Shown here piece after piece: positions 1 to 64,000 of a stretch of DNA of 64,000 bases. The DNA is from a virus, in IMG/VR virus record IMGVR_UViG_3300037851_000500, positions 48,112 to 112,111 of that record. The stretch is one strand, 5' to 3'. The position numbers and the translations under genes were made by a program. The notes beneath the pieces are model-generated. The model saw only the letters and a program-made list of their open reading frames with translations, did not search any database and was not told the DNA's origin. Position 1 is the stretch's first letter. Each line of letters starts with the position of its first letter.

Positions 1-403
1 TAGAAGTTGCAGCAGCCGTTCCAGTATCCCCAACCAACAAGCATATAGTTCCATTAGAACAACCATTTAACCAATTTCCAGTAGGAGAAGTTGCTAATGC
101 CCATTCAGTAGAAGGAAATAAATTAGTTGCATAATAAATTTTACTATTAGTCCCGGCAGCTATATAAGTAGAACCAAGTTTTAATAAAATTGACAAACTT
201 AAATAATTAAAATATTCATTATCAAATATTAAATTATTCCATCTATTAGGATGAGGATTATCCAATATACTGTATAATAAAGGATAATCCGCCTGCAAAA
301 CTATTTGACCATAACACTTCACCCACTTATTACTTGGTGGTTGAGTTGCTTCAATTACAGAACCAATCGGATATATTTCCTGTGTTTGTGGATACAGTAA
401 CAT
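1..403 (-). CDS. Tail fibre protein with N-terminal tail-collar-like domain (runs off the window edge)
   Basis: Not in the ORF track. ATG at 403-401 overlaps the stop of 403..864. Reads MLLYPQTQEIYPIGSVIEATQPPSNKWVKCYGQIVLQADYPLLYSIL..., matching the collar pattern YPIG..W..C.GQ....DYP.LY; open to position 1. Confidence 0.65.
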   Translation of the reverse strand, partial: MLLYPQTQEIYPIGSVIEATQPPSNKWVKCYGQIVLQADYPLLYSILDNPHPNRWNNLIFDNEYFNYLSLSILLKLGSTYIAAGTNSKIYYATNLFPSTEWALATSPTGNWLNGCSNGTICLLVGDTGTAAATS

Positions 404-864
404 TAGCAAACTCCTGCATAAATTGTTACATCCCCAGTAAAATCTATTAATTTTATTTTAAAACTTTTAGCACAAAAAACATTAGCAAAGACTATTGGAA
501 TTCCATAATATCTAGCAGGACTTCCACCATCAGATTCACCAGTATTATCTATATTTAATTCTTCAGAATATCCAATTATAGCATCAGCAGAATCATAAAA
601 TAAAAATCTAAAAGAAGCTATAATACTATCACTTGCATCAAAAGTAGATTTTAAAATTATATAATATCTTCCCTGAACGTCTATCGCAGCCACAGGGTAA
701 GTCCCAGGCGTATCCTCTGCACTAATTTGTGCGCTTGGCAAAGTAACTACCCCAACACCCATCATTGATCGTTCTGTATGAACAGTTTGAGAATCAATTG
801 TCATTGATTGGGTAGAAACCTTCTTACCCGATCCTTCCGTTACATCTATGTAGGCTTCACTCAT
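403..864 (-). CDS. Putative virion structural protein (tail/fibre region)
   Basis: 153 aa, beta-rich, translationally coupled within the late operon. Confidence 0.45.
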   Translation of the reverse strand: MSEAYIDVTEGSGKKVSTQSMTIDSQTVHTERSMMGVGVVTLPSAQISAEDTPGTYPVAAIDVQGRYYIILKSTFDASDSIIASFRFLFYDSADAIIGYSEELNIDNTGESDGGSPARYYGIPIVFANVFCAKSFKIKLIDFTGDVTIYAGVC

Positions 865-1385
865 AGCGTATCTCCAAAGTTTAAACGCGCAAATTCACCA
901 AAGTATTTTTTAGCAGCAGAGTCATACGCTTTAGCCGCTGCAACCTCAGACTCAAAAACACCCAAATGCGTCTGACATTTATTAATACATATATTAGATT
1001 GCCATTTATTTAAAACTTTATTAAAACATACACCTCTATACTTAGAACTTTTTTCCTTATTCTTATATTTTGTTTTAATAGAATTTATATTATTTTGAGT
1101 AATACTACAAAATCTCAAATTTTCTTTTCTACAATCTAAACCATTACCATTAATATGATCCAAAATTTCTCCGCTTTTAGCACCCATAATCACACGATGT
1201 AAATATTTTAATTTAGATATTTTAGTATTTTTATCCCAAAACTGCCCCATAGCATAATGTGTTTTAGATCTATTATTTGTTTTCCTTTTAAACCAGCATC
1301 TACCCTCTACTTTATAAAAATCCTCACAATCAATGATTGCAAATCCTCCGGTGCTCAACGATAAATAATATTTTGACAGATTCAT
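861..1385 (-). CDS. HNH homing endonuclease with C-terminal AP2 DNA-binding domain
   Basis: LHRVIM..DHINGNGLDCRKENLR (HNH) followed by SKYRGV..KWQSNI..HLGVFESEVAAAKAYDSAAKKYFGEFARLNF (AP2). Confidence 0.9.
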   Translation of the reverse strand: MNLSKYYLSLSTGGFAIIDCEDFYKVEGRCWFKRKTNNRSKTHYAMGQFWDKNTKISKLKYLHRVIMGAKSGEILDHINGNGLDCRKENLRFCSITQNNINSIKTKYKNKEKSSKYRGVCFNKVLNKWQSNICINKCQTHLGVFESEVAAAKAYDSAAKKYFGEFARLNFGDTL

Positions 1386-1395
1386 AAAACACCAA

Positions 1396-1965
1396 TTATA
1401 CAGACTGTGCTGTAATTGAATAGACTATATTTATTTCCTCTGTTTCCTGAAATGGTCTTGCAGTTCCAAATCGTGTAGCACAAAATAATTTACCAGATCC
1501 ACTTGCACCATCTCCTTTAGTACTGATATTTACCATTCCAGACCCATAAATCGTTGTATTTACTCCTGTAGAAGCTGTAAATGATGCCGGATTAGCAGAA
1601 TTTGTAATTTGTCTAGAAGAAACTCCAGCTTCCTGCCAAGTTGGTCTTGCAGCTTCATCATAATCAGTAAATTCATCCCATGAAGTTCCACCTGTACCAC
1701 CCTCCGTATATATCCATGAACTTGCAGGAGTAGAATTACTTTCATATAAAAAAATATAATGATTAGCAAAAGCAGTACCACCAGAAAAATATACATCTAA
1801 AACATCATCAAGCCCCTCATAGGTGATTAAATTAAAAATATACTCTTTCCATTTTATTTCTTTAGTTATTTTATCTCTACAAACAATCCCCCAATACCCT
1901 TTCAAACCAAACTTGTTTTTAATTCCAAATTGCTTTTCAATAAATTTTTTAATAATACGATTCAT
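1396..1965 (-). CDS. Putative virion/tail structural protein
   Basis: Likely start ATG 1965 after GGAGG; NLITYEGLDDVL...ITNSANPASFT pattern resembles phage tail-associated proteins; late-operon position. Confidence 0.5.
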   Translation of the reverse strand: MNRIIKKFIEKQFGIKNKFGLKGYWGIVCRDKITKEIKWKEYIFNLITYEGLDDVLDVYFSGGTAFANHYIFLYESNSTPASSWIYTEGGTGGTSWDEFTDYDEAARPTWQEAGVSSRQITNSANPASFTASTGVNTTIYGSGMVNISTKGDGASGSGKLFCATRFGTARPFQETEEINIVYSITAQSV

Positions 1966-1982
1966 TTTAAGAGTTCCTCCTT

Positions 1983-2234
1983 TTAAGTAAATGTGTGTAC
2001 AACTTGCCAAGATCCATTATAATAAACTTTTTCCTGATCATTTCCAGTATCTATCCATCTCATTCCGGTTACTGGAGTAACATTTGGGTAATTTTCTGGA
2101 TCTCCTGGGGGGTATTCACTTGGAAACCCCAATAAGGCAGCTTCAATCAAATCCATATTATCATTTAATTCCAAATCATATCTTTGAGTAGCTTGTGCTG
2201 GTTTAGATAAATAAAAATATGTTGTGAATGCCAT
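1983..2234 (-). CDS. Small tail-fibre-associated protein
   Basis: 83 aa; LSKPA..LNDNMDLIEAAL and GMRWIDT..KVYYNGSW motifs resemble fibre N-terminal modules. Confidence 0.45.
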   Translation of the reverse strand: MAFTTYFYLSKPAQATQRYDLELNDNMDLIEAALLGFPSEYPPGDPENYPNVTPVTGMRWIDTGNDQEKVYYNGSWQVVHTFT

Positions 2235-2245
2235 ATTAGCCTCTC

Positions 2246-3445
2246 TTAAATGGGCATGGGTTCTATATCAATATATGCAACGGGGGATTCAACACCAGCC
2301 TCTATATAAAGATATATCTCGGCAATTGAAACACGCGCATCCCCATTATTAAGTGTAACATTAATTCTAAAATATCTATAGGCTGTATCTGCAACATCAC
2401 AAACAAAGTCTCTTTTTTCTCCACTTCCCCATGAAATTTGATCGGTAACTGAATCAAGCTCATACCAAATGGAATCATCATTACTTCCATACAACGTCCA
2501 ATTTCTTGGCTGTCTATTTGGTTCAGGAATAGAATTACTTACTAAAGAATAACTACTTATTAGTTTGGCATTATCAACTCCAAGATCTATTTTTACCCAA
2601 CCAGTAGATATAGATGCAACCCAATAATGCCCAGAACCAAAAAGTGTGGAACTATCAAAACATTTCCATCCCCTATAAGAAGAAGTGTAATAAGAACTTT
2701 CTGTAACCACACATGGGTAAGTATTATACACCACCATATTATGTGGGGCAACATCAATACTGGAATCACTATTATCCACCTGAGTAATTTCAAATCTTAT
2801 ATTTGGTTGAAAAGTTGTATTATCTGCAATATTAAAAGCAGAAGTATAAATATATTCAGCATCATCATCTGGATTTAAAGTATCTACTATTGGAATAAAT
2901 ACAGTTCTTCTTAATGAATTGGTTAAAGCATTATACACACGCACAATAAACATTCCTAAATCAGAACAATCCCCGTCACCATAATCATGTTCTATACCAT
3001 AACCTGCTTTTCCGTAACCTACCCCTGGTACTCTTGTCCTTGCCCTCCATGTCACTTTATAATCCACCAATGCTAAATTATATGTTCCAGATTCTACAAA
3101 CCCTATACCCTCATTTAAACTTATAGAATAAACCATTCTTTGAGAAGTAGTATCTTGTAAATTTAATATTTCATCAAAATACCCCCATCCCCATCTTTCT
3201 TCTAAATCATTTAATCCCAAAATTTCTTCAAGGAATTCAGTTAATCCAAATTTATCTAATAAAGCTAAAGTCTCAGTTAATAAATAATTATATATACTGC
3301 CGCCAATTGAGTGAAACCCAATATACTCTATAAAATGTGCTCTATAAATAATTTCATAATCAAATGAATCTGAAAATGCAACAGTTTCAGAAAAATAATA
3401 AACATCTGGAAATGGATTACTTCCTATAAATTTAAATAATTTCAT
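2246..3445 (-). CDS. Tail protein with C-terminal F5/8 type C (discoidin-like) carbohydrate-binding domain
   Basis: GWVKIDLG..ISSYSL..PRNWTLYGSNDDSIW..LDS..YRYFRINVT signature; directly downstream of the tail-tip genes. Confidence 0.7.
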   Translation of the reverse strand: MKLFKFIGSNPFPDVYYFSETVAFSDSFDYEIIYRAHFIEYIGFHSIGGSIYNYLLTETLALLDKFGLTEFLEEILGLNDLEERWGWGYFDEILNLQDTTSQRMVYSISLNEGIGFVESGTYNLALVDYKVTWRARTRVPGVGYGKAGYGIEHDYGDGDCSDLGMFIVRVYNALTNSLRRTVFIPIVDTLNPDDDAEYIYTSAFNIADNTTFQPNIRFEITQVDNSDSSIDVAPHNMVVYNTYPCVVTESSYYTSSYRGWKCFDSSTLFGSGHYWVASISTGWVKIDLGVDNAKLISSYSLVSNSIPEPNRQPRNWTLYGSNDDSIWYELDSVTDQISWGSGEKRDFVCDVADTAYRYFRINVTLNNGDARVSIAEIYLYIEAGVESPVAYIDIEPMPI

Positions 3446-6400
3446 TCTTCCACCAATCGTAAAGATTCCGGGAAATATGGTCTATAACCATATAATTGTA
3501 TATTTATAGTAAAAGAAACAGCACTATTAAAGTTAAACATCGGAGAAGAACTATATATTAAAGGAACAACCCTAAAGGTCTGACTACCCAACCAAGTAGA
3601 AGCAATATCAACAAATATTGTTGGTTCATAAAAAGTTATTAAACTACCAGAAGCATGAGCAGCAGCATAAGTATCCCTTTGTTGGCGAACAATATTCATT
3701 AATCTATTATTATCTGCATCAATACCATTATAACTTATTAATTCCTCCCCAATAAAAATTAATCCTGATGTTGGAAGTACACCAGACAAGTCTGAATATT
3801 CTATATAAGAATTATCAAAAATTGAATCGGTTAAAGAATTAACAAGTACCATTGTTATTGGCATAGGAGCAATATTACCAACAACATCCCAAGTAGTTCC
3901 ATTAAATCTATAAACCCTTCCACCAATAATATTACTTTGAACAACATCAGAATTAAATCCAAAATAAAGATAAGGAAATTCTCTACTTTCAAAAATGTTT
4001 AAATTGGAAAATTGTGAAACTGGAGTCATATCATTAGTAATTCCTGGAAATCCATTAAAACTATTAGATATTAATAAATTTGATCCCTGATCATGGTAAA
4101 CATAAGGATTATATTCTTCACACTCTAATCTAACTTCAAAAGAATCTCCTACTTCTTCTAAAGACATAATTCTAAAATATTTTCCATTCCACCCGGTAAT
4201 TTCATGGGACACTGTAATTATTTCACCAGGGCATAAATAAAGACCAGAAACATCAGCCTCAAAAGCGCAAGACCATTCTACAAATTCATTATAATCCATT
4301 AATTGCTGTGCTAATCTATTAGCTTGGGAACTTCTCTTTACTCCCCGCATTTTATATGTTTGTATTTTATCATATTCATCAGACAATCTCAAATAATCTG
4401 ATTGTGATTCTGCTATTTCATTAACATACTCCTGCAACCTATCCTTATATTCTACTCTAACTAAATTTGGACGTTTAAGCCTTGATTTTTGTGAAAATAC
4501 AAAAGTTCCTTCTTTAATATTATCCTTTGGGTTAATATAAAAAGAGCTTCCAGAAATATTTAATCCATGCCAATATGCATCTTCACATAAAAGATTAAAA
4601 GTAGAATCTCCAATTATTTTTAATTGAGTAGTTGACATATGTTCTGTTACTATCACTTCATAAGTTATAAGATTAAAAGTAAATAATCCACTTTCACCTT
4701 TAAAATAATTTATTGGGTAAGCACTTAAATCCAATGTTAAAATCATAAAATGTGTATCTTTTCCTGTCCAATTGTATGCCACATAAGCAGTAGACTGTGG
4801 ATAAGTTGGAATATTCCCTTGAACTGTAAATAAATGCCCAGAACTTTCTTTACCAAAGGAAAATACAGGTGTTTCAGTTGAAGTAGGAACTACATATCTT
4901 ACTTTTTTACCACATTGAAAAATCCAACCCATACATGAATTCATTATATCCCTGGCAATATCCATCACGCTTTCTCTAGCATCCATGCACAGAGAATATT
5001 GGTATCTTGGTTCCAAAAAATTAATATAATTATTACCAATAACTGCTGTTACAGTTACAGGCTCATTACAAGTGGACGTAGCAGGAGTAACACTTGTAAC
5101 ATCTATTAAAGGAATACTGCCCTGTTGAAAATAATCACCAAAAACATCATTTTTAAAAAGAATATCTAGTGCCGATATAGGATTTTCATCTCTATGATAA
5201 GAATAAGCACTACCTTGATAATACCCACTTAGCAATGTAGTAAAACTACTTGTTAAATTCCAATCAATTGTGGCATAACCACAGGTCCATGCTGCTCCTG
5301 ATTGAGCTACACATCTTAAAACTCCATTAGGATTAAGAGTTGTTGGTGCATTAAGAACCCAAAATTCTCCATAACCACCAAAAGAATAATAACCACCATC
5401 ATAAGCATGATTTAAATATATAAATAACTTATTTTCTATACCCACTTTTCCTATAGACATATCCTCATTAAAAGTTTCACCAGTAAACCACCAACCATTA
5501 TATAGTGGGCCTGTATATACAGTTTCCCTAACTAAAATCTTAATTAACCCACTAGAAAATCTATTATCCCTTAATCTACCAAATCTAATTTGGTAATTTG
5601 GATAATCATAGCGAAGGGCATACCATTGTTTTATAAGTTCACCAGTATTAGGATTAGTTACCCATAACCATGCTGTAGCATGATAATTTATTCCCCAAGC
5701 ATGACCACACCCATTAGGATTTGACTCCCAAAGACCACGCTCATCCCATGTATCATTACCACCGGAGGAAAAATGATCAAAACTCAAAGTATCAGAATCT
5801 ATTGCATATTGACAAATTTTTCCACAAGTTGGGATTTGCATACAAGCATAATATACCCAAATTTCTTCTTCAGTAGCACAAGTAGCTATTAAATCTGAAA
5901 AGGAACAACAATACTGCAACCCCCACAAAGAATAAAAATAAGGAGCTAAAGTTTTATTTAAAATACCTTCAAATTCCCCTGTTTCTTTATCAAATTGCAA
6001 AACAGCACATATATTAGGACCACCAATACTAGATATATCACTATATCTCCAAGGATCTCCGTCATTAACTTCATCAGTATATGCATCATAGGGTAATTCT
6101 GGATTTACCACATCTTGATCATATGCAACTGACGGACTACCCTCAAAAACAAGATAATAATTTTGCCCAGGAACAGGGGCCACAGGTAATGGATCTGTTA
6201 ATGTAATATTCCCTCCAACAAAACTTTCACTCTGATCAATAGTAAAAGCCACATTATAATTATACCCAATTATTACAACTGCATCAAATTTTCCATCACG
6301 ATTAGTTGAAATTAAAGATGGTTTATAATTAGTAATTAAATGTGTAGTTGTACTTCCATAATCAACAGTTATAAATTCCTGTTCATATCTTTGAGCATAA

Positions 6401-7983
6401 TCAAGATGCATATATGCCCCTGTAACTGGATTTCTACCCATTTCCTGATCAATATCAACATAAGTTTGTGTTTGAGCTACTATTCTTCTTGGAACTCCCT
6501 TACCACCAAAACTTAAATTACTTATAGATTCCCAAATATATTTATTCACCCACCAACCATCAGGATACCCGGAAAGATCTAAATAAATTCTTGTTCCTGG
6601 TGCTACAGTATCTTGGGTGCATCTTAAATTATCTTGTAAAGGAAAAGCATCTTGTACTAACTGACCAAATACTAATATTTTACCACTTCTTGTTACTTCC
6701 ATTGATTTTGCTACAAAGGCACAATTCCCAGAATCAAAATGATTTAACCCATAAATAGGTTCATCCAATTTTAAAGATACTGGGTTTAAAGTATCTTCTC
6801 TATCAATATAAAATAAACTATATTTTAAAGAATATTGAGCGTGGTGCTTACTTTCTGGGTCAGTATCCAACCAATGGTTTTCTCCTGATACTATTTTTCC
6901 ATGAAAAAAATATATTCTGTTATCCCACTCATCTGTACGAGATAAACTCATATCATTATTCCAACCAGCAGTTATATCATAAATATTCATTGGATAGGTA
7001 ACATTATTAACTGTAGTTGGATAATTAGCAATTACAGTTTCACCATAAAAAGGATGAATTCTTGAAAATCTAAATTGATTTACAAGATTAATAAAACCTG
7101 ATTGAAAAGTATACCAATAATCATGTAAACCATCTCTGGAACTATGTCTTTGTACGGAAGATATAAAACTTGGTTGCGGTTTAAATGATTCACCAGCATA
7201 AATAGAAAAACAAGATGTTACTTCTCCAGTTATGTCTGGAAATTGGGTTAGTCTTATAGCATCTCTAAAATTAAATTCATCAGCATTATATGTATCATCA
7301 ATTCCAAGGTCCTCGACTATGGAAAAATCCCCAAACCACCCATCATAACTAAACCAGTTGTACCATTTATAAGGAACATCTGGATCTGGTTCTCTTAAAA
7401 GATAAGAAGTTGAATCCGTATAACCTGCATCTTTCCTAATCCATATTGGGTGAACACCAGCACCAATATTATAGTCTTCTAACATTCCCTCCATTTTAAT
7501 AGCGTCACTTAACCACAACCCCCAAAACCAAATGTCTTTAGTATTAAAAAACAATCTATCAATATTATGTCTAAGACCAGCACCATAATAAGGACCAATT
7601 TTTTGAGCAAAAGCAATAGCAAATTTAGAATTTGTAGGTCTGTAATATGAACCAAAATAAGAAGATCCCTGACTATATACTCCCTGTGCTCTTAATTCAG
7701 CAGAATCATACAAACTCAATTGCCCAAACCAAACAATTGAACCGGGGCAAATATCAGAACCAATTAAATATGGAACAGCATCCAATTTAGTAGATAAGTT
7801 AATATCCCTTGTTTCATTATTATATGGTTTATGATTTTTACCACCAATAATACCAAATATCCAAGCCCCCAACATTGAGCCAATCCAACCACCCACCATA
7901 GAACCAATTGGCCCCCAGTAAGAACCAATTATGGAACCGAGTGTTCCACCAGCAGAACTACCTGTAGAAACATCCACTGACAT
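3442..7983 (-). CDS. Large tail-tip / central fibre protein (gpJ/GTA megatron-like), paralog B
   Basis: 1513 aa; Gly-rich hydrophobic N-terminus; PNLVRVEYKDR, GVKRSSQANRLA and GEIITVSH motifs; position after the hub and NlpC/P60 genes. Confidence 0.75.
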   Translation of the reverse strand: MSVDVSTGSSAGGTLGSIIGSYWGPIGSMVGGWIGSMLGAWIFGIIGGKNHKPYNNETRDINLSTKLDAVPYLIGSDICPGSIVWFGQLSLYDSAELRAQGVYSQGSSYFGSYYRPTNSKFAIAFAQKIGPYYGAGLRHNIDRLFFNTKDIWFWGLWLSDAIKMEGMLEDYNIGAGVHPIWIRKDAGYTDSTSYLLREPDPDVPYKWYNWFSYDGWFGDFSIVEDLGIDDTYNADEFNFRDAIRLTQFPDITGEVTSCFSIYAGESFKPQPSFISSVQRHSSRDGLHDYWYTFQSGFINLVNQFRFSRIHPFYGETVIANYPTTVNNVTYPMNIYDITAGWNNDMSLSRTDEWDNRIYFFHGKIVSGENHWLDTDPESKHHAQYSLKYSLFYIDREDTLNPVSLKLDEPIYGLNHFDSGNCAFVAKSMEVTRSGKILVFGQLVQDAFPLQDNLRCTQDTVAPGTRIYLDLSGYPDGWWVNKYIWESISNLSFGGKGVPRRIVAQTQTYVDIDQEMGRNPVTGAYMHLDYAQRYEQEFITVDYGSTTTHLITNYKPSLISTNRDGKFDAVVIIGYNYNVAFTIDQSESFVGGNITLTDPLPVAPVPGQNYYLVFEGSPSVAYDQDVVNPELPYDAYTDEVNDGDPWRYSDISSIGGPNICAVLQFDKETGEFEGILNKTLAPYFYSLWGLQYCCSFSDLIATCATEEEIWVYYACMQIPTCGKICQYAIDSDTLSFDHFSSGGNDTWDERGLWESNPNGCGHAWGINYHATAWLWVTNPNTGELIKQWYALRYDYPNYQIRFGRLRDNRFSSGLIKILVRETVYTGPLYNGWWFTGETFNEDMSIGKVGIENKLFIYLNHAYDGGYYSFGGYGEFWVLNAPTTLNPNGVLRCVAQSGAAWTCGYATIDWNLTSSFTTLLSGYYQGSAYSYHRDENPISALDILFKNDVFGDYFQQGSIPLIDVTSVTPATSTCNEPVTVTAVIGNNYINFLEPRYQYSLCMDARESVMDIARDIMNSCMGWIFQCGKKVRYVVPTSTETPVFSFGKESSGHLFTVQGNIPTYPQSTAYVAYNWTGKDTHFMILTLDLSAYPINYFKGESGLFTFNLITYEVIVTEHMSTTQLKIIGDSTFNLLCEDAYWHGLNISGSSFYINPKDNIKEGTFVFSQKSRLKRPNLVRVEYKDRLQEYVNEIAESQSDYLRLSDEYDKIQTYKMRGVKRSSQANRLAQQLMDYNEFVEWSCAFEADVSGLYLCPGEIITVSHEITGWNGKYFRIMSLEEVGDSFEVRLECEEYNPYVYHDQGSNLLISNSFNGFPGITNDMTPVSQFSNLNIFESREFPYLYFGFNSDVVQSNIIGGRVYRFNGTTWDVVGNIAPMPITMVLVNSLTDSIFDNSYIEYSDLSGVLPTSGLIFIGEELISYNGIDADNNRLMNIVRQQRDTYAAAHASGSLITFYEPTIFVDIASTWLGSQTFRVVPLIYSSSPMFNFNSAVSFTINIQLYGYRPYFPESLRLVEE

Positions 7984-7989
7984 GAGTAT

Positions 7990-10287
7990 TTATACCAAAA
8001 TTAATATATCATTTGGTGTGGTATTATCATTCGGAGCAACAATACCATCTGCACTATAGGATACTATTCTGATTGTCCACTGATTACCAACATCAGTATC
8101 CTCAAAAGTAATAAAGGGAGTATCAATTTGCTTTAAACTACAATATTTATCGGCTGTATGTGCTACTCTAATTCCGACAGTTCTAACACATCCCTCAAAC
8201 TCAAAATTAACAGCATCAATACTTGTATAAGTAATGTATTCTTCATCAATCCAAAAACCACCAGATGATGGAAATGCCCCATACAAAGTAGAATTATCAA
8301 ACGGAATTACGGTTTGAACATCTGTTATATCTGAAGCCAGTTTAACACTTGGGGTAGTAATAGAAACAAGTGTGATATATTGAAATTCTGCATCAACCCC
8401 ATTTTGAACATAAACACGAACACCATACCAATAAGGTTCATCTTCTGGTCTTTTAAAGCACAACCAAATTTTATTTTCAGTATAATCTTGAATAGCGTTA
8501 AATCTTTCTGTTTGCGCCGGAATATCCCATCTTGATGGGGTGGCATTATACGTTGTTCTAAACGGAGAAACTATGCTATCACTATAAACATTAGAATTAT
8601 ATTCCAATAATCCTAATTGAATTTCATCTTCCTCTTTTTCTTCAATATTAACTACTCTAAAGGATTTTTTATCCCACCCTGTTTGTGCATGTGAAACACC
8701 AACAATATCACCTACTGCATGTTGATACCCCTCTACCCCAGTAATAAATACACAAGTTTGTCTCGCATAAGTAGTGGCATCAGAAAAAAATTGGGCCATT
8801 CTCATTGCCTGAGTTTTTCTTTTAACTCCACCAAATCTAATAGTCTTTATTTTTCTAAAATTAGTAGTAATACTGGAAGTGCTATTTGCTTTAGAATAAT
8901 ATTCTGGAGTTTCATGTTCAATAACATCATTGCCATATTCATTAACCCAGGCATTATTTTCCTCATCCCACATTACCCTATTTATAAATTCTATCCTGTA
9001 TATATTAGGAATACTATACTCAGGAATAGATTTAAAAGTAAATGATCCTTCTTTAATATTATCCTTTAATAAAGATATAGTTATTCCAGAAGAAAAAGCA
9101 GAATCAAGATCATCACATAAATCAATATAAGTACTTGTTTGATTATATATAAAAAATTCTATAACTACACCATCTTCATCCGTATATGTTCCAGAAGCAC
9201 CTTTCCAAAATTGATCTGGATAATCAGAAAAATCAGAAAATATTCTATTTACTGTACACCCACCGGATGTAACAAAATCAACTTGTAATCTATCTGAATA
9301 ATAATATTCTGGAACTTCACCAGCCTTTTCTATTAATGGTTCCAAAAGCCCCTGCTTATATCTAAGCAAACTTCTACAAGAAGAAAATAAATCTGTTAAT
9401 ATATCAAAACCTTTGTTTCTATCAGATATATATCGAGAATATCTAAAACGTGGTTCTTGTTGAGTTACACCATTAGCATCTATATAACTAACAAGCTCAT
9501 CACAATAATCTGCTTCTATTTTCCAGGGAGAACCAACAGTATCAGGATCACCATTAAATTCTTCAGGATTTATGCCCATTCCATATCTTTTATTGGTCAA
9601 AAAATCATAAGCACATCTTATTGGATTAGCATCCAATTCATCTTCTTCTACACAAAAACCTCTTAATTCAACAGCTATATTTGGAACAGTCGCAGTAGAA
9701 GATCCCTCAACACGAAGCTCCATTGTTGACCAACAGGTGTATTTTAATTTTGGAAATGGGTAAACATTCCCTGAGTACAATGATTCAAAATATGAATCCC
9801 CAACAGGAACAGCTTCACCAGAATGAAATACTCTTAAATTAATATGATACCCCTCTATATCATCTTCAGCTTGTTCAAATAATTTATCATTTGCCCAACG
9901 TCTATAAGGATAAGCCATTGTTACTGGGCCTTCACAATGAGCTACAGCCCAAAAAGCATCAAGTTCAACTAAAAATGTTTCTGGCCCCTCCTTACCACCA
10001 CCCTCCCTGTCAACATCAATATCGAAATCTCCTTTAGCAATTACACCACCACCACATTTATCTTGCCCATATAAAACTGGTAATGGCGCATTTCTTACAT
10101 AAGAATTAAAAGTTAAATCTCCTTGTGGGTTTGGCTTTTTAGGACTATCTGGGGGGTCAATTAACCTACCTAAGAATCCACCAATTGCCATCCCAATCAT
10201 TGCACCAGGGTATCCACCAATGTACCCACCTATGGCACCACCTATAACAGTACCTATAGTTCCACCAAGAGATCCACCTATATTCAT
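7990..10287 (-). CDS. Tail-tip protein (gpJ/GTA megatron-like), paralog A
   Basis: 765 aa; Gly-rich N-terminus, PLPVLYG, ANPIRCAYDFLTNKRYGMG, GVKRKTQAMRMA, VGDIVGVSH. Confidence 0.8.
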   Translation of the reverse strand: MNIGGSLGGTIGTVIGGAIGGYIGGYPGAMIGMAIGGFLGRLIDPPDSPKKPNPQGDLTFNSYVRNAPLPVLYGQDKCGGGVIAKGDFDIDVDREGGGKEGPETFLVELDAFWAVAHCEGPVTMAYPYRRWANDKLFEQAEDDIEGYHINLRVFHSGEAVPVGDSYFESLYSGNVYPFPKLKYTCWSTMELRVEGSSTATVPNIAVELRGFCVEEDELDANPIRCAYDFLTNKRYGMGINPEEFNGDPDTVGSPWKIEADYCDELVSYIDANGVTQQEPRFRYSRYISDRNKGFDILTDLFSSCRSLLRYKQGLLEPLIEKAGEVPEYYYSDRLQVDFVTSGGCTVNRIFSDFSDYPDQFWKGASGTYTDEDGVVIEFFIYNQTSTYIDLCDDLDSAFSSGITISLLKDNIKEGSFTFKSIPEYSIPNIYRIEFINRVMWDEENNAWVNEYGNDVIEHETPEYYSKANSTSSITTNFRKIKTIRFGGVKRKTQAMRMAQFFSDATTYARQTCVFITGVEGYQHAVGDIVGVSHAQTGWDKKSFRVVNIEEKEEDEIQLGLLEYNSNVYSDSIVSPFRTTYNATPSRWDIPAQTERFNAIQDYTENKIWLCFKRPEDEPYWYGVRVYVQNGVDAEFQYITLVSITTPSVKLASDITDVQTVIPFDNSTLYGAFPSSGGFWIDEEYITYTSIDAVNFEFEGCVRTVGIRVAHTADKYCSLKQIDTPFITFEDTDVGNQWTIRIVSYSADGIVAPNDNTTPNDILILV

Positions 10288-10736
10288 TGTGTATACCCTT
10301 TATATCTAAAATAAGATCCTAATCTTTTTTTATAAGAATCAGAAATAATGTCTATTTTTACAACTTTATCTTTAGATGATCCAGAACCACGAACATGAAT
10401 CATATAATTTTCAGAAATAATAAACCCACAATGATGCGCGGGGTACTTATTACCAAATAATTTAAAAGTAATAACATCCCCTTTTTGTGGGTTTCTTACT
10501 TCATCAAAACCATATTTTAATAAATGATTATGCAGCCTATCCTCATTCCTTTTCCACCATGTAGGGATATAACCATTTCCATCATCTGAAGGTATATGAA
10601 TTCCACACCTTTTAAAAGAAACTATTATTAATCCTAAACAATCTATACCAAGTATTGATCTTCCTTTATGATAAAATGGCGCACCCAAAAATTTTCTGGA
10701 TTCTATTAAAATACGATCTGGGGTAATTTCTGTCAT
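10284..10736 (-). CDS. NlpC/P60 family tail peptidase (lambda gpK/GTA-like)
   Basis: FLGAPFYHKGRS..GIDCLGL (catalytic Cys), GDVITF..HHCG..MIH. Confidence 0.9.
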   Translation of the reverse strand: MTEITPDRILIESRKFLGAPFYHKGRSILGIDCLGLIIVSFKRCGIHIPSDDGNGYIPTWWKRNEDRLHNHLLKYGFDEVRNPQKGDVITFKLFGNKYPAHHCGFIISENYMIHVRGSGSSKDKVVKIDIISDSYKKRLGSYFRYKGYTQ

Positions 10737-10738
10737 AA

Positions 10739-11266
10739 TTAAAAATTTGTAATACGTTCAAATTTAAAACCTTTATGATGTCTGCGATTCCCAGAAACGC
10801 AAGAATAACAATGGGAATAATTTAAATTATGATCTTTTGCAAATTGATTTAAATTTTTTCTAAATATAACCCCACCAATTGGAGTTGTAATTTTAAACCA
10901 ACTAAATTCTTTTTGTTTATTTTTCCACTGATCCCTCATAGGTATAAAAATACAATTATCAAAGCAATAATTTCCATTTACATTTATACGTTCTATAGAA
11001 AGATCCTCAGTTCTGTATTGCCACTTTTTAGCATACAAAAATTTAAAATACATATCTGCTTTAAAACCAACAAAATCATTCCATCTTGAGTCAATTGTAA
11101 TACCCCTACCACCATAATTTTTCCATTTAGGTGAATTTGGGTTAGTACACCTATTTTTCATTGATTTCCAAATCCTATAAAATTTAGTCCCATGTTCCCC
11201 ATGCTTAAAATTTCTTTCAGAAAGATCTGGTCTAATATTGCCGGTATTTCCATGTTTCCTTTTCAT
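10739..11266 (-). CDS. HNH-type homing endonuclease
   Basis: YRIWKSMKNRCTNPN..YGGRGI..W..F..DM..SIERINVNGNYCFDNC; C-terminal NUMOD/HTH-like segment ending HHKGFKF. Confidence 0.85.
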   Translation of the reverse strand: MKRKHGNTGNIRPDLSERNFKHGEHGTKFYRIWKSMKNRCTNPNSPKWKNYGGRGITIDSRWNDFVGFKADMYFKFLYAKKWQYRTEDLSIERINVNGNYCFDNCIFIPMRDQWKNKQKEFSWFKITTPIGGVIFRKNLNQFAKDHNLNYSHCYSCVSGNRRHHKGFKFERITNF

Positions 11267-11309
11267 AATTCCTCCTATGATTTCAATAAGTTACAATATC
11301 ATGGGAAGA

Positions 11310-11338
11310 ATTATAACATAGTTCATTGTCCATGTCAA
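11310..11338 (-). promoter_or_regulatory. Consensus sigma70 promoter of the HNH gene
   Basis: Minus strand TTGACA-N17-TATAAT (tgtcaa 11333-11338; attata 11310-11315). Confidence 0.8.
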
Positions 11339-11352
11339 GTGATTGAAATTGT

Positions 11353-12195
11353 TTATAATAATGGTGCTTTAGGTGTATGCGGGAACCCACCGTAATTAAC
11401 ATAATTATTAAATACATCAATACATGCTGTTGGATTTCTAGCACACATTTTTACAACTTTAAGGGATGTACCAATAGGAATAGTAAATCCAAAAGGAACT
11501 CTAAGAGTAACAGAAGAAGTATCATTAGCAAGAATTGGTCTATATAAATCTATATAAGTACCACTTGTTATTTTTACATACCCAGGAACAAAATAATTTG
11601 CAACCTGACCATGACTACACGCTAAAACAGCCCCATTTGATTCAGAATCCAAAGTTGTATTTACTGTATAATCATTTATATCTAGTGTACAAAGATCATC
11701 GCAAAATGACCAATTACACCCGACTTGAAAAATTCTATTTGGAAATTCTCTTTCAAAAATACTAAATGGGCGCATTTGAAAAGTAATCCAATGCTCATCT
11801 CCTTTTGGTTCATCCAAATACCCCTCAAATAAATCCATATACCCTAAAGCAGTTGTACTTTTAGGATTAACAAATATCAAACTAACTGTACATCTTCTAT
11901 TAGTGTATTTCCCCATCATAACATCATTTTTAAAAGATAAATCCGCATTATCCAAACCAATTTCTAATTCATTTAAAATAGTACCTTCTTCACTCTTAAT
12001 TGTAGATCGTTTAATAGCTAAAGCTGTAAATGTTTTATTTATTAATCTCTGATAAGGATTAACTACAATATTTTTATTATTTGCCACATAACAATAATCA
12101 TATGAGGTTGATAAAGAAAAAGCGTAACCTGTTAACAGTGTGATCCCAGGTTTAAAAAGGTATTTAACATAATTAACATCAATATCTTTGGGCAT
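11353..12195 (-). CDS. Baseplate hub / tail-tip protein (DUF2163/BR0599, lambda gpL-like)
   Basis: Cys pattern GCNWSFCDDLC...CARNPTAC..FNNYVNYGGFPH. Confidence 0.85.
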   Translation of the reverse strand: MPKDIDVNYVKYLFKPGITLLTGYAFSLSTSYDYCYVANNKNIVVNPYQRLINKTFTALAIKRSTIKSEEGTILNELEIGLDNADLSFKNDVMMGKYTNRRCTVSLIFVNPKSTTALGYMDLFEGYLDEPKGDEHWITFQMRPFSIFEREFPNRIFQVGCNWSFCDDLCTLDINDYTVNTTLDSESNGAVLACSHGQVANYFVPGYVKITSGTYIDLYRPILANDTSSVTLRVPFGFTIPIGTSLKVVKMCARNPTACIDVFNNYVNYGGFPHTPKAPLL

Positions 12196-12554
12196 TAAAT
12201 AATCTCCTCAACAAAAACAATATTAAAATGCCAAATGTTACCCATTCCCTCTGGATTTTCATATGTAAATTCTTTATACCTAACATAATAAGTGATGGGT
12301 GTGCCCCCAGAAAAAAAATTAGGAGTAACAATCCAATTAAAAGGAATATTAAAACCATTTTGTCCATCATAATGTGCAAGGATTAAATCTTTTTCAGTAT
12401 TTGTTTGCCCCCTAATTTCAATTGTCCACGTTCTTCGTGGATGAGTGGATTTCAAACGCGATTTAACCTTCCACCCCTCCATAGGAGTAGAAAGGACATT
12501 ATATTCTGGTTTGCCAGGGGTGCATCTATGAATCTCGAATGTAAAATCCGCCAT
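12195..12554 (-). CDS. Distal tail protein (Dit / gpM-like)
   Basis: 119 aa directly after the tape measure gene; RRTWTI..HYDGQNG...PFNW pattern. Confidence 0.7.
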   Translation of the reverse strand: MADFTFEIHRCTPGKPEYNVLSTPMEGWKVKSRLKSTHPRRTWTIEIRGQTNTEKDLILAHYDGQNGFNIPFNWIVTPNFFSGGTPITYYVRYKEFTYENPEGMGNIWHFNIVFVEEII

Positions 12555-12569
12555 TATATATTATTCCTT

Positions 12570-15500
12570 TTAATAATTTCTCATAGCATCTCTAATTCTA
12601 CGATTACTACGAATCATTCTAACAATATTTCCTTCTAATACAGCAGTATTCTTCATCAAAAAGTCAACACCAGATTGAGTATCAATAGCACTTAAATTAA
12701 TAGGCATATGAACTGTAAACTTATTTCCGCTATCACTTGTTTTAATCATCTTAGATAATTTATCTACTGGGGACACTATTTCATTTTGACCATAAGGAGT
12801 TTTTTCACCAAAAGTATATGCTTGTCCAGATTTTAATCCTCTACCAATAATTGGTTCTGAAATAGTTCCACCCTCTGCCATAGCAATATAACGCTCAGAA
12901 CCAGAAGCAGCAGCCATACCAGAACCACCGGAGGCCATACCAGAACCACCGGAGGCCATACCAGAACCACCGGAGGCCATTCCGCTTTCACCGCCACTAA
13001 ATAAACCACCAATCATATCAAAAATACTACCAAGCATACCTCCGCTTTTACCAGCAGCTTGAGCATATTGTCCAGACGCAAGTAATGTAGCAATTTCTCC
13101 CAATTTAGAAAGAAATGAAGAAGTACCAGCATTTACCGCTTCTTTAGTTGCATTTACTGCATCCGTAGTTTTCTGAGCCTGATCAACTGCCCCCTGAGTA
13201 GCTTCTTTTACTGCTTGTTGCACACCTTCTGGTTTACCAACTATAAAAACACCAATTGGTCTGGTGCCTTCTAAAACCTGCTTCATTAAAACTTGATTCT
13301 GTTGCTGCAATGCTTCCATAGCTTTATTCATAGATGTAGCGGCAGGAGTCCCACCTTTACCAAATGCTTTTTGTAAAAATGTGGGAGATCCAGGCTCACC
13401 AGATCCAAGAAAATCCATTAAAGGTTCCGTTATAGTTTTCTTAATGGTTGCTCTAAGAACATCCCTTTGGACAGTATTCATTAAATCTGTAAGTGCTTCT
13501 TTAGCTGTTTTAGTTTGGTCAACAAAATCTGCCATAGCATCTGTCATGCTATCTGCCCATGATTTGGACATATCTATCATTTCAGCCCAAAGAGGATGCA
13601 ACTCTCTCCAAACAAGTCTTTCAGTTTCCAGGCGCATTATTTCAAGCTGGTCTACATAATTCTTTTTCATTTGTTCAAAAAATGGTCTAGAATCATCTTT
13701 TATATTTTCTAATTGTGTTTCAATTTCTTTAATTTTAAGAATTATATCAACGGTGTCTTTATTAAATTGTGCCGTAGCAGAATTTAATCTAGCCTGTCTT
13801 TGAATTAATGGTGAATATGCCCCCTCCCAGTATTTCATTGTTCTTATAACCAAATCAGCTTGATCACTATAATTTTTTTGCATTAAATTTAGTGTAGTTA
13901 ACTCCATGCGTGTTTTCCGCATAGCTGCTACCATTAAATTCCACTTTTCTGCTACTTTATTAGTATGATCATCCAATTCTTCAAATTGAGATAACATTTT
14001 ATCAATATCATTATAAAGTTTTTGAGCGTCCAATTCAATTTCAGCAAATGGAGATTTAAACGCTGCCCCCATTATTTTTTCTTTTAAATCTTTTTGTGCA
14101 TCGGTATACTCTTTTTGTATTTTAATTACTCTATTATAAATACCCTCTGTATAAGCAATTTCAGCATCAGAATTATCATAAAAACCACCCCTCCTTTTAC
14201 TATTTTCAATCTGTAATCTTTTGATAGTTTCTTCCGTTAGTAAAATCCATTTTTGCAGCTTTTGCCATTCATTAGTTGGTGCATCATAAGTGTTTATAAG
14301 AAAATCATTCCATTCTTTTTTCAATCGGGATATACGATTTTCTTCTCTTAAAGAGTAATCATTACTTTTTTTGTCCCGTTCCGCATTATATGCAAAAATT
14401 AAAGAATTAGTATGATCCAGAGCATCTTTAAATGTATTATATTGATGTTCATATCGTGCATATTGACTTTCATCGTATGCTGTTTCACCAGCTTTTACAC
14501 TAGCAAAGTATTTTTCATACGCTGCCAACTGCTCTTGTAACTGTTTTTTCTTTAATTGCGCTTCTTCTGTTTGGAGTCTATGTTCTTCTGCAAATTTTGC
14601 ATAACCTTCCAAAGAAGCTGTTTTTGCTTGTTGTAACTGTTTTTTAGTTGAAAGTGCATACTCCAACAAAGCAATGCTATCATGTGGCAATTTAAACATC
14701 GGCCCAAGATCTACTTGTTTTCTACCAGCTTCAGAAAGTTTTTCAGTTATTCCGTTAATTATATCTTGAATAGATTTTAATCGTTCTTCAGCAGATTTAC
14801 TACCATCCCTAAAATTTTGCATAGCTTTAGCTAATTTTTTATCCAACTTATCTGCTTCTTTATTAGTAGCAGAAATATCATCTGTAAAACCATGCATAAT
14901 ATCTACTGCATTAGCTGCATTAGTATCATATTTATCAACCCAAGCAGACATAACATCTAAAGATGCGGCTACAAAAGCAGTTATATTTTCAATAGCTACA
15001 AAAACACGCATAATAGCATATGAAAGATTCAAAATACCTTTTAATGAGGTGCTCATATTCTCAAGTTGTAAATTACTACCACCAAATAAATCAGAAAAAC
15101 CACCAATTATATTACCAATATTAGATAATGTATTAAATAAAGATTCAGCAACAATACCAATAGTTGATATTGTGGCACCAAATCCAGCAGCAATTTCTTT
15201 ACCAAAATTTGTTAATTCCCCCTTAACATTAATTAACTTATCAGTAAAATCCATTAATTTTTTAGAAAATATGTTTGTAAATTCCTCTGCACCCACCCGT
15301 TTAATAATTTTCCAAACTTCAGTTATTCTATTTTTAGCATGTAACCATGAACCTTCTAATTTTTTATTCATTTCATCAAATGGCATAAGAGCATCAGACA
15401 AAACCACCAGTAAGTCCTTACCTTCTTTTTTTGCGTCTTCTAATACTTTCTTTAAATTAACCCCCATAAATTTAAACATCATAGCCAACTGATCAGAAGC

Positions 15501-18104
15501 CCGCTGTCTGCCCAAAATAACAGCATTTAATTCTTGTCGCATTTGAGTACCGGCATTAGCCATACCCTCAGTTACAGCCCTAACTGCTGTTCCAATAGCA
15601 GCTATTTTTCTAACATCCTCTTTAGTCTCAGGTACAATTCCTGCTTGAACAAAAGTTTTTGTCAGCATCGTAAGATCTTCAAGAGAAAGCACAGTTTCAG
15701 TAGCTACCAACTGCAATCTATCCATCAACCCACGACTATAATCATAAGCGTGTTGAAAATTATCCTTTACGTTCCCAAACATACGCATTGAAAGAACGGT
15801 AGCTAAAGACATAGCATCTTTTTGAAATTGCCCGATTTCATCCATTGTTTTTGTAAAAAATCCAGCAACCCTACCAATAATATTCTGCAAGATGTAATAA
15901 ACAGCAGCATATTGCCATCTAAAATTACGAATCATATCCATTGATGATTTTAAAAATGATTTTGACATAGTATTATTTATTGCCTGCATGGATCTAGATG
16001 CTTGGCTGTTTATTCTATTAAATTCAGAATGAGCATAACTAAATTGTTTTTTCATTTCTTCTAATTTAGCAATGTCCTTCCCAACTGCTTCTGAATTTAT
16101 AAGCCCAGATTTTTGAATAGCTTTGAGTTTTACAATCTGAGCTTCAATATTTTTCATCTCAGTAATATATGCCTTTGCCCCCATTTTTAAATCACTATAT
16201 AATTTTTCTGCTTGCTTAGTATACAAATCTTTAAATAAATGTGTATTACCTATTTTTTCTTGATATTTTTGTAACTGTATTAAATCGTTTTTAAGTTTTT
16301 CTATTCCTTTATTTAACCAATCTTCAGGATTCATGCTCTTTCTAATATCATCCACTACTTGTTGTGCCTGAGTCGCTAATTTAGAACGATCTATTTTAAT
16401 ATCTTTAACAGTAATAGTATATGATTCCATTAATCCACGTAAACCTTTAGCCCTTTTTTCTAAAAATAAAGCTAATTTATTATAATCAGATTTTATTCTT
16501 TCATTAGCTACTTCTTCAGCAAGAACTCTGGATATAGCTGCATTTCTTTCAATTTCTTCTATTTGTTTAGTTAATTGGACTCTTTTCTGAGCATAAGAAG
16601 TATGTAATGTTCCTAATTTATTAATAATTGAATTAATTAATAAAAAATTATTTTCAGAAACAGAACCCAAAGAAGCCATTTTATCTTTAGCTTCTTTAAT
16701 ACTATTAACAATATTTCTAAATGCAGAAGTATCGGGTTTCTCTACTATTTTAGAAATATTTAATTTAGAAAAATCCCTCTGCATTTCCTTAAAAGTTGTT
16801 TGATACTGCTTTATAGAATTTAAACTTTCTGCTATTTTTAAACGCATAGTATCTACAGCAGCAGTATCAATTCCAGGTTTACCTCTAATAACCTTTAAAG
16901 TAGAATCCCAATTTTTAAGACTTGTGATTATTTCACCAATTTGATTTTGATAAGATCTCCCATGCTGAATTAATTTTTGATATGTTTCCGTATCCCCCCG
17001 CCTAATACTATTAATTTGTTCAGCAAAATTTTTAAAAGACCCCTGAAAAACATTTTCTAATTTACCACCAATTGGGGAAATAGCTTCTTTTAAAGATTTT
17101 TGAGTAGATTGTCCTAAAGATTTAGCATCTACTGATGCTTTATAAAGAATATCCTTTAAAACCATTGCCTGCTTTCCAGTAGCTTCAAAAGCAGTCATTA
17201 CTCTAACTTGTTCATTTTTAATATTTTCTAAATATTTTTTAGCTACTTCAATATCCTCTTTACGAACACGCATAAGAGATTCTTCAGCAGTTTTTCTCAA
17301 ACTTGCTAAATCATCCAATCGTGCCCTTTGTTCCTTTTGAGCAGAAACAACATTTTTATATTCGGCACCAGTAGATTTCAAAAAATCCGATTGCCTTAAA
17401 ATCTTTCCTGAATCTGAAGACAACCCCAAAGTATTTTTTAATTGGGTATATTGCTTAGAAACATCAGCAACAGTTCTTGTAACACTGGTAAGAACACTAT
17501 TAGCTGTATTAGCTATAGTAGATGAAACTTTTGAATGGACTTTAGTTGCTTCTAAATAAAGTGGTTCAAATGCATTACTTTTAATTTCACCAATAAGTCT
17601 GCTATAGTCATTTTTTGCTGTTTCTATTTGTTTTGTAGCTTTAGTATCTATTGCTGCAATTATTCCAGGTAATAAATTTTCAGATTTAGTCCCTGAATAT
17701 TTAGATATTAACCCCTCTTTTTGAGAAGTAGTTTTAGATTGAATTTGAGAAATCTTACGGGAATAACTATCAAGTAATAAGGAACTTTTTCGTTCGATAT
17801 TACTTAATGCTACATCCTGCATTTTAATAAAATCTTGATTTAACTTTTGCAGTTCCCCTAATTCACGGCGGGATGCTCCAATAAGAACACGAATTTCCCC
17901 AACAGTATTTTTGGTCATATTGCCAAATTCTGATAGGAATTGCTTCTGAAAATTTCCATAAGAACTTGCAGCAGATTTGGAAATATCAGCTACTTGATCC
18001 TTAAATTGGTTCATCTTCCGAATAGTATTTCTTAATTCAGAATCCCAATTAGTTTTAAGATCAAGAACTATTTCTTCTACAATCTTATCGGAGTCATCTG
18101 CCAT
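12570..18104 (-). CDS. Tail tape measure protein
   Basis: 1844 aa helical protein; C-terminal MAEGG..FGEK..EIVSP motif; follows the tail chaperones. Confidence 0.9.
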   Translation of the reverse strand: MADDSDKIVEEIVLDLKTNWDSELRNTIRKMNQFKDQVADISKSAASSYGNFQKQFLSEFGNMTKNTVGEIRVLIGASRRELGELQKLNQDFIKMQDVALSNIERKSSLLLDSYSRKISQIQSKTTSQKEGLISKYSGTKSENLLPGIIAAIDTKATKQIETAKNDYSRLIGEIKSNAFEPLYLEATKVHSKVSSTIANTANSVLTSVTRTVADVSKQYTQLKNTLGLSSDSGKILRQSDFLKSTGAEYKNVVSAQKEQRARLDDLASLRKTAEESLMRVRKEDIEVAKKYLENIKNEQVRVMTAFEATGKQAMVLKDILYKASVDAKSLGQSTQKSLKEAISPIGGKLENVFQGSFKNFAEQINSIRRGDTETYQKLIQHGRSYQNQIGEIITSLKNWDSTLKVIRGKPGIDTAAVDTMRLKIAESLNSIKQYQTTFKEMQRDFSKLNISKIVEKPDTSAFRNIVNSIKEAKDKMASLGSVSENNFLLINSIINKLGTLHTSYAQKRVQLTKQIEEIERNAAISRVLAEEVANERIKSDYNKLALFLEKRAKGLRGLMESYTITVKDIKIDRSKLATQAQQVVDDIRKSMNPEDWLNKGIEKLKNDLIQLQKYQEKIGNTHLFKDLYTKQAEKLYSDLKMGAKAYITEMKNIEAQIVKLKAIQKSGLINSEAVGKDIAKLEEMKKQFSYAHSEFNRINSQASRSMQAINNTMSKSFLKSSMDMIRNFRWQYAAVYYILQNIIGRVAGFFTKTMDEIGQFQKDAMSLATVLSMRMFGNVKDNFQHAYDYSRGLMDRLQLVATETVLSLEDLTMLTKTFVQAGIVPETKEDVRKIAAIGTAVRAVTEGMANAGTQMRQELNAVILGRQRASDQLAMMFKFMGVNLKKVLEDAKKEGKDLLVVLSDALMPFDEMNKKLEGSWLHAKNRITEVWKIIKRVGAEEFTNIFSKKLMDFTDKLINVKGELTNFGKEIAAGFGATISTIGIVAESLFNTLSNIGNIIGGFSDLFGGSNLQLENMSTSLKGILNLSYAIMRVFVAIENITAFVAASLDVMSAWVDKYDTNAANAVDIMHGFTDDISATNKEADKLDKKLAKAMQNFRDGSKSAEERLKSIQDIINGITEKLSEAGRKQVDLGPMFKLPHDSIALLEYALSTKKQLQQAKTASLEGYAKFAEEHRLQTEEAQLKKKQLQEQLAAYEKYFASVKAGETAYDESQYARYEHQYNTFKDALDHTNSLIFAYNAERDKKSNDYSLREENRISRLKKEWNDFLINTYDAPTNEWQKLQKWILLTEETIKRLQIENSKRRGGFYDNSDAEIAYTEGIYNRVIKIQKEYTDAQKDLKEKIMGAAFKSPFAEIELDAQKLYNDIDKMLSQFEELDDHTNKVAEKWNLMVAAMRKTRMELTTLNLMQKNYSDQADLVIRTMKYWEGAYSPLIQRQARLNSATAQFNKDTVDIILKIKEIETQLENIKDDSRPFFEQMKKNYVDQLEIMRLETERLVWRELHPLWAEMIDMSKSWADSMTDAMADFVDQTKTAKEALTDLMNTVQRDVLRATIKKTITEPLMDFLGSGEPGSPTFLQKAFGKGGTPAATSMNKAMEALQQQNQVLMKQVLEGTRPIGVFIVGKPEGVQQAVKEATQGAVDQAQKTTDAVNATKEAVNAGTSSFLSKLGEIATLLASGQYAQAAGKSGGMLGSIFDMIGGLFSGGESGMASGGSGMASGGSGMASGGSGMAAASGSERYIAMAEGGTISEPIIGRGLKSGQAYTFGEKTPYGQNEIVSPVDKLSKMIKTSDSGNKFTVHMPINLSAIDTQSGVDFLMKNTAVLEGNIVRMIRSNRRIRDAMRNY
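12913..12980. repeat. Perfect 21-bp tandem repeat x3 in tape measure gene (SGGSGMA)
   Basis: gccataccagaaccaccggag repeated three times plus a partial unit. Confidence 0.95.
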
Positions 18105-18108
18105 TATA

Positions 18109-18381
18109 TTACCTCATCCACTTCTTTTTGGCACGATCAATAGAACTTTTATCAGATTTCCAAGATATATTAGACTTGTCCCTTTTTACTAATTCTTTTA
18201 TAGACATTTCTATTTGTGTTATTGCCTTTTTAGGATCTGAAAATGACATAGACGTATCATGTATATAAACAATTCTATTTTCAAAAGTTACTAAATCTAT
18301 GGCTTTTCTTAATGCCATATACTGCTTTACAGGCATTTGAAGCAATTCCTTTAAAGAAATTGCTCCTTTTAAAGCTATCAT
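18109..18381 (-). CDS. Tail assembly chaperone, frameshift extension (gpT-like)
   Basis: Lies in the -1 frame of the upstream chaperone; that frame is open from the slippery site to this ATG. Confidence 0.7.
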   Translation of the reverse strand: MIALKGAISLKELLQMPVKQYMALRKAIDLVTFENRIVYIHDTSMSFSDPKKAITQIEMSIKELVKRDKSNISWKSDKSSIDRAKKKWMR

Positions 18382-18398
18382 AATTTGAACATATTCTT

Positions 18399-18815
18399 TT
18401 ACTTCTCTTTGGTAGGGTTTGACTTGCGCTTCTCCCCATCAACATCACTAATAGTTGACATCATCTCTTGAATAAGAGAAACAACCTTATTACAAAGTTT
18501 CCAAGGCCACGCTTCAATATCATTAATTTCTAAATTAGTATAAACCCCTTGAGAAATTTTACGAACACCAGCAACTATAAACTGCTGTTGTGCCCTAAAC
18601 ATTTCTTTCATTTCACTGGATCTAATTATATCTTCTTTATTTTCTTCTTTAATATCTTTACCAACATCTTTAGACGCTGCCACCAATAAATCACTAATTT
18701 CCATCAAAGCGGTCATTTCAGATTTAGTAAAAGATGGAATTTCATAAGTCTCACCTTTATAAGCAAACTGAATTCCCTTACCAAGATCTGTAAAATCCAT
18801 AACATTTGCACTCAT
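18399..18815 (-). CDS. Tail assembly chaperone (gpG-like)
   Basis: Between tail tube and tape measure genes; ends ..SNPTKEK. Confidence 0.75.
   Translation of the reverse strand: MSANVMDFTDLGKGIQFAYKGETYEIPSFTKSEMTALMEISDLLVAASKDVGKDIKEENKEDIIRSSEMKEMFRAQQQFIVAGVRKISQGVYTNLEINDIEAWPWKLCNKVVSLIQEMMSTISDVDGEKRKSNPTKEK
18414..18420 (-). other. -1 ribosomal frameshift slippery heptamer A AAC CCT
   Basis: X XXY YYZ pattern in frame; -1 frame reads AAA CCC TAC CAA AGA GAA GTA AAA GAA TAT GTT CAA ATT ATG into 18109..18381. Confidence 0.7.
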
Positions 18816-18870
18816 TTTGAACCTCCGTTGTTAGTTTGTTTTTATAAAATAACATTTAAAACAAAATTAA

Positions 18871-18923
18871 GGGGCTATTATTTTAGAAATACCTTTATTT
18901 TAGTAAATCCAAATAATAGCCCC
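18871..18923. terminator. Stem-loop downstream of HNH gene
   Basis: ggggctattattt...aaataatagcccc inverted repeat. Confidence 0.45.
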
Positions 18924-18951
18924 TCACCCAAGTTTAAAGTAAAATTTCATT

Positions 18952-19629
18952 TTAATCTTTACAAATTTGAAATTTCCATCCTTTATGATGGTTTGCTTTA
19001 CCATCTAAACACTCATACACATGATTTGGGTTTAATCCATATTTTTTAGAAAATTCATTTACATTTTTTGTAGTAAATTCTTCCCCTTTTGGAGAAACAG
19101 CAATAAATGAGCGTATAGCCCTTGAATTTTTCATTTGATCCTCAAATCTAACAAAAGTACAATTTTCAAAATTATAATTTCCATTAACATCAATTCTTTC
19201 AATACTTGGACTTTTAATTTTCAATTGTTTTTTAGAATAAAGATATTTAAAATACATATCCTTTTTAAATTCTTCAAAATCTTTCCACCTGGGGTCATAC
19301 ACTATTCCTCTACCACCATAATTTTTATAACATTTATTATTTATATTATCACATCGTGCTTTTAAACTCTGCCACATTTTATAAAACTTCATTGTACCTT
19401 TAGAATAATTAGTATTCCAAAAACCATGTTTTACATTTTTTGTACGTTTTCTACTTTCTGCATTTAAACATCCACAACTTTTTGTATGCTCTGATTTTAA
19501 ATGTTGTGTTATTACAATTGATTTATTACCGCATTCACATCTACATAACCACCTTTTATTTCCCATATAAGCTGTAACAATTAATCTTCCGAATCTTTTA
19601 CCATATAAATCCTCAAATTTACCCTGCAT
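18952..19629 (-). CDS. HNH-type homing endonuclease (related to 10739..11266)
   Basis: Start likely ATG 19629 after GGAGG; GKRFGRL..WLCRCECGN..TKSCGC, YGGRGI, SIERIDVNGNY, HHKGWKF. Confidence 0.85.
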   Translation of the reverse strand: MQGKFEDLYGKRFGRLIVTAYMGNKRWLCRCECGNKSIVITQHLKSEHTKSCGCLNAESRKRTKNVKHGFWNTNYSKGTMKFYKMWQSLKARCDNINNKCYKNYGGRGIVYDPRWKDFEEFKKDMYFKYLYSKKQLKIKSPSIERIDVNGNYNFENCTFVRFEDQMKNSRAIRSFIAVSPKGEEFTTKNVNEFSKKYGLNPNHVYECLDGKANHHKGWKFQICKD

Positions 19630-19692
19630 AAAACCTCCGTTCATTAATTAGTTTGTATTAAGAGTAGGTAAGATTTCTCCTACCTACTCTAT

Positions 19693-19721
19693 AATATAGC
19701 ACAAACTAAAATGAACGTCAA
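19693..19721 (-). promoter_or_regulatory. sigma70-like promoter of the HNH gene
   Basis: Minus strand TTGACG-N17-TATATT. Confidence 0.6.
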
Positions 19722-19727
19722 CCAACA

Positions 19728-20240
19728 TTACGGACTGGAATATCCACCTATGCGAAACAACTGATCGCCTGATACTCTAGAATCATCAATAAGAGCAACA
19801 AACTTACAAGCATACACCCGCTGATTATCAGTGGTAAAAGAAATCTCAACTGCACCACCAACATTAGGAGCAGCATTATAAAACTGCCACACCTCAGAAC
19901 CATCAGTAGGCTCAAGAACAAGTTCTGCCGTCTGAATAGGTGTCCCAACCGGCTTACCAAAAGTTAAATAGGTTGTTTCATCAACTGCTGAAGCAAACAA
20001 AATTTTAAGATTAGCAAAAGTTGCTTCAGTCATATTAACTGTGACTTCAACAACAAGACCGGCATCAAGAACCCTAACAGCCGTATCTCCATACTGATCT
20101 GATTTCAATTGATAAGTATTTTGAGTAATAGAAACTTGAACACCACCAAAAGTATGCCCAACATGGACACCATTAAAATAAACATAACAAGGCCCGATAC
20201 TAATATTATCGGAACTAAAAGAAGTAGGATATACAGTCAT
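19728..20240 (-). CDS. Major tail (tube) protein
   Basis: NISIGPCYVYF..VGHTFGGV..DQYG..V..NMTEAT siphovirus tube pattern; synteny. Confidence 0.85.
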   Translation of the reverse strand: MTVYPTSFSSDNISIGPCYVYFNGVHVGHTFGGVQVSITQNTYQLKSDQYGDTAVRVLDAGLVVEVTVNMTEATFANLKILFASAVDETTYLTFGKPVGTPIQTAELVLEPTDGSEVWQFYNAAPNVGGAVEISFTTDNQRVYACKFVALIDDSRVSGDQLFRIGGYSSP

Positions 20241-20251
20241 AATCAGTCCTC

Positions 20252-20539
20252 CTAAATTGTAGTAATTGTCCTACAAAATCTGCAAGTAATGTGTACTTTT
20301 TCTTGTTGGCGATAACGTCTATCATGGTATCCAATAACTTGACCACAAATATCTCCAGGATTTTTCCACAATGGACGACCACATCTATTACAATATCCTT
20401 CCCTTATTACTTCTTTATTATTAATTAAGTTTTCACAAAACTCGCAAGTTTTAATTTTACCCTGGCAAACCACGCGAACCATTGAATAGTTAAATTTCTT
20501 CTTTTCATCAGTTTCCATTAGCACCAACTTTCTACGCAA
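20252..20539 (-). CDS. Small zinc-ribbon protein
   Basis: CEFC, CNRC and CRFC motifs. Confidence 0.5.
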   Translation of the reverse strand: MRRKLVLMETDEKKKFNYSMVRVVCQGKIKTCEFCENLINNKEVIREGYCNRCGRPLWKNPGDICGQVIGYHDRRYRQQEKVHITCRFCRTITTI

Positions 20540-21029
20540 TTAATATAGCATCTAAAGAAGAAATTTGCTGTCTAACCCCAAGACGAATAAATACATTTGA
20601 TAAGCGGAAAGAAAAATTTCTTGTATGAATGGGCTGAGTAGGCGCACCCTCATTCAAACCGTCATTAACTGATAACAAATTAATTGTTTTAACAGAAACA
20701 TCATTAGTTTCAATAGATTCTTGATCCAAAAAATTCTGACCAATTAAGATTTCGGTTGCTGTGCCGAGTTTAAATTGGTCTATAGAAATTAATCTAAAAA
20801 ACAATTGCATATCAGGAATTTGAAATGGATATGACCATCTTCCAGGTCTTCCAGTAACAGAAGTTCTATAAATAACTGCCACATCAATAGAACCAGGAGT
20901 AAATACAATATCCCCGGCAGGGGACCAAGCATATATGCGCGGGTCAGCAATTGTTCCACCAGAAACAGATAACCAACTGCTGTTTGCCTTAAATAAATCA
21001 ACTATAGCTTTTTCCAGAGATAAAAACAT
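20532..21029 (-). CDS. Tail terminator / completion protein
   Basis: Size and synteny upstream of the tail tube gene. Confidence 0.6.
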   Translation of the reverse strand: MFLSLEKAIVDLFKANSSWLSVSGGTIADPRIYAWSPAGDIVFTPGSIDVAVIYRTSVTGRPGRWSYPFQIPDMQLFFRLISIDQFKLGTATEILIGQNFLDQESIETNDVSVKTINLLSVNDGLNEGAPTQPIHTRNFSFRLSNVFIRLGVRQQISSLDAILIA

Positions 21030-21743
21030 TTATCTTCTCGCTATAAAAATATTAAAAGTAAATGCCTTTCTTACTCCCTCAGACCTTGTTCTTCTTTTTA
21101 TTGCTCTATGTAACCTTTCTTTTATAAAATCTTTAATAGCCGGTTGAATCTCTTTTAAATGCTGACTAATCCAAGGTCTTGCTGCCATATTCTCAGTACC
21201 TTCTTCAAGCCACTGAGAATATCTACCAACAGATGTTGCTTTACCAATTTCATCATTTACAAATATTTTATTTCCCTTAAAAAATACTGTTTTTAATTCT
21301 CTACGATCTACACTCCAACCACCTGTTTTCAAATTTACTTGTCCTAATTTTAAAACACCAGCTTTGGTAATTTGAAACCCAATAGACTCCATTAAAGCCC
21401 CTGTCATTTCAGCAGGGTAAGACGATGGGGCAGATGCAGTATGTTCCCCCACCACCTTGTATCTTCCACCCCCAGGAGTATAAGGTTCCACATTTGGATC
21501 AAATTCGACTATAATATATGTTTTACCGGACGGTCTTTCACCAGATACTTCTTCTTTTAATATTTCAACTACAAATTGACCAATTTCATTTAATATTTCT
21601 AAATGAATATCTTCTATTACCGCTAAAATTGGATCTAATGACCGTTTAACAATATGGGCCATTAATTTATCAGTTTTAACAATCTGCTTTATCTGAACTC
21701 TCAATGATTTTACAACTTCTAAAAAATCAGATTCTTCAGGCAT
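21030..21743 (-). CDS. HK97 gp10-like neck protein
   Basis: HTASAPSSYPAEMTGAL..SI and YSQWLEEGTENMAARPW motifs. Confidence 0.8.
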   Translation of the reverse strand: MPEESDFLEVVKSLRVQIKQIVKTDKLMAHIVKRSLDPILAVIEDIHLEILNEIGQFVVEILKEEVSGERPSGKTYIIVEFDPNVEPYTPGGGRYKVVGEHTASAPSSYPAEMTGALMESIGFQITKAGVLKLGQVNLKTGGWSVDRRELKTVFFKGNKIFVNDEIGKATSVGRYSQWLEEGTENMAARPWISQHLKEIQPAIKDFIKERLHRAIKRRTRSEGVRKAFTFNIFIARR

Positions 21744-21744
21744 T

Positions 21745-22092
21745 TTATGTTTCCTGAATAGCTAAGTATAATTCTTTATGATGCAGCCCCTTTGAATCAT
21801 AAACATCCAATGATGGAGTTACATATAAATAAGTAGAAGTATTTTTTAATTTAATTCTATCCCCATGAACAATATCCTCATTCTTTAAAAAAAATCCCAA
21901 AAATTCATTTCTTGCTGTTTGACCAGTTGGAGTTTGTGATAACGTAGAAGTAAAATTCCCAACTTTATCCAAACGACAAGGAACTTCAGTAGCTATTTCA
22001 CTCCAAGATTGGAGCATATGCCCCTGACTATTCAAAGAATTAATTTTTCGTTCAATAGAACATCTTTGAACTAATAAGCCTATATAAGACAT
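21745..22092 (-). CDS. Head closure / head-tail adaptor protein
   Basis: W..IATEVPCRL..DI..GDRI..HHKEL pattern; synteny. Confidence 0.75.
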   Translation of the reverse strand: MSYIGLLVQRCSIERKINSLNSQGHMLQSWSEIATEVPCRLDKVGNFTSTLSQTPTGQTARNEFLGFFLKNEDIVHGDRIKLKNTSTYLYVTPSLDVYDSKGLHHKELYLAIQET

Positions 22093-22802
22093 TATCCTAT
22101 AGACTCCTTACGAAATCTTCCAAGGTTAGCAAAAATATTAGGAGCAAAACCTTTTAATGTATTAATTACTGTTGCAGAATAATTCTCATATTGATAACCA
22201 CCAATAGTTTCACTTTGTAATAAAGGATTTTGTGGTGAATTAATTATCGTTTTAATAGACTCAAACAATAAATATTGAAGTTCAAACATTTCTGGGGAAT
22301 CAGCCTCATAGCCCCCGTTCCATTTAACTTTAATAGTTTTGTAATACCCAAAATCAAAACCTTGATCATAAATTAATAAGCCCTTATTTTTATATAAAAT
22401 ATACCCATCTGTAGCCAAATAATCTGTAGACTCAGTAACAGCAACATCTCTTATTAAAAATGAAGTTATAGAATTAACAGGGTAAGTTGGAAACCAAAAA
22501 TTGTTAAATTTAGGTGGGTCAAAGATACAATATCCCAAATTATATTCGTAAACTATATTATCCTCATTTGGGTCAAGCTCATCAATCGGATCTTCATCTG
22601 CAATATCATAGGAATACCACTGTGCTTTTAATCGTCTATTACAAAATTTATCAAAAACAGTAGAAGCAGAGTTAATAGTTCTGGATATAAAATCATCTCT
22701 TACTCCACCATCAGAAGTAAAATTAGGATCTACTTGCTGTTGGTACATCTGATAAAATGTATCTAAATCCATTAAAGCATTATTAGTAAGAGAAACGGGC
22801 AT
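22092..22802 (-). CDS. Head-tail connector protein (gp6/gp15-like)
   Basis: INSAS..FDKFCNR, YPVNSITS, IKVKWNGGY, SETIGGYQY motifs. Confidence 0.8.
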   Translation of the reverse strand: MPVSLTNNALMDLDTFYQMYQQQVDPNFTSDGGVRDDFISRTINSASTVFDKFCNRRLKAQWYSYDIADEDPIDELDPNEDNIVYEYNLGYCIFDPPKFNNFWFPTYPVNSITSFLIRDVAVTESTDYLATDGYILYKNKGLLIYDQGFDFGYYKTIKVKWNGGYEADSPEMFELQYLLFESIKTIINSPQNPLLQSETIGGYQYENYSATVINTLKGFAPNIFANLGRFRKESIG

Positions 22803-22804
22803 TT

Positions 22805-23092
22805 TTATTTTCTCCCTATAATATCAACAGGGAATAATGGGTCTTGATCCCCAGGATAAAAAAATTCTTCTTCCTCTTTAATTTTACCCAGTGATTTTTT
22901 TTCTGGAGCCACCCACATCATTTTATCTTGTGGGGGCATTTGCACATTTTTATTTCTATCAATATCATTATTTCCAACAAAAATAATTGCTCTTTTTATT
23001 TTAATTAAATTTTCAGCTATATGGTTAGGAAGATCTATAACAGTTTTACCATATCTAATAATGTCAGAGCGATCTAACAGTTTTAACAGCAT
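22805..23092 (-). CDS. Small head-region hypothetical protein
   Basis: Likely start ATG 23092 after GAGG; PPQDKM motif; position after the capsid genes. Confidence 0.5.
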   Translation of the reverse strand: MLLKLLDRSDIIRYGKTVIDLPNHIAENLIKIKRAIIFVGNNDIDRNKNVQMPPQDKMMWVAPEKKSLGKIKEEEEFFYPGDQDPLFPVDIIGRK

Positions 23093-23110
23093 ACCCACCT
23101 CTCTTATAAT

Positions 23111-23142
23111 TAGGGGGTACAAACCGGAGTCTGTACCCCCTA
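23111..23142 (-). terminator. Stem-loop after capsid/decoration genes
   Basis: tagggggtaca...tgtacccccta inverted repeat. Confidence 0.6.
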
Positions 23143-23175
23143 CATCCGGCTTTACTACTTAGCCGACAAAATTAA

Positions 23176-23607
23176 TTAACTCGCGGCAACTCTGGGCTTA
23201 CGACCAGTTCCATAAGTAAGAGAAACCACATCCCCGCCTTGAGTAACGGGACGCCAACGATCCTCAAAGGTGATACCATAAAGACCATATGAAACATTGC
23301 CACCAGCAGCAACAGCATAAACTCGAAGGTAACGATAAAAATCCACCACATCAAAAAGAAAAAGACCAGTAGAATCAATTGCCGCAGCAGTAACAAAATC
23401 TGTATCATAGGTATCATCATCAGATGAATCCCTGAAGGTAAGAGTAAGTGTGCCAGCATTTGCCCCAACATCTGCAATAAACAGAATTCTATTGGGGCGT
23501 TGCCCATCTGCCCACATATCAACATCTGTAAGCGTTTCATTGCCAACAGCAAGTTCAGCGTAAGATTTGAAAAGAATTACACGATGATTATTCAGAATAT
23601 CAAACAT
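23176..23607 (-). CDS. Putative capsid decoration/cement protein
   Basis: 143 aa beta-rich protein directly after the major capsid gene; RYLRV motif; strong GGAGG RBS. Confidence 0.6.
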   Translation of the reverse strand: MFDILNNHRVILFKSYAELAVGNETLTDVDMWADGQRPNRILFIADVGANAGTLTLTFRDSSDDDTYDTDFVTAAAIDSTGLFLFDVVDFYRYLRVYAVAAGGNVSYGLYGITFEDRWRPVTQGGDVVSLTYGTGRKPRVAAS

Positions 23608-23683
23608 AGTTTTTCCTCCATTACAGTCTAATTGTTATTTTTATAAGAGGAAATTTTATTCCCCCATTCAGTAAATTTAAAAA

Positions 23684-24925
23684 TTATGAAGTCGGACCAA
23701 GCAAAACAAATGCTTTTGGCATAGCTGCCTGACCATCTAAACGACCGGAACACCGCAAAGCTGTACGGTTATTTCGGAACTTATAATGGCGCGAAGAATC
23801 CATGCTGAAATCCTGACGGAAGCCAATATAATACCAATTCCAGGCACCAAGAATAACATCACCAGTAGATCCAAGAGCAGGAATTTTACCATCTGCCAAA
23901 ACTGCTGGTCTACCAAGCAAACTCATGGTATATCCATCAGCAATATTGGCATAGGACTCTTGAAGAACCAGCTCTTTACTGGACTCACTAACAGTCTGAC
24001 CCCGCAAAGAAGCGCGGGCCTGTTTAGTAATAAACCAAACAGATTGCGGATCAAACATAGAAGGAAGTCTTGCTTCCATATTAAGAATATCCTGGACTTC
24101 AACTGCATTTGAAGTTTGACGATTAACCATAAGAACACCAGGATCATTAAGAATACCAAGCGGTTTCTTACCACCTGTACCCTGAATAAATTCCTTATCA
24201 GTGTACCAATACCAAGCAGATCTAAACAGGCGGGTAAGATAATTCAAGAAATTAATAATAGAATCATCAAGCAGGGTGTTAGTAATTTCGGTATATCCTG
24301 CCAATTCGTGGACAATCATCTCAACCAAACCAAAACTGGGTTCAGTGGCGGGCTTTTCTCCACCTTCCTCAACCCAATCAAAAGTAACACCAGCAAAATG
24401 ATCAAAATTCTGATCCTGAACATCAGGATTTTGCATGAGCTTGGGGAACATCATCTTTTCCCCAACCATCGGCCACACTGTAGCCCGCCGCCACACCAAA
24501 GTATCTTCTGCATCATACATAATCATCATGGCGCGAAATTCTTCAGGCACAGTATAACCACCAGCAGAATCGGTAGATTCAGAAAGCAGTTTTGTTTGAA
24601 CTCCACCCTTCAAATAAGCAGCAAAATCCTTTGCCCAAGCCTGCATTTCATCAGAAACAACCATCCACGGTGCGGATTTATTGCGAAGATTAATAACCGA
24701 TCCTTGTTTGGTAGTAAGATACCCACCATCAATTTTAGCAAAAGGCAAATTAGAAATAAGTTTAGACGAATCATTATCAGTAAAAGGTCGAGCGATATTA
24801 TTCTGCAAATCTTTTACCATTTGCTGAAGGGTGTCTTTTACCATCTGGGTAAAAGGCTCATCCTTCATTGTGGACTCCAACTGCCCCTTAACTAACGCAA
24901 TAAGATCTTCTTTGGTCATTTTCAT
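23684..24925 (-). CDS. Major capsid protein, HK97 fold
   Basis: K|LLSESTDSAGGYTVPEEF, WVEEGGEKP, GTGGKKPLGIL, LLGRP, RLDG..PKAF motifs; N-terminal delta-like domain. Confidence 0.95.
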   Translation of the reverse strand: MKMTKEDLIALVKGQLESTMKDEPFTQMVKDTLQQMVKDLQNNIARPFTDNDSSKLISNLPFAKIDGGYLTTKQGSVINLRNKSAPWMVVSDEMQAWAKDFAAYLKGGVQTKLLSESTDSAGGYTVPEEFRAMMIMYDAEDTLVWRRATVWPMVGEKMMFPKLMQNPDVQDQNFDHFAGVTFDWVEEGGEKPATEPSFGLVEMIVHELAGYTEITNTLLDDSIINFLNYLTRLFRSAWYWYTDKEFIQGTGGKKPLGILNDPGVLMVNRQTSNAVEVQDILNMEARLPSMFDPQSVWFITKQARASLRGQTVSESSKELVLQESYANIADGYTMSLLGRPAVLADGKIPALGSTGDVILGAWNWYYIGFRQDFSMDSSRHYKFRNNRTALRCSGRLDGQAAMPKAFVLLGPTS

Positions 24926-24958
24926 AATAATTTTTCCTCCATAAATATTTATTTTGAA

Positions 24959-26512
24959 TTAATCAATTTTGCCAGAATTAACAATGGCATCAGTTAATTG
25001 TTTTTTAAGACTTACTGTAATATCCCCAACAACAGATTTCCCAATTTCGCCTACTACATTTTTCAATTCCGCTTCATCAATTTCAATGGTGTCTTCATCT
25101 TCAGAATTAGATTTTTTGTCATCTACCGGATCTTTTTTTTCGGTATCAACAATTTCTAAATCTTCAGACTCATTACCATTATCTACTTGATCCTGCTGTT
25201 TTTCATCTTCTAATTCACAAACAAATTCAGGATCAGTATTATTATTACAAATATTCTCTTGTTTATCAACAAGTTTTTCCATAACAGTATTCATAGACTT
25301 GGATAAAGATTCAACCACAGAAATAATTTTTTCAATTTTTTCAGAAATAATATTAATATCATTATTTACATCTTTTTGCGTTTCATTATCACTGGGTTCC
25401 GTAACACCAGCAGATTCAACGCTCCCTGTGCCATCATCAGGCTTGTCATCCCCTGCATCATCATCAGACTTAGTATCCAAAATGCTATCATCCGGTTTCT
25501 TTCCCTCCGTATTGTCATTTTCAATAGAAATGGAATTTTTACCGCTATAAACCCTGTAAGTATAATTATGAACAGAATTGGGATCTCCCCAATTAAAAGG
25601 TTTAACACCATCAAAATAAGTTAATTCAACGTCCTGAATTACAGGCTCAACAAAAATTCCTTTTTCATCATCATACTGAACATGATAATAAAATGATTTA
25701 ACAACCTTTTCTCCATTTTCTTTTACAAAGTCAACAGCAAGATCTTTATCAAATTGTTCTGGATCAAAAGAATAACCAACAACAACTTCTGCATCCTTTT
25801 CAGGATGATCCTCATCAATAGCTTTCCCAAAAATGACATAAGCTCCTTGATTATTTTCAATGGGAACTTGTTTCGGATTAGAAAATTGCGAAGGATCTCT
25901 TACTGGGTAAAATAACCACTCATCGCTTCTACGAGCAAAAAATTCAGGATAACCAACATCCAACATGCTTTTCACAAACTCAGAACCTTCATAAGAAAGG
26001 TTCACATTGGCATTCGGATTTGCTGGAACTGCTACAGCAGAAACTTCAAGCAATTCTTGCTTCAAAAATTCTTTTCCACCCCACCAATTATTGGGATCAC
26101 GCTCATTAAATTCAATTCCTCTAAAACCAACACTAAATGATGTTAAAAATCCATTTGCATATTTTTGAAATATTTTTACAGAAAAATCATCATTCTTATC
26201 AAATTTGGGCTTAAACAAAAGTCTCTTATTTACGGAATCCACCCAAACTCTGGTAGCTTTCGCAACAGGAAGATCCCAGTAATTATGGGACCAAGGAACT
26301 ACAGGGTTCTTTTTAAAATTCTTCAAATCCCAACCGGAAACACGGATAATATCTTTATCCCTATCCTCATCTTCAGTAGATGCAATAGCAACAAAGGTTA
26401 AATTTGCATCATCTAACTGTTCAATTTTTACCCCAACACAATCTGAACCAAAAACAGGGGCACCATCTTTTTTAATAGGTTGCCCTGCTTTACTCTTTAA
26501 TTGATAAGCCAT
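24959..26512 (-). CDS. HK97-family prohead protease with long acidic C-terminal (scaffold-like) extension
   Basis: ASTEDEDRDKDII..GW..F.KNPVVPWSH, GFLTSFSVGF, ELLEVSAVAVPANPNA. Confidence 0.9.
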   Translation of the reverse strand: MAYQLKSKAGQPIKKDGAPVFGSDCVGVKIEQLDDANLTFVAIASTEDEDRDKDIIRVSGWDLKNFKKNPVVPWSHNYWDLPVAKATRVWVDSVNKRLLFKPKFDKNDDFSVKIFQKYANGFLTSFSVGFRGIEFNERDPNNWWGGKEFLKQELLEVSAVAVPANPNANVNLSYEGSEFVKSMLDVGYPEFFARRSDEWLFYPVRDPSQFSNPKQVPIENNQGAYVIFGKAIDEDHPEKDAEVVVGYSFDPEQFDKDLAVDFVKENGEKVVKSFYYHVQYDDEKGIFVEPVIQDVELTYFDGVKPFNWGDPNSVHNYTYRVYSGKNSISIENDNTEGKKPDDSILDTKSDDDAGDDKPDDGTGSVESAGVTEPSDNETQKDVNNDINIISEKIEKIISVVESLSKSMNTVMEKLVDKQENICNNNTDPEFVCELEDEKQQDQVDNGNESEDLEIVDTEKKDPVDDKKSNSEDEDTIEIDEAELKNVVGEIGKSVVGDITVSLKKQLTDAIVNSGKID

Positions 26513-26515
26513 AAT

Positions 26516-28456
26516 TTATTCTCCTTTATCCAAAATTAATTCACAATCGCAGCTTAAACTAAAAATCTCACCGGGGAATCTTATTTGATGTATCCCCAAT
26601 TTAAATGTATCAAATGATTTTTTTTCTTTTATTCTTCCTCTATGCCCACACTCATTACTATTAACAAGCCAAACCATAGGTTTATTTTCAGAATGCAAAA
26701 CAATGTATTTTACAAAGTTTAATGCCGCACGTATAACGTAATTATTTATTTTAGATAGTCTTGGGTTAGAATCAAAACAAAATTTTACATGATCCTCCCA
26801 AGTATCAATATCTCTGTTTACTTTAATTAAAGTTTCAAAATATCTTTTAGAAATATCAATGGAAATACGATCAAGCCAGGGGTCTTCCTTACATAAATTA
26901 TTTATTTCTTTTTCTGATATATTAAAAATATGTTCCCCAAAAACCCCCATCATAGATAAAATTCCACTTTTTATATTTTCAGATGTATTTTTAACAAAAA
27001 TATCATCTGTTATTGTGTTATTTGGTATTGAACTTAACGAACTTGATAAAAATTTTATAATTGCTGTATTCCAGCTTTCTCTTGCTTTAGCTTCTATTGT
27101 CAATATATCACTTTTTTTATTAGCTTGTCCAGAAATTGATCTTCCATCAGTAGGATTATCATCTCTTGGGTCCGATCCATCTGGTGCAGGGCGTGTATCT
27201 CCCCCGGTATTATCATCCCCATTTCCAGAACGATCCGGTCTTACAGCAGCAGCAGTTACTTTATCAATATCTTCAATATCTATATATTTATTTGGAATTA
27301 ATAGTCTGTCCCCTTCAGGTTTTGGGGGTTTATTTAGATAATCCTTTCTATATTCATTAATTGTCATGGCAGGCAATCCACCCAAATAGGTTTTAGCCTC
27401 TAAAACTTCTAATTGCCTGTCTCTTGGTATAGGATTGTCATGTTTAATTTGCAATCGCTCATCAAAAGTTTTACAAACACCCTCAGTCAATTCCTCATCC
27501 CACAAAAATAAACGTGGGCCTATTGACTCTCTATTAAAAGAAATATCAGATTGAACAGATCCAGCCCTATTAGAATCAATTCCACCTAATTTTGACTCTG
27601 GAACACGATAACATGCCAAAACCTTGTCCTTAGACCATTTAGCCAAATTTAAAAACTCAAAATCTTTATTTGCGAAACTTAATTGAACTGGTTTTAACCC
27701 AGAGTCTAAAACAGCAACATCATGGAAAACCCCACGATATTTCTCTTTCCACCTTGATTTAATTTCATCAGCTTTATCCTGATCTATTGGTACTTCAGTG
27801 GTTAAAGCAAAATCTGTTCTTGCGCTATTTTTAAAAAAATCTCTTTCATAAATTTCAATGTATTTGTCCAAGTCAGTAGCATATGCTTGCGCCTGAATAG
27901 GACTCATTGGGTCATACGGATTTTTCGGATTTGGATAATTAACTACAATTAATTCAGAAATATCAAAATCTATCCAACCACCTTTTCCAGATTTAAAAAT
28001 ATATTTGACACTGGGATTTATCATTGAATTAGAAACTTCAGTTTTAACAAAATCTACCATGTTCATAGGCCACAACTCCCAAACTTGACCAAGAACATTC
28101 TTTACAGGATATAAAACCGACATTCCAGTAAGATCCAACTGAATTTGACAAAATTGCATAATAAATCTAAATGTCATTAAATCATTGGGATGATAAAATG
28201 GTTTAGTAAATGTTTTAAAATTTTTATTTTTTGTAGATAATTCCTCTCCAGTATCTTTATTATAAAATTTAAATGGTATAGTAGAAACCCTATCAGAAAT
28301 AAGTGTTACGCAAGAATATACCCAGGATCTATATGCATCTAACTGTTGATTAACCCCAGTAAGTAAATTACCCCCATCCATTTTTTCCCTAACAATCATT
28401 TGTCGTAATTGTTCATATGATTTTTTAATACTGAAATTATAACCAAAAATTTTCAT
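26516..28456 (-). CDS. HK97-family portal protein with C-terminal MuF-like extension
   Basis: WVYSCV..IS, SPIQA, FFKNSA, VLDSGL..DFEFL, YRVP..LG, MTINEYR motifs; C-terminus ..FPGE..SCDC. Confidence 0.9.
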   Translation of the reverse strand: MKIFGYNFSIKKSYEQLRQMIVREKMDGGNLLTGVNQQLDAYRSWVYSCVTLISDRVSTIPFKFYNKDTGEELSTKNKNFKTFTKPFYHPNDLMTFRFIMQFCQIQLDLTGMSVLYPVKNVLGQVWELWPMNMVDFVKTEVSNSMINPSVKYIFKSGKGGWIDFDISELIVVNYPNPKNPYDPMSPIQAQAYATDLDKYIEIYERDFFKNSARTDFALTTEVPIDQDKADEIKSRWKEKYRGVFHDVAVLDSGLKPVQLSFANKDFEFLNLAKWSKDKVLACYRVPESKLGGIDSNRAGSVQSDISFNRESIGPRLFLWDEELTEGVCKTFDERLQIKHDNPIPRDRQLEVLEAKTYLGGLPAMTINEYRKDYLNKPPKPEGDRLLIPNKYIDIEDIDKVTAAAVRPDRSGNGDDNTGGDTRPAPDGSDPRDDNPTDGRSISGQANKKSDILTIEAKARESWNTAIIKFLSSSLSSIPNNTITDDIFVKNTSENIKSGILSMMGVFGEHIFNISEKEINNLCKEDPWLDRISIDISKRYFETLIKVNRDIDTWEDHVKFCFDSNPRLSKINNYVIRAALNFVKYIVLHSENKPMVWLVNSNECGHRGRIKEKKSFDTFKLGIHQIRFPGEIFSLSCDCELILDKGE

Positions 28457-28536
28457 TTACATTCCCTCCACGTTGATTGGTCATTAGACCTTTAACGTAT
28501 TCTCCATTTTTAGCATTAGCTAAGATTATGGACAAA

Positions 28537-31074
28537 CTAGTATATATTCGGCCCCGTATCCTTTCTAATTAGTTGATTTGCCCCTGCTCTAGCAAACCAA
28601 AAGGACATAACAATGTCTGTAGTTTCATAAAATGGATGATGCAAAAATTCTTGAAATAGCAACATCCAAGGGTTATTAGCATCAATCTCCCCGACTTTAG
28701 GTTCTTGTTCAAAACAAAACATCCATTCATTATTCTCAAATTCTTTTTCAATACTGGGCAAACCAATTAAAGGATCTGCTTTATTGCTTCCTGTTAAAAA
28801 TCCTTCAATTTTTAATCTATACTTTTTATACTTTTCAGACCCTAAAGAAGTAGTTAGCATTTCAATAAGGGCATCCTGAACACCATTGTTCTCTGCCATG
28901 AAAAGATCAATACCATATTTTTGATAAAATTTAATCATGTAATGTGGTAATTCCTGTGAACCGCGTAAACATACAACCTCTACAGGAACTTTCATACCAG
29001 AAAATTTATTAACAGCTAAAACGGACAAAATAGTACCAGGACGTTTCTTGCTGGCAAAATCAATTCCAGCAACAAAAATCCAGTTTTTCTCATTTTCTAT
29101 TAATCTACTGGGGGAAATACCAAAATGACAACAACGCTTGAAATTAGGAAAGGATTTATCAGCATCGGTATAAGGAATTAATCTATAACCACGATTAAAA
29201 TCCCTTTGCCCTAATACTTTTAATCTATCAATTAGATCATTCTTATTAAATAATGTCCACAATGGTAATGTGTATTTAGCACCAAAAGAGTCTTTATATA
29301 ATAAATTATTTAAATCTTCTGAGACAGCCAACTCCATCCAAGACCATACAGGATTGGCCTGAATCATATTTGCTAAATCATTTTCATGCCATTTATTCAT
29401 CAAAACTATAACTTCAGAATTATTTGGTATAAGCCGTGTTAACCAAACATTTTTAAATGTTTCCTCAATCTTTTTCCGCATTGTAGGTTCCAATACGGCT
29501 GTTTTCAAATCTTGTGGATCATCTAAAATAATAAGATTTGCACGACCACCAAGAGCAGTAGATAAAATACCATACGCTTCTACAGTTCCATCTTTTGACA
29601 TTGCATCCCGTTTAACAATGAATCTCTGCGACCCCCAAATACTGGTTGGTTGTACATGCGGAGCAATTTTCTTAAAATCATCATCTTTTGCTATATATTC
29701 TCTCAATGCTCGGCATCTTTTAACTGCCTCTGTTTCTGAAACGTGAACCATCTTAACTAATATATTTGGATCTTGTGCAATTCTATATAAAACATACCCA
29801 ACACAGATTTGCTCGGTATTATGAGTTACCGTAAAGTCACCAAGCAAAAATAAATGATTCCCATCCAATCCAAAACCAAAGTATTCCTTTTCCCCCACTG
29901 GTTCTACATCAAAACCATAAACTAACGGATTTTTTATTTGTTTCCTAACATCTGCTTTCTTCCTTGTCTTACAAGGAATTAAATGAGTATTACCACTAAT
30001 AATAATTACATAATAAGGAACATCATTTACATATTTAATTCTATGTGAAACAGAAAACCCAAGAGATCTGCAAAGAAACAAAATATCATCACGCATCCCA
30101 ATCCACTTAGTTGCTATCTCAAAACAATTATCAGATAAATACCCATCTGTATCAATCAATCCAGCAAGTAATTGAAGTCTAACCAATCTATGATTTTTCA
30201 AATATTGTGGGTCTATTCTTTTTCCGTCAATACATGAACTTTTCAAAAATAACCAATGGTCTGTTTTTTTAGTAGATCCATTAATAAAATTTAAACTATA
30301 ATCAAAACACCCAGAACTACTTTGTGTTTGCCGCACACTATAACCATTTTCATTTGCCCATAAATTTATACAATTAACAATCTCCGTATCAAAATTATTA
30401 ATAGTAAATCTAAAATTATGTATGTGACCATCCCCAAGCCATATCCCATAAAAATAGGGGTCCAATTGAACGGGCTTATATTTAAAAGAAAGTGGTACTT
30501 TATAGAGTTTTAAACAATTCTTTTTTACCCACTCAGGAAGTTCTAGAAAATCTTTTAAAGGTAAAACTATCTTTTCCCCCCTCTGATAACCAGCTATTCT
30601 ATTAGAAACAGTAAAAGCAAGAATATGAGATTCATTACATTCAAATGAATCACCATTCTTCAGTGTAACCTTGTATGCCCGCTCTTTCCCATGACCAAGG
30701 AACAAAACTTTTCTGGGAGTACCATCATCCCCCATAATTAAATCACCAACTTTAACATCTTCTACTTTTTTCAAATCTCCTGAATAAGTAAGCACCTGAG
30801 TATCGGCGCAAAATGATTTGCCCATCCCGAAAGCCCCAAGTACAAGCATCTTATTAAAACCATGTTTTTTAGCCTTTCTAACAAATCTGTGCATAATATT
30901 ATGTACAGCTTCATTTTTAACCACAGCACCAGAAGTATCTTTTAATACTTGAAAGGTAAAAACTTCAGATTTTTTAGGAAGGAGTTCTTTATGGTCAACA
31001 TCTATTTTATCTACAAGTTGACTAAGACTTGATTTAAAAAAATTTTTTATATCCCCATCTAAAGCAGAATACAT
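28537..31074 (-). CDS. terL: Terminase large subunit with intein
   Basis: Walker A GAFGMGK|T split by an intein; GGRANLIILDD Walker B; C-terminal nuclease AGIDFAS..ENNG..DIVMS. Confidence 0.92.
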   Translation of the reverse strand: MYSALDGDIKNFFKSSLSQLVDKIDVDHKELLPKKSEVFTFQVLKDTSGAVVKNEAVHNIMHRFVRKAKKHGFNKMLVLGAFGMGKSFCADTQVLTYSGDLKKVEDVKVGDLIMGDDGTPRKVLFLGHGKERAYKVTLKNGDSFECNESHILAFTVSNRIAGYQRGEKIVLPLKDFLELPEWVKKNCLKLYKVPLSFKYKPVQLDPYFYGIWLGDGHIHNFRFTINNFDTEIVNCINLWANENGYSVRQTQSSSGCFDYSLNFINGSTKKTDHWLFLKSSCIDGKRIDPQYLKNHRLVRLQLLAGLIDTDGYLSDNCFEIATKWIGMRDDILFLCRSLGFSVSHRIKYVNDVPYYVIIISGNTHLIPCKTRKKADVRKQIKNPLVYGFDVEPVGEKEYFGFGLDGNHLFLLGDFTVTHNTEQICVGYVLYRIAQDPNILVKMVHVSETEAVKRCRALREYIAKDDDFKKIAPHVQPTSIWGSQRFIVKRDAMSKDGTVEAYGILSTALGGRANLIILDDPQDLKTAVLEPTMRKKIEETFKNVWLTRLIPNNSEVIVLMNKWHENDLANMIQANPVWSWMELAVSEDLNNLLYKDSFGAKYTLPLWTLFNKNDLIDRLKVLGQRDFNRGYRLIPYTDADKSFPNFKRCCHFGISPSRLIENEKNWIFVAGIDFASKKRPGTILSVLAVNKFSGMKVPVEVVCLRGSQELPHYMIKFYQKYGIDLFMAENNGVQDALIEMLTTSLGSEKYKKYRLKIEGFLTGSNKADPLIGLPSIEKEFENNEWMFCFEQEPKVGEIDANNPWMLLFQEFLHHPFYETTDIVMSFWFARAGANQLIRKDTGPNIY
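29818..30816 (-). mobile_element. Intein (333 aa) with LAGLIDADG homing endonuclease
   Basis: N-terminus SFCADTQVL, block B FECNESHIL, PYFYGIWLGDG and LLAGLIDTDG, C-terminus NHLFLLGDFTVTHN followed by Thr. Confidence 0.92.
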
Positions 31075-31077
31075 ATT

Positions 31078-31602
31078 TTACCCCAATTTTTGTTGTTCTA
31101 TCATTTTAACTTCTTTAGCAACATCAATTGCATGATCCGCATCAATTTGACTAAGTTCCTGAAGTATTAATTTTCTAATATTGGGGTCTATTCTATTTAC
31201 TACTTGGATAACAGCGTTCATAAAACTATTAATTTTAATTTCATATTCGTGCTTAATTGTATCTTTCTTCCCATATTTCTTTGGAAACTTTCTTTCTAAA
31301 AACCAAGCTGATGCTTGCCACTGTCCAAAGTCACCAGCCCTCTCAATATTTTTTACATGCTTAAATTCACAAGTAGCTTGACATTTCTGAATTAATTCTT
31401 CAAAATCTGGGTCAGATCTGTACAGATCTAACTTATACTGGCTAATGTTAACTAACTTAGAAGCCTCTATAAGATCAACACCGGACTCCATTATTTCTAT
31501 TAACTTGGTTTTGAGGTATAATTCTTCAGCACCCTTGGATAAATCAGATATTTTATCTGAACCAACAAAATGATGTTTTGGGGTCAATTTAAACCGCTTC
31601 AT
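31078..31602 (-). CDS. terS: Terminase small subunit
   Basis: Start likely ATG 31602; HTH-like N-terminal part and WQASAWFLERKFPKKYG motif; immediately upstream of terL. Confidence 0.75.
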   Translation of the reverse strand: MKRFKLTPKHHFVGSDKISDLSKGAEELYLKTKLIEIMESGVDLIEASKLVNISQYKLDLYRSDPDFEELIQKCQATCEFKHVKNIERAGDFGQWQASAWFLERKFPKKYGKKDTIKHEYEIKINSFMNAVIQVVNRIDPNIRKLILQELSQIDADHAIDVAKEVKMIEQQKLG

Positions 31603-31671
31603 AAAAAATCTCCAATACACTAAGTAATTGTTTATTATTCTATACGAAAACAACTAAGGAAGTCAACAATT

Positions 31672-32151
31672 ATGAAAAAACAAATTTTTTCAAAAAGAGT
31701 GCCAACGATTGAAAGATTTAATGTGCCGCCAGAAAATGGAGACTTTTTAAAAGTGTTCCAGGCTGCAATGAAAGAAAAAATAATGCTCATGGAATGTGGT
31801 GAATACAATCCAAAAGAATTTAAAAAAATTGTTCGCAATAAATTCAAAAGAGATGTTAAATATTTTAACCTTAAAGTTAAGCCTCTTTTACTCAGTTGTA
31901 AAATAAGCCCCAAATTTTACTTGGAAGTACAAGAAACTGCAAAAATTGTATTTGGGGATTATGTAGCTATGGATGAGCTTATTATTTTTCTTTTAGATTA
32001 TTTTGTAGAAAATTATGGAAAGGAAAATTACATCAGGGGGGTTCCACTGTTTACGCGGAAATATAGCGGGAATAACTATTCGCGGGTAAAACGCTTTAAT
32101 TCTAAGTTTTCACAATTTTACAAAAATCATGTGGTTTCTTTCAAAAATTAG
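31672..32151 (+). CDS. Hypothetical protein
   Basis: 159-aa ORF divergent from terS. Confidence 0.5.
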   Translation: MKKQIFSKRVPTIERFNVPPENGDFLKVFQAAMKEKIMLMECGEYNPKEFKKIVRNKFKRDVKYFNLKVKPLLLSCKISPKFYLEVQETAKIVFGDYVAMDELIIFLLDYFVENYGKENYIRGVPLFTRKYSGNNYSRVKRFNSKFSQFYKNHVVSFKN

Positions 32152-32172
32152 TAAATCCATCCGAAAATATTC

Positions 32173-32201
32173 TTGACTTCTTTCCTTAATCCAAGTATAC
32201 T
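32173..32201 (+). promoter_or_regulatory. sigma70 promoter containing ATCCAAGT (reverse ACTTGGAT) box
   Basis: TTGACT-N17-TATACT. Confidence 0.7.
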
Positions 32202-32291
32202 AAAAGTTACTTCAAAAAATTTGAGGGATTCAGCCCCGACAAGACCGAATCCCTCACCTGATCCCACAACACCACAAAGGAGGTAACTCTA

Positions 32292-32786
32292 ATGCCCCAG
32301 AAACCCAATGGCAAGGTAACTGGAACCTTTTTTGTGGACCCCAGAAGGAGGGAACCACCAATGGTTAATAATATAGTTCAATTCCCAGTAGTATGTCAAG
32401 AGAAAATATTCCCAGAAGATTATTTCAATTTCTGCAAAAAATACTGCAAAATAATTTCTTCCATGAAAAAATCCCCCTGGAAAAGTAGATCCTCACCACT
32501 ATCATATTTTACAATCAATAAAAAAAGTATAAAATTAAGCAAAAATCAAAGAAAAATAATTATTTTATTGCACCAATACTATTTTAGTCATGGAAAACCA
32601 TACATTGTAAAAAGAGAAAATATTAAAAATATAATAAAAAAATCAACAGGAAATAATCTTAGCAAAAGTTCAATAAGCAAATCAATAAGCGCATTATGTA
32701 AAAGAAATATTATTTGTAGGGTAATAATAAAAGATAAATTTGGTCATAAGTCTGTAATCCTGCCACACAATTCCTGCCTTTCATAA
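32292..32786 (+). CDS. Winged-helix DNA-binding protein, paralog 1 (possible replication initiator-like)
   Basis: IKLSKNQRKII..LSKSSISKSISALCKRNII HTH pattern; similar to the next ORF. Confidence 0.55.
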   Translation: MPQKPNGKVTGTFFVDPRRREPPMVNNIVQFPVVCQEKIFPEDYFNFCKKYCKIISSMKKSPWKSRSSPLSYFTINKKSIKLSKNQRKIIILLHQYYFSHGKPYIVKRENIKNIIKKSTGNNLSKSSISKSISALCKRNIICRVIIKDKFGHKSVILPHNSCLS

Positions 32787-32805
32787 TAAATTAAAAAGGT
32801 AAAAT

Positions 32806-33303
32806 ATGAATAAATTTAAATTAATACAAATTAAATTAAAAAATGAAAAAAAATTTAAATTTGAAAAAGGCCCATTAAAAGCAACAAAAGAAATGTGTAT
32901 TCAGCGGTGTCAAGATCTACTAAAATTAAAAAATTACCCTTGGGCTAAAAATGAAAATCCAATAGCATTTTATATGAAACGTGGGAATATAAAATTAGGA
33001 AAAAATCAAAGAATATTAATAAATTTTTTACATAAATCATATTTCAGCCGTGGAAAACCCTGTTTTTTAAAAAGGATAAATATAATTAAACAAGCAAAAT
33101 TACAAGGTTTAGACAAAAGTAACCTTACAAAAACAATAATTGCATTAGTTAATCATGGTATCCTTTTAAAAATAACCGGGGAATCAAACAAACAAAAAAC
33201 TGTATTTATATTGCCCAATATATATTTGTACATAGAAAAAGAACCTGAAAAACAGAAGAAAAAATCAGAATCACCCTGGAGGGGGGGTGAAAACGGTTTG
33301 TAA
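32806..33303 (+). CDS. Winged-helix DNA-binding protein, paralog 2
   Basis: IKLGKNQRILI..LDKSNLTKTIIALVNHGIL. Confidence 0.55.
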   Translation: MNKFKLIQIKLKNEKKFKFEKGPLKATKEMCIQRCQDLLKLKNYPWAKNENPIAFYMKRGNIKLGKNQRILINFLHKSYFSRGKPCFLKRINIIKQAKLQGLDKSNLTKTIIALVNHGILLKITGESNKQKTVFILPNIYLYIEKEPEKQKKKSESPWRGGENGL

Positions 33304-33411
33304 AGCAATGTAATCATTGATAAATTTTTGTCTTCTTTAATATATACAATTACTAATATACTAACTACCAATACACCTGTATTTGTAATAGGTACAGATA
33401 TACAAATAAAT

Positions 33412-33494
33412 TAACTAATCATTACTCATAAATTGCTTCGCAATTTATTCGTATATGATTAGTTAGCGTTTCGCCAAAAACTGCGAAACGCTAA
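33412..33494. other. Two abutting inverted repeats in an intergenic gap (candidate origin or structured element)
   Basis: taactaatcat..ataaattgc-ttc-gcaatttat..atgattagtta and ttagcgtttcgc..gcgaaacgctaa. Confidence 0.5.
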
Positions 33495-33563
33495 TTCTAT
33501 AAATCTTTAAATCATTTTTATAGTCAAAACGGCTTTGAACTACATTTGGTATAGGAGGTCAAT

Positions 33564-34604
33564 TTGATACCTGTAAAATCGCTCTCAGGACGTTTGGTAT
33601 TAAGAGAAAAGGTTGATTCAAAGTCTATTAACCCTATTGAAGAACACATATATAGAAAGTTAAAGTTAAATAATTACAAGCACAGTGCTTTGGACAATAC
33701 AGAACAAAATGAATTTTGTAATATAGTTCAATTTAAAACGTCTATTGATTTAAAAGATATGTTAAAGCCCCTTGGATTAGGAAATGCATATTATCGGTCA
33801 AGGATGAAAAGTGCCCCGGTATTATTATCAACTGAAATTTTATTTAGTAAATTTGCGGAATTGTTTGTTAATAATGTAAAAATTAATTTTTTAGTAACTC
33901 AGGAACTATGTAACTATTGGAATAAACTAATAATTGAATTTAAACCAGTTGGAATTTCCAAAATAAACATAAATGAAACATCAAAAACATATTTTTTTGC
34001 AGCCGTATTATTTACCCATACCATGTATTTTAAAGCCCACTCATTAGCAAATATGAAAAGAGCAATTGATATTATAATAAAATTTGGGGATAAACTCCCA
34101 GTTTTAACATCTAATAAAAAATCAATATTTCAAATATTTACAACAGTATTAACTGAAAAAAGAATGGATTTATTATTTTCATGTGATAGTGGATTTGATT
34201 TTATAAATAGGTTTTATTATAAAGGATCAAAACATAATAATGTATTTAATGGAAAATTTAAATCATTATTTAAACAATATTTTTCTTCAAATAATATAAA
34301 TGGTGAAAAATATTTTAAAAAATATGAAGTGACCCTATCAAAATGGTTTGATTCAATTTCAAAAGAATTTACAAGCCCAAACTCTTTAAGAAAAACTTGT
34401 GAATTAAAATTAATAGGGGCTAATAAAAATTGCAATTCTTTAATAGAAGAATATTTTTCTTTTTTATCCATGCAAAAAACAATGGTGGGAGCTTTAGATA
34501 TAGTAAAAGAAACATGGTGGCTGAGTTTTGTTGATTATGTCAGGTATACTTTGGGATATTCAGACTTTTGGAAAATTAAAGCACAAGTTGACAAAACCAA
34601 ATAA
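33564..34604 (+). CDS. Hypothetical protein
   Basis: 346 aa; AGGAGG RBS before a TTG start. Confidence 0.6.
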   Translation: MIPVKSLSGRLVLREKVDSKSINPIEEHIYRKLKLNNYKHSALDNTEQNEFCNIVQFKTSIDLKDMLKPLGLGNAYYRSRMKSAPVLLSTEILFSKFAELFVNNVKINFLVTQELCNYWNKLIIEFKPVGISKININETSKTYFFAAVLFTHTMYFKAHSLANMKRAIDIIIKFGDKLPVLTSNKKSIFQIFTTVLTEKRMDLLFSCDSGFDFINRFYYKGSKHNNVFNGKFKSLFKQYFSSNNINGEKYFKKYEVTLSKWFDSISKEFTSPNSLRKTCELKLIGANKNCNSLIEEYFSFLSMQKTMVGALDIVKETWWLSFVDYVRYTLGYSDFWKIKAQVDKTK

Positions 34605-34648
34605 AATTAGTACAGTTAAGAAAAAGAAGTAAAAGGGGGCAAATATTT

Positions 34649-35218
34649 ATGGTATTACACTATAGTCAAGAAGATTTTTACAAATTGCCTGATTGGGAGA
34701 AGTTAAGGCTGAAACGGTCCAGGTCCAAATACCGTGGGTATAGAATAATGACCAAAGACCAGGAAGTTTCCCGTAAAGAATCTATTTTTTCAATTTGTGC
34801 TCATTTTGGAATGACCACAATTGAAGAATTAGAGGATGAAGCATTTTCTGTTATGGAAGATCATTGGCCTACTAAAATTGAATATTTTCTTACACCAAAA
34901 ATTTTAGATTATTTGTCTATAAGTACAATTTGCAATTTTGGGTATTGCTCCTACTGCATTAATTATGAGGGGTATACAAGAAATAAATTAAAAACAAATA
35001 TTATTCCATTTACTGGAATTTGTACAAAAGATGGAGAGGAGGGTATTACCCCACACAATTCCAGATGTTGCAATTGGGAATTGGGGACTCTCCATGTTCA
35101 AATAATGTTTGTAAAAATTGAAAAAATTCTTGAAAATTGTAAATCATATAATATGGATGAATATATTAAAGATTTGGAAAATTTCAACTTCTGGAATTAT
35201 TTCTTTTCTATTAATTAA
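34649..35218 (+). CDS. Hypothetical Cys-rich protein
   Basis: CSYC..C..CC pattern; upstream TTGACA-N17-TACAGT. Confidence 0.55.
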   Translation: MVLHYSQEDFYKLPDWEKLRLKRSRSKYRGYRIMTKDQEVSRKESIFSICAHFGMTTIEELEDEAFSVMEDHWPTKIEYFLTPKILDYLSISTICNFGYCSYCINYEGYTRNKLKTNIIPFTGICTKDGEEGITPHNSRCCNWELGTLHVQIMFVKIEKILENCKSYNMDEYIKDLENFNFWNYFFSIN

Positions 35219-35236
35219 ACTGTCTGAGAGGTTATC

Positions 35237-35680
35237 ATGGTTAAAAGACAAGAACTAAAAGCAATTAAAAAACACAGGTTGTCAATTAAACAGGAACCAG
35301 TTGAAATTAAAAAAACAATGTACAAATCGGAATATTGTCTAACTGACAACGATTTGGTAGCGATCTTTGGTACTGATTTAATTGAAGAATATTTATCTGA
35401 TAAAAAAATAGATACTTTTGAAACATTTTTGTTGACAGAAGAAACTTTTGATATTAAAATAAATCGTAACAAACTGTTGGAACCGATTGAAAAAGGCAAA
35501 TTCATTGTTTTTGAGAACATCGGAAAAGTTGATAAGGAAATAATTGATTGGTTTATTGAACGATTCCCAAAATGCGTTTTTTACCCAATTCAGGAATGGT
35601 TTGGTAAAAAAGCAAATACACTTATCTGCATTCTTGGGAGCTTACATGGCAAGCCGGTTGGCGTTGTTAAAAAACATTAA
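35237..35680 (+). CDS. Hypothetical protein
   Basis: 147-aa ORF with GAGG RBS. Confidence 0.55.
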   Translation: MVKRQELKAIKKHRLSIKQEPVEIKKTMYKSEYCLTDNDLVAIFGTDLIEEYLSDKKIDTFETFLLTEETFDIKINRNKLLEPIEKGKFIVFENIGKVDKEIIDWFIERFPKCVFYPIQEWFGKKANTLICILGSLHGKPVGVVKKH

Positions 35681-35697
35681 CGAAAGGAAAATTAAAA

Positions 35698-36075
35698 ATG
35701 GCTAAGAAAGCAGCAGTAGCAGACAAGAAAAAGAGCAAGAGCAACAAACTGAAGATTAAAAACAAAAAAGAATCTTTAGCAAAGGGTGAAGGAAAAAAGC
35801 GTCCCGGTCGCCCCGCAACCAAAAAGCCGGTTGTTGGATGGGAAGTTAGCAGCAAGGATCAAAATAAAATTGCAAATGAATTCTCTAATGCTCAAAAGAT
35901 GTTTGATTCTATTGGGGAGAGTGTTAGCAAATTTGCATTTGATGCTGCTCCTAAATCAGCGATGGATGCAGTTAGGGAAATTATTAAACTTCAGGGTCAA
36001 ATGAAAACCATGTGCAAAACTATTCGGGTTATTAAAAAGGGGATGAAACCCAAATTTGGTGAATTGCCTGCGTGA
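35698..36075 (+). CDS. Basic histone-like DNA-binding protein (AT-hook-like KKRPGRP plus helical domain)
   Basis: Lys-rich N-terminus, RPGRP motif, helical C-terminus reminiscent of Hc1-type proteins. Confidence 0.45.
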   Translation: MAKKAAVADKKKSKSNKLKIKNKKESLAKGEGKKRPGRPATKKPVVGWEVSSKDQNKIANEFSNAQKMFDSIGESVSKFAFDAAPKSAMDAVREIIKLQGQMKTMCKTIRVIKKGMKPKFGELPA

Positions 36076-36134
36076 CACTTACATGGGCGGGAAGTCGCCT
36101 AAGCGTCTTCGTGGTCCATTTAAGTGTTTTATAT

Positions 36135-36186
36135 AAAATCCCCCTGAAATTAGTAGTGTGAGCGAACTTTTCAGGGGGATTTTTTT
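36135..36186 (+). terminator. Rho-independent terminator
   Basis: aaaatccccctgaaa...tttcagggggat followed by a T-run. Confidence 0.75.
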
Positions 36187-36190
36187 ATAC

Positions 36191-36219
36191 TTGACTTAAC
36201 TTGGATCTTTTAGTATATT
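36191..36219 (+). promoter_or_regulatory. sigma70 promoter with ACTTGGAT box in the spacer
   Basis: TTGACT-N17-TATATT; ACTTGGAT at 36199-36206. Confidence 0.7.
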
Positions 36220-36249
36220 TTTTACAGGGTGGTTAATTTATAATACGGG

Positions 36250-36558
36250 GTGATTTTAATGAATAAAAAACAATATGGAGAATTTCATTGCCCAATTTGT
36301 AAAGCTGTATTTCATATTAAAAAACAATTAGACGGTCATTTAGGAGGTGCCCATAGAAGAAATATTACAAAAGAAGGAGTACCAAAATGTAAACATTGTG
36401 GGCAGAGATTGTTTGTAGGACAGAATTGGGGAATGTGGGCAGTTAAACAACGCAATTTAATTTGTAATATATGTAAAAATAAACAAAATAGAGAATCCCA
36501 CAAAAAAAGAGTTGAAAGAAAAATGCAGGAGAAGAAAAATAATGCTACCCCAAGTTGA
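36250..36558 (+). CDS. C2H2 zinc-finger protein
   Basis: CPICKAVFHIKKQLDGHLGGAH (C-x2-C-x12-H-x4-H) plus CKHC..CNIC. Confidence 0.65.
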   Translation: MILMNKKQYGEFHCPICKAVFHIKKQLDGHLGGAHRRNITKEGVPKCKHCGQRLFVGQNWGMWAVKQRNLICNICKNKQNRESHKKRVERKMQEKKNNATPS

Positions 36559-37267
36559 TATAGTTTCATTTTTAAATGAAAATTTTGATTTTAACAATGA
36601 ATTAAAATTAAAATTAACAAATTTAGAATTTAAAAGTGGGAATATCAGTCTCTTTGAATTATTTTGTATTTGTGCAATTATAAAAGTAAGAAGCCCAGAG
36701 CTTGTAATGGAATTCGGGACATTTAATGGACGTACCACGATTAATATTGCCAATAACCTCCCAGATGATAGTAAAATAATTACGTTTGACCTTCCATTTG
36801 ACCAAAATGCTAAAAAGGGAACTCTGTTTAAAGTTAAAACAAAATTTCCTTTAGCTGACGGCAAAACAGACCCAAATGATGAGCTTGGTTTTGTTGGGCA
36901 TGAAAAACTATTTAAAGATCATTTTTATTATAAATTTGGAAAAATTAAACAAATATGGGCTGATACTGGATCTATAGATTCAAAATCTGAAGAATGGAAT
37001 AATAAAGCAGATCTATTTTTTATTGATGCTTCACATACATTTGAAAATTGTTATAATGATTCTAAAACAGCTTATGAAATAATCAAACAATTTGGAATTA
37101 TAATTTGGCATGATTACGGTGGGTGGGATGGAGTCACTAAAGCTATTGATCTTATTTATGAAAAAATAAATAAAACAAATATAATATATATAAATATGTA
37201 CCACATTAAAGACACCTCACTTGCTGTTGGGGTAGTTATTAACAAAGGAGGAATAGACTTATGGTAA
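36542..37267 (+). CDS. Class I SAM-dependent methyltransferase (Methyltransf_24-like)
   Basis: VMEFGTFNGRTT, DLFFIDASHTF, GIIIWHDY; start likely ATG 36542. Confidence 0.85.
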   Translation: MLPQVDIVSFLNENFDFNNELKLKLTNLEFKSGNISLFELFCICAIIKVRSPELVMEFGTFNGRTTINIANNLPDDSKIITFDLPFDQNAKKGTLFKVKTKFPLADGKTDPNDELGFVGHEKLFKDHFYYKFGKIKQIWADTGSIDSKSEEWNNKADLFFIDASHTFENCYNDSKTAYEIIKQFGIIIWHDYGGWDGVTKAIDLIYEKINKTNIIYINMYHIKDTSLAVGVVINKGGIDLW

Positions 37268-37611
37268 CAGATATGTTAGCGAGAATTGAAAATTTTATTA
37301 TTAATATTGCTGAAATAGCTGAAATTAAAACTGCTGGAAAAAGTTATTCTGAAACCAATTCAATTGTAATTATATACAAAAGTGGAAAAGAAAGCATATT
37401 AAATATTAGTGAATCATCTTATAAAAATTTAATGGAATATTTTAATACCCTATGTCCAGATTTTAACGATGATTATACCCGTAAGAATTTAATTAATGCC
37501 GTTGTGTTTCAAAGAAGTCAATTTATGCAAAAGATGATGCAGGAAGGGGCTTTACCAAAAAGTGATTTTCCTGATAAAGTTATGCCAAAAAATCATGGAG
37601 CAAAACAATGA
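37261..37611 (+). CDS. Hypothetical protein
   Basis: 116-aa ORF with GGAGG RBS. Confidence 0.55.
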   Translation: MVTDMLARIENFIINIAEIAEIKTAGKSYSETNSIVIIYKSGKESILNISESSYKNLMEYFNTLCPDFNDDYTRKNLINAVVFQRSQFMQKMMQEGALPKSDFPDKVMPKNHGAKQ

Positions 37612-37803
37612 AAATTGGAAATTTAAAAGTACAAAAAAATTATTCCTCTGGAAAAACTAAATGGGCTATTTTAGGTAGATTTCGTAGGGGGGTATGGGAA
37701 CAAACTAATTTAGAAGGAAAAGATTTAATTTTTGATATAAAGTACGATGCTTGCTGTTTTTTGCTTTCTATAAATGAGGATTGGAATAATAAGGGAAAAA
37801 GTT

Positions 37804-38205
37804 ATGGAAATTAATGAAATTCATAAAAAAGCATGGGGGCATGAATTTTGGGTTGTTAATAATGATTTATATTGTGGTAAAATACTTTATGTAGAATCTC
37901 ACTGGAAAGTATCATACCACTATCATAAAAATAAGCATGAAACATTTCATATTTTAGATGGTTTTGGGTATTTTAATTACAATGGAAAAGAATTTAAATT
38001 ACAAGCAAGTGATACAATTGTAATTCCACAGAATACACCTCATAGCTTCGGAGGATTGTCCACATATCCTTTGATCATTATAGAATTCTCTACTCCACAT
38101 GATGAAGAAGATAGTTATAGAGATGATAAAAGCCACAGAATAGATCATGAAGAATATTCACGTTGGTTAAGTCTCCCACTATTTTATCCAAAAATGATTC
38201 TATGA
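37804..38205 (+). CDS. Cupin protein (sugar isomerase-like)
   Basis: KAWGHEFW..YCGKIL..SYHYHKNKHETF..G..IPQNTPHSF..EFST; start likely ATG 37804. Confidence 0.8.
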   Translation: MEINEIHKKAWGHEFWVVNNDLYCGKILYVESHWKVSYHYHKNKHETFHILDGFGYFNYNGKEFKLQASDTIVIPQNTPHSFGGLSTYPLIIIEFSTPHDEEDSYRDDKSHRIDHEEYSRWLSLPLFYPKMIL

Positions 38206-38373
38206 TACGATACCAATTAAAAGTAAAAATAGAACCGTTCCACTGTCCTATGTTCGGGGTTATACTTTCTGAATGTAATCTTCATTGTGATTTCTGTACA
38301 ATTCCTTTTGAAAAAAGAACACTATTAAAAAATAATAAACCACCAACAAGTACCAGAGTAGAGGAACTTAATA

Positions 38374-39027
38374 ATGGTACGTTATAAATTAAAATATAAA
38401 ATGAAAAAGATGCTTGCTGGTATGGTTTTTGGTAAATGGACAGTGTTAAAAAGAACAAAAACAGGTAAACATGGTGCCCCTTATTGGTTATGCCGTTGCT
38501 CTTGTGGGGCAGAAAAAGATATTGCCAGTACTACTTTATGGGGTGGTCAATCAAAATCTTGTGGGAAACAAAATATATTTCATGCTAAAGAATATTTTTA
38601 TAAAAATATAAAAGTTAATAATAAAACCGGATGTTGGTTATGGTTACACAATGAACATAGTATATATGGGCAAATTTCTATTTCTGGTATAAATGTACCA
38701 GTACATAGATTTAGTTATGAAATACATAAAGGCCCAATTCCAAATAATCTATTTATCTGCCATCAATGTGATACCCCAAAATGTGTAAACCCATATCACC
38801 TTAAAACAGGCACACAACAAGATAATATTAATAATGCAATAAAACGTGGAAGAAATGTAAAAGGTCAAAAAGTAGGAACATCCATTTTAACTGATAAACA
38901 AGTAATTGAAATAAAAAGTATACTAAAAAATAAAACATCTACTCATGAACAAATAGCAATTAAATTTAAAACATCCAGAACAGCAATTACAGCTATATCT
39001 ACCGGACAAAATTGGAGTCATCTTTAA
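38374..39027 (+). CDS. HNH homing endonuclease
   Basis: CWLW..YG..VHRFSYEIHKGPIP..ICHQCDTPKCVNPYHL; C-terminal HTH. Confidence 0.85.
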   Translation: MVRYKLKYKMKKMLAGMVFGKWTVLKRTKTGKHGAPYWLCRCSCGAEKDIASTTLWGGQSKSCGKQNIFHAKEYFYKNIKVNNKTGCWLWLHNEHSIYGQISISGINVPVHRFSYEIHKGPIPNNLFICHQCDTPKCVNPYHLKTGTQQDNINNAIKRGRNVKGQKVGTSILTDKQVIEIKSILKNKTSTHEQIAIKFKTSRTAITAISTGQNWSHL

Positions 39028-39072
39028 TAAATATATAAAGTTGAGTTAGTAAATAAATTTTGTAAATAGGAG

Positions 39073-39627
39073 GTGCGTATGCTTATAGGTCTTACTGGTA
39101 AAGGGGGTTCTGGAAAAACCACATTTGCTGGATTTATAATTAAATACGCCTCAATTCCATTTATTCAGGTTAATTTTAAAGATGCCCTTGTTCATATGGC
39201 TAAAAAAATAGGGTGGAATGGAATTAAAGACGAAAAAGGTAGAAAGTTATTACAAACATTGGCAACAGAAGTTGTTAGAGACTGTATTGATGAAGATTAC
39301 TGGTGCAATGCATGGTTTGATAATATAAGATTTGATTGTTTTATTGGAGAAAAATCAATAGTTATTGATGATGTTAGATTTGAAAATGAAGCACAAACAA
39401 TAATAAGTACAGCAATTGAAAAAGGTTGTGAATATAAAATTGTTAAATTAATTACAAATAATCAACCTGAAGTTATGACTGAACAAGCAAAAAAACATAG
39501 ATCAGAACAGGGAATCCCGGAAGAATTAGTCACTAATGTTATATATATGGAATATGGTTTAAATTTTGTTGAAGAAGCAGCAAAGGAGTTTTTAAAAGAT
39601 AACAAAATTCTAAAGGAAGGAATTTAA
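39073..39627 (+). CDS. Deoxynucleoside monophosphate kinase
   Basis: IGLTGKGGSGKTT Walker A, RKLLQTLATEVVR, VIDDVRFENEA, HRSE. Confidence 0.85.
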   Translation: MRMLIGLTGKGGSGKTTFAGFIIKYASIPFIQVNFKDALVHMAKKIGWNGIKDEKGRKLLQTLATEVVRDCIDEDYWCNAWFDNIRFDCFIGEKSIVIDDVRFENEAQTIISTAIEKGCEYKIVKLITNNQPEVMTEQAKKHRSEQGIPEELVTNVIYMEYGLNFVEEAAKEFLKDNKILKEGI

Positions 39628-39631
39628 ACCA

Positions 39632-40039
39632 ATGTGGAGTTCAGATTATGATCTGCGAGAACGGGTATTTAATAAAACTGGTGGTTTTTGTTTTTATTGT
39701 GGAAGACGTTTAGTTTTAAATAGCCCACAAAGAAAAGACAGAATGACAATGGACCACTTAGTTCCAAGATCTAAAGGTGGAAATGGGTATTTTCATAATC
39801 TGGTTCCAAGCTGTAAAAGGTGTAATAGAGTTAAAGGTGATACAGAAGATATTGAACAATTTAGATTTGAATTAACTATGGATCATTTTCAGAAAAAGTA
39901 TCATGTTAGATTTACCAGGAAGCATATTGAATTTTTAAGAAGTGTATTAAAAGTAAGTGTACCGGCTAGAAACTTTATTTTTTATTTTGAAAACTCAAAA
40001 AACCTTAGAAGAATAGCAGAACCATTATTAAACCTATAA
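39632..40039 (+). CDS. HNH endonuclease (McrA-like)
   Basis: CFYCG..TMDHLVPRSKGG..NLVPSCKRCNRVKG. Confidence 0.85.
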   Translation: MWSSDYDLRERVFNKTGGFCFYCGRRLVLNSPQRKDRMTMDHLVPRSKGGNGYFHNLVPSCKRCNRVKGDTEDIEQFRFELTMDHFQKKYHVRFTRKHIEFLRSVLKVSVPARNFIFYFENSKNLRRIAEPLLNL

Positions 40040-40055
40040 TTAAAAGATAACTAAT

Positions 40056-40310
40056 ATGAAAAAGTTTATTTGTCCAGCATGTGGAAAAAAAATATCAGTT
40101 TTTAATATTAGCAATAGGTATAATAAAGAAGAAGATTCTTTTACCTGTAAAAATTGTAAATTATCTGCTAAATTAAGACATTTTACTAAGGGGATTAAAA
40201 TAAAGGAAATAGAAAAAGAAAGAATTAAAAAAATGATTATATGGTGCATAATATCCATACCTTTTCAAACAATTATTTTTTATTCAATTCTTGAAAGGAT
40301 ATTTTTATGA
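40056..40310 (+). CDS. Small zinc-ribbon membrane protein
   Basis: CPAC..CKNC plus a C-terminal hydrophobic segment. Confidence 0.45.
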   Translation: MKKFICPACGKKISVFNISNRYNKEEDSFTCKNCKLSAKLRHFTKGIKIKEIEKERIKKMIIWCIISIPFQTIIFYSILERIFL

Positions 40311-40594
40311 GTATAAATTTAGGTGGTAATAATTCACCGCTTAATTTAAACAAAATGAAATTTAATGTGGACCTATCTAAAATAGCAAAAGTAAGATGTA
40401 CAAAATGTAGTAATGAATCATTTACTATGTTAGGATCAATTAAAATGATTAGTCCTATACAATCAACCAGTGGTAAGTGGGATACAGCTATAGAAGCGCA
40501 ATGGGTATGTTTAAATTGCCACCACCCATTTGATCCAAGTGAATATTTAGAAAATTTAAAACAGGAAGTAAAAAAAGAGAACAAAGGAGAGTAA
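40307..40594 (+). CDS. Zinc-ribbon hypothetical protein
   Basis: CTKC..CLNC. Confidence 0.55.
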   Translation: MSINLGGNNSPLNLNKMKFNVDLSKIAKVRCTKCSNESFTMLGSIKMISPIQSTSGKWDTAIEAQWVCLNCHHPFDPSEYLENLKQEVKKENKGE

Positions 40595-40595
40595 G

Positions 40596-41507
40596 ATGGC
40601 AACAGCAAGAATTGTTGATGATCTGTGCCTTGTTGATATTGATGCTATAACTATTCCCGATGCATGGTTTCAGTGTATTTATCAAATTCTCCATTATGGC
40701 AGGAAATATACAATTGATCGCGGATCTTTTGCAGGACAGCAAAGATTGGAGTTTGATTATATTACCGCGTCAATATCTAAACCTGGATTTGGGGCTGATT
40801 CAGATATAAATAATATGTTGCCACGTTTAAGGGAAGGAATTTCTATTCCAAATCCAGTAGAAGAAGGATATTTAAATGATTATTTACCATATTTGATGAC
40901 TGGAGAACTAAAACCGGGGGAATCATATACTTATGGGCAAAGATTAAATAAATGCCCTATCCCGTTTGAATGGATTGTAAATTATGATTCTGGAAAACAC
41001 GCTTATTGTTCAGAGGATTTTACAAAAGTTTTAACTCAAGATAGAAAACTTTATGAAAATAATAAAATAATTCATAAAGAGAAAAATAAAGAAACATATA
41101 AAGCCAATGCCTTTTTTAATCAAATTGAATTTTTAATTTATACTTATAAAAGATATGGGTTTAAAAATAATCAAATGGTTCTTCAAATAGCACAACCATC
41201 TGATATGTTTTTACAAGATCCCCCATGTTTAAGATTAATAGACACCAGAATTTTAAATAATAAACTACATTTTTTTGTTGAATTTAGATCTTGGGATTTA
41301 TGGGCTGGTTTTCCAGCTAATCTTGCTGCAATTGAGATTTTAAAACAGTATATTGCTGGAGAATTAAACGTAGAAACGGGGGTTACTATAGCCCGTTCAA
41401 AGGGGTTGCATATATATAACTATACCTGGGAATTAGCTGAAATAGTGGCTAATAAAACAATGAGCGAAGCGCAAGAATCAATTATGGATTTAAAAAATGC
41501 AAACTAA
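40596..41507 (+). CDS. thyA: Thymidylate synthase (ThyA fold)
   Basis: YTYGQRL, NQIE, DPPCL (catalytic Cys), FRSWDLWAGFPAN, LHIY. Confidence 0.85.
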   Translation: MATARIVDDLCLVDIDAITIPDAWFQCIYQILHYGRKYTIDRGSFAGQQRLEFDYITASISKPGFGADSDINNMLPRLREGISIPNPVEEGYLNDYLPYLMTGELKPGESYTYGQRLNKCPIPFEWIVNYDSGKHAYCSEDFTKVLTQDRKLYENNKIIHKEKNKETYKANAFFNQIEFLIYTYKRYGFKNNQMVLQIAQPSDMFLQDPPCLRLIDTRILNNKLHFFVEFRSWDLWAGFPANLAAIEILKQYIAGELNVETGVTIARSKGLHIYNYTWELAEIVANKTMSEAQESIMDLKNAN

Positions 41508-41862
41508 ATACTCAATTTATGAATTAATGGACTTATTTGAATTTTCAGATGAGGATAAAAAGGATTTGCCCATATTATCTCCAACAAATGATTTTAAATT
41601 GTTAGAGGAAAATTTAAAAAAATTTAAAAAGGTATTTAAAAAAAATTATCGTAAAGTAGCAATGAAATATCATCCAGATAAACACCCAGATAAAAAACTG
41701 GCACATAAGAAACTTGTTGTTATTACCCAGTTAATGAAAATGATAAATAATGTAAAAATTCAGGAACAAATAAGGGAATCCGCTACAATAACTGTTAAAT
41801 TTCATTTTTATGGATCTTATTCATCTTCTACATGGGGTGGAACACCCACATCCACATGGTAA
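41497..41862 (+). CDS. J-domain (DnaJ-like) protein
   Basis: KKNYRKVAMKYHPDK with the HPD motif. Confidence 0.8.
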   Translation: MQTKYSIYELMDLFEFSDEDKKDLPILSPTNDFKLLEENLKKFKKVFKKNYRKVAMKYHPDKHPDKKLAHKKLVVITQLMKMINNVKIQEQIRESATITVKFHFYGSYSSSTWGGTPTSTW

Positions 41863-41869
41863 ATGCGAC

Positions 41870-41898
41870 TTGACTTGGATGATTTTTTGTGAGATAAT
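41870..41898 (+). promoter_or_regulatory. sigma70 promoter with ACTTGGAT box overlapping -35
   Basis: TTGACT-N17-GATAAT; ACTTGGAT at 41873-41880. Confidence 0.65.
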
Positions 41899-42017
41899 AT
41901 TTTTTAAATTGGCCCAAGGTATTATCTTTAACATAAAACATGGAGGTGCCTTATGTAGAACACAATTAAAAAAACCAAAATTAGACAAACCTAAATTTAG
42001 AAAATAGGAGGTTACTT

Positions 42018-42953
42018 ATGAAAAAAATCACTTTTCTGTTTATCCTGTTTATTATTCTAACCACTAATTCTTATGCATTTACAAGTGCAAATTGCCCAAT
42101 TGATCCAAAAGAAACAAATCCAGTTTATAATAACAATTTTAATCCCAGTAATACATTTAATCCCAGTAATACATTTAATCCCAGTAATACATTTAATCCC
42201 AGTAATACATTTAATCCCAGTAATACATTTAATCCCAGTAATACATTTAATCCCAGTAATACATTTAATCCAACAAACACGAACACGAACACGAATTCTA
42301 TTAATTACAAAGCAAAATATGAAGAAGCAAGAGAGATGGCAACAATAATTACTCATGCAGTTACTACAGAGTTGCAATTTAAAGAGGGCGCTCACTCTGA
42401 AAAGACCGATTCAAGAGTAATTAAAGTAGATGAGATTATTGAACTATTAGATGTCTTGGAGTATGAGGAATGTAAACGTGGCAAAGGTGGAGAGGGGGAT
42501 GTAAAAATTGTGGATGGCCTTATTAGACCCCAATTTCACAAAACAAAAGAAATTAAATTTCATAAAAATATGAATCAATTTAATAAGGCCAATTATAGAT
42601 TTATTGGTTGGGTTACAGGAATTGCCGGGACAAATGATGTTAGTATGGAGAATGTTGTTTATAGTGCTGGACAATTTGGTATGGATAATGGAGCTACGGA
42701 TATAATCAAAATAAAGGAATCCTCTACAGAGTGGGGCGATACCACTGGGTATGCCTTTGATCTGGGTGGATTCGTTACATCCATTATAGGTGGTGTGGGT
42801 AGAAATTCAATTGGTCCTGGTGGTTCCGGTAATGCTGGAATTAATGGTATGAAAGGTGGAAGTGCTGATAGAAGTGATGTAAAATTTGCATTATTTGTTT
42901 CAAATGAAAAATTAAAAGAAGTTAGTGAAAAGTATTCTCAAAAAAATAAATAA
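42018..42953 (+). CDS. Secreted protein with FNPSNT tandem repeats
   Basis: Sec signal peptide MKKITFLFILFIILTTNSYA; GGAGG RBS; upstream promoter and downstream terminator. Confidence 0.7.
   Translation: MKKITFLFILFIILTTNSYAFTSANCPIDPKETNPVYNNNFNPSNTFNPSNTFNPSNTFNPSNTFNPSNTFNPSNTFNPSNTFNPTNTNTNTNSINYKAKYEEAREMATIITHAVTTELQFKEGAHSEKTDSRVIKVDEIIELLDVLEYEECKRGKGGEGDVKIVDGLIRPQFHKTKEIKFHKNMNQFNKANYRFIGWVTGIAGTNDVSMENVVYSAGQFGMDNGATDIIKIKESSTEWGDTTGYAFDLGGFVTSIIGGVGRNSIGPGGSGNAGINGMKGGSADRSDVKFALFVSNEKLKEVSEKYSQKNK
42138..42271. repeat. Perfect 18-bp tandem repeat x7
   Basis: tttaatcccagtaataca x7 plus a partial unit; no spacers. Confidence 0.95.
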
Positions 42954-42975
42954 GGTTATGGGTAAAAATGTACAA

Positions 42976-43008
42976 TTTAGGGGGAGGAATTAATTTCTTC
43001 CCCCTAAA
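42976..43008 (+). terminator. Stem-loop terminator
   Basis: tttagggggaggaat..tttcttccccctaaa. Confidence 0.6.
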
Positions 43009-43053
43009 TAATTTAGAGGCAATTTTAAATAAAGAATAAGGAGGCAATTTATT

Positions 43054-43557
43054 TTGAAGCGACTACTTATCGGCCTTGGGGTGATTTCGTTATTAATGCC
43101 CCAATACTGTTTAGGGTCGCCAATTGATGAAGCCATAAATGAAACATTAAATAAATTACATCCGTATGTACCAAATAATATTGCAACAAAAAACCTTTTA
43201 AGATTAACAGCAGCAGTAGAATCAGATAATGGAAAAAATATAAACAATAAATCATCAATTGGTGTTTTTCAATTAACTGGGGCTACTATAAAATATGTAC
43301 AGAATTATATATGCCAAGATGAAAATCTTTATAAAATAGTAGCTCAATTAAAAGAAAAAAGTATTAATCATTATCATGCAGCATTAGCAATTATTTATTA
43401 TGGAATAAGAGTTAATTTATTTGAATTAAAAATTACAAAAAATGTAGATAATATAGATCTTCTATTATTATCTCTTATTTGGAAAAATGAGTACAATACA
43501 TATAAGGGCGCAGGAAATGTATTCATAGCAATATACAAATATAAATTGTATTACTAA
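43054..43557 (+). CDS. Exported lysozyme-like / transglycosylase-like protein
   Basis: Signal-like N-terminus; LTAAVES..GVFQL..T..WK..YNT..G pattern with a candidate catalytic Glu. Confidence 0.5.
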   Translation: MKRLLIGLGVISLLMPQYCLGSPIDEAINETLNKLHPYVPNNIATKNLLRLTAAVESDNGKNINNKSSIGVFQLTGATIKYVQNYICQDENLYKIVAQLKEKSINHYHAALAIIYYGIRVNLFELKITKNVDNIDLLLLSLIWKNEYNTYKGAGNVFIAIYKYKLYY

Positions 43558-43993
43558 GAAAGGTGGTTAATTATGCGGTTAATGTGGATGATTGATACAA
43601 ACTCATTAAAAATAAAAGGATATTAATTTAATGGCTATTTCTTCACAACTGGAAACAACTTTCATTTGTAGGAATTGTGGTATTAAGCTCACGCTCGAAG
43701 AAAAAAACATTAAACCTAAAAAACTTTTTGGAAATGAATTAGATAATGCAAAAATATGTCTTATCAGAAAAGCAATGCACGTTGGGTGGTTATTTGAGAC
43801 AAGAGACTGTACCTGTCCACAATGTAGAAGTGACAAGGGAAGAAATTGAAAAAATAAAAAAAAGAGCAATAAGTTGTTTAGGAACGTACACACCCTCTGA
43901 AGCAAAATTAAGAGTTGATGCTAAACACATAAAAGAAATATGTGATTTAGCTTTAAAGGTGAAACCAAAAAGATTCAAATTGAGGATAAAAAA

Positions 43994-44314
43994 ATGCAAA
44001 AACTAATTTTAACATTCTTTTCATTATTTATTTTAATATTGATCACTTTATTTGTGTGCAATTGCTCCACTTATAATTTATATGTTATGCAAATTACACC
44101 TTTAGATCAAAAAGAAAAATTAACAAGTAGGGATTTAAAAGAACCGGAACAATCTTCTGCACCAGCAATAGGGGATATGTCTAAAGCACCTAATAGAAAT
44201 TTTACTGATGTTCGCAATTGGGGAAATCTTCTTTATATTGCTGTTGATACACAAACTCCTAAAATAATTTCTCCAAACACATCAATTCCAGTACAAGTAA
44301 CTCCTTTACCATAG
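43994..44314 (+). CDS. Putative lipoprotein / membrane-anchored protein
   Basis: Hydrophobic N-terminus followed by VCNC. Confidence 0.45.
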   Translation: MQKLILTFFSLFILILITLFVCNCSTYNLYVMQITPLDQKEKLTSRDLKEPEQSSAPAIGDMSKAPNRNFTDVRNWGNLLYIAVDTQTPKIISPNTSIPVQVTPLP

Positions 44315-44326
44315 GAACTAATTACA

Positions 44327-45310
44327 ATGATTAAAATATTAAATCCAGAAGAAGTTAATATAGCAGTTATCGGGGATATAATGCTGGATATTTATAATTA
44401 TGGTGACGCCATAAGAATATCCCCAGAAGCGCCTGTACCAGTTTTCAATAGTAAAGAAATAAAACTGTTTTTGGGGGGGGCTGCAAATACATGGTTAAAT
44501 TTACGCAATACTGGAGTAAATGCATATTTATTCGGAAGAATTGGAGATGATTATTACGGAACAATTTTAAAGCAATTATTACATACTAACAGAGATGATT
44601 TTAAAAACACGATTTTCATAGATTTTAAAACACCAACAATAACAAAAGAAAGAATAGTTGCCAGATCACAACAAATAGTAAGAATTGATAAAGAATTAAT
44701 TACCCCTATAACAGAAAATATAGTTAAATTTATTTATTCTGGTCTTGAAGCATTAAATAAAAATAAAAAATTAGATGCTATAATTATTTCTGATTATGGT
44801 AAAGGGATAATTTGTGATAATTTAATAACAGCAATAAAACATGATCCAGCACTTTCATGTATTAAAATATTTGTAGATCCATTTCCAAAAAATTATAAAC
44901 TTTATGAGATGGCTAAATATATAACTCCAAATCAAAAGGAATTTGATGAAATTGGTGGTTTAGAGGTTTTACATGACAAATTAAATATTAACAATGTAAT
45001 AAGAACAGAGGGAGAAGGTGGAATAACTGTTTTTATTAAAAATATATTTAGTCCTTTTTCATATCACATAGATACAGAACAACAAAATGTTTATGATGTT
45101 TCCGGTGCCGGGGATACCGTAATTGCCATAATATCTTCTATGACAAGTATGGGGTTTGCATTAAAAGATGCTACCTATGCAGCAAATAAATGTGCTGGAA
45201 GTGTAATTTCACAAATGGGAACAACAGCAGTTGACTCAGAATTTTTTAAAAAGACAATGAATAAAATTATTGATAGTGGTGAGGACTATGTTAAAAAACC
45301 CAATAATTGA
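44327..45310 (+). CDS. rfaE1: D-glycero-D-manno-heptose-7-phosphate kinase (HldA / RfaE domain I, PfkB family)
   Basis: VIGDIMLD, RISPEAPVPV, LGGAAN, QQIVRID, ISDYGKG, ITPNQKE, YDVSGAGDTV. Confidence 0.92.
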   Translation: MIKILNPEEVNIAVIGDIMLDIYNYGDAIRISPEAPVPVFNSKEIKLFLGGAANTWLNLRNTGVNAYLFGRIGDDYYGTILKQLLHTNRDDFKNTIFIDFKTPTITKERIVARSQQIVRIDKELITPITENIVKFIYSGLEALNKNKKLDAIIISDYGKGIICDNLITAIKHDPALSCIKIFVDPFPKNYKLYEMAKYITPNQKEFDEIGGLEVLHDKLNINNVIRTEGEGGITVFIKNIFSPFSYHIDTEQQNVYDVSGAGDTVIAIISSMTSMGFALKDATYAANKCAGSVISQMGTTAVDSEFFKKTMNKIIDSGEDYVKKPNN

Positions 45311-45599
45311 AAATAGAATTGGAAAATTTTTTATAGGAACTAAATATTTAGAAAAAGAACCAAATTTAGTAATGAGAATAATGGGAAAATGCATCATTGT
45401 AGAAGCTATTAGTCACTATCATACAAACTCAATAGAATACATTGCATATAGTCCATATTTTGAACCTAAAGAACAATATGAACGTGGAAATTTTTATAAT
45501 ATTGAAGTAACTGAAGATGAAGAAGGAGTAAAATCTTTTAAATTTGTAAAAGTAATGGACGAAGATAAAATAAAAGTACTAAGAGTAATAACATTTTAA
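45288..45599 (+). CDS. Hypothetical phage protein
   Basis: Start likely ATG 45288 after GAGG. Confidence 0.5.
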   Translation: MLKNPIIENRIGKFFIGTKYLEKEPNLVMRIMGKCIIVEAISHYHTNSIEYIAYSPYFEPKEQYERGNFYNIEVTEDEEGVKSFKFVKVMDEDKIKVLRVITF

Positions 45600-45611
45600 A
45601 GGGGGCCAATT

Positions 45612-46472
45612 ATGTCAAGAAAAGCTCTATTAGTTGGGATAAATAACTTTTCTAATATTAGTGGATTAAATGGATGTGTAAATGATACCTACAATGTTAG
45701 AGATATTTTAAAAAATTATTTCAAGTTTGAAAATTCAGATATTAGACTATTAGCAGATAATAGAGCTACAAAACCAGCAATTTTAAATAGACTTAATGAT
45801 ATGATTTCTACATCTATTGCTGGAGATTTGATAATATTTCATTTATCTTCTCATGGGTCACAAATTAGAGACAGAAATAATGATGAACTTGCAGATAATT
45901 TAGATGAACTATTTTGTTGTTGCGATATGGATTGGGATGATCCAGGAACATTCATATTAGATGATGATCTTGTAGAAATAATTGGGAATTTACCAAAAAA
46001 TGTAAATTTAGAAGTACTATTAGATACGTGCCATTCTGGAACGGGTACAAGGGGGTGTTCAATTAAAAAAGAAGAATTTCCGACAAGATATAGATATACT
46101 CCACCACCTCCTGATATTTTTGCAAGAAGTGAGGGCGATGATTTACCAGTAAATAAGATGTTTTCCTCTGTAAAACAAGTAAATGAAAATACAAAAGATG
46201 TAAATGACCGATTAATTGTTAAAATGGGCCATATTCTTTGGGCAGGATGCAAATCCCATCAAACTTCTGCTGATGCCTATATTAAAGGGTCATATAATGG
46301 TGCTTTTACCTATTACTTCTGTAAACATATTAGAGATGCTAATGGAAAAATTACAAGACCCGAATTATTAAAAAGAATTCGCAGTTCCTTAAAATATGAA
46401 GGGTATGAACAAGTGGTACAAATGGAAACCAATAAAGCCCACTATTATAAGGAGGTATTTTCCAATGGCTAA
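45612..46472 (+). CDS. Caspase-family protease (peptidase C14, meta/orthocaspase)
   Basis: RKALLVGIN..LNGCVND, SSHGSQ (His), LLDTCHSG (Cys), QTSADA..GAFTY. Confidence 0.92.
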   Translation: MSRKALLVGINNFSNISGLNGCVNDTYNVRDILKNYFKFENSDIRLLADNRATKPAILNRLNDMISTSIAGDLIIFHLSSHGSQIRDRNNDELADNLDELFCCCDMDWDDPGTFILDDDLVEIIGNLPKNVNLEVLLDTCHSGTGTRGCSIKKEEFPTRYRYTPPPPDIFARSEGDDLPVNKMFSSVKQVNENTKDVNDRLIVKMGHILWAGCKSHQTSADAYIKGSYNGAFTYYFCKHIRDANGKITRPELLKRIRSSLKYEGYEQVVQMETNKAHYYKEVFSNG

Positions 46473-46668
46473 AACTAAAATGCCAAAAATTGAAATGTTT
46501 ATAGATTCAGAAGGAAAATTTCGTTTTAGAATAATAGCAAGAAATGGGAAAACACTTTGTCAAAGTGAGGGGTATTCAAGAAAAACAGATTGTACAAAGG
46601 CGATCCATGCTTTAACAGATGCAATGTTACAATATGAGTTGGAAAATATTAATATTGTGATGGTATAA
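46465..46668 (+). CDS. YegP/DUF1508 family protein
   Basis: GKFRFRIIARNGKTLCQSEGYSRK..C..AI; start likely ATG 46465. Confidence 0.8.
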   Translation: MAKTKMPKIEMFIDSEGKFRFRIIARNGKTLCQSEGYSRKTDCTKAIHALTDAMLQYELENINIVMV

Positions 46669-46891
46669 ATATGAGTGAAAACTATTTAGTAACTCAAGGG
46701 CAATTATTAGTTATAAAAAAATTAATTGAACTTGCTGAAATACACCCAATTGTTATAGATGATGCTATAAGGGATATAGACAATATTTTAAAAAATCAGC
46801 ATGTTTTTACTTCTAAAAACTCAATTGAAAATAATGTTATAAATATAAAATTATTAAGTAAACATATTAAAAATTTAGAGGATGATGGCAA

Positions 46892-47206
46892 ATGAGATTT
46901 GTATTTGATTTAGACGAAACAATTTGTACCAATTATGGAACAAGTGATTACACAAAGTCAAAACCGTCTTATATAATGGTAGGTATAATTAATAAATTAT
47001 ATGAAAAAGGGCATTATATTGAAATAAGAACCGCAAGGGGAAAATCCAGTGGAAAAGACTGGAGAAAACTTACTAAAAAACAACTTAAAGATTGGGAAAT
47101 AAAGTTTCATAAACTAAGTTTTAATAAACCAAGTGCAGATTTTTATATTGATGATAAAGCTCTAACACCAAGGATGTTTTTAGACAAATTTGCTTGGACA
47201 GACTAA
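46892..47206 (+). CDS. HAD-superfamily phosphatase (capsule-biosynthesis phosphatase-like)
   Basis: FDLDETIC (DxD), TARG, KP.ADFYIDDKA. Confidence 0.8.
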   Translation: MRFVFDLDETICTNYGTSDYTKSKPSYIMVGIINKLYEKGHYIEIRTARGKSSGKDWRKLTKKQLKDWEIKFHKLSFNKPSADFYIDDKALTPRMFLDKFAWTD

Positions 47207-47407
47207 TGAAAACATGGAAAGTAATATACTATTCTATTGTTCTTTCCCTTATAATATCTTCATTTATAATTCTTAATAAAACTTTTGACAAATTACATAT
47301 AATTATAGAAGAAAAAAATATAGAAATATCTGTGTTAAATTATAAATTATTAAATTGTAAATTAAACACAATAAATGAAATAAACTCTGAAAAGGCTAAC
47401 AATACTG

Positions 47408-47725
47408 ATGAATGATTTATCTGATGACAAAAAATCAGAATTATGCTTGAAATGTCTAAAGTGTTGCACCTATATTGCTGTACCATCTATAATAGACTCA
47501 AATAATGCATTTGTTGTAAACTTTTATAAAACCAGAGGATGTAAAACATTTGTTCACAAAAATATATTAATGATTGTTATTGAATATAAATGCCCACATT
47601 TAACAGAAAATGGTTGTTCTATTTATGATAAAAGACCTATAATTTGTAAAAATTATGATGGGAGGTTAGACGAAACCATAAAGGTTATGGGGGATATTTG
47701 TTTGTGGGAAAAAGAAAATGGATAA
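47408..47725 (+). CDS. YkgJ-family CxxCxxCC cysteine-cluster protein
   Basis: CLKCLKCC..CPHL..GCSIYDKRPIIC. Confidence 0.8.
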   Translation: MNDLSDDKKSELCLKCLKCCTYIAVPSIIDSNNAFVVNFYKTRGCKTFVHKNILMIVIEYKCPHLTENGCSIYDKRPIICKNYDGRLDETIKVMGDICLWEKENG

Positions 47726-48365
47726 AAAATATATAATAGCAATTGGTGGGGCTGTTATAAAAACAGCAAGATATGAATTAATAGAAGCGATTCAAATAGG
47801 AAAAGCTGAAATACTTATCCACAATGGAGGATCTATTTTCCATGATTTTCAGTTAGCTACTGAAATTTTACCAAATAAAAACCATTCTTATCCAATATCT
47901 GAATTGATGAATTCAAGAAAACAACTGAAAAAAACAAGTAATTTAATCAAAGACTTTTATAAAAAGGCTATAGCCCCCACAGGATCAATAACCCATTTGT
48001 GCCAAACATTAGATATACCCGTTTTAATTTTTACTGGTTTAGCTTGTGACTGGTGGCAATTTGAATTTAAAAGTTGGAACTCCATTGCTTTTAAAGCAAA
48101 AGAACATTTTGAATTTTTAAAAAATCGTTTTGCTTCAGACAAATTTAATTATTTATGCATGGGATCTGCGGTAATACACCCAGAAGTATTTTTAAAAGCT
48201 CTTGCCTTATCTGGAGCAAGCAATAAACAAAATTGGTTTACAGCAGATGTTGTTGATTTTTTAGATATGTACAGGCCAAGAACCAGAGTATCTATTTATG
48301 GTAAATATTATCAAATGGAACATAGAGATTTTTTAAATAAATTAAACAAAGGGGAATTACCATGA
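47718..48365 (+). CDS. Deoxyhypusine-synthase-like fold protein of unknown function
   Basis: IGGAVIK..HNGGSIFHDF..GSAVIHPEVFLKAL..DF..MYRP motifs; family recognised from memory. Confidence 0.55.
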   Translation: MDKKYIIAIGGAVIKTARYELIEAIQIGKAEILIHNGGSIFHDFQLATEILPNKNHSYPISELMNSRKQLKKTSNLIKDFYKKAIAPTGSITHLCQTLDIPVLIFTGLACDWWQFEFKSWNSIAFKAKEHFEFLKNRFASDKFNYLCMGSAVIHPEVFLKALALSGASNKQNWFTADVVDFLDMYRPRTRVSIYGKYYQMEHRDFLNKLNKGELP

Positions 48366-48515
48366 CAAAAAAAGAACTTCTTAAAATTTTAACTGATAAG
48401 AAAATAAAAGAAGATACTGAAATAAAAATTCTATGTACTACATATAGAGCTATCCCAGTAGAAACAGCATATTTTGATAAATCTGAAAATCAATTTATTA
48501 TAGAGACTAATTAAT

Positions 48516-48932
48516 ATGACTACCACATTAATAACTGGATGTTTTGATATACTTCATCCTGGGCATATTTATATATTGAAAGAAGCAAGCAAATTTAATG
48601 ACCAACTGTATGTTGGGTTAAATTCAGACGAATCTATAAAAAAATTAAAAGGAAATTCTCGACCTATAAATGATTTTTGGTATAGATTTAAAGTTTTATC
48701 AGGAATAAAATATGTTAATAATATTTTTAAAATTGAGGAAACACCAGAAAGATTAATTCATATATTAAAACCAAACACCATTGTTGTTGGTGGGGATTAT
48801 ACGCCAGAAAAAATTATTTGCAGAAAATATGTTTTATCTTATGGTGGAAGGGTAGAAGTTATACCAAGATTAGAAGAATTTAGTACAACCTCCGTTATAA
48901 AAAAATTTATGCATAGTAGTGGTACACTATAA
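48516..48932 (+). CDS. rfaE2: Heptose-1-phosphate adenylyltransferase (HldC / RfaE domain II)
   Basis: TGCFDILHPGH, VGLNSDESIKKLKG..RPIN, GGDY, STT motif. Confidence 0.9.
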   Translation: MTTTLITGCFDILHPGHIYILKEASKFNDQLYVGLNSDESIKKLKGNSRPINDFWYRFKVLSGIKYVNNIFKIEETPERLIHILKPNTIVVGGDYTPEKIICRKYVLSYGGRVEVIPRLEEFSTTSVIKKFMHSSGTL

Positions 48933-49936
48933 TGAAATTAATTATATCCTTTATGCAGAATTCTCCAGAAGTAACTTTATTAAAAAATTTATTTTGTTTT
49001 ATTGATACTGATGATCCAACAAAAATTCAACAAATAGAATTTCCAGATGAATTTCAAAAATATCTTCCTATTCATGGAATGGGGATGACATGCCTAAATA
49101 ACACCTTTTGTTTGGGTATTATTCCATTTCGTGAAAGACTTACTTCATCTATTCTTATTATTGATTTAATTTCTGGAATTTCTACTGTAGAACCAGTTTA
49201 TTCAATAAAGGGAATTCACAGCATATTTGGTATAGATGATTATCGTTTTTTAGCTAATAGTACCCAAACAGATCAAATTGTAGAAGTAACCATATTTAAT
49301 AATAAAATTGAATTTATAGATGTAGTTTATTCATTAAGAAATAAAAACATTTCCACTGTTTTTAGTCATAAGGACATAATTAGTTATCATATAGATGAAA
49401 AAGTGGATGATAACTTTCATTTAAACAGTGTTTTTATAAATAGTAATAAAATATATTTTACAAGATTTTGCATGTTACAAGAAGATAAACAAATAATTAA
49501 TTCGGGAAATGTTTGTTATGTAGATGATAATAATACTTTTTATATTTTAAAATCTGAACTAAATCACCCCCATTCTGTTTATGTGGATTCTCAAAATAAT
49601 ATTTTATTTTGCAATTCAGCAAATTTTGAATTAATTAATTTTACTAAAAATCAAATTATTACATGCCCAGGATATACACGCGGAATATGTGAAGATAAAT
49701 CAAAAGGGGGATATTGGGTGGGTATATCCGCATATAGGAAATTTTCAAAAACACAAAATAAATGGGTATCAATTTGTAGAGAAGATATTCCAAAACAAGA
49801 ATGCGCCTCTATCCAGTTTATAACATATGATGGGGAATTAAAAGAAAATATCAGTATTAACACAGCAAAGGAAATATTTGAAATTATACCATTTAAAGAG
49901 GGTAATTGGGGAAATATTGTTGATACTAATTTATAG
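48932..49936 (+). CDS. Beta-propeller protein (DUF4915-like)
   Basis: HLNSV, LNHPHS, CNSA, PGYTRGI..WVGIS motifs; coupled to the HldC gene. Confidence 0.55.
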   Translation: MKLIISFMQNSPEVTLLKNLFCFIDTDDPTKIQQIEFPDEFQKYLPIHGMGMTCLNNTFCLGIIPFRERLTSSILIIDLISGISTVEPVYSIKGIHSIFGIDDYRFLANSTQTDQIVEVTIFNNKIEFIDVVYSLRNKNISTVFSHKDIISYHIDEKVDDNFHLNSVFINSNKIYFTRFCMLQEDKQIINSGNVCYVDDNNTFYILKSELNHPHSVYVDSQNNILFCNSANFELINFTKNQIITCPGYTRGICEDKSKGGYWVGISAYRKFSKTQNKWVSICREDIPKQECASIQFITYDGELKENISINTAKEIFEIIPFKEGNWGNIVDTNL

Positions 49937-49949
49937 GAGGTAAAATATT

Positions 49950-50447
49950 ATGGTTGCTACTGTTAAAAAGGCAAAAACTTATAAAGTTAAAAAAACTCCA
50001 AAAAAAGAACCGGAGTTAATTCAAAAATTTTATAGGGTAGATCCTAAAACCAAACAAAAGTATAAAGCCGGTATTTTCTATGCTGTATGCCCAGATAGGT
50101 CCTCTGCATTTGCTAAAATTTTAATTGGTTTCTCTTTTTGTAATAAACATGCTGGTGACAGATATGATTATGTAGATGGTAAACATATAAAAGGACATGG
50201 TTTAATTTCTGCTAAAAAAAGAGCATATAGATGGCAAAATATTAGCTGCGTTCATGTTGGTGGAAAAAATGGATTTCCCGGTATTGTGGTTGATATAGAA
50301 GAATTTGTTTTAATTCCAACATTTGCCGTTACAGCATTAGTTAATTTTATTATTAGGTGTGAAAAATACTTTAAAAAACCTGCAAATTTTTGGGCTGGAA
50401 AATTTATAGATCATTTTAAAATTAAAGCATTAATTAAAGATATTTAA
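49950..50447 (+). CDS. Hypothetical protein
   Basis: 165-aa ORF with GGAGG RBS. Confidence 0.55.
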   Translation: MVATVKKAKTYKVKKTPKKEPELIQKFYRVDPKTKQKYKAGIFYAVCPDRSSAFAKILIGFSFCNKHAGDRYDYVDGKHIKGHGLISAKKRAYRWQNISCVHVGGKNGFPGIVVDIEEFVLIPTFAVTALVNFIIRCEKYFKKPANFWAGKFIDHFKIKALIKDI

Positions 50448-50632
50448 GGTGGTGATTGTATGTTCCCTATTAAATATTTACTTACCCCAATTTTTGTTTT
50501 TCTATTACTTTATCCTTTTTATCATATAAATAAAATAGGGGGCTATATGAATTGGCCTACTGCTTTTTGTCTTGTTGGTTTGACTTGGGCCTTTGTTGCT
50601 TTTTTTATTTTTTTATAAAGGGGTATATAACA

Positions 50633-53015
50633 ATGGCTTTTAAAAGATTTGATGTTCGACAATACCCAAAACTACAAAAAGCCTGGGGCTGGTATAATAT
50701 GGGAATGCTGCTTGGGGTAGAACCATTACGTTGCGGGGCTATTGCAGCAGTAGAAAACCATACAGGAGAACCTTGGGAAACAGCTAAAAAGTACATGGAA
50801 GTTCATAAAGTCATTGTAACCCCAGTAATTATTATTAAAGGAAAGTAAAAATGTACAAAATAATTAAAGGATCAGTATCTTGTCATTGTTGTTTTTCATA
50901 TACTATAATAGACACTAATAAAAAAGGAGATGTTCACGATCAGATTATATGTGAATGCTTTGAGAAAGAATTAGCAGAATTAATTTGTTCTGTATTAAAC
51001 GAACAAGATTATCGTAAATTATATATTGGGTACTTAATTGGATCTATATCTAAAGAGGAATTTAAAGAAAAGGCAAAAGAATTTGCTGAAGATTTAGATA
51101 TAGATAATGAAATTGAAAAAATTAAAAGAGAATTATAATGGCAAAGTTATATTTAATTTCAAAAGGACCGTATAAAGGAAAGAAGTGTATTTTAAAAAGA
51201 AAAGATATATCAAATGATATGTGGTTTGTTTCTGAACATCTAACTAATGAATTGTTTTTTGTACAAGATAACGAAATCTCAGAGTTTAAATTAAAAAAAT
51301 ATAAACTTAAAGTTAAGAGGTAAATATGGATACTATACCTGATTTTAAAATATATGATAAAGTTAGAATATTAAATTCATCTTCTGTTCCTGAAGAATTT
51401 AGAAATAAACAAGGGCTTGTTTTATATTGCACTGGTGTTGTAGAAAAATATTATAAACAATATAGGGTTAGATTTGATGATAATACTGAAAGAAATTTTC
51501 CTGCTTATCAAATGTCAAGAATAGGGGGGATTTATTAAAATGTTTAGTTTCTTTCTTGGTTTATTTATAGGATATGTAGTGGGTGTAATATCTCTTTATA
51601 TATATTTAGATAGAAACGGATATTTTTAAGGAGGAATTTATGGATGTTTATGATTCTTCATCTCTGCCATCAGGATCTAAAGTTTGTAAGTATGAGGATG
51701 TTCTTAAAAGGGAGGAGCAATTAAACAGTATAATTGATTCTTATCAAAAGTTTCTTTTTTATCTTGTTACTACATTTAATGATATAAAAGAAAAGGCAGA
51801 AGTTTTATTAGAGAAAAAAGGAGCTAATGAAAAATGAATGATGCTATATTAACAGAAACAGGAAAAAAGTTATATATGGATATTCTTGCTGGAGAAAAAA
51901 AAGGAGGAGTATATTTTAAAAAACATGGAGAAAGGTTATTTTTACATTTTAATGCCATTAAACTTAAATTAAATAAAGAATCTATCGGTTTAGTAGGAAG
52001 TGAAGCAGAAGTAATTTATTGTTTTGATGATTTAGAATTAGCTAAACACAAATTTCCTGTAAGTTTGTATAGTAATGATGTTATAAGTTTATTAGGAACT
52101 GAAGGGACAATTCCATTTAAAACTAAAGAGTAAATATAAAAAACAAAGGAGCATACAATGGCCCACCAAAGAAAAGTATTTGTAATTGAAATTAAAAGAC
52201 CATATGGAAGAAAATGGTTTGAAATGGAATGTCATTGTTCCCTTAAAATAGCAAAATCTGAAGCTAAACATTGGAAACAATCAAATCCTGATTCTTCAAT
52301 TAGGGTGGTTACATATTACCCAAGAGATGATGGGTGCTTTTATATGATTGCTCAACCTACGATTTTATAAATGGGGGGGTACACATTGGAATCAATTTGA
52401 TGATGACGGTTTAACTCCAATGATATTTAATGATTTTGTCCATGAGGTCTTAGGCTCAAAAGGAAATTTTTGTGGATCTAAAACCTCTCATATAATTTCT
52501 GATTTAGAAAAAGAAGTTGAAAGATTAAATTTAGAGGTTAAGCATTTAAGAAAAACAATTACAAAATCTGTTAGTAAGATATTATACGATGCTGCTGTAA
52601 AGGAATTGGAAGATAGAAATAAACAATTGGAATTTAAATTAGATAAATTACGGGGTAAATATCAGGCTTTAGCCTTACACCATGATGCTGCTCATAATAA
52701 GGAGTATAAATAATGTTATTTTATAGATTTAGTGACCTTGCCACAGAGAATTTAGATGTACTTATCTTTGAACACCAATTTGAATTAATAAAAGAAACTA
52801 AATGTGGGTATTGGATTGGTGATTCTCTTGGTAAACATTGGGTTTCTAAAACGTCTAAAAAAAGATTTGCTTATCCTACAAGAAAGGAAGCCATTGAATC
52901 TTTTATAGCCCGCAAGAAACAACAAATTAGATATATGAAAATTAAAGCAAAGAGGGCTGAAGTTGCCCTTGAAAAAGGATTAAAATTGTTATTTACTATT
53001 GATGAATCTGAATAA
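50633..53015 (+). CDS. Run of about nine small hypothetical genes (50633-50848, 50851-51138, 51138-51323, 51326-51538, 51640-51837, 51834-52133, 52158-52370, 52348-52713, 52713-53015)
   Basis: Tightly packed same-strand ORFs, most with RBSs; two look KOW/SH3-like. Confidence 0.5.
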
Positions 53016-53076
53016 TTAAAATTCTCCAATATCCTTCTAAATTATTCAATTTTCCTGTAAAATCTAAAATATCCTT

Positions 53077-53129
53077 ATAAAAAGCCTTATATTTCCAGTA
53101 TTTTTACTGGTTATATAGGGCTTTTTTAT
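53077..53129. terminator. Bidirectional terminator ending the rightward gene block
   Basis: ataaaaagccttatat..ccagta-tttt-tactgg..atatagggcttttttat. Confidence 0.7.
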
Positions 53130-53133
53130 TTAT

Positions 53134-53503
53134 ACTTGGATTATTATATTTAAAATCCAGTAAATAAAAAATAAAAATCCCCTCTTTATATCTTTCCCTT
53201 CTATATATACCCAGTCTAATAAGAAGATCCTACCCTATTATATAATGCTCCTCTCTTTATCCTTATATATAGTCTAATTAATAAATAATATAATGTTACT
53301 TGGATTATGGTATTATAAATTTATTTACTATAAATAAAATTTTTATAATAGGATAATATAAATTTCTACTTGGATTATGGTAAATTGAATTTTATTATAA
53401 AGTAAATAATAAAGTGTGACTTGGATGATGTAAATACAATTTTTATTATAAAATAAATAATAGGAAATGACTTGGATTATACAAATGTTATTTTTATTAT
53501 AAA
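53134..53503 (+). repeat. Array of five ACTTGGAT boxes; last three in exact 51-bp register
   Basis: Boxes at 53134, 53298, 53368, 53419 and 53470; TTTTATTATAAA conserved in the last three units. Confidence 0.85.
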
Positions 53504-53540
53504 ATTATCGGGGAGGTACTTTGTACCCATTTGCCAATAT

Positions 53541-53718
53541 CAATTGAACGGTCGGCCAATTGCGCTAATTGAATTGCAATTGAATTGCCAATTGATAAAT
53601 GGACTAATACATAATACAAGAGACAAATAAAAACTAATTAGCAATTGATAACTTACAATAGAAAAATGCATTATTAAATAATGCCAATTGATATAATGAC
53701 AATTGACAATTGCAATTG
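53541..53718. repeat. Dense CAATTG cluster
   Basis: 9 CAATTG in about 180 bp by manual count. Confidence 0.9.
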
Positions 53719-54454
53719 ATATATCGTTAAGGCTATACATTATTAGTTGGATTAAGTTTATAATACCTAATAGACCATATAAACCGTTTTTAATTGACTC
53801 CACTATTAATCCACTATGCATAGCTGCTATATAATAGACCATAGCTATTGACTCCACTCTATTAATATAAAAGGTTTAATAAGGACCATCCACTATATAT
53901 AGACTAATAAATTAAAAGCTATTAGACGCTATATATAAAGAGATATTATTTAGAGTATAGGTTTATATTGGCTTTTATTTTTCCTTTTACCTATTGGCTT
54001 ATAATGCTTTTTAATATGGTTATCTCTTTTTGTATTATGCTATCCTTAAATTCAATATTACCCAATTTAAAAATACATAATTCAAAAATGATAATCTCTT
54101 TTATCGTGTTTTTTCCTTTTAGGTATTCTAATTTCAATTGATTTAATTTTTCGCTTAATAACATTTTTAATTTTCTCCTAATTAAAAAGTAATAGCCGAT
54201 ATAAAATATATATCGGCTATTAGCTAATTAACTTTAGAGAAAAAAGTTATATATGGAGTATATTAAATAAATACGTCATATCGTTTAAAAATTCTTGTTT
54301 ACTTGGAAATGTTATATCGTGTAAAGATAATAATAGACCTATTAAAAGAGCTATTAGTAGTCTAAAAAACCAATTGCTAAAGGTTATAATGGCGCTAGAT
54401 AATATAAAGCCATTTTGATTTTTCATTTTTCTTTTTCCTTTCCTTTAGTTTTTT

Positions 54455-54484
54455 CCTGCTAGCTCATTAATTTGAGCTAGCAGG
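54455..54484. repeat. 30-bp hairpin, copy 1
   Basis: cctgctagctcattaatttgagctagcagg. Confidence 0.9.
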
Positions 54485-54603
54485 AATTAGATTTTTTATT
54501 TGGTTATATTTTTGATTATGGAATAAATAAAACCAATAAGGATAATAAAAAAAATCACTATAAAAGTTATATTTGGATAGTTATAAATCATTGCTTTTTT
54601 CCT

Positions 54604-54801
54604 TTATGCACTATAAAGTTTTGATGCTATTGGTAATTGCCGATAGGATCTAAAAAAAACATTTGTTCTAGCATGAATTAGTGCAAATTCGATAAAACGT
54701 AGCTCTTGCCAATTAGTTGAAACTAGATAAGGATTGAAATTTGTATTTTTCACTTTTTTAAATATCTTTGCAGTAGTGTTCAAAAGTGATTTTTTTTTCA
54801 T
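54604..54801 (-). CDS. Small hypothetical early protein
   Basis: 65 aa with AAAGGA RBS. Confidence 0.5.
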   Translation of the reverse strand: MKKKSLLNTTAKIFKKVKNTNFNPYLVSTNWQELRFIEFALIHARTNVFFRSYRQLPIASKLYSA

Positions 54802-54830
54802 TGTTATTTTTTCCTTTCATTTGGTTTTTT

Positions 54831-54860
54831 CCTGCTAGCTCATTAATTTGAGCTAGCAGG
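54831..54860. repeat. 30-bp hairpin, copy 2 (identical to copy 1)
   Basis: cctgctagctcattaatttgagctagcagg. Confidence 0.9.
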
Positions 54861-54875
54861 CATATTAGTTGAAAG

Positions 54876-56021
54876 TTATCTGATATTAAAAATTCTATGC
54901 AATTCCATTTTGTTTTCATTGTAAAAGTCGATAAAGCTAGCTACATCGGACTTTTTAATTTCGTATGTTTCTTTAAGCCAATCAAAAACTAGGCTAATTG
55001 CACCCGGTTTATCTGCAATTGTATCTTCTAAATTTAGCACGTTTACGACTTCTTTCATATCGTGAGAGTTATTATTTGTTAATCTAGCCTGAAATGATTT
55101 TATATTCTGATTAAATTTTATTTTTTCTGCCTGCTTTTCTTCTATTGATTTTTCGGTTTTTTCTACTTTTAAAGACTGTCTTTTAAGCGGAGTCAATTTG
55201 CCTTTAGTCGTGGTAGGTGCATTGGTAGGTGCATTGGTAGGTGCATTGGTAGGTGCATTGGTAGGTGCATTGGTAGGTGCCTGAGTGGTAGGAGCAAAAT
55301 CATTAATTGCTTTGACTATTGCCTCTTTTGCTCGGCCAATAGAACGCATTGCGACGATATAAACATTGTCACGTTTATATTGGTTCCAAATTTTACCAAA
55401 TGACTCTCCAGCATTCGCAAAATCTAATTTTTCTAGTATTTCGTTCCATTCACTTTTCACTTGATTGTATTCTGTATTTCCGCAAAATTTTCCTTTAAAG
55501 TTATCCATGAATAAATTGAAAAGTTTTTTATTATCATCGGTAATATTTTCCGCTTTTTTAAGAATAACTTTAGGCGATCCAGCAGGCGATCCAGCAGGCG
55601 ATCCAGCAGGCGATCCAGCAGGCGATCCAGCAGGCGATCCAGCAGGCGATATGCGACATGCAATAGAATCAATTTGACTTCGTATCGCTTGTGAATTTTT
55701 GGCGATACTCTCAATCATAATGTTATTTTCCGCATATGCTTTGCTCATATTATCGATCAAATTGACAATTGATTTTTGATCGCTGGAAATTAAACCGATT
55801 TGAGAATGTATTCCTTCGAGTAATTTTCCATGATTATTAATTAGTTTTTCCAAGTTTTCTACTCTAGCGAATGCTTGGATATTTAAATTAGCTGTTGTAA
55901 TTGCTTCTTGTTTCTTTTTCTCAATCAATTCGTTAGTTCGATTAATGTTGATTGAATTTTCTGTTTTTTCTACTTTACCATTTTTTTCTTGTGCTAGTTT
56001 AATCCTTTCAGCTAATGTCAT
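54876..56021 (-). CDS. Early coiled-coil protein with SPAG and APTN repeat linkers
   Basis: 381 aa; AAAGGA RBS; first gene after the leftward promoter. Confidence 0.7.
   Translation of the reverse strand: MTLAERIKLAQEKNGKVEKTENSININRTNELIEKKKQEAITTANLNIQAFARVENLEKLINNHGKLLEGIHSQIGLISSDQKSIVNLIDNMSKAYAENNIMIESIAKNSQAIRSQIDSIACRISPAGSPAGSPAGSPAGSPAGSPAGSPKVILKKAENITDDNKKLFNLFMDNFKGKFCGNTEYNQVKSEWNEILEKLDFANAGESFGKIWNQYKRDNVYIVAMRSIGRAKEAIVKAINDFAPTTQAPTNAPTNAPTNAPTNAPTNAPTTTKGKLTPLKRQSLKVEKTEKSIEEKQAEKIKFNQNIKSFQARLTNNNSHDMKEVVNVLNLEDTIADKPGAISLVFDWLKETYEIKKSDVASFIDFYNENKMELHRIFNIR
55211..55280. repeat. Perfect 12-bp tandem repeat (APTN)
   Basis: tggtaggtgcat x5 plus a partial unit. Confidence 0.95.
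55572..55650. repeat. Perfect 12-bp tandem repeat (SPAG)
   Basis: aggcgatccagc x6 plus a partial unit. Confidence 0.95.
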
Positions 56022-56153
56022 TGTCTTAATCCTTTCATTTGGTTTTTTTGCGCTTGCTATATTGGTGGAAATTAGTTCAAGCGCTTGTTAATATTTTTTA
56101 TCCACCGTTGTTTTTGGTTGCATGATATTTTCATGCCCGCAAAAACTATAGGC

Positions 56154-56182
56154 ATTTTAAACTTTTTTATTTTAATTGTCAA
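56154..56182 (-). promoter_or_regulatory. Leftward sigma70 early promoter
   Basis: Minus strand TTGACA-N17-TAAAAT. Confidence 0.7.
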
Positions 56183-56245
56183 TAGCCGATTAATAAATTT
56201 TTTCATAAGGAAAAATCTAATAATTTCCAGTAGTTATGAGCTAAT

Positions 56246-56274
56246 TTGACTTTTAGGTTTTTTAGTGGTAAAAT
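56246..56274 (+). promoter_or_regulatory. Rightward sigma70 early promoter (divergent pair)
   Basis: TTGACT-N17-TAAAAT with TG extension. Confidence 0.7.
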
Positions 56275-56570
56275 TTGTCTTTAAATTCAATTGGTTAGGA
56301 AGTCAATCGGATTATAAAAAAATCAATTGAATTGACTCCAATTAAATTGACTCCAATTGAATTGGAAAAAATATTTTTTCAAATTTCAATTGTCAATTGC
56401 CGATGGTCCAGGCGGCCTATATAAATGGATTTAATTAATATATTTATATTTTCTGCTACAAGTTATAATCAAATACCTATATCAATTCAATTAGTAGAAA
56501 ACTCAAATTGCATTTAACATATCAATTGCATATCGCAATTGATAAACTACAAAAAGAAAGGAATTGAATT

Positions 56571-57347
56571 ATGAGCAAGGCAATTAGAATTCATTTGGCA
56601 AAAGATGGCAAAACTTGTTTTTGTGGATTGGTAATTAATAAGCAATTACAAATTGCCAGTAAAGGAGAGAACTTTTTTGAATTGGATAATAAACCAATTC
56701 GGTTTAATGGAATTTGCAAGAATTGCGGTAGTTTGTTTGCAAAAAATCCAATTTATCGCAATTACCTTGAAAAAGTGAAATATAATGAGTCAATTGTGGA
56801 AATTCAAGATAAATTACCTAAAACAATTAGAAGTATGCGGTATTATTGCAGCAAACGGCGCTTGAATTGGAATTCTAAGAATACCAAACCAATTGATAAA
56901 CTATCTACACTACAAGCAAAACCAAATACTGAAATTGAGACAATTCCAATTGATTCTGAAATTGTACTTAATAAATATGTCAATACTGGCAATCAAACCG
57001 AAAAGGAATTGAATATTACCAATAAAACCGATGAAATAATTGAATTGACAGAAGTAGTTAATAAACCAATTGAAAAAACAGATAAAGGAAAAATGCGCGA
57101 ATTGAGAAAACAAGGATTATTGCCTAATTCATTGAATTGGAAACAAATTCCAGAAGCAATTGACAGAATTGAGGATGGGCACCCAATTGCAATTGTTAAA
57201 GGTTTTAATAATAGCTGGAAAGTAATTGAGGAATTTACTGGTATTAACAATTCAAACAATTCATGCGTTAAGGAATTGACAGGGTGGGTGCCAATTGAAT
57301 TGGCAAGGAAAATTTACAATCAGGCAATTATCAATAGAATATTCTAA
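56571..57347 (+). CDS. Hypothetical early protein (Zn-binding N-terminus)
   Basis: H..CFCG..CKNC; AAAGGA RBS. Confidence 0.6.
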   Translation: MSKAIRIHLAKDGKTCFCGLVINKQLQIASKGENFFELDNKPIRFNGICKNCGSLFAKNPIYRNYLEKVKYNESIVEIQDKLPKTIRSMRYYCSKRRLNWNSKNTKPIDKLSTLQAKPNTEIETIPIDSEIVLNKYVNTGNQTEKELNITNKTDEIIELTEVVNKPIEKTDKGKMRELRKQGLLPNSLNWKQIPEAIDRIEDGHPIAIVKGFNNSWKVIEEFTGINNSNNSCVKELTGWVPIELARKIYNQAIINRIF

Positions 57348-57364
57348 CATATAACAATTACAAT

Positions 57365-57422
57365 AAATTACCATGATTCCAATTAGTGCTTAAAATCAGG
57401 CCAATTGGAATCATGGTAATTT
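57365..57422. terminator. Long inverted repeat after 56571..57347
   Basis: aaattaccatgattccaatt...aattggaatcatggtaattt. Confidence 0.6.
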
Positions 57423-58252
57423 TCCATTAAATAAGGAATTAAAATCATGCAAACGTCAATTGAATTAGTGCCAATTAGCAATAAGAATTTAAAGGTATTT
57501 AAAAAGCAATTTAAGCCAATTGATTGTAATTTGAAATTTAGGCGTATGCGTAAAGGTGATAAGCAAATTCGCCGGATTAATAGACTAATAACTTTGTGGA
57601 TTAAAGATAATTTTTAAGCTATATAAAATCATAGAATAAATAAAATCACCCAATCTTGCAATTAATAGGAGAATTGAATTATGCGCTATTATTATATAAT
57701 ATTTTCAAAGCGTTTTTGGAAATTTTGTACTCGAATTAGTGTAAATCATAAGGCATGGCATAATTGGATAAATTACAATCCTATCAATTGGTATCTTGAT
57801 AATTAAGATTATAAATTTGACAAATAGGATAAAATCATGGTAAAAGACGATTATTTCACAATTCTACAAGCAATTGCAATTTTGGCAATGGTATGTTTTA
57901 TGTTTAGTTATTAATCCAATTACCAAATGATTTGTTTTCTTGCAATTGAATTGAAATATGCTATAATATAATCAAAGGAAAGGAATTCAAATCATGGCTG
58001 ATAATTATGATGAAATTATCAATTGGTTATTCGGTGAAATAGCAATTGACGATAATTTAAAGCAAAAAATGTATAATGCAATTCAAAAAGAAGATTTTAA
58101 GGAATTGCATCATTTAGGCTATCAAATTAATTATCAGAATCAAGAAAACATTTTTAATTAGTATTTTATAAAATATCCCTAATTGCTTATTTTATTGTAT
58201 AAAGCAATTAGGGATTTTTATTTTCAAAATTCCAATTGGAAAGGAAATTAAA

Positions 58253-58492
58253 ATGGCTATTACAATTGAACAAGCAAAGCAATTGACTTATCGTGACGAA
58301 TTGCACTATAATTCAATTAAAAATTCAAATGGAACATGCGCCAGAATCAGAATAAATGGCAAAGTCAAATTGTGGAAACGCAATCCCAATCGAATTGAAA
58401 TTCCTTATAAGCATGGTTTATACGATTATGGATATTTAACCGAGAATAATATTAATCAATTCCATTTTCCTTCCGATTGCCTTAATAAATAA
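58253..58492 (+). CDS. Hypothetical early phage protein
   Basis: RINGKVKLWKRNP..IPYKHGLY; RBS. Confidence 0.6.
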   Translation: MAITIEQAKQLTYRDELHYNSIKNSNGTCARIRINGKVKLWKRNPNRIEIPYKHGLYDYGYLTENNINQFHFPSDCLNK

Positions 58493-58730
58493 TCTGTAAT
58501 TACAATTCGGACTAATCCATTAGGCTAAAAATTAGCTTATTGGATTAGTGTTTTTTCTTTTAGGCATGGTTTTATATGCCATAAGATTTTTATTGCCTTA
58601 AAATGCCTCTCAATTAACTTAAAATTGAAAGGAATTATGCCTATGGAAACGGTTTTTGTTTTATTGGTATTGGGAATTGGGGTCTTAATTATAATTGTAA
58701 TTGATAATTCATAGGAAAGGAATTAAAATC

Positions 58731-58994
58731 ATGGGAATTGAATACATTAGAATTTTCGATGCTGGAATTGAATATGATTTTGCTGAAAGGTTTATAGTCG
58801 AATTGGATAAAACTTATATTTATGGCATGTCAATTGACTGCAATATGCCAAATGGTTATTGCCAATTTTTAGGCAATAAAAGCGAATTTAGCAATTGGCT
58901 TGAATTAGTGCGCGGTCGAAAAATAATTAAATTAGCCGATGCACCAGCATCAGTAATTAAGCAGATTGCGCTAATAAATAAGATATTTGAGTAA
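58731..58994 (+). CDS. Hypothetical early protein
   Basis: Start likely ATG 58731 after AAAGGA. Confidence 0.55.
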   Translation: MGIEYIRIFDAGIEYDFAERFIVELDKTYIYGMSIDCNMPNGYCQFLGNKSEFSNWLELVRGRKIIKLADAPASVIKQIALINKIFE

Positions 58995-59060
58995 TATAAC
59001 TAATAACAAGCCAAATCAAATCTATTAATTGAAATTATTACAAACGAAAGGAGAATTGAA

Positions 59061-59270
59061 ATGAACTATGAATTAAGATTTGATATTTGTGAAGCATAGT
59101 ATTTATATGCCAGCCACTATCATTCTGGACAAAATTCTAAATTGTACAGTAAATTGGGACAATTAATCAATATTGGATTTAAACCGGCACCAGGATTAAG
59201 ATATGAATTGTTAACAGAACAGGGGAAGGAAATATACCAGAGACTTTGTAATATTAGAAAATATCAATAA
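59061..59270 (+). pseudogene. Small early gene interrupted by an in-frame TAG
   Basis: AAGGAG RBS; MNYELRFDICEA*YLYASHYHSGQNSKLYSKLGQLINIGFKPAPGLRYELLTEQGKEIYQRLCNIRKYQ; TAG at 59097-59099. Confidence 0.6.
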
Positions 59271-59309
59271 ACTAATTACAAACAAATTCAAATGGAAGGA
59301 GATTAAAAA

Positions 59310-59537
59310 ATGCCAGTAATTAAATGTTACCAGGAAAAAACGTGTGATAATTATATAATTACAATTGACAATTCCGTATTTGAAATGAATGCAAATGCAA
59401 ATCAGCCAAATGGATTGAATATGTACTGTGGAGAGGAATTGCAATTAAATTCCAGTCAATTAAAAGAATTACAATTGGGTGATTTGCCTAAAGGAACATT
59501 AATCGGAATCATTAGACGATTACAAGAATTAAATTGA
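59310..59537 (+). CDS. Hypothetical early protein
   Basis: AAGGAG RBS; MNANANQPNGLNMYCG resembles MSIDCNMPNGYCQFLG in 58731..58994. Confidence 0.55.
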   Translation: MPVIKCYQEKTCDNYIITIDNSVFEMNANANQPNGLNMYCGEELQLNSSQLKELQLGDLPKGTLIGIIRRLQELN

Positions 59538-59875
59538 CGCAAAAAATTTATAATCAGTTTGAATCAATTATGAGTGAAATTGTGAATAACTGATTACAAG
59601 GCCAATCAAATCCAGGTATTTAAATCAATTGAAATTAAAGGAGAATTGGAAAATGATTAAATTTAATATTCCAATACCGAATGCTACTAAATACAATTGC
59701 ATTGAATTTTGTTCTGCATGGATGTCTAATTATGGTGGAACTATTGAAAATGCTGTTAGAGTATGGATGCAGTATTTAAAAGAAAATAAATAAAGGATTT
59801 ATCGGCAATTGGTTAAAAGCAAAAAGTACCAATAAACTAATTACAAGCAAATTCAAATCAGGAAGGAGAATTGAA

Positions 59876-60529
59876 ATGAAAAAACGTCACATTCCAATTA
59901 GCGAAAATATGTTTAATGGCGAATTGGTACAGGCTAAATGTTATTGTGGTAAAGTAATTACTGATAAAACCGAATTGGTTTGGGCTGGTGGAATTGAAAT
60001 TAGGATATTTCGTAAATATGAGGATAAGGATATTCCTGATTCAAATGTAAAATTGGAAAATATTTGTGGTAATTGTTTTAGAAAAAAATATAAAGAACCA
60101 TACAATTATGGAATTAACAATTGGAATAGAGTAATTAATAAAAAAACGCCGGTTAAATATATATCACAAGTTCTTAACATTTCAATTGGAACAGCTAAAA
60201 TCATTAAGGAAATTGTTATTACAAATGAATTGGGCTTTGTATTAAGATTATTGGGTAAAGATCGTATGGATTTTGGATCAGGAAGTGGAGTTAATTATTC
60301 AATTAAAATGGAATTAATTGATAAGATTCTGCGCGGATTTGGAATTGAAGCAATTATACTTCCCAATATATGGATTGATAATTACTGGATGGATAATTGT
60401 GGAATATATGTAAATACAGGGGAAACGTACTCAATGACAATTTTATTTGATACTGATAAAAAAGAATTCATTTGCACTTCATGGGGCGATTTTTATGAGA
60501 CATTGGAATCACGATTGAAAATCAGGTAA
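59876..60529 (+). CDS. Hypothetical early phage protein
   Basis: YVNTGETYSMTILFD..SWGDFYE motif; N-terminal CYCG..CGNC. Confidence 0.6.
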   Translation: MKKRHIPISENMFNGELVQAKCYCGKVITDKTELVWAGGIEIRIFRKYEDKDIPDSNVKLENICGNCFRKKYKEPYNYGINNWNRVINKKTPVKYISQVLNISIGTAKIIKEIVITNELGFVLRLLGKDRMDFGSGSGVNYSIKMELIDKILRGFGIEAIILPNIWIDNYWMDNCGIYVNTGETYSMTILFDTDKKEFICTSWGDFYETLESRLKIR

Positions 60530-60537
60530 AATCACGC

Positions 60538-60590
60538 ATTTGTGGTGCATTTGACATGGCATAAAAACTGTGTTACAATGCACCACAAAT
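60538..60590 (+). promoter_or_regulatory. sigma70 promoter bracketed by a perfect 14-bp inverted repeat
   Basis: atttgtggtgcatt / aatgcaccacaaat flanking TTGACA-N17-TACAAT. Confidence 0.75.
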
Positions 60591-60658
60591 AGGGAATTTC
60601 CCTACAAGTCAAATCAAATCCCACTAATTAAAATCACCCAAACCAAAGGAGAATTGAA

Positions 60659-61375
60659 ATGAACAATTATGCAGGAATTGATTACAGCAGGGGAATGGCA
60701 AATGTCAATTATAAAACTGGAATTCATTACGGAGTAATTAATCAAAACAAAGTAGGGGAATCATGGTTTGAATCATCAGAAGCAGATTACGGAATGCCGG
60801 GATGTTCAAAATGTGGTTATGAATTTAAGAAGTCAAAATCACCCACTAAATGCCCCAATTGTGGATATAGACCAAATGATGATTCTGAATTTTATAGAGA
60901 AGATCCAATTGAATTTTATTATAATCAAGATGGATATAAAATTATTCAATCTGGAGATGATACTGATTTATTTATTCTTAAATCACCATATTTTACCTAT
61001 TGCCAATTCTGTAGTCCATGCGCTCCTGGTGCTGGTTATATTATGAATTCAGTTAATCCAGAACATGGTGGAATTAAAACCTATTGCTTAGGACATGATT
61101 GGTTTGAATCACAGGAAACGGGCAATTGGATTGATTGCAAATATTGTAATGGTACAGGATACCGTAAAATCACTGAAATTCCACATTTCAATAAAGAATC
61201 ATTTATTGCAAATGGCGGAATGATGCATGGTGATGATAAAGTTTATTGTTGGAATTGTAATCGTGATCCTCAAATGGCAAATGCTGGTAAAATCAAAGAG
61301 AGAATTAATAAAGCACCATATCCGGTCTATTCCGTAAAAACTGGCAAATTGGTTGAACCTACAATTGATAACTGA
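60659..61375 (+). CDS. Cys-rich hypothetical early protein
   Basis: CSKC..CPNC, KSPYFTYCQFCSPCAPGAG, CKYCNGTG. Confidence 0.6.
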   Translation: MNNYAGIDYSRGMANVNYKTGIHYGVINQNKVGESWFESSEADYGMPGCSKCGYEFKKSKSPTKCPNCGYRPNDDSEFYREDPIEFYYNQDGYKIIQSGDDTDLFILKSPYFTYCQFCSPCAPGAGYIMNSVNPEHGGIKTYCLGHDWFESQETGNWIDCKYCNGTGYRKITEIPHFNKESFIANGGMMHGDDKVYCWNCNRDPQMANAGKIKERINKAPYPVYSVKTGKLVEPTIDN

Positions 61376-61450
61376 TAATTTAATTTGAATTGAAAGGAGA
61401 AAAATCATAATTGATCCATTTAATCCAGTAATTGAAAGGGGGGCGGTATT

Positions 61451-61762
61451 ATGAATTATACACCCGGACCTTGGAAAGTAGATTTTAGTCGTAAGCCGTA
61501 TTCAATTGCACCCAATAGAATTGACCCTACTTCTGTTTTCAATTCCCCTTTAGGAGTTGTATTTCGTTCCCATGTCAAGGGCAAAGAATCAGAGCAAATT
61601 GCCAATGCTAATTTAATTGCAGCAGCACCCGAAATGTTTGAAGCATTACAACGGGTCGGCTGTCAATATTGGGCTTGCCCTGGACCTGATAAACCAATTG
61701 AAGATATGGCTACTTGTTTTGTATGTGCAACAATTAGAAAAGCTGAAGGAAAGGAGGATTAA
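61451..61762 (+). CDS. Hypothetical phage protein (TPGPW..ANANLIAAAPE type)
   Basis: Motif common in small phage early proteins. Confidence 0.65.
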   Translation: MNYTPGPWKVDFSRKPYSIAPNRIDPTSVFNSPLGVVFRSHVKGKESEQIANANLIAAAPEMFEALQRVGCQYWACPGPDKPIEDMATCFVCATIRKAEGKED

Positions 61763-61763
61763 A

Positions 61764-62144
61764 ATGCCATTAAGACAAGAGGAACAAGAATCAATTAATA
61801 AGCAATGGGATTCAATTCAATCTAAAATGGATGAATTACAGGAATTAAGAAAAAAGCTCAATTGTTCATTGGCAATTCAATCCCTATGGCCTGAAGCATT
61901 TAAATTAGGTCCAGTTAAAACTTATTTTGTAGGCAATTTATATAAAATTAGGGAAATGAGATTTAAAATTGAAGCTGGAGATGATGATGCAGAATATAGT
62001 TTATTTGAAATCCCTGAAATTCTATTGGATCGGCAAATTGAATTACAGATTGAAAAAGCAGATTCAATGGTAAATAGGGAAATTTGGGTAAAATTTAAAA
62101 ATGAAGTTTATGATCATAAAAGGCGCTTGACTTTGGGGAAATAG
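61764..62144 (+). CDS. Hypothetical protein
   Basis: Start likely ATG 61764 after GGAGG. Confidence 0.55.
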   Translation: MPLRQEEQESINKQWDSIQSKMDELQELRKKLNCSLAIQSLWPEAFKLGPVKTYFVGNLYKIREMRFKIEAGDDDAEYSLFEIPEILLDRQIELQIEKADSMVNREIWVKFKNEVYDHKRRLTLGK

Positions 62145-62155
62145 TGTGTTACATT
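62127..62155 (+). promoter_or_regulatory. sigma70 promoter related to the 60551 promoter
   Basis: TTGACT-N17-TACATT followed by gcatcacaa. Confidence 0.6.
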
Positions 62156-62193
62156 GCATCACAATTAGTTAACCACAACCAAACGAAAGGAGA

Positions 62194-63015
62194 TTGCAAA
62201 TGAGAACTTTTACTGGAGAACGTAATTACGAGAATTTTTTGAAGTATGTTGAATCAAGCAAAAATGGAGATGATTGCCCAATTGATAATAATACCAGAGT
62301 AATTAGGCATATTGGGCATGTTGCAATTAAGTTGCATAATACAGAAATTGTTACTTATTATAAAAGTGGCTGGATTGAATTAAATTCTGGTGGTTGGCTT
62401 ACAGTCACAACTAAAGATCGAATGAATACATATAGTCCAATTAGAGTATGGGCTAATAAACGTGTTTGGTATGTTACATTTAATAATAAAACTTATCTTT
62501 ATGAAGATCATATGTCATTTAATCTTGAAAGTGGAAATGTTTACGGTGGACCGGATAAATCAGAATTAGCTAAAGAGTGTAATCCACAGCAAATTAAAAA
62601 CAAGGAAAAAGAATTAAAAAGAATTAATAATTATGTTAAAAACTTTATTGATAAATTCCTTAAAGGTGAAATTGCACCTATGAGTTCAGGTGATTGCTGG
62701 TATTGTTTATCGCATGTACAAGGATCAGGAATTCCCCCAATTCAAACGCTCAATTCAAATGGTGTAGTTACTGATGGATTTGATGAAACGCACCATATTC
62801 GATCACATATTAAATCAAAATACTATGTTCCTTCCCTACTATTCAATGCAATTAAAGAGACTCCACATTTATCTCAAATGGATAAATATACAATTACTCA
62901 GATTTATAATGGCGGGAAAATTGAGAATAATAGTTGGTTAGATTTAACTGGTCGAAATTTGAGATCAACTTTGTCTCGTTACATTCGCAAGCAATTGGGT
63001 TATCAAATTAGCTGA
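62194..63015 (+). CDS. Hypothetical early phage protein
   Basis: AIKLHNTEIV..LNSGGWLTVTTKDRMN motif; AAGGAG RBS. Confidence 0.6.
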   Translation: MQMRTFTGERNYENFLKYVESSKNGDDCPIDNNTRVIRHIGHVAIKLHNTEIVTYYKSGWIELNSGGWLTVTTKDRMNTYSPIRVWANKRVWYVTFNNKTYLYEDHMSFNLESGNVYGGPDKSELAKECNPQQIKNKEKELKRINNYVKNFIDKFLKGEIAPMSSGDCWYCLSHVQGSGIPPIQTLNSNGVVTDGFDETHHIRSHIKSKYYVPSLLFNAIKETPHLSQMDKYTITQIYNGGKIENNSWLDLTGRNLRSTLSRYIRKQLGYQIS

Positions 63016-63062
63016 AAGGGAAACTTTGCAAGTAATTAAAACAAAATAAAGAGGATCAAATT

Positions 63063-63910
63063 ATGAAAGAAAAACAAATGATAGTAACAGTTATTTACTT
63101 TAAAAGAAATGAAAAATCAAAATTAGAAAAAGGAATTGCAGTTTTAATTGATGGAAATGTACAATTGATTATAGACGCAAATGGTAAAAGTGTATCTTTT
63201 AATATATGGGATTTTAATTTACATTATGAATCAGGGTGTATTAATATTAAAGTATAAACAAAGGAGATAAATTATGAAATATAAAATTTTTCAATTAGAA
63301 TTTCACATTGAAAATGATGCTTTTACTACTAATTGTAAAAAAAAGGAAATTGCCAGAATATTACGGCAAATAGCAAATAGAATAGAATTGGAACACCCAA
63401 TTAGTTCCAATAAAATCATGGATATTAATGGCAATTCAATTGGAAGGTTTGGAATTATCCGAAAGGGAATTTAAAAATGGCTACTTATAGAATTTGGGGA
63501 AGTTATCAGGGGAAAAAGAGGGAATTGATTGACACCGCAACCAATCCAAAATCAGCAATTTATTTAAAAAATGAATATCAAATGGCATTTGGAAAGGATT
63601 GGAGATTAACAATTGTACCAGATCCTTACACTAAATTTGAAATCCAGGGTGTTCAAACTTTTAGAAGTTACAAATAAACGAAAGGAGCAATTAAATGGAT
63701 GAGTCAAGATTGCAATTATGGTATAAAACAGGCGGAATGGTTAAATCCAATAGGTGGGTAAATAAGTGGGAAACTAAAAACAATAAAATTAATCCTTTAA
63801 TTGGAGTTTTAATTGAAGATCGTTGCCCACAATGCGGAGCAAGAACTTGGCTAAATGCAAAAGGCAATCAATGTTGCTGGAATTGTAATTGGGAAACCCT
63901 TATTAACTAA
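63063..63910 (+). CDS. Four small hypothetical early genes (63063-63257, 63274-63474, 63477-63677, 63695-63910)
   Basis: Packed ORFs, each with an RBS. Confidence 0.55.
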
Positions 63911-64000
63911 ACGAAAGGAGCAAAATTATGAGTGAAATAGTTGAAACAATTGACTACAAGAGCTATCAAATTAATATTCACCAAGATATTGATCCAATTG

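Follow-up and report, generated by a model that had tools for sequence, protein, structure and literature searches.

CAATTG as a conserved and selected sequence signal on the early-gene arm of uncultured freshwater phages, tentatively explained as a putative binding-site array

Phage genomes are known to lose palindromes of the restriction-site type. The cyanobacterial palindrome HIP1 (GCGATCGC), in turn, occurs throughout whole chromosomes and is linked to cognate methyltransferases. The pac element of phage P1 contains TGATCA/G hexamers in a 4+3 arrangement and is regulated through methylation of these clustered hexamers, and ribbon-helix-helix (RHH) proteins bind short palindromic subsites that are arranged in arrays. 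In the first-step-transfer (pre-early) region of phage T5, poorly conserved small early genes are found together with better conserved non-coding repeats (bioRxiv 10.1101/866236).

Here we describe a palindrome, CAATTG, that is concentrated on the early-gene arm of a group of uncultured freshwater phages with genomes of 90-112 kb. The window, meaning the whole stretch of DNA that was analysed, comprises 64,000 nt of IMGVR_UViG_3300037851_000500 (positions 48,112 to 112,111), a circular contig of 112,111 bp whose ends overlap by 254 bp. A CAATTG-rich zone of about 14 kb in total begins at window position 53541 and runs through the circular junction into roughly the first 4 kb of the genome (Table 1). 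Two freshwater metagenome runs contain the region, as contigs, from strains that differ by 1 SNP, and the polymerase exonuclease protein of the closest relatives is 76-80% identical. No nucleotide match was found in the isolated-phage database, against which the terminase shows at most 26% identity over most of its length (an inserted element aside). A prokaryote genome collection yielded no relative of this phage, and no Rfam family matched within 52500-64000.

Table 1. Features of the early arm and the large terminase gene, in window coordinates.
Feature	Position	Strand	Basis or remark
Large terminase gene	28537-31074		22 kb from the CAATTG cluster
ACTTGGAT repeats (five)	53134-53477	+	Sequence reading and repeat search
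Non-coding CAATTG cluster, 9 sites (4+1+4) in 178 bp	53541-53718	none	Counts, sequence reading
[AC]TCCACT[AC]T (four), iteron-like repeat family adjoining the cluster	53798-53895	none	Repeat search
Three small ORFs (57, 59 and 65 aa)	53991-54801	-	No relatives at tblastn E<=1e-3
Gene for 381-aa protein, conserved	54876-56021	-	G001 homologue, HMM matches
Divergent control region, 549 bp	56022-56570	none	7 CAATTG (56288-56541) and many AATTG half-sites
First early gene, encoding 258 aa with N-terminal Cys pairs	56571-57347	+	8 CAATTG in 777 bp
Remaining early operon, some 16 small genes, most of them lacking known relatives	57348-64000	+	CAATTG density count

The ACTTGGAT block is placed after the terminator of the preceding plus-strand gene block. 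Its last four copies lie in tandem units of 50-70 bp, each resembling a sigma-70 promoter (TTGGAT-N17-TATTAT), and relative G001 carries two copies beside its equivalent of the CAATTG cluster. The cluster itself consists of sites at 53541, 53557, 53577 and 53589, at 53642, and at 53685, 53700, 53707 and 53713; it additionally holds TAATTG and GAATTG variants, with a G-rich box immediately upstream and a GGTCGG box right after the first CAATTG. Equivalent elements are located at 56273-56472 in G001 and 10899-11024 in G003, such that the shared element comprises five to nine CAATTG or NAATTG within 120-180 bp, its upstream end carrying GGTCGG and the G-rich box. The minus-strand block at 53991-56021 is sparse in CAATTG, at about 2 per kb; its non-conserved small ORFs, which may be recent additions, sit in this CAATTG-poor stretch, an arrangement that was counted for the binding-site array considered below. 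The control region contains promoter-like sites in both directions, at 56246 (+) and 56182 (-), and relatives possess equivalent long AT-rich regions. Weak homologues of the first early gene are found at the density peak of G001 and G003. The operon runs beyond the window end to 1-4 kb of the genome, shortly ahead of the split DNA polymerase A gene.

The window contains 102 copies of CAATTG, compared with 36.1±5.1 (maximum 48) in dinucleotide-preserving shuffles. The word is close to the shuffle expectation outside the zone (0.7 per kb) and reaches 5.2 per kb within it; across the phage group, the early-gene arm stands at 5-10 times background. Hand counts in a preliminary description of this DNA agree well with a recount: nine CAATTG in 53541-53718 and 26 in 56288-58285 were found again, the roughly 20 reported from there to the window end came to 23, the approximately five in 44-53 kb came to six, and the expectation of about 0.3 per kb corresponds to a zero-order value of 0.34 per kb. 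The decay with distance that it described is likewise seen, as density along the operon (57348-64000) declines from some 13 CAATTG per kb to about 3. Relative to the remaining genome, the zone holds 74 CAATTG where 10.2 are expected (7.3x) and 51 GAATTG where 5.2 are expected (9.8x), and AATTGA is enriched 5.7x. The highest densities are those of non-coding control DNA, with nine sites in 178 bp in the cluster and seven in 254 bp at 56288-56541. The zone is not more purged of other palindromes than the remaining genome.

The number of full palindromes in the zone is slightly above that given by independent preferences for C before and G after the core (74 vs 62), suggesting that the unit read could be a 5-mer in either orientation; genome-wide, the excess over half-site independence is clearer in G001 (211 vs 147) and in G003 (169 vs 128). 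Inter-site spacing shows codon period 3 only and no 10-11 bp periodicity, so a regular helical protein filament is not indicated, and helical phasing or curvature was rejected on the same ground. Two known site types were also discarded. The full IHF consensus, WATCAANNNNTTR, shows no more enrichment than wrongly spaced versions of it. As for -35 promoter boxes, the zone has just about 15 AATTGAC, and the bases after TTG deviate from the TTGACA consensus.

The enrichment is independent of codon usage and of the encoded proteins. Across 22 early genes, 45 CAATTG are present, compared with 20.8±3.2 in synonymous-codon shuffles that keep the protein (z 7.6) and 7.4±2.7 in codon-order shuffles (z 13.9); the excess thus stays under the codon-preserving check that had been proposed for it. 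The word appears in each of the three reading frames, in spacers and also within terminator stems. TTG accounts for 35% of Leu codons in the zone and 10% in the replication genes of the same genome, and ATT for 78% and 54% of Ile codons, respectively, while amino-acid composition is unaltered despite this shift in synonymous usage. The CAATTG signal has moved codon choice and even the dipeptide content of the early proteins; the seven Pro-Ile pairs previously pointed out in the ORF at 56571 are all encoded by CCA ATT (7/7).

The zone corresponds to a single long transcription unit, and raw counts within it skew to the sense strand (GAATTG 51 vs CAATTC 22), as might be produced by an RNA-level signal in which AAUUG is a cleavage or binding site, such as an A/U-rich site of the RNase E type or one for a translational repressor, that times how early mRNA decays or is translated. 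However, this strand bias is what codon constraint predicts, and once codons are controlled for, GAATTG and its complement CAATTC come out near-equally enriched (1.8x and 2.1x), a symmetry that fits reading on duplex DNA better than reading on RNA. The preliminary description had also placed the related GAATTG and CAATTC between the SD and ATG; AAGGAGAATTGAAATG start regions are indeed present, and GGAGAATTGAA precedes the ATG in five genes of this genome, but the GAATTG placement belongs to this genome and not to the clade, with the word in just 7 of 141 start regions across five genomes. This count, and a search in which no RegA homologue was found, led to rejection of a T4 RegA-like translational operator. 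Moreover, the densest cluster lies outside the operon and conservation is limited to the palindrome, not extending to AATT words generally. An RNA-level role is therefore considered quite improbable.

CAATTG tops the enrichment of 6-bp palindromes in five of five related whole genomes, most other palindromes having been purged, in line with the avoidance of such words by phages that the preliminary description had pointed out; in G001, for example, there are 211 CAATTG and two copies of the reversed control GTTAAC. The polymerase proteins of these five genomes are just 41-49% identical, and protein identity within the arm is 22-44%. In all five, CAATTG rises sharply 14-19 kb upstream of the DNA polymerase gene and then decays, and the profiles coincide when aligned on that gene, such that the local enrichment to be sought in related phages was found with the same word and the same profile. 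The k-mers with the most consistent enrichment across the five early arms are AATTG, AATTGA, CAATTG and GAATTG. Ten further loci have 3.4-5.3 CAATTG per kb upstream and two closer relatives have 4.3-6.1 per kb, and no obvious alternative word was seen in the distant relatives L015 and L018. Mis-assembly, raised earlier as a potential source of the pattern, is excluded by the independent assemblies of relatives, which show the same arrangement, and by a contig from a source-sample run that spans 44001-54410.

Single sites are conserved as well. CAATTG is retained more often than in-phase hexamers located at most 18 nt away in each of five comparisons (85% vs 68%, 80% vs 53%, 49% vs 21%, 45% vs 21% and 48% vs 24%), with odds ratios of 2.7-3.7 and p values of 0.0001-0.003, and the one-off variants TAATTG and CAATTA show no conservation. 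In the closer relatives L040 and L041, 4/9 and 4/11 of this genome's sites are kept, in the expected direction but not significantly. Since conservation of CAATTG sites exceeds that of adjacent hexamers approximately threefold (odds ratio), CAATTG is a selected signal under purifying selection at single sites. The selected, position-dependent DNA signal proposed in the preliminary description is accordingly upheld by codon control, by conservation across five genomes and by selection on individual sites. Individual sites turn over while density is held, as expected for an occupancy-type signal.

These observations bear on whether the pattern could be a non-adaptive by-product of composition or mutation (biased repair), of a foreign module or of protein-level repeats. 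Such a reading draws on the enrichment of one-off variants alongside the word itself and on the weak excess of the palindrome over half-site independence in this genome. However, the better retention of single sites than of flanking in-phase hexamers, the synteny of the enrichment across genomes with such divergent arm proteins and a GC content in the zone equal to that of the remaining genome all count against it, and it is disfavoured as very improbable. A short-patch repair drive toward CAATTG was rejected specifically, as TAATTG and CAATTA are enriched rather than depleted, the opposite of what this drive would produce.

The strong lineage-specific purging of other palindromes indicates that restriction pressure on the clade is real, and CAATTG is a classical type II site (MunI/MfeI), suggesting a link to host restriction-modification or methylation in which the sites would be kept as a methylation signal or to engage a host enzyme on entry; the control of P1 pac via methylation of clustered hexamers offers a model for the former. 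Sites of an active restriction enzyme are, however, expected to be lost and not gained. The purged words differ among the five lineages whereas CAATTG is common to all, which argues against dependence on one host's system, and none of the five phage genomes contains a DNA methyltransferase of family PF01555, PF02086 or PF00145. We regard this link as improbable. Of the roles put forward in the preliminary description, that of a modification target is weakened by the family search as far as canonical phage-encoded enzymes are concerned, and no support was found for a decoy for a restriction enzyme; a loading site for a protein and a handle for silencing are the best guesses among the four.

The shape of the distribution raises the possibility of a packaging or end-linked signal, in which the packaging or end-binding machinery would read the 4+1+4 cluster as a terminus or pac-like element and the one-sided gradient would mark DNA that is often near a molecular end, for end protection, cyclisation or recombination-primed replication. 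Two groups of four hexamers lie approximately 90-100 bp apart within 178 bp of non-coding DNA, resembling the 4+3 arrangement of P1 pac, and the cluster element is conserved in relatives. In each of the five genomes the gradient, which extends for about 14-35 kb, is sharp-edged and falls off to one side, and the phage encodes recombination genes of its own (RecA-like, PDDEXK nuclease and 5'-3' exonuclease). Weighing against this signal are the distance of the large terminase gene, the sparse minus-strand block between cluster and operon, which breaks a pure distance rule, and a contig depth over the zone that is not raised (5.9 vs 6.9 in an independent run, contig depth being a crude measure) and so gives no sign of a long terminal repeat. 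We consider an end-linked signal unlikely.

A further reading centres on the conserved 381-aa protein, an all-helical protein with (SPAG)6 and (APTN)5 linkers that is encoded between CAATTG clusters on both sides. It is homologous to the product of G001 57062-58249 (BLASTP E 2e-10), and an HMM search returned 31 homologues; its structure model (pLDDT 76) gave no fold match and its sequence no Pfam family. This protein could be the initiator of a replication origin formed by the flanking CAATTG clusters, ACTTGGAT and TCCACT, with further sites along the arm serving to titrate or hand over the initiator. Three repeat families within 860 bp of non-coding DNA, the placement of a conserved gene between site clusters and the replication genes directly downstream of the arm are compatible with an origin. 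Nevertheless, the protein is unlike any initiator family or fold, six bases are very short for an iteron, and the GC skew turns near the strand switch at 32-34 kb of the window and not at the zone. DnaA boxes were rejected as well, their consensus not being enriched in the non-coding region and the TCCACT repeats not being DnaA boxes. An origin with initiator titration is considered improbable.

A search for a protein that reads CAATTG, by PDB sequence search, a protein atlas, and Foldseek with structure models of the 381-aa and 556-aa conserved proteins, yielded no reader. The second of these, a conserved early protein of 556 aa, has neither a family nor a fold match; by eye, paired short helices in its model resemble helix-extension-helix modules, a likeness that the searches did not confirm. 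Three genomes carry RHH repressor-like ORFs within or next to the zone, a point in favour of a binding-site array. L001:1324-1587 matches PHROG repressor families (E 2.6e-6), whereas RHH_1 matches in G000 and G001 fall below the Pfam cut-off. The RHH-like ORFs of G001 and G003 share KRxNISI, and the DNA-contacting strand differs in G000 although the word is identical.

Taken together, the explanation that we favour, while placing it somewhat short of an even chance, is that the early arm is a putative array of binding sites for a sequence-specific factor acting there. CAATTG, with its half-word AATTG on either strand, would be a recognition word on double-stranded DNA that marks the early-gene arm of this clade. 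The factor that we infer would be a single sequence-specific and probably dimeric DNA-binding protein, either phage-encoded or a host nucleoid protein; which protein reads CAATTG and what its binding brings about can likewise only be suggested from the pattern. The non-coding clusters at 53541-53718 and 56288-56541 may be centres of high occupancy, which the 4-13 sites per kb within early genes would extend along the arm, with the putative purpose of a scheduled shut-off of early transcription or of coating the arm against host attack. A density gradient over about 15-35 kb is unusual for an array of the operator type and counts against one, as do the reader search that yielded no protein, the differing contact strand of the RHH candidates and the lack of helical phasing. 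A bolder form of the proposal, possible but rather doubtful, is that CAATTG is an "address label" on the early arm, for which a dedicated reader coats, protects or later silences the DNA, with other lineages using other words. The label would sit on the DNA that is expressed first and perhaps enters first, and its reader might be a phage protein, made early or delivered with the virion, or an exploited host factor.

A whole clade in which most palindromes have been purged retains one of them at very high density, on the early arm only. This pattern implies a sequence-specific reader of early phage DNA that is invisible to current annotation, and its discovery could uncover a novel means by which phages protect, time or organise the first-expressed part of their genome. 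CAATTG-type density would also offer an easily read mark by which to recognise early arms among uncultured phage genomes. If the address-label proposal is true, lineage-specific words would represent a general and overlooked class of phage genome organisation.

Among known systems, CAATTG resembles HIP1 and other highly iterated palindromes of cyanobacteria in being a short palindrome far above expectation that occurs within genes in all frames and against codon preference, and it shows the many-fold excess over composition and codon expectation by which HIP1-type palindromes are recognised. In contrast to the even spread of HIP1, CAATTG is concentrated with a gradient on one phage arm, and the cognate-type methyltransferase families searched for are missing from the five phages. 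With MunI/MfeI targets under avoidance it shares the word itself, however CAATTG is enriched here and not depleted, and is accompanied by no canonical phage methyltransferase. The P1 pac likeness consists of two groups of a repeated 6-bp palindrome-type word around a core of approximately 90 bp in a short non-coding element; the P1 element, however, is solitary and read by an adjacently encoded pacase, whereas this cluster heads a gradient of 14-35 kb with the terminase gene 22 kb off. As in T5, a poorly conserved early-gene arm carries conserved non-coding repeat elements. The T5 repeats are long and varied with paired DnaA boxes, and the T5 arm is a 10-kb terminal repeat, whereas here a single 6-mer runs all through coding DNA, the DnaA-box consensus shows no enrichment, and nothing points to a long terminal repeat (254-bp overlap; zone contig depth, a crude measure, not doubled). 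RHH operator arrays such as the MetJ met-boxes and omega-protein heptads similarly contain short subsites in either orientation at promoters, and RHH-like ORFs are found near the zone, an assignment that is weak and inconsistent between genomes; known arrays have 2-10 subsites per promoter, compared with approximately 75 sites in 14 kb, coding DNA included, in this phage. Finally, Chi words attenuate nucleases and are enriched in some phages. CAATTG is comparable to Chi in that it is short and could, through its density, shield linear DNA on entry, but Chi is asymmetric and orientation-dependent, while CAATTG is palindromic and its half-sites are symmetrically enriched.

The virus record is a single contig of 112,111 bp, of which the window covers bases 48112-112111, and its ends share a 254-bp overlap with one mismatch, indicating a circular assembly in which the window stops at an arbitrary point. 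Hallmark genes identify it as a large tailed phage whose tail is long and non-contractile; they encode the major head protein, portal, large terminase, J-like tail proteins and a tape measure of 1844 aa. The genome has a GC content of approximately 30% throughout, is present in two freshwater metagenome runs, and has no nucleotide match to isolated phages among 50,697 records. Replication genes past the CAATTG-rich early arm encode a split family-A DNA polymerase, an AAA ATPase, a RecA-like protein, and an intein-bearing helicase and primase. Four essential genes are interrupted in this one phage; intein domains occur in a DnaB-like and a SNF2-type helicase (positions 4728-11622 of L002, another stretch of this genome), LAGLIDADG domains in the DnaB-like helicase and the primase, and the terminase insert, which matches genes of other phages annotated as helicase or homing endonuclease, is probably an intein. 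A Methyltransf_24-type gene overlaps a PDDEXK nuclease gene, and together the two resemble a modification-nuclease pair, although DNA methylases do not typically belong to this methyltransferase family.

The CAATTG counts of the preliminary description all hold (9 sites in 53541-53718, 26 in 56288-58285, and 6 in 44-53 kb), the tail that it reported to the window end is borne out by 23 further sites, and the observation now extends beyond those counts. The whole window contains 102 CAATTG versus 36.1±5.1 in dinucleotide-preserving shuffles. The rich zone spans approximately 14 kb, starting at 53541, crossing the assembly junction and ending about 4 kb into the genome, and contains 74 CAATTG (10.2 expected), 51 GAATTG (5.2), 85 AATTGA (14.8) and 192 copies of the 5-mer AATTG (45), with expectations derived from the other 98 kb of the genome. 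Over its first 2 kb the early operon has about 13 CAATTG per kb, a density that drops to about 3 per kb ahead of the split DNA polymerase. TTGCAA, the CAATTG half-words in reverse order, and TGCA are likewise enriched in window 53541-64000 and genome 1-4000; TTGCAA occurs 17 times in this zone (about 3.7 expected) and is less strongly in excess in relatives.

A terminator near 53.1 kb closes the preceding plus-strand gene block and is followed by approximately 860 bp of non-coding DNA holding three repeat groups. Nearly all genes of the early operon lack family matches, and AATTG words make up the stems of terminator hairpins between early genes. The 4+1+4 cluster, similar to P1 pac in layout alone, and the one-sided gradient would suit an end- or packaging-linked signal, an unlikely reading with the terminase gene 22 kb from the cluster. 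A replication origin with initiator titration is more doubtful still: repeat-rich non-coding DNA surrounds a conserved gene, but this gene, encoding a 381-aa protein (54876-56021, minus strand), is unlike any initiator, and the non-coding DNA shows no enrichment of DnaA boxes. This protein has two low-complexity linkers, (SPAG)6 and (APTN)5, between confidently modelled helical domains that include a 77-residue single helix; the repeats are missing in relatives. Two hairpin copies bracket a 65-aa minus-strand ORF (54604-54801), an arrangement that may represent a small mobile cassette or paired terminators; the zone contains five GCTAGC versus 0.1 expected.

Features of the early arm and of related genes (window positions unless prefixed by L001, a stretch from the arm end into the replication genes)
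Feature	Position	Strand	Remark
Large terminase ORF, 845 aa	28537-31074	-	Inserted element at about residues 78-432
Five ACTTGGAT repeats	53134-53477		Non-coding
CAATTG cluster, 4+1+4 sites	53541-53718		Non-coding
Four TCCACT-type repeats	53798-53895		Non-coding
Block with sparse CAATTG	53991-56021	-	Last member is the 381-aa protein
GC-rich hairpin, 30-34 bp, two copies	54453-54486 and 54831-54860		Contains GCTAGC
Divergent control region, 550 bp	Between 56021 and 56571		7 CAATTG and many half-sites
Early operon of small genes	From 56571	+
Family-A DNA polymerase, split	L001 3876-7455		Exonuclease/UDG-like gene (535 aa) and polymerase-domain gene (408 aa), 241-aa ORF between
Methyltransf_24-type methyltransferase (393 aa) and phage PDDEXK nuclease gene (209 aa)	L001 15482-17292		One-base overlap at nuclease start

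Within 22 early genes, called by open frame and ribosome-binding site, 45 CAATTG sites occur versus 20.8±3.2 when synonymous codons are shuffled within each gene, keeping every protein and the per-gene codon usage, and 7.4±2.7 in codon-order shuffles. The DNA-level enrichment, whose loss under codon control the preliminary description had named as its refutation, thus survives that control. The frame NCA-ATT-GNN, the cheapest at the protein level, holds 30 of the 45 sites, and the remaining two frames are also used. Codon choice in the zone is changed by the word: TTG accounts for 35% of Leu codons and ATT for 78% of Ile codons, versus 10% and 54% in this genome's replication genes, with essentially equal amino-acid composition. 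Genic GAATTG and its complement CAATTC (36 vs 17) keep the ratio predicted by shuffling (19.7 vs 8.2) and are each enriched about twofold after codon control, so the signal is strand-symmetric. This symmetry disfavours an RNA-level signal, a very improbable reading in that the cluster sits outside the operon and the word is rare at start regions.

A protein profile of the polymerase exonuclease retrieved 16 viral loci. In 12 of these (protein 41-49% identical), CAATTG occurs at 1.6-5.3 per kb upstream of the exonuclease gene (ten lie within 3.4-5.3) and at 0.9-3.1 per kb downstream; loci more distant than these 12 have no enrichment. The syntenic stretch of two closer relatives, taken from a different metagenome set, contains 4.3-6.1 sites per kb. 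Four whole records (G001-G004) were fetched for comparison with this genome (G000), and CAATTG is the most enriched 6-bp palindrome in all five (against the reversed control word, 211 vs 2 in G001 and 110 vs 0 in G004). Profiles aligned on the polymerase gene rise sharply 14-19 kb upstream in every genome and then decay, in some well into the replication genes, and an unbiased k-mer search found AATTG, AATTGA, CAATTG, GAATTG and the ribosome-binding site enriched in all five arms. The check for similar local enrichment in related phages, proposed in the preliminary description, therefore returned the same word and the same profile. In G001 and G003, weak homologues of the first early gene coincide exactly with the density peak, and the non-coding cluster recurs, carrying a GGTCGG box and a G-rich box at its upstream end. 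The 381-aa protein is conserved in relatives as well.

The five genomes lack many other palindromes, and the missing set differs between them. Reliance on a CAATTG methylase or nuclease of the host is improbable, as the word is identical across lineages with differing purged words and no canonical methyltransferase was found in the phages. The purge of 6-bp palindromes is extreme and lineage-specific: AAGCTT occurs 0 times in G000 (38 expected), ACTAGT and ACATGT 0 times in G001 (37 expected), and ATCGAT and AGATCT, both common in G001, 0 times in G004 (25 expected), while CTAG and CGCG are missing from G001 and G003. In L019 (1-10000), the high-GC locus of a very distant relative (polymerase exonuclease protein 24% identical), 13 TGATCA occur upstream of the gene versus 1.8 expected, perhaps an unrelated instance of local enrichment of a palindrome.

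Among homologous early genes (35-44% protein identity), some CAATTG sites occupy an identical alignment column and most do not, indicating that sites turn over while density stays. Relatives were compared in pairs with 93%, 87% and about 73% nucleotide identity, and CAATTG is kept far above same-composition hexamers. Against codon-phase-matched hexamers within 18 nt of the site, retention is 85 vs 68%, 80 vs 53%, 49 vs 21%, 45 vs 21% and 48 vs 24% (odds ratios 2.7-3.7, p 0.0001-0.003), and neither TAATTG nor CAATTA is retained above background in the relative pairs. This retention provides direct evidence for purifying selection on the hexamer CAATTG itself, and the site-conservation tests leave a neutral by-product highly improbable.

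Codon controls, five-genome profiles and single-site retention together support the selected, position-dependent DNA signal first proposed. Strand symmetry, palindromic form, the peak in non-coding control DNA, occurrence whatever the sequence context, conservation across the clade and selection on single sites together suggest that the word is read on double-stranded DNA. Our best explanation, a tentative one, is an array of predicted binding sites for one putative sequence-specific factor acting on the early arm. The two non-coding clusters would be high-occupancy centres, and the array would serve to shut off the arm on time or to protect it. Counting against a simple operator picture are the missing helical phasing of the sites and the slight excess of the palindrome over independent half-site preferences in this zone (74 vs 62), an excess that is clearer genome-wide in G001 (211 vs 147) and G003 (169 vs 128). 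The candidates for the reader are all weak: late in the operon, a protein combining zinc-finger and ribbon-helix-helix (RHH) parts (L001 1324-1587) matches PHROG repressor families (E 2.6e-6), and RHH-like ORFs lie within the minus-strand block of G001 and G003, their DNA-contacting strand unlike that of the G000 protein. The 381-aa protein and a conserved 556-aa early protein are helical and match nothing known. There is a real chance that a reader system not described before lies behind the CAATTG enrichment.

Full-text literature searches, both on CAATTG with phage and on palindromes iterated or over-represented in early genes of phages, turned up no account of such a pattern. In the T5 pre-early region, fast-evolving small genes lie beside conserved non-coding repeats (bioRxiv 10.1101/866236). 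The small, fast-evolving genes of this arm similarly adjoin conserved non-coding repeats; unlike T5, the arm is without DnaA boxes, and a long terminal repeat is not evidenced for it. The nearest described phenomenon is HIP1, the highly iterated palindrome of cyanobacteria, which is genome-wide and linked to methyltransferases, whereas CAATTG here is local, graded and in a phage. We rate the CAATTG arm as belonging with the iterated palindromes.
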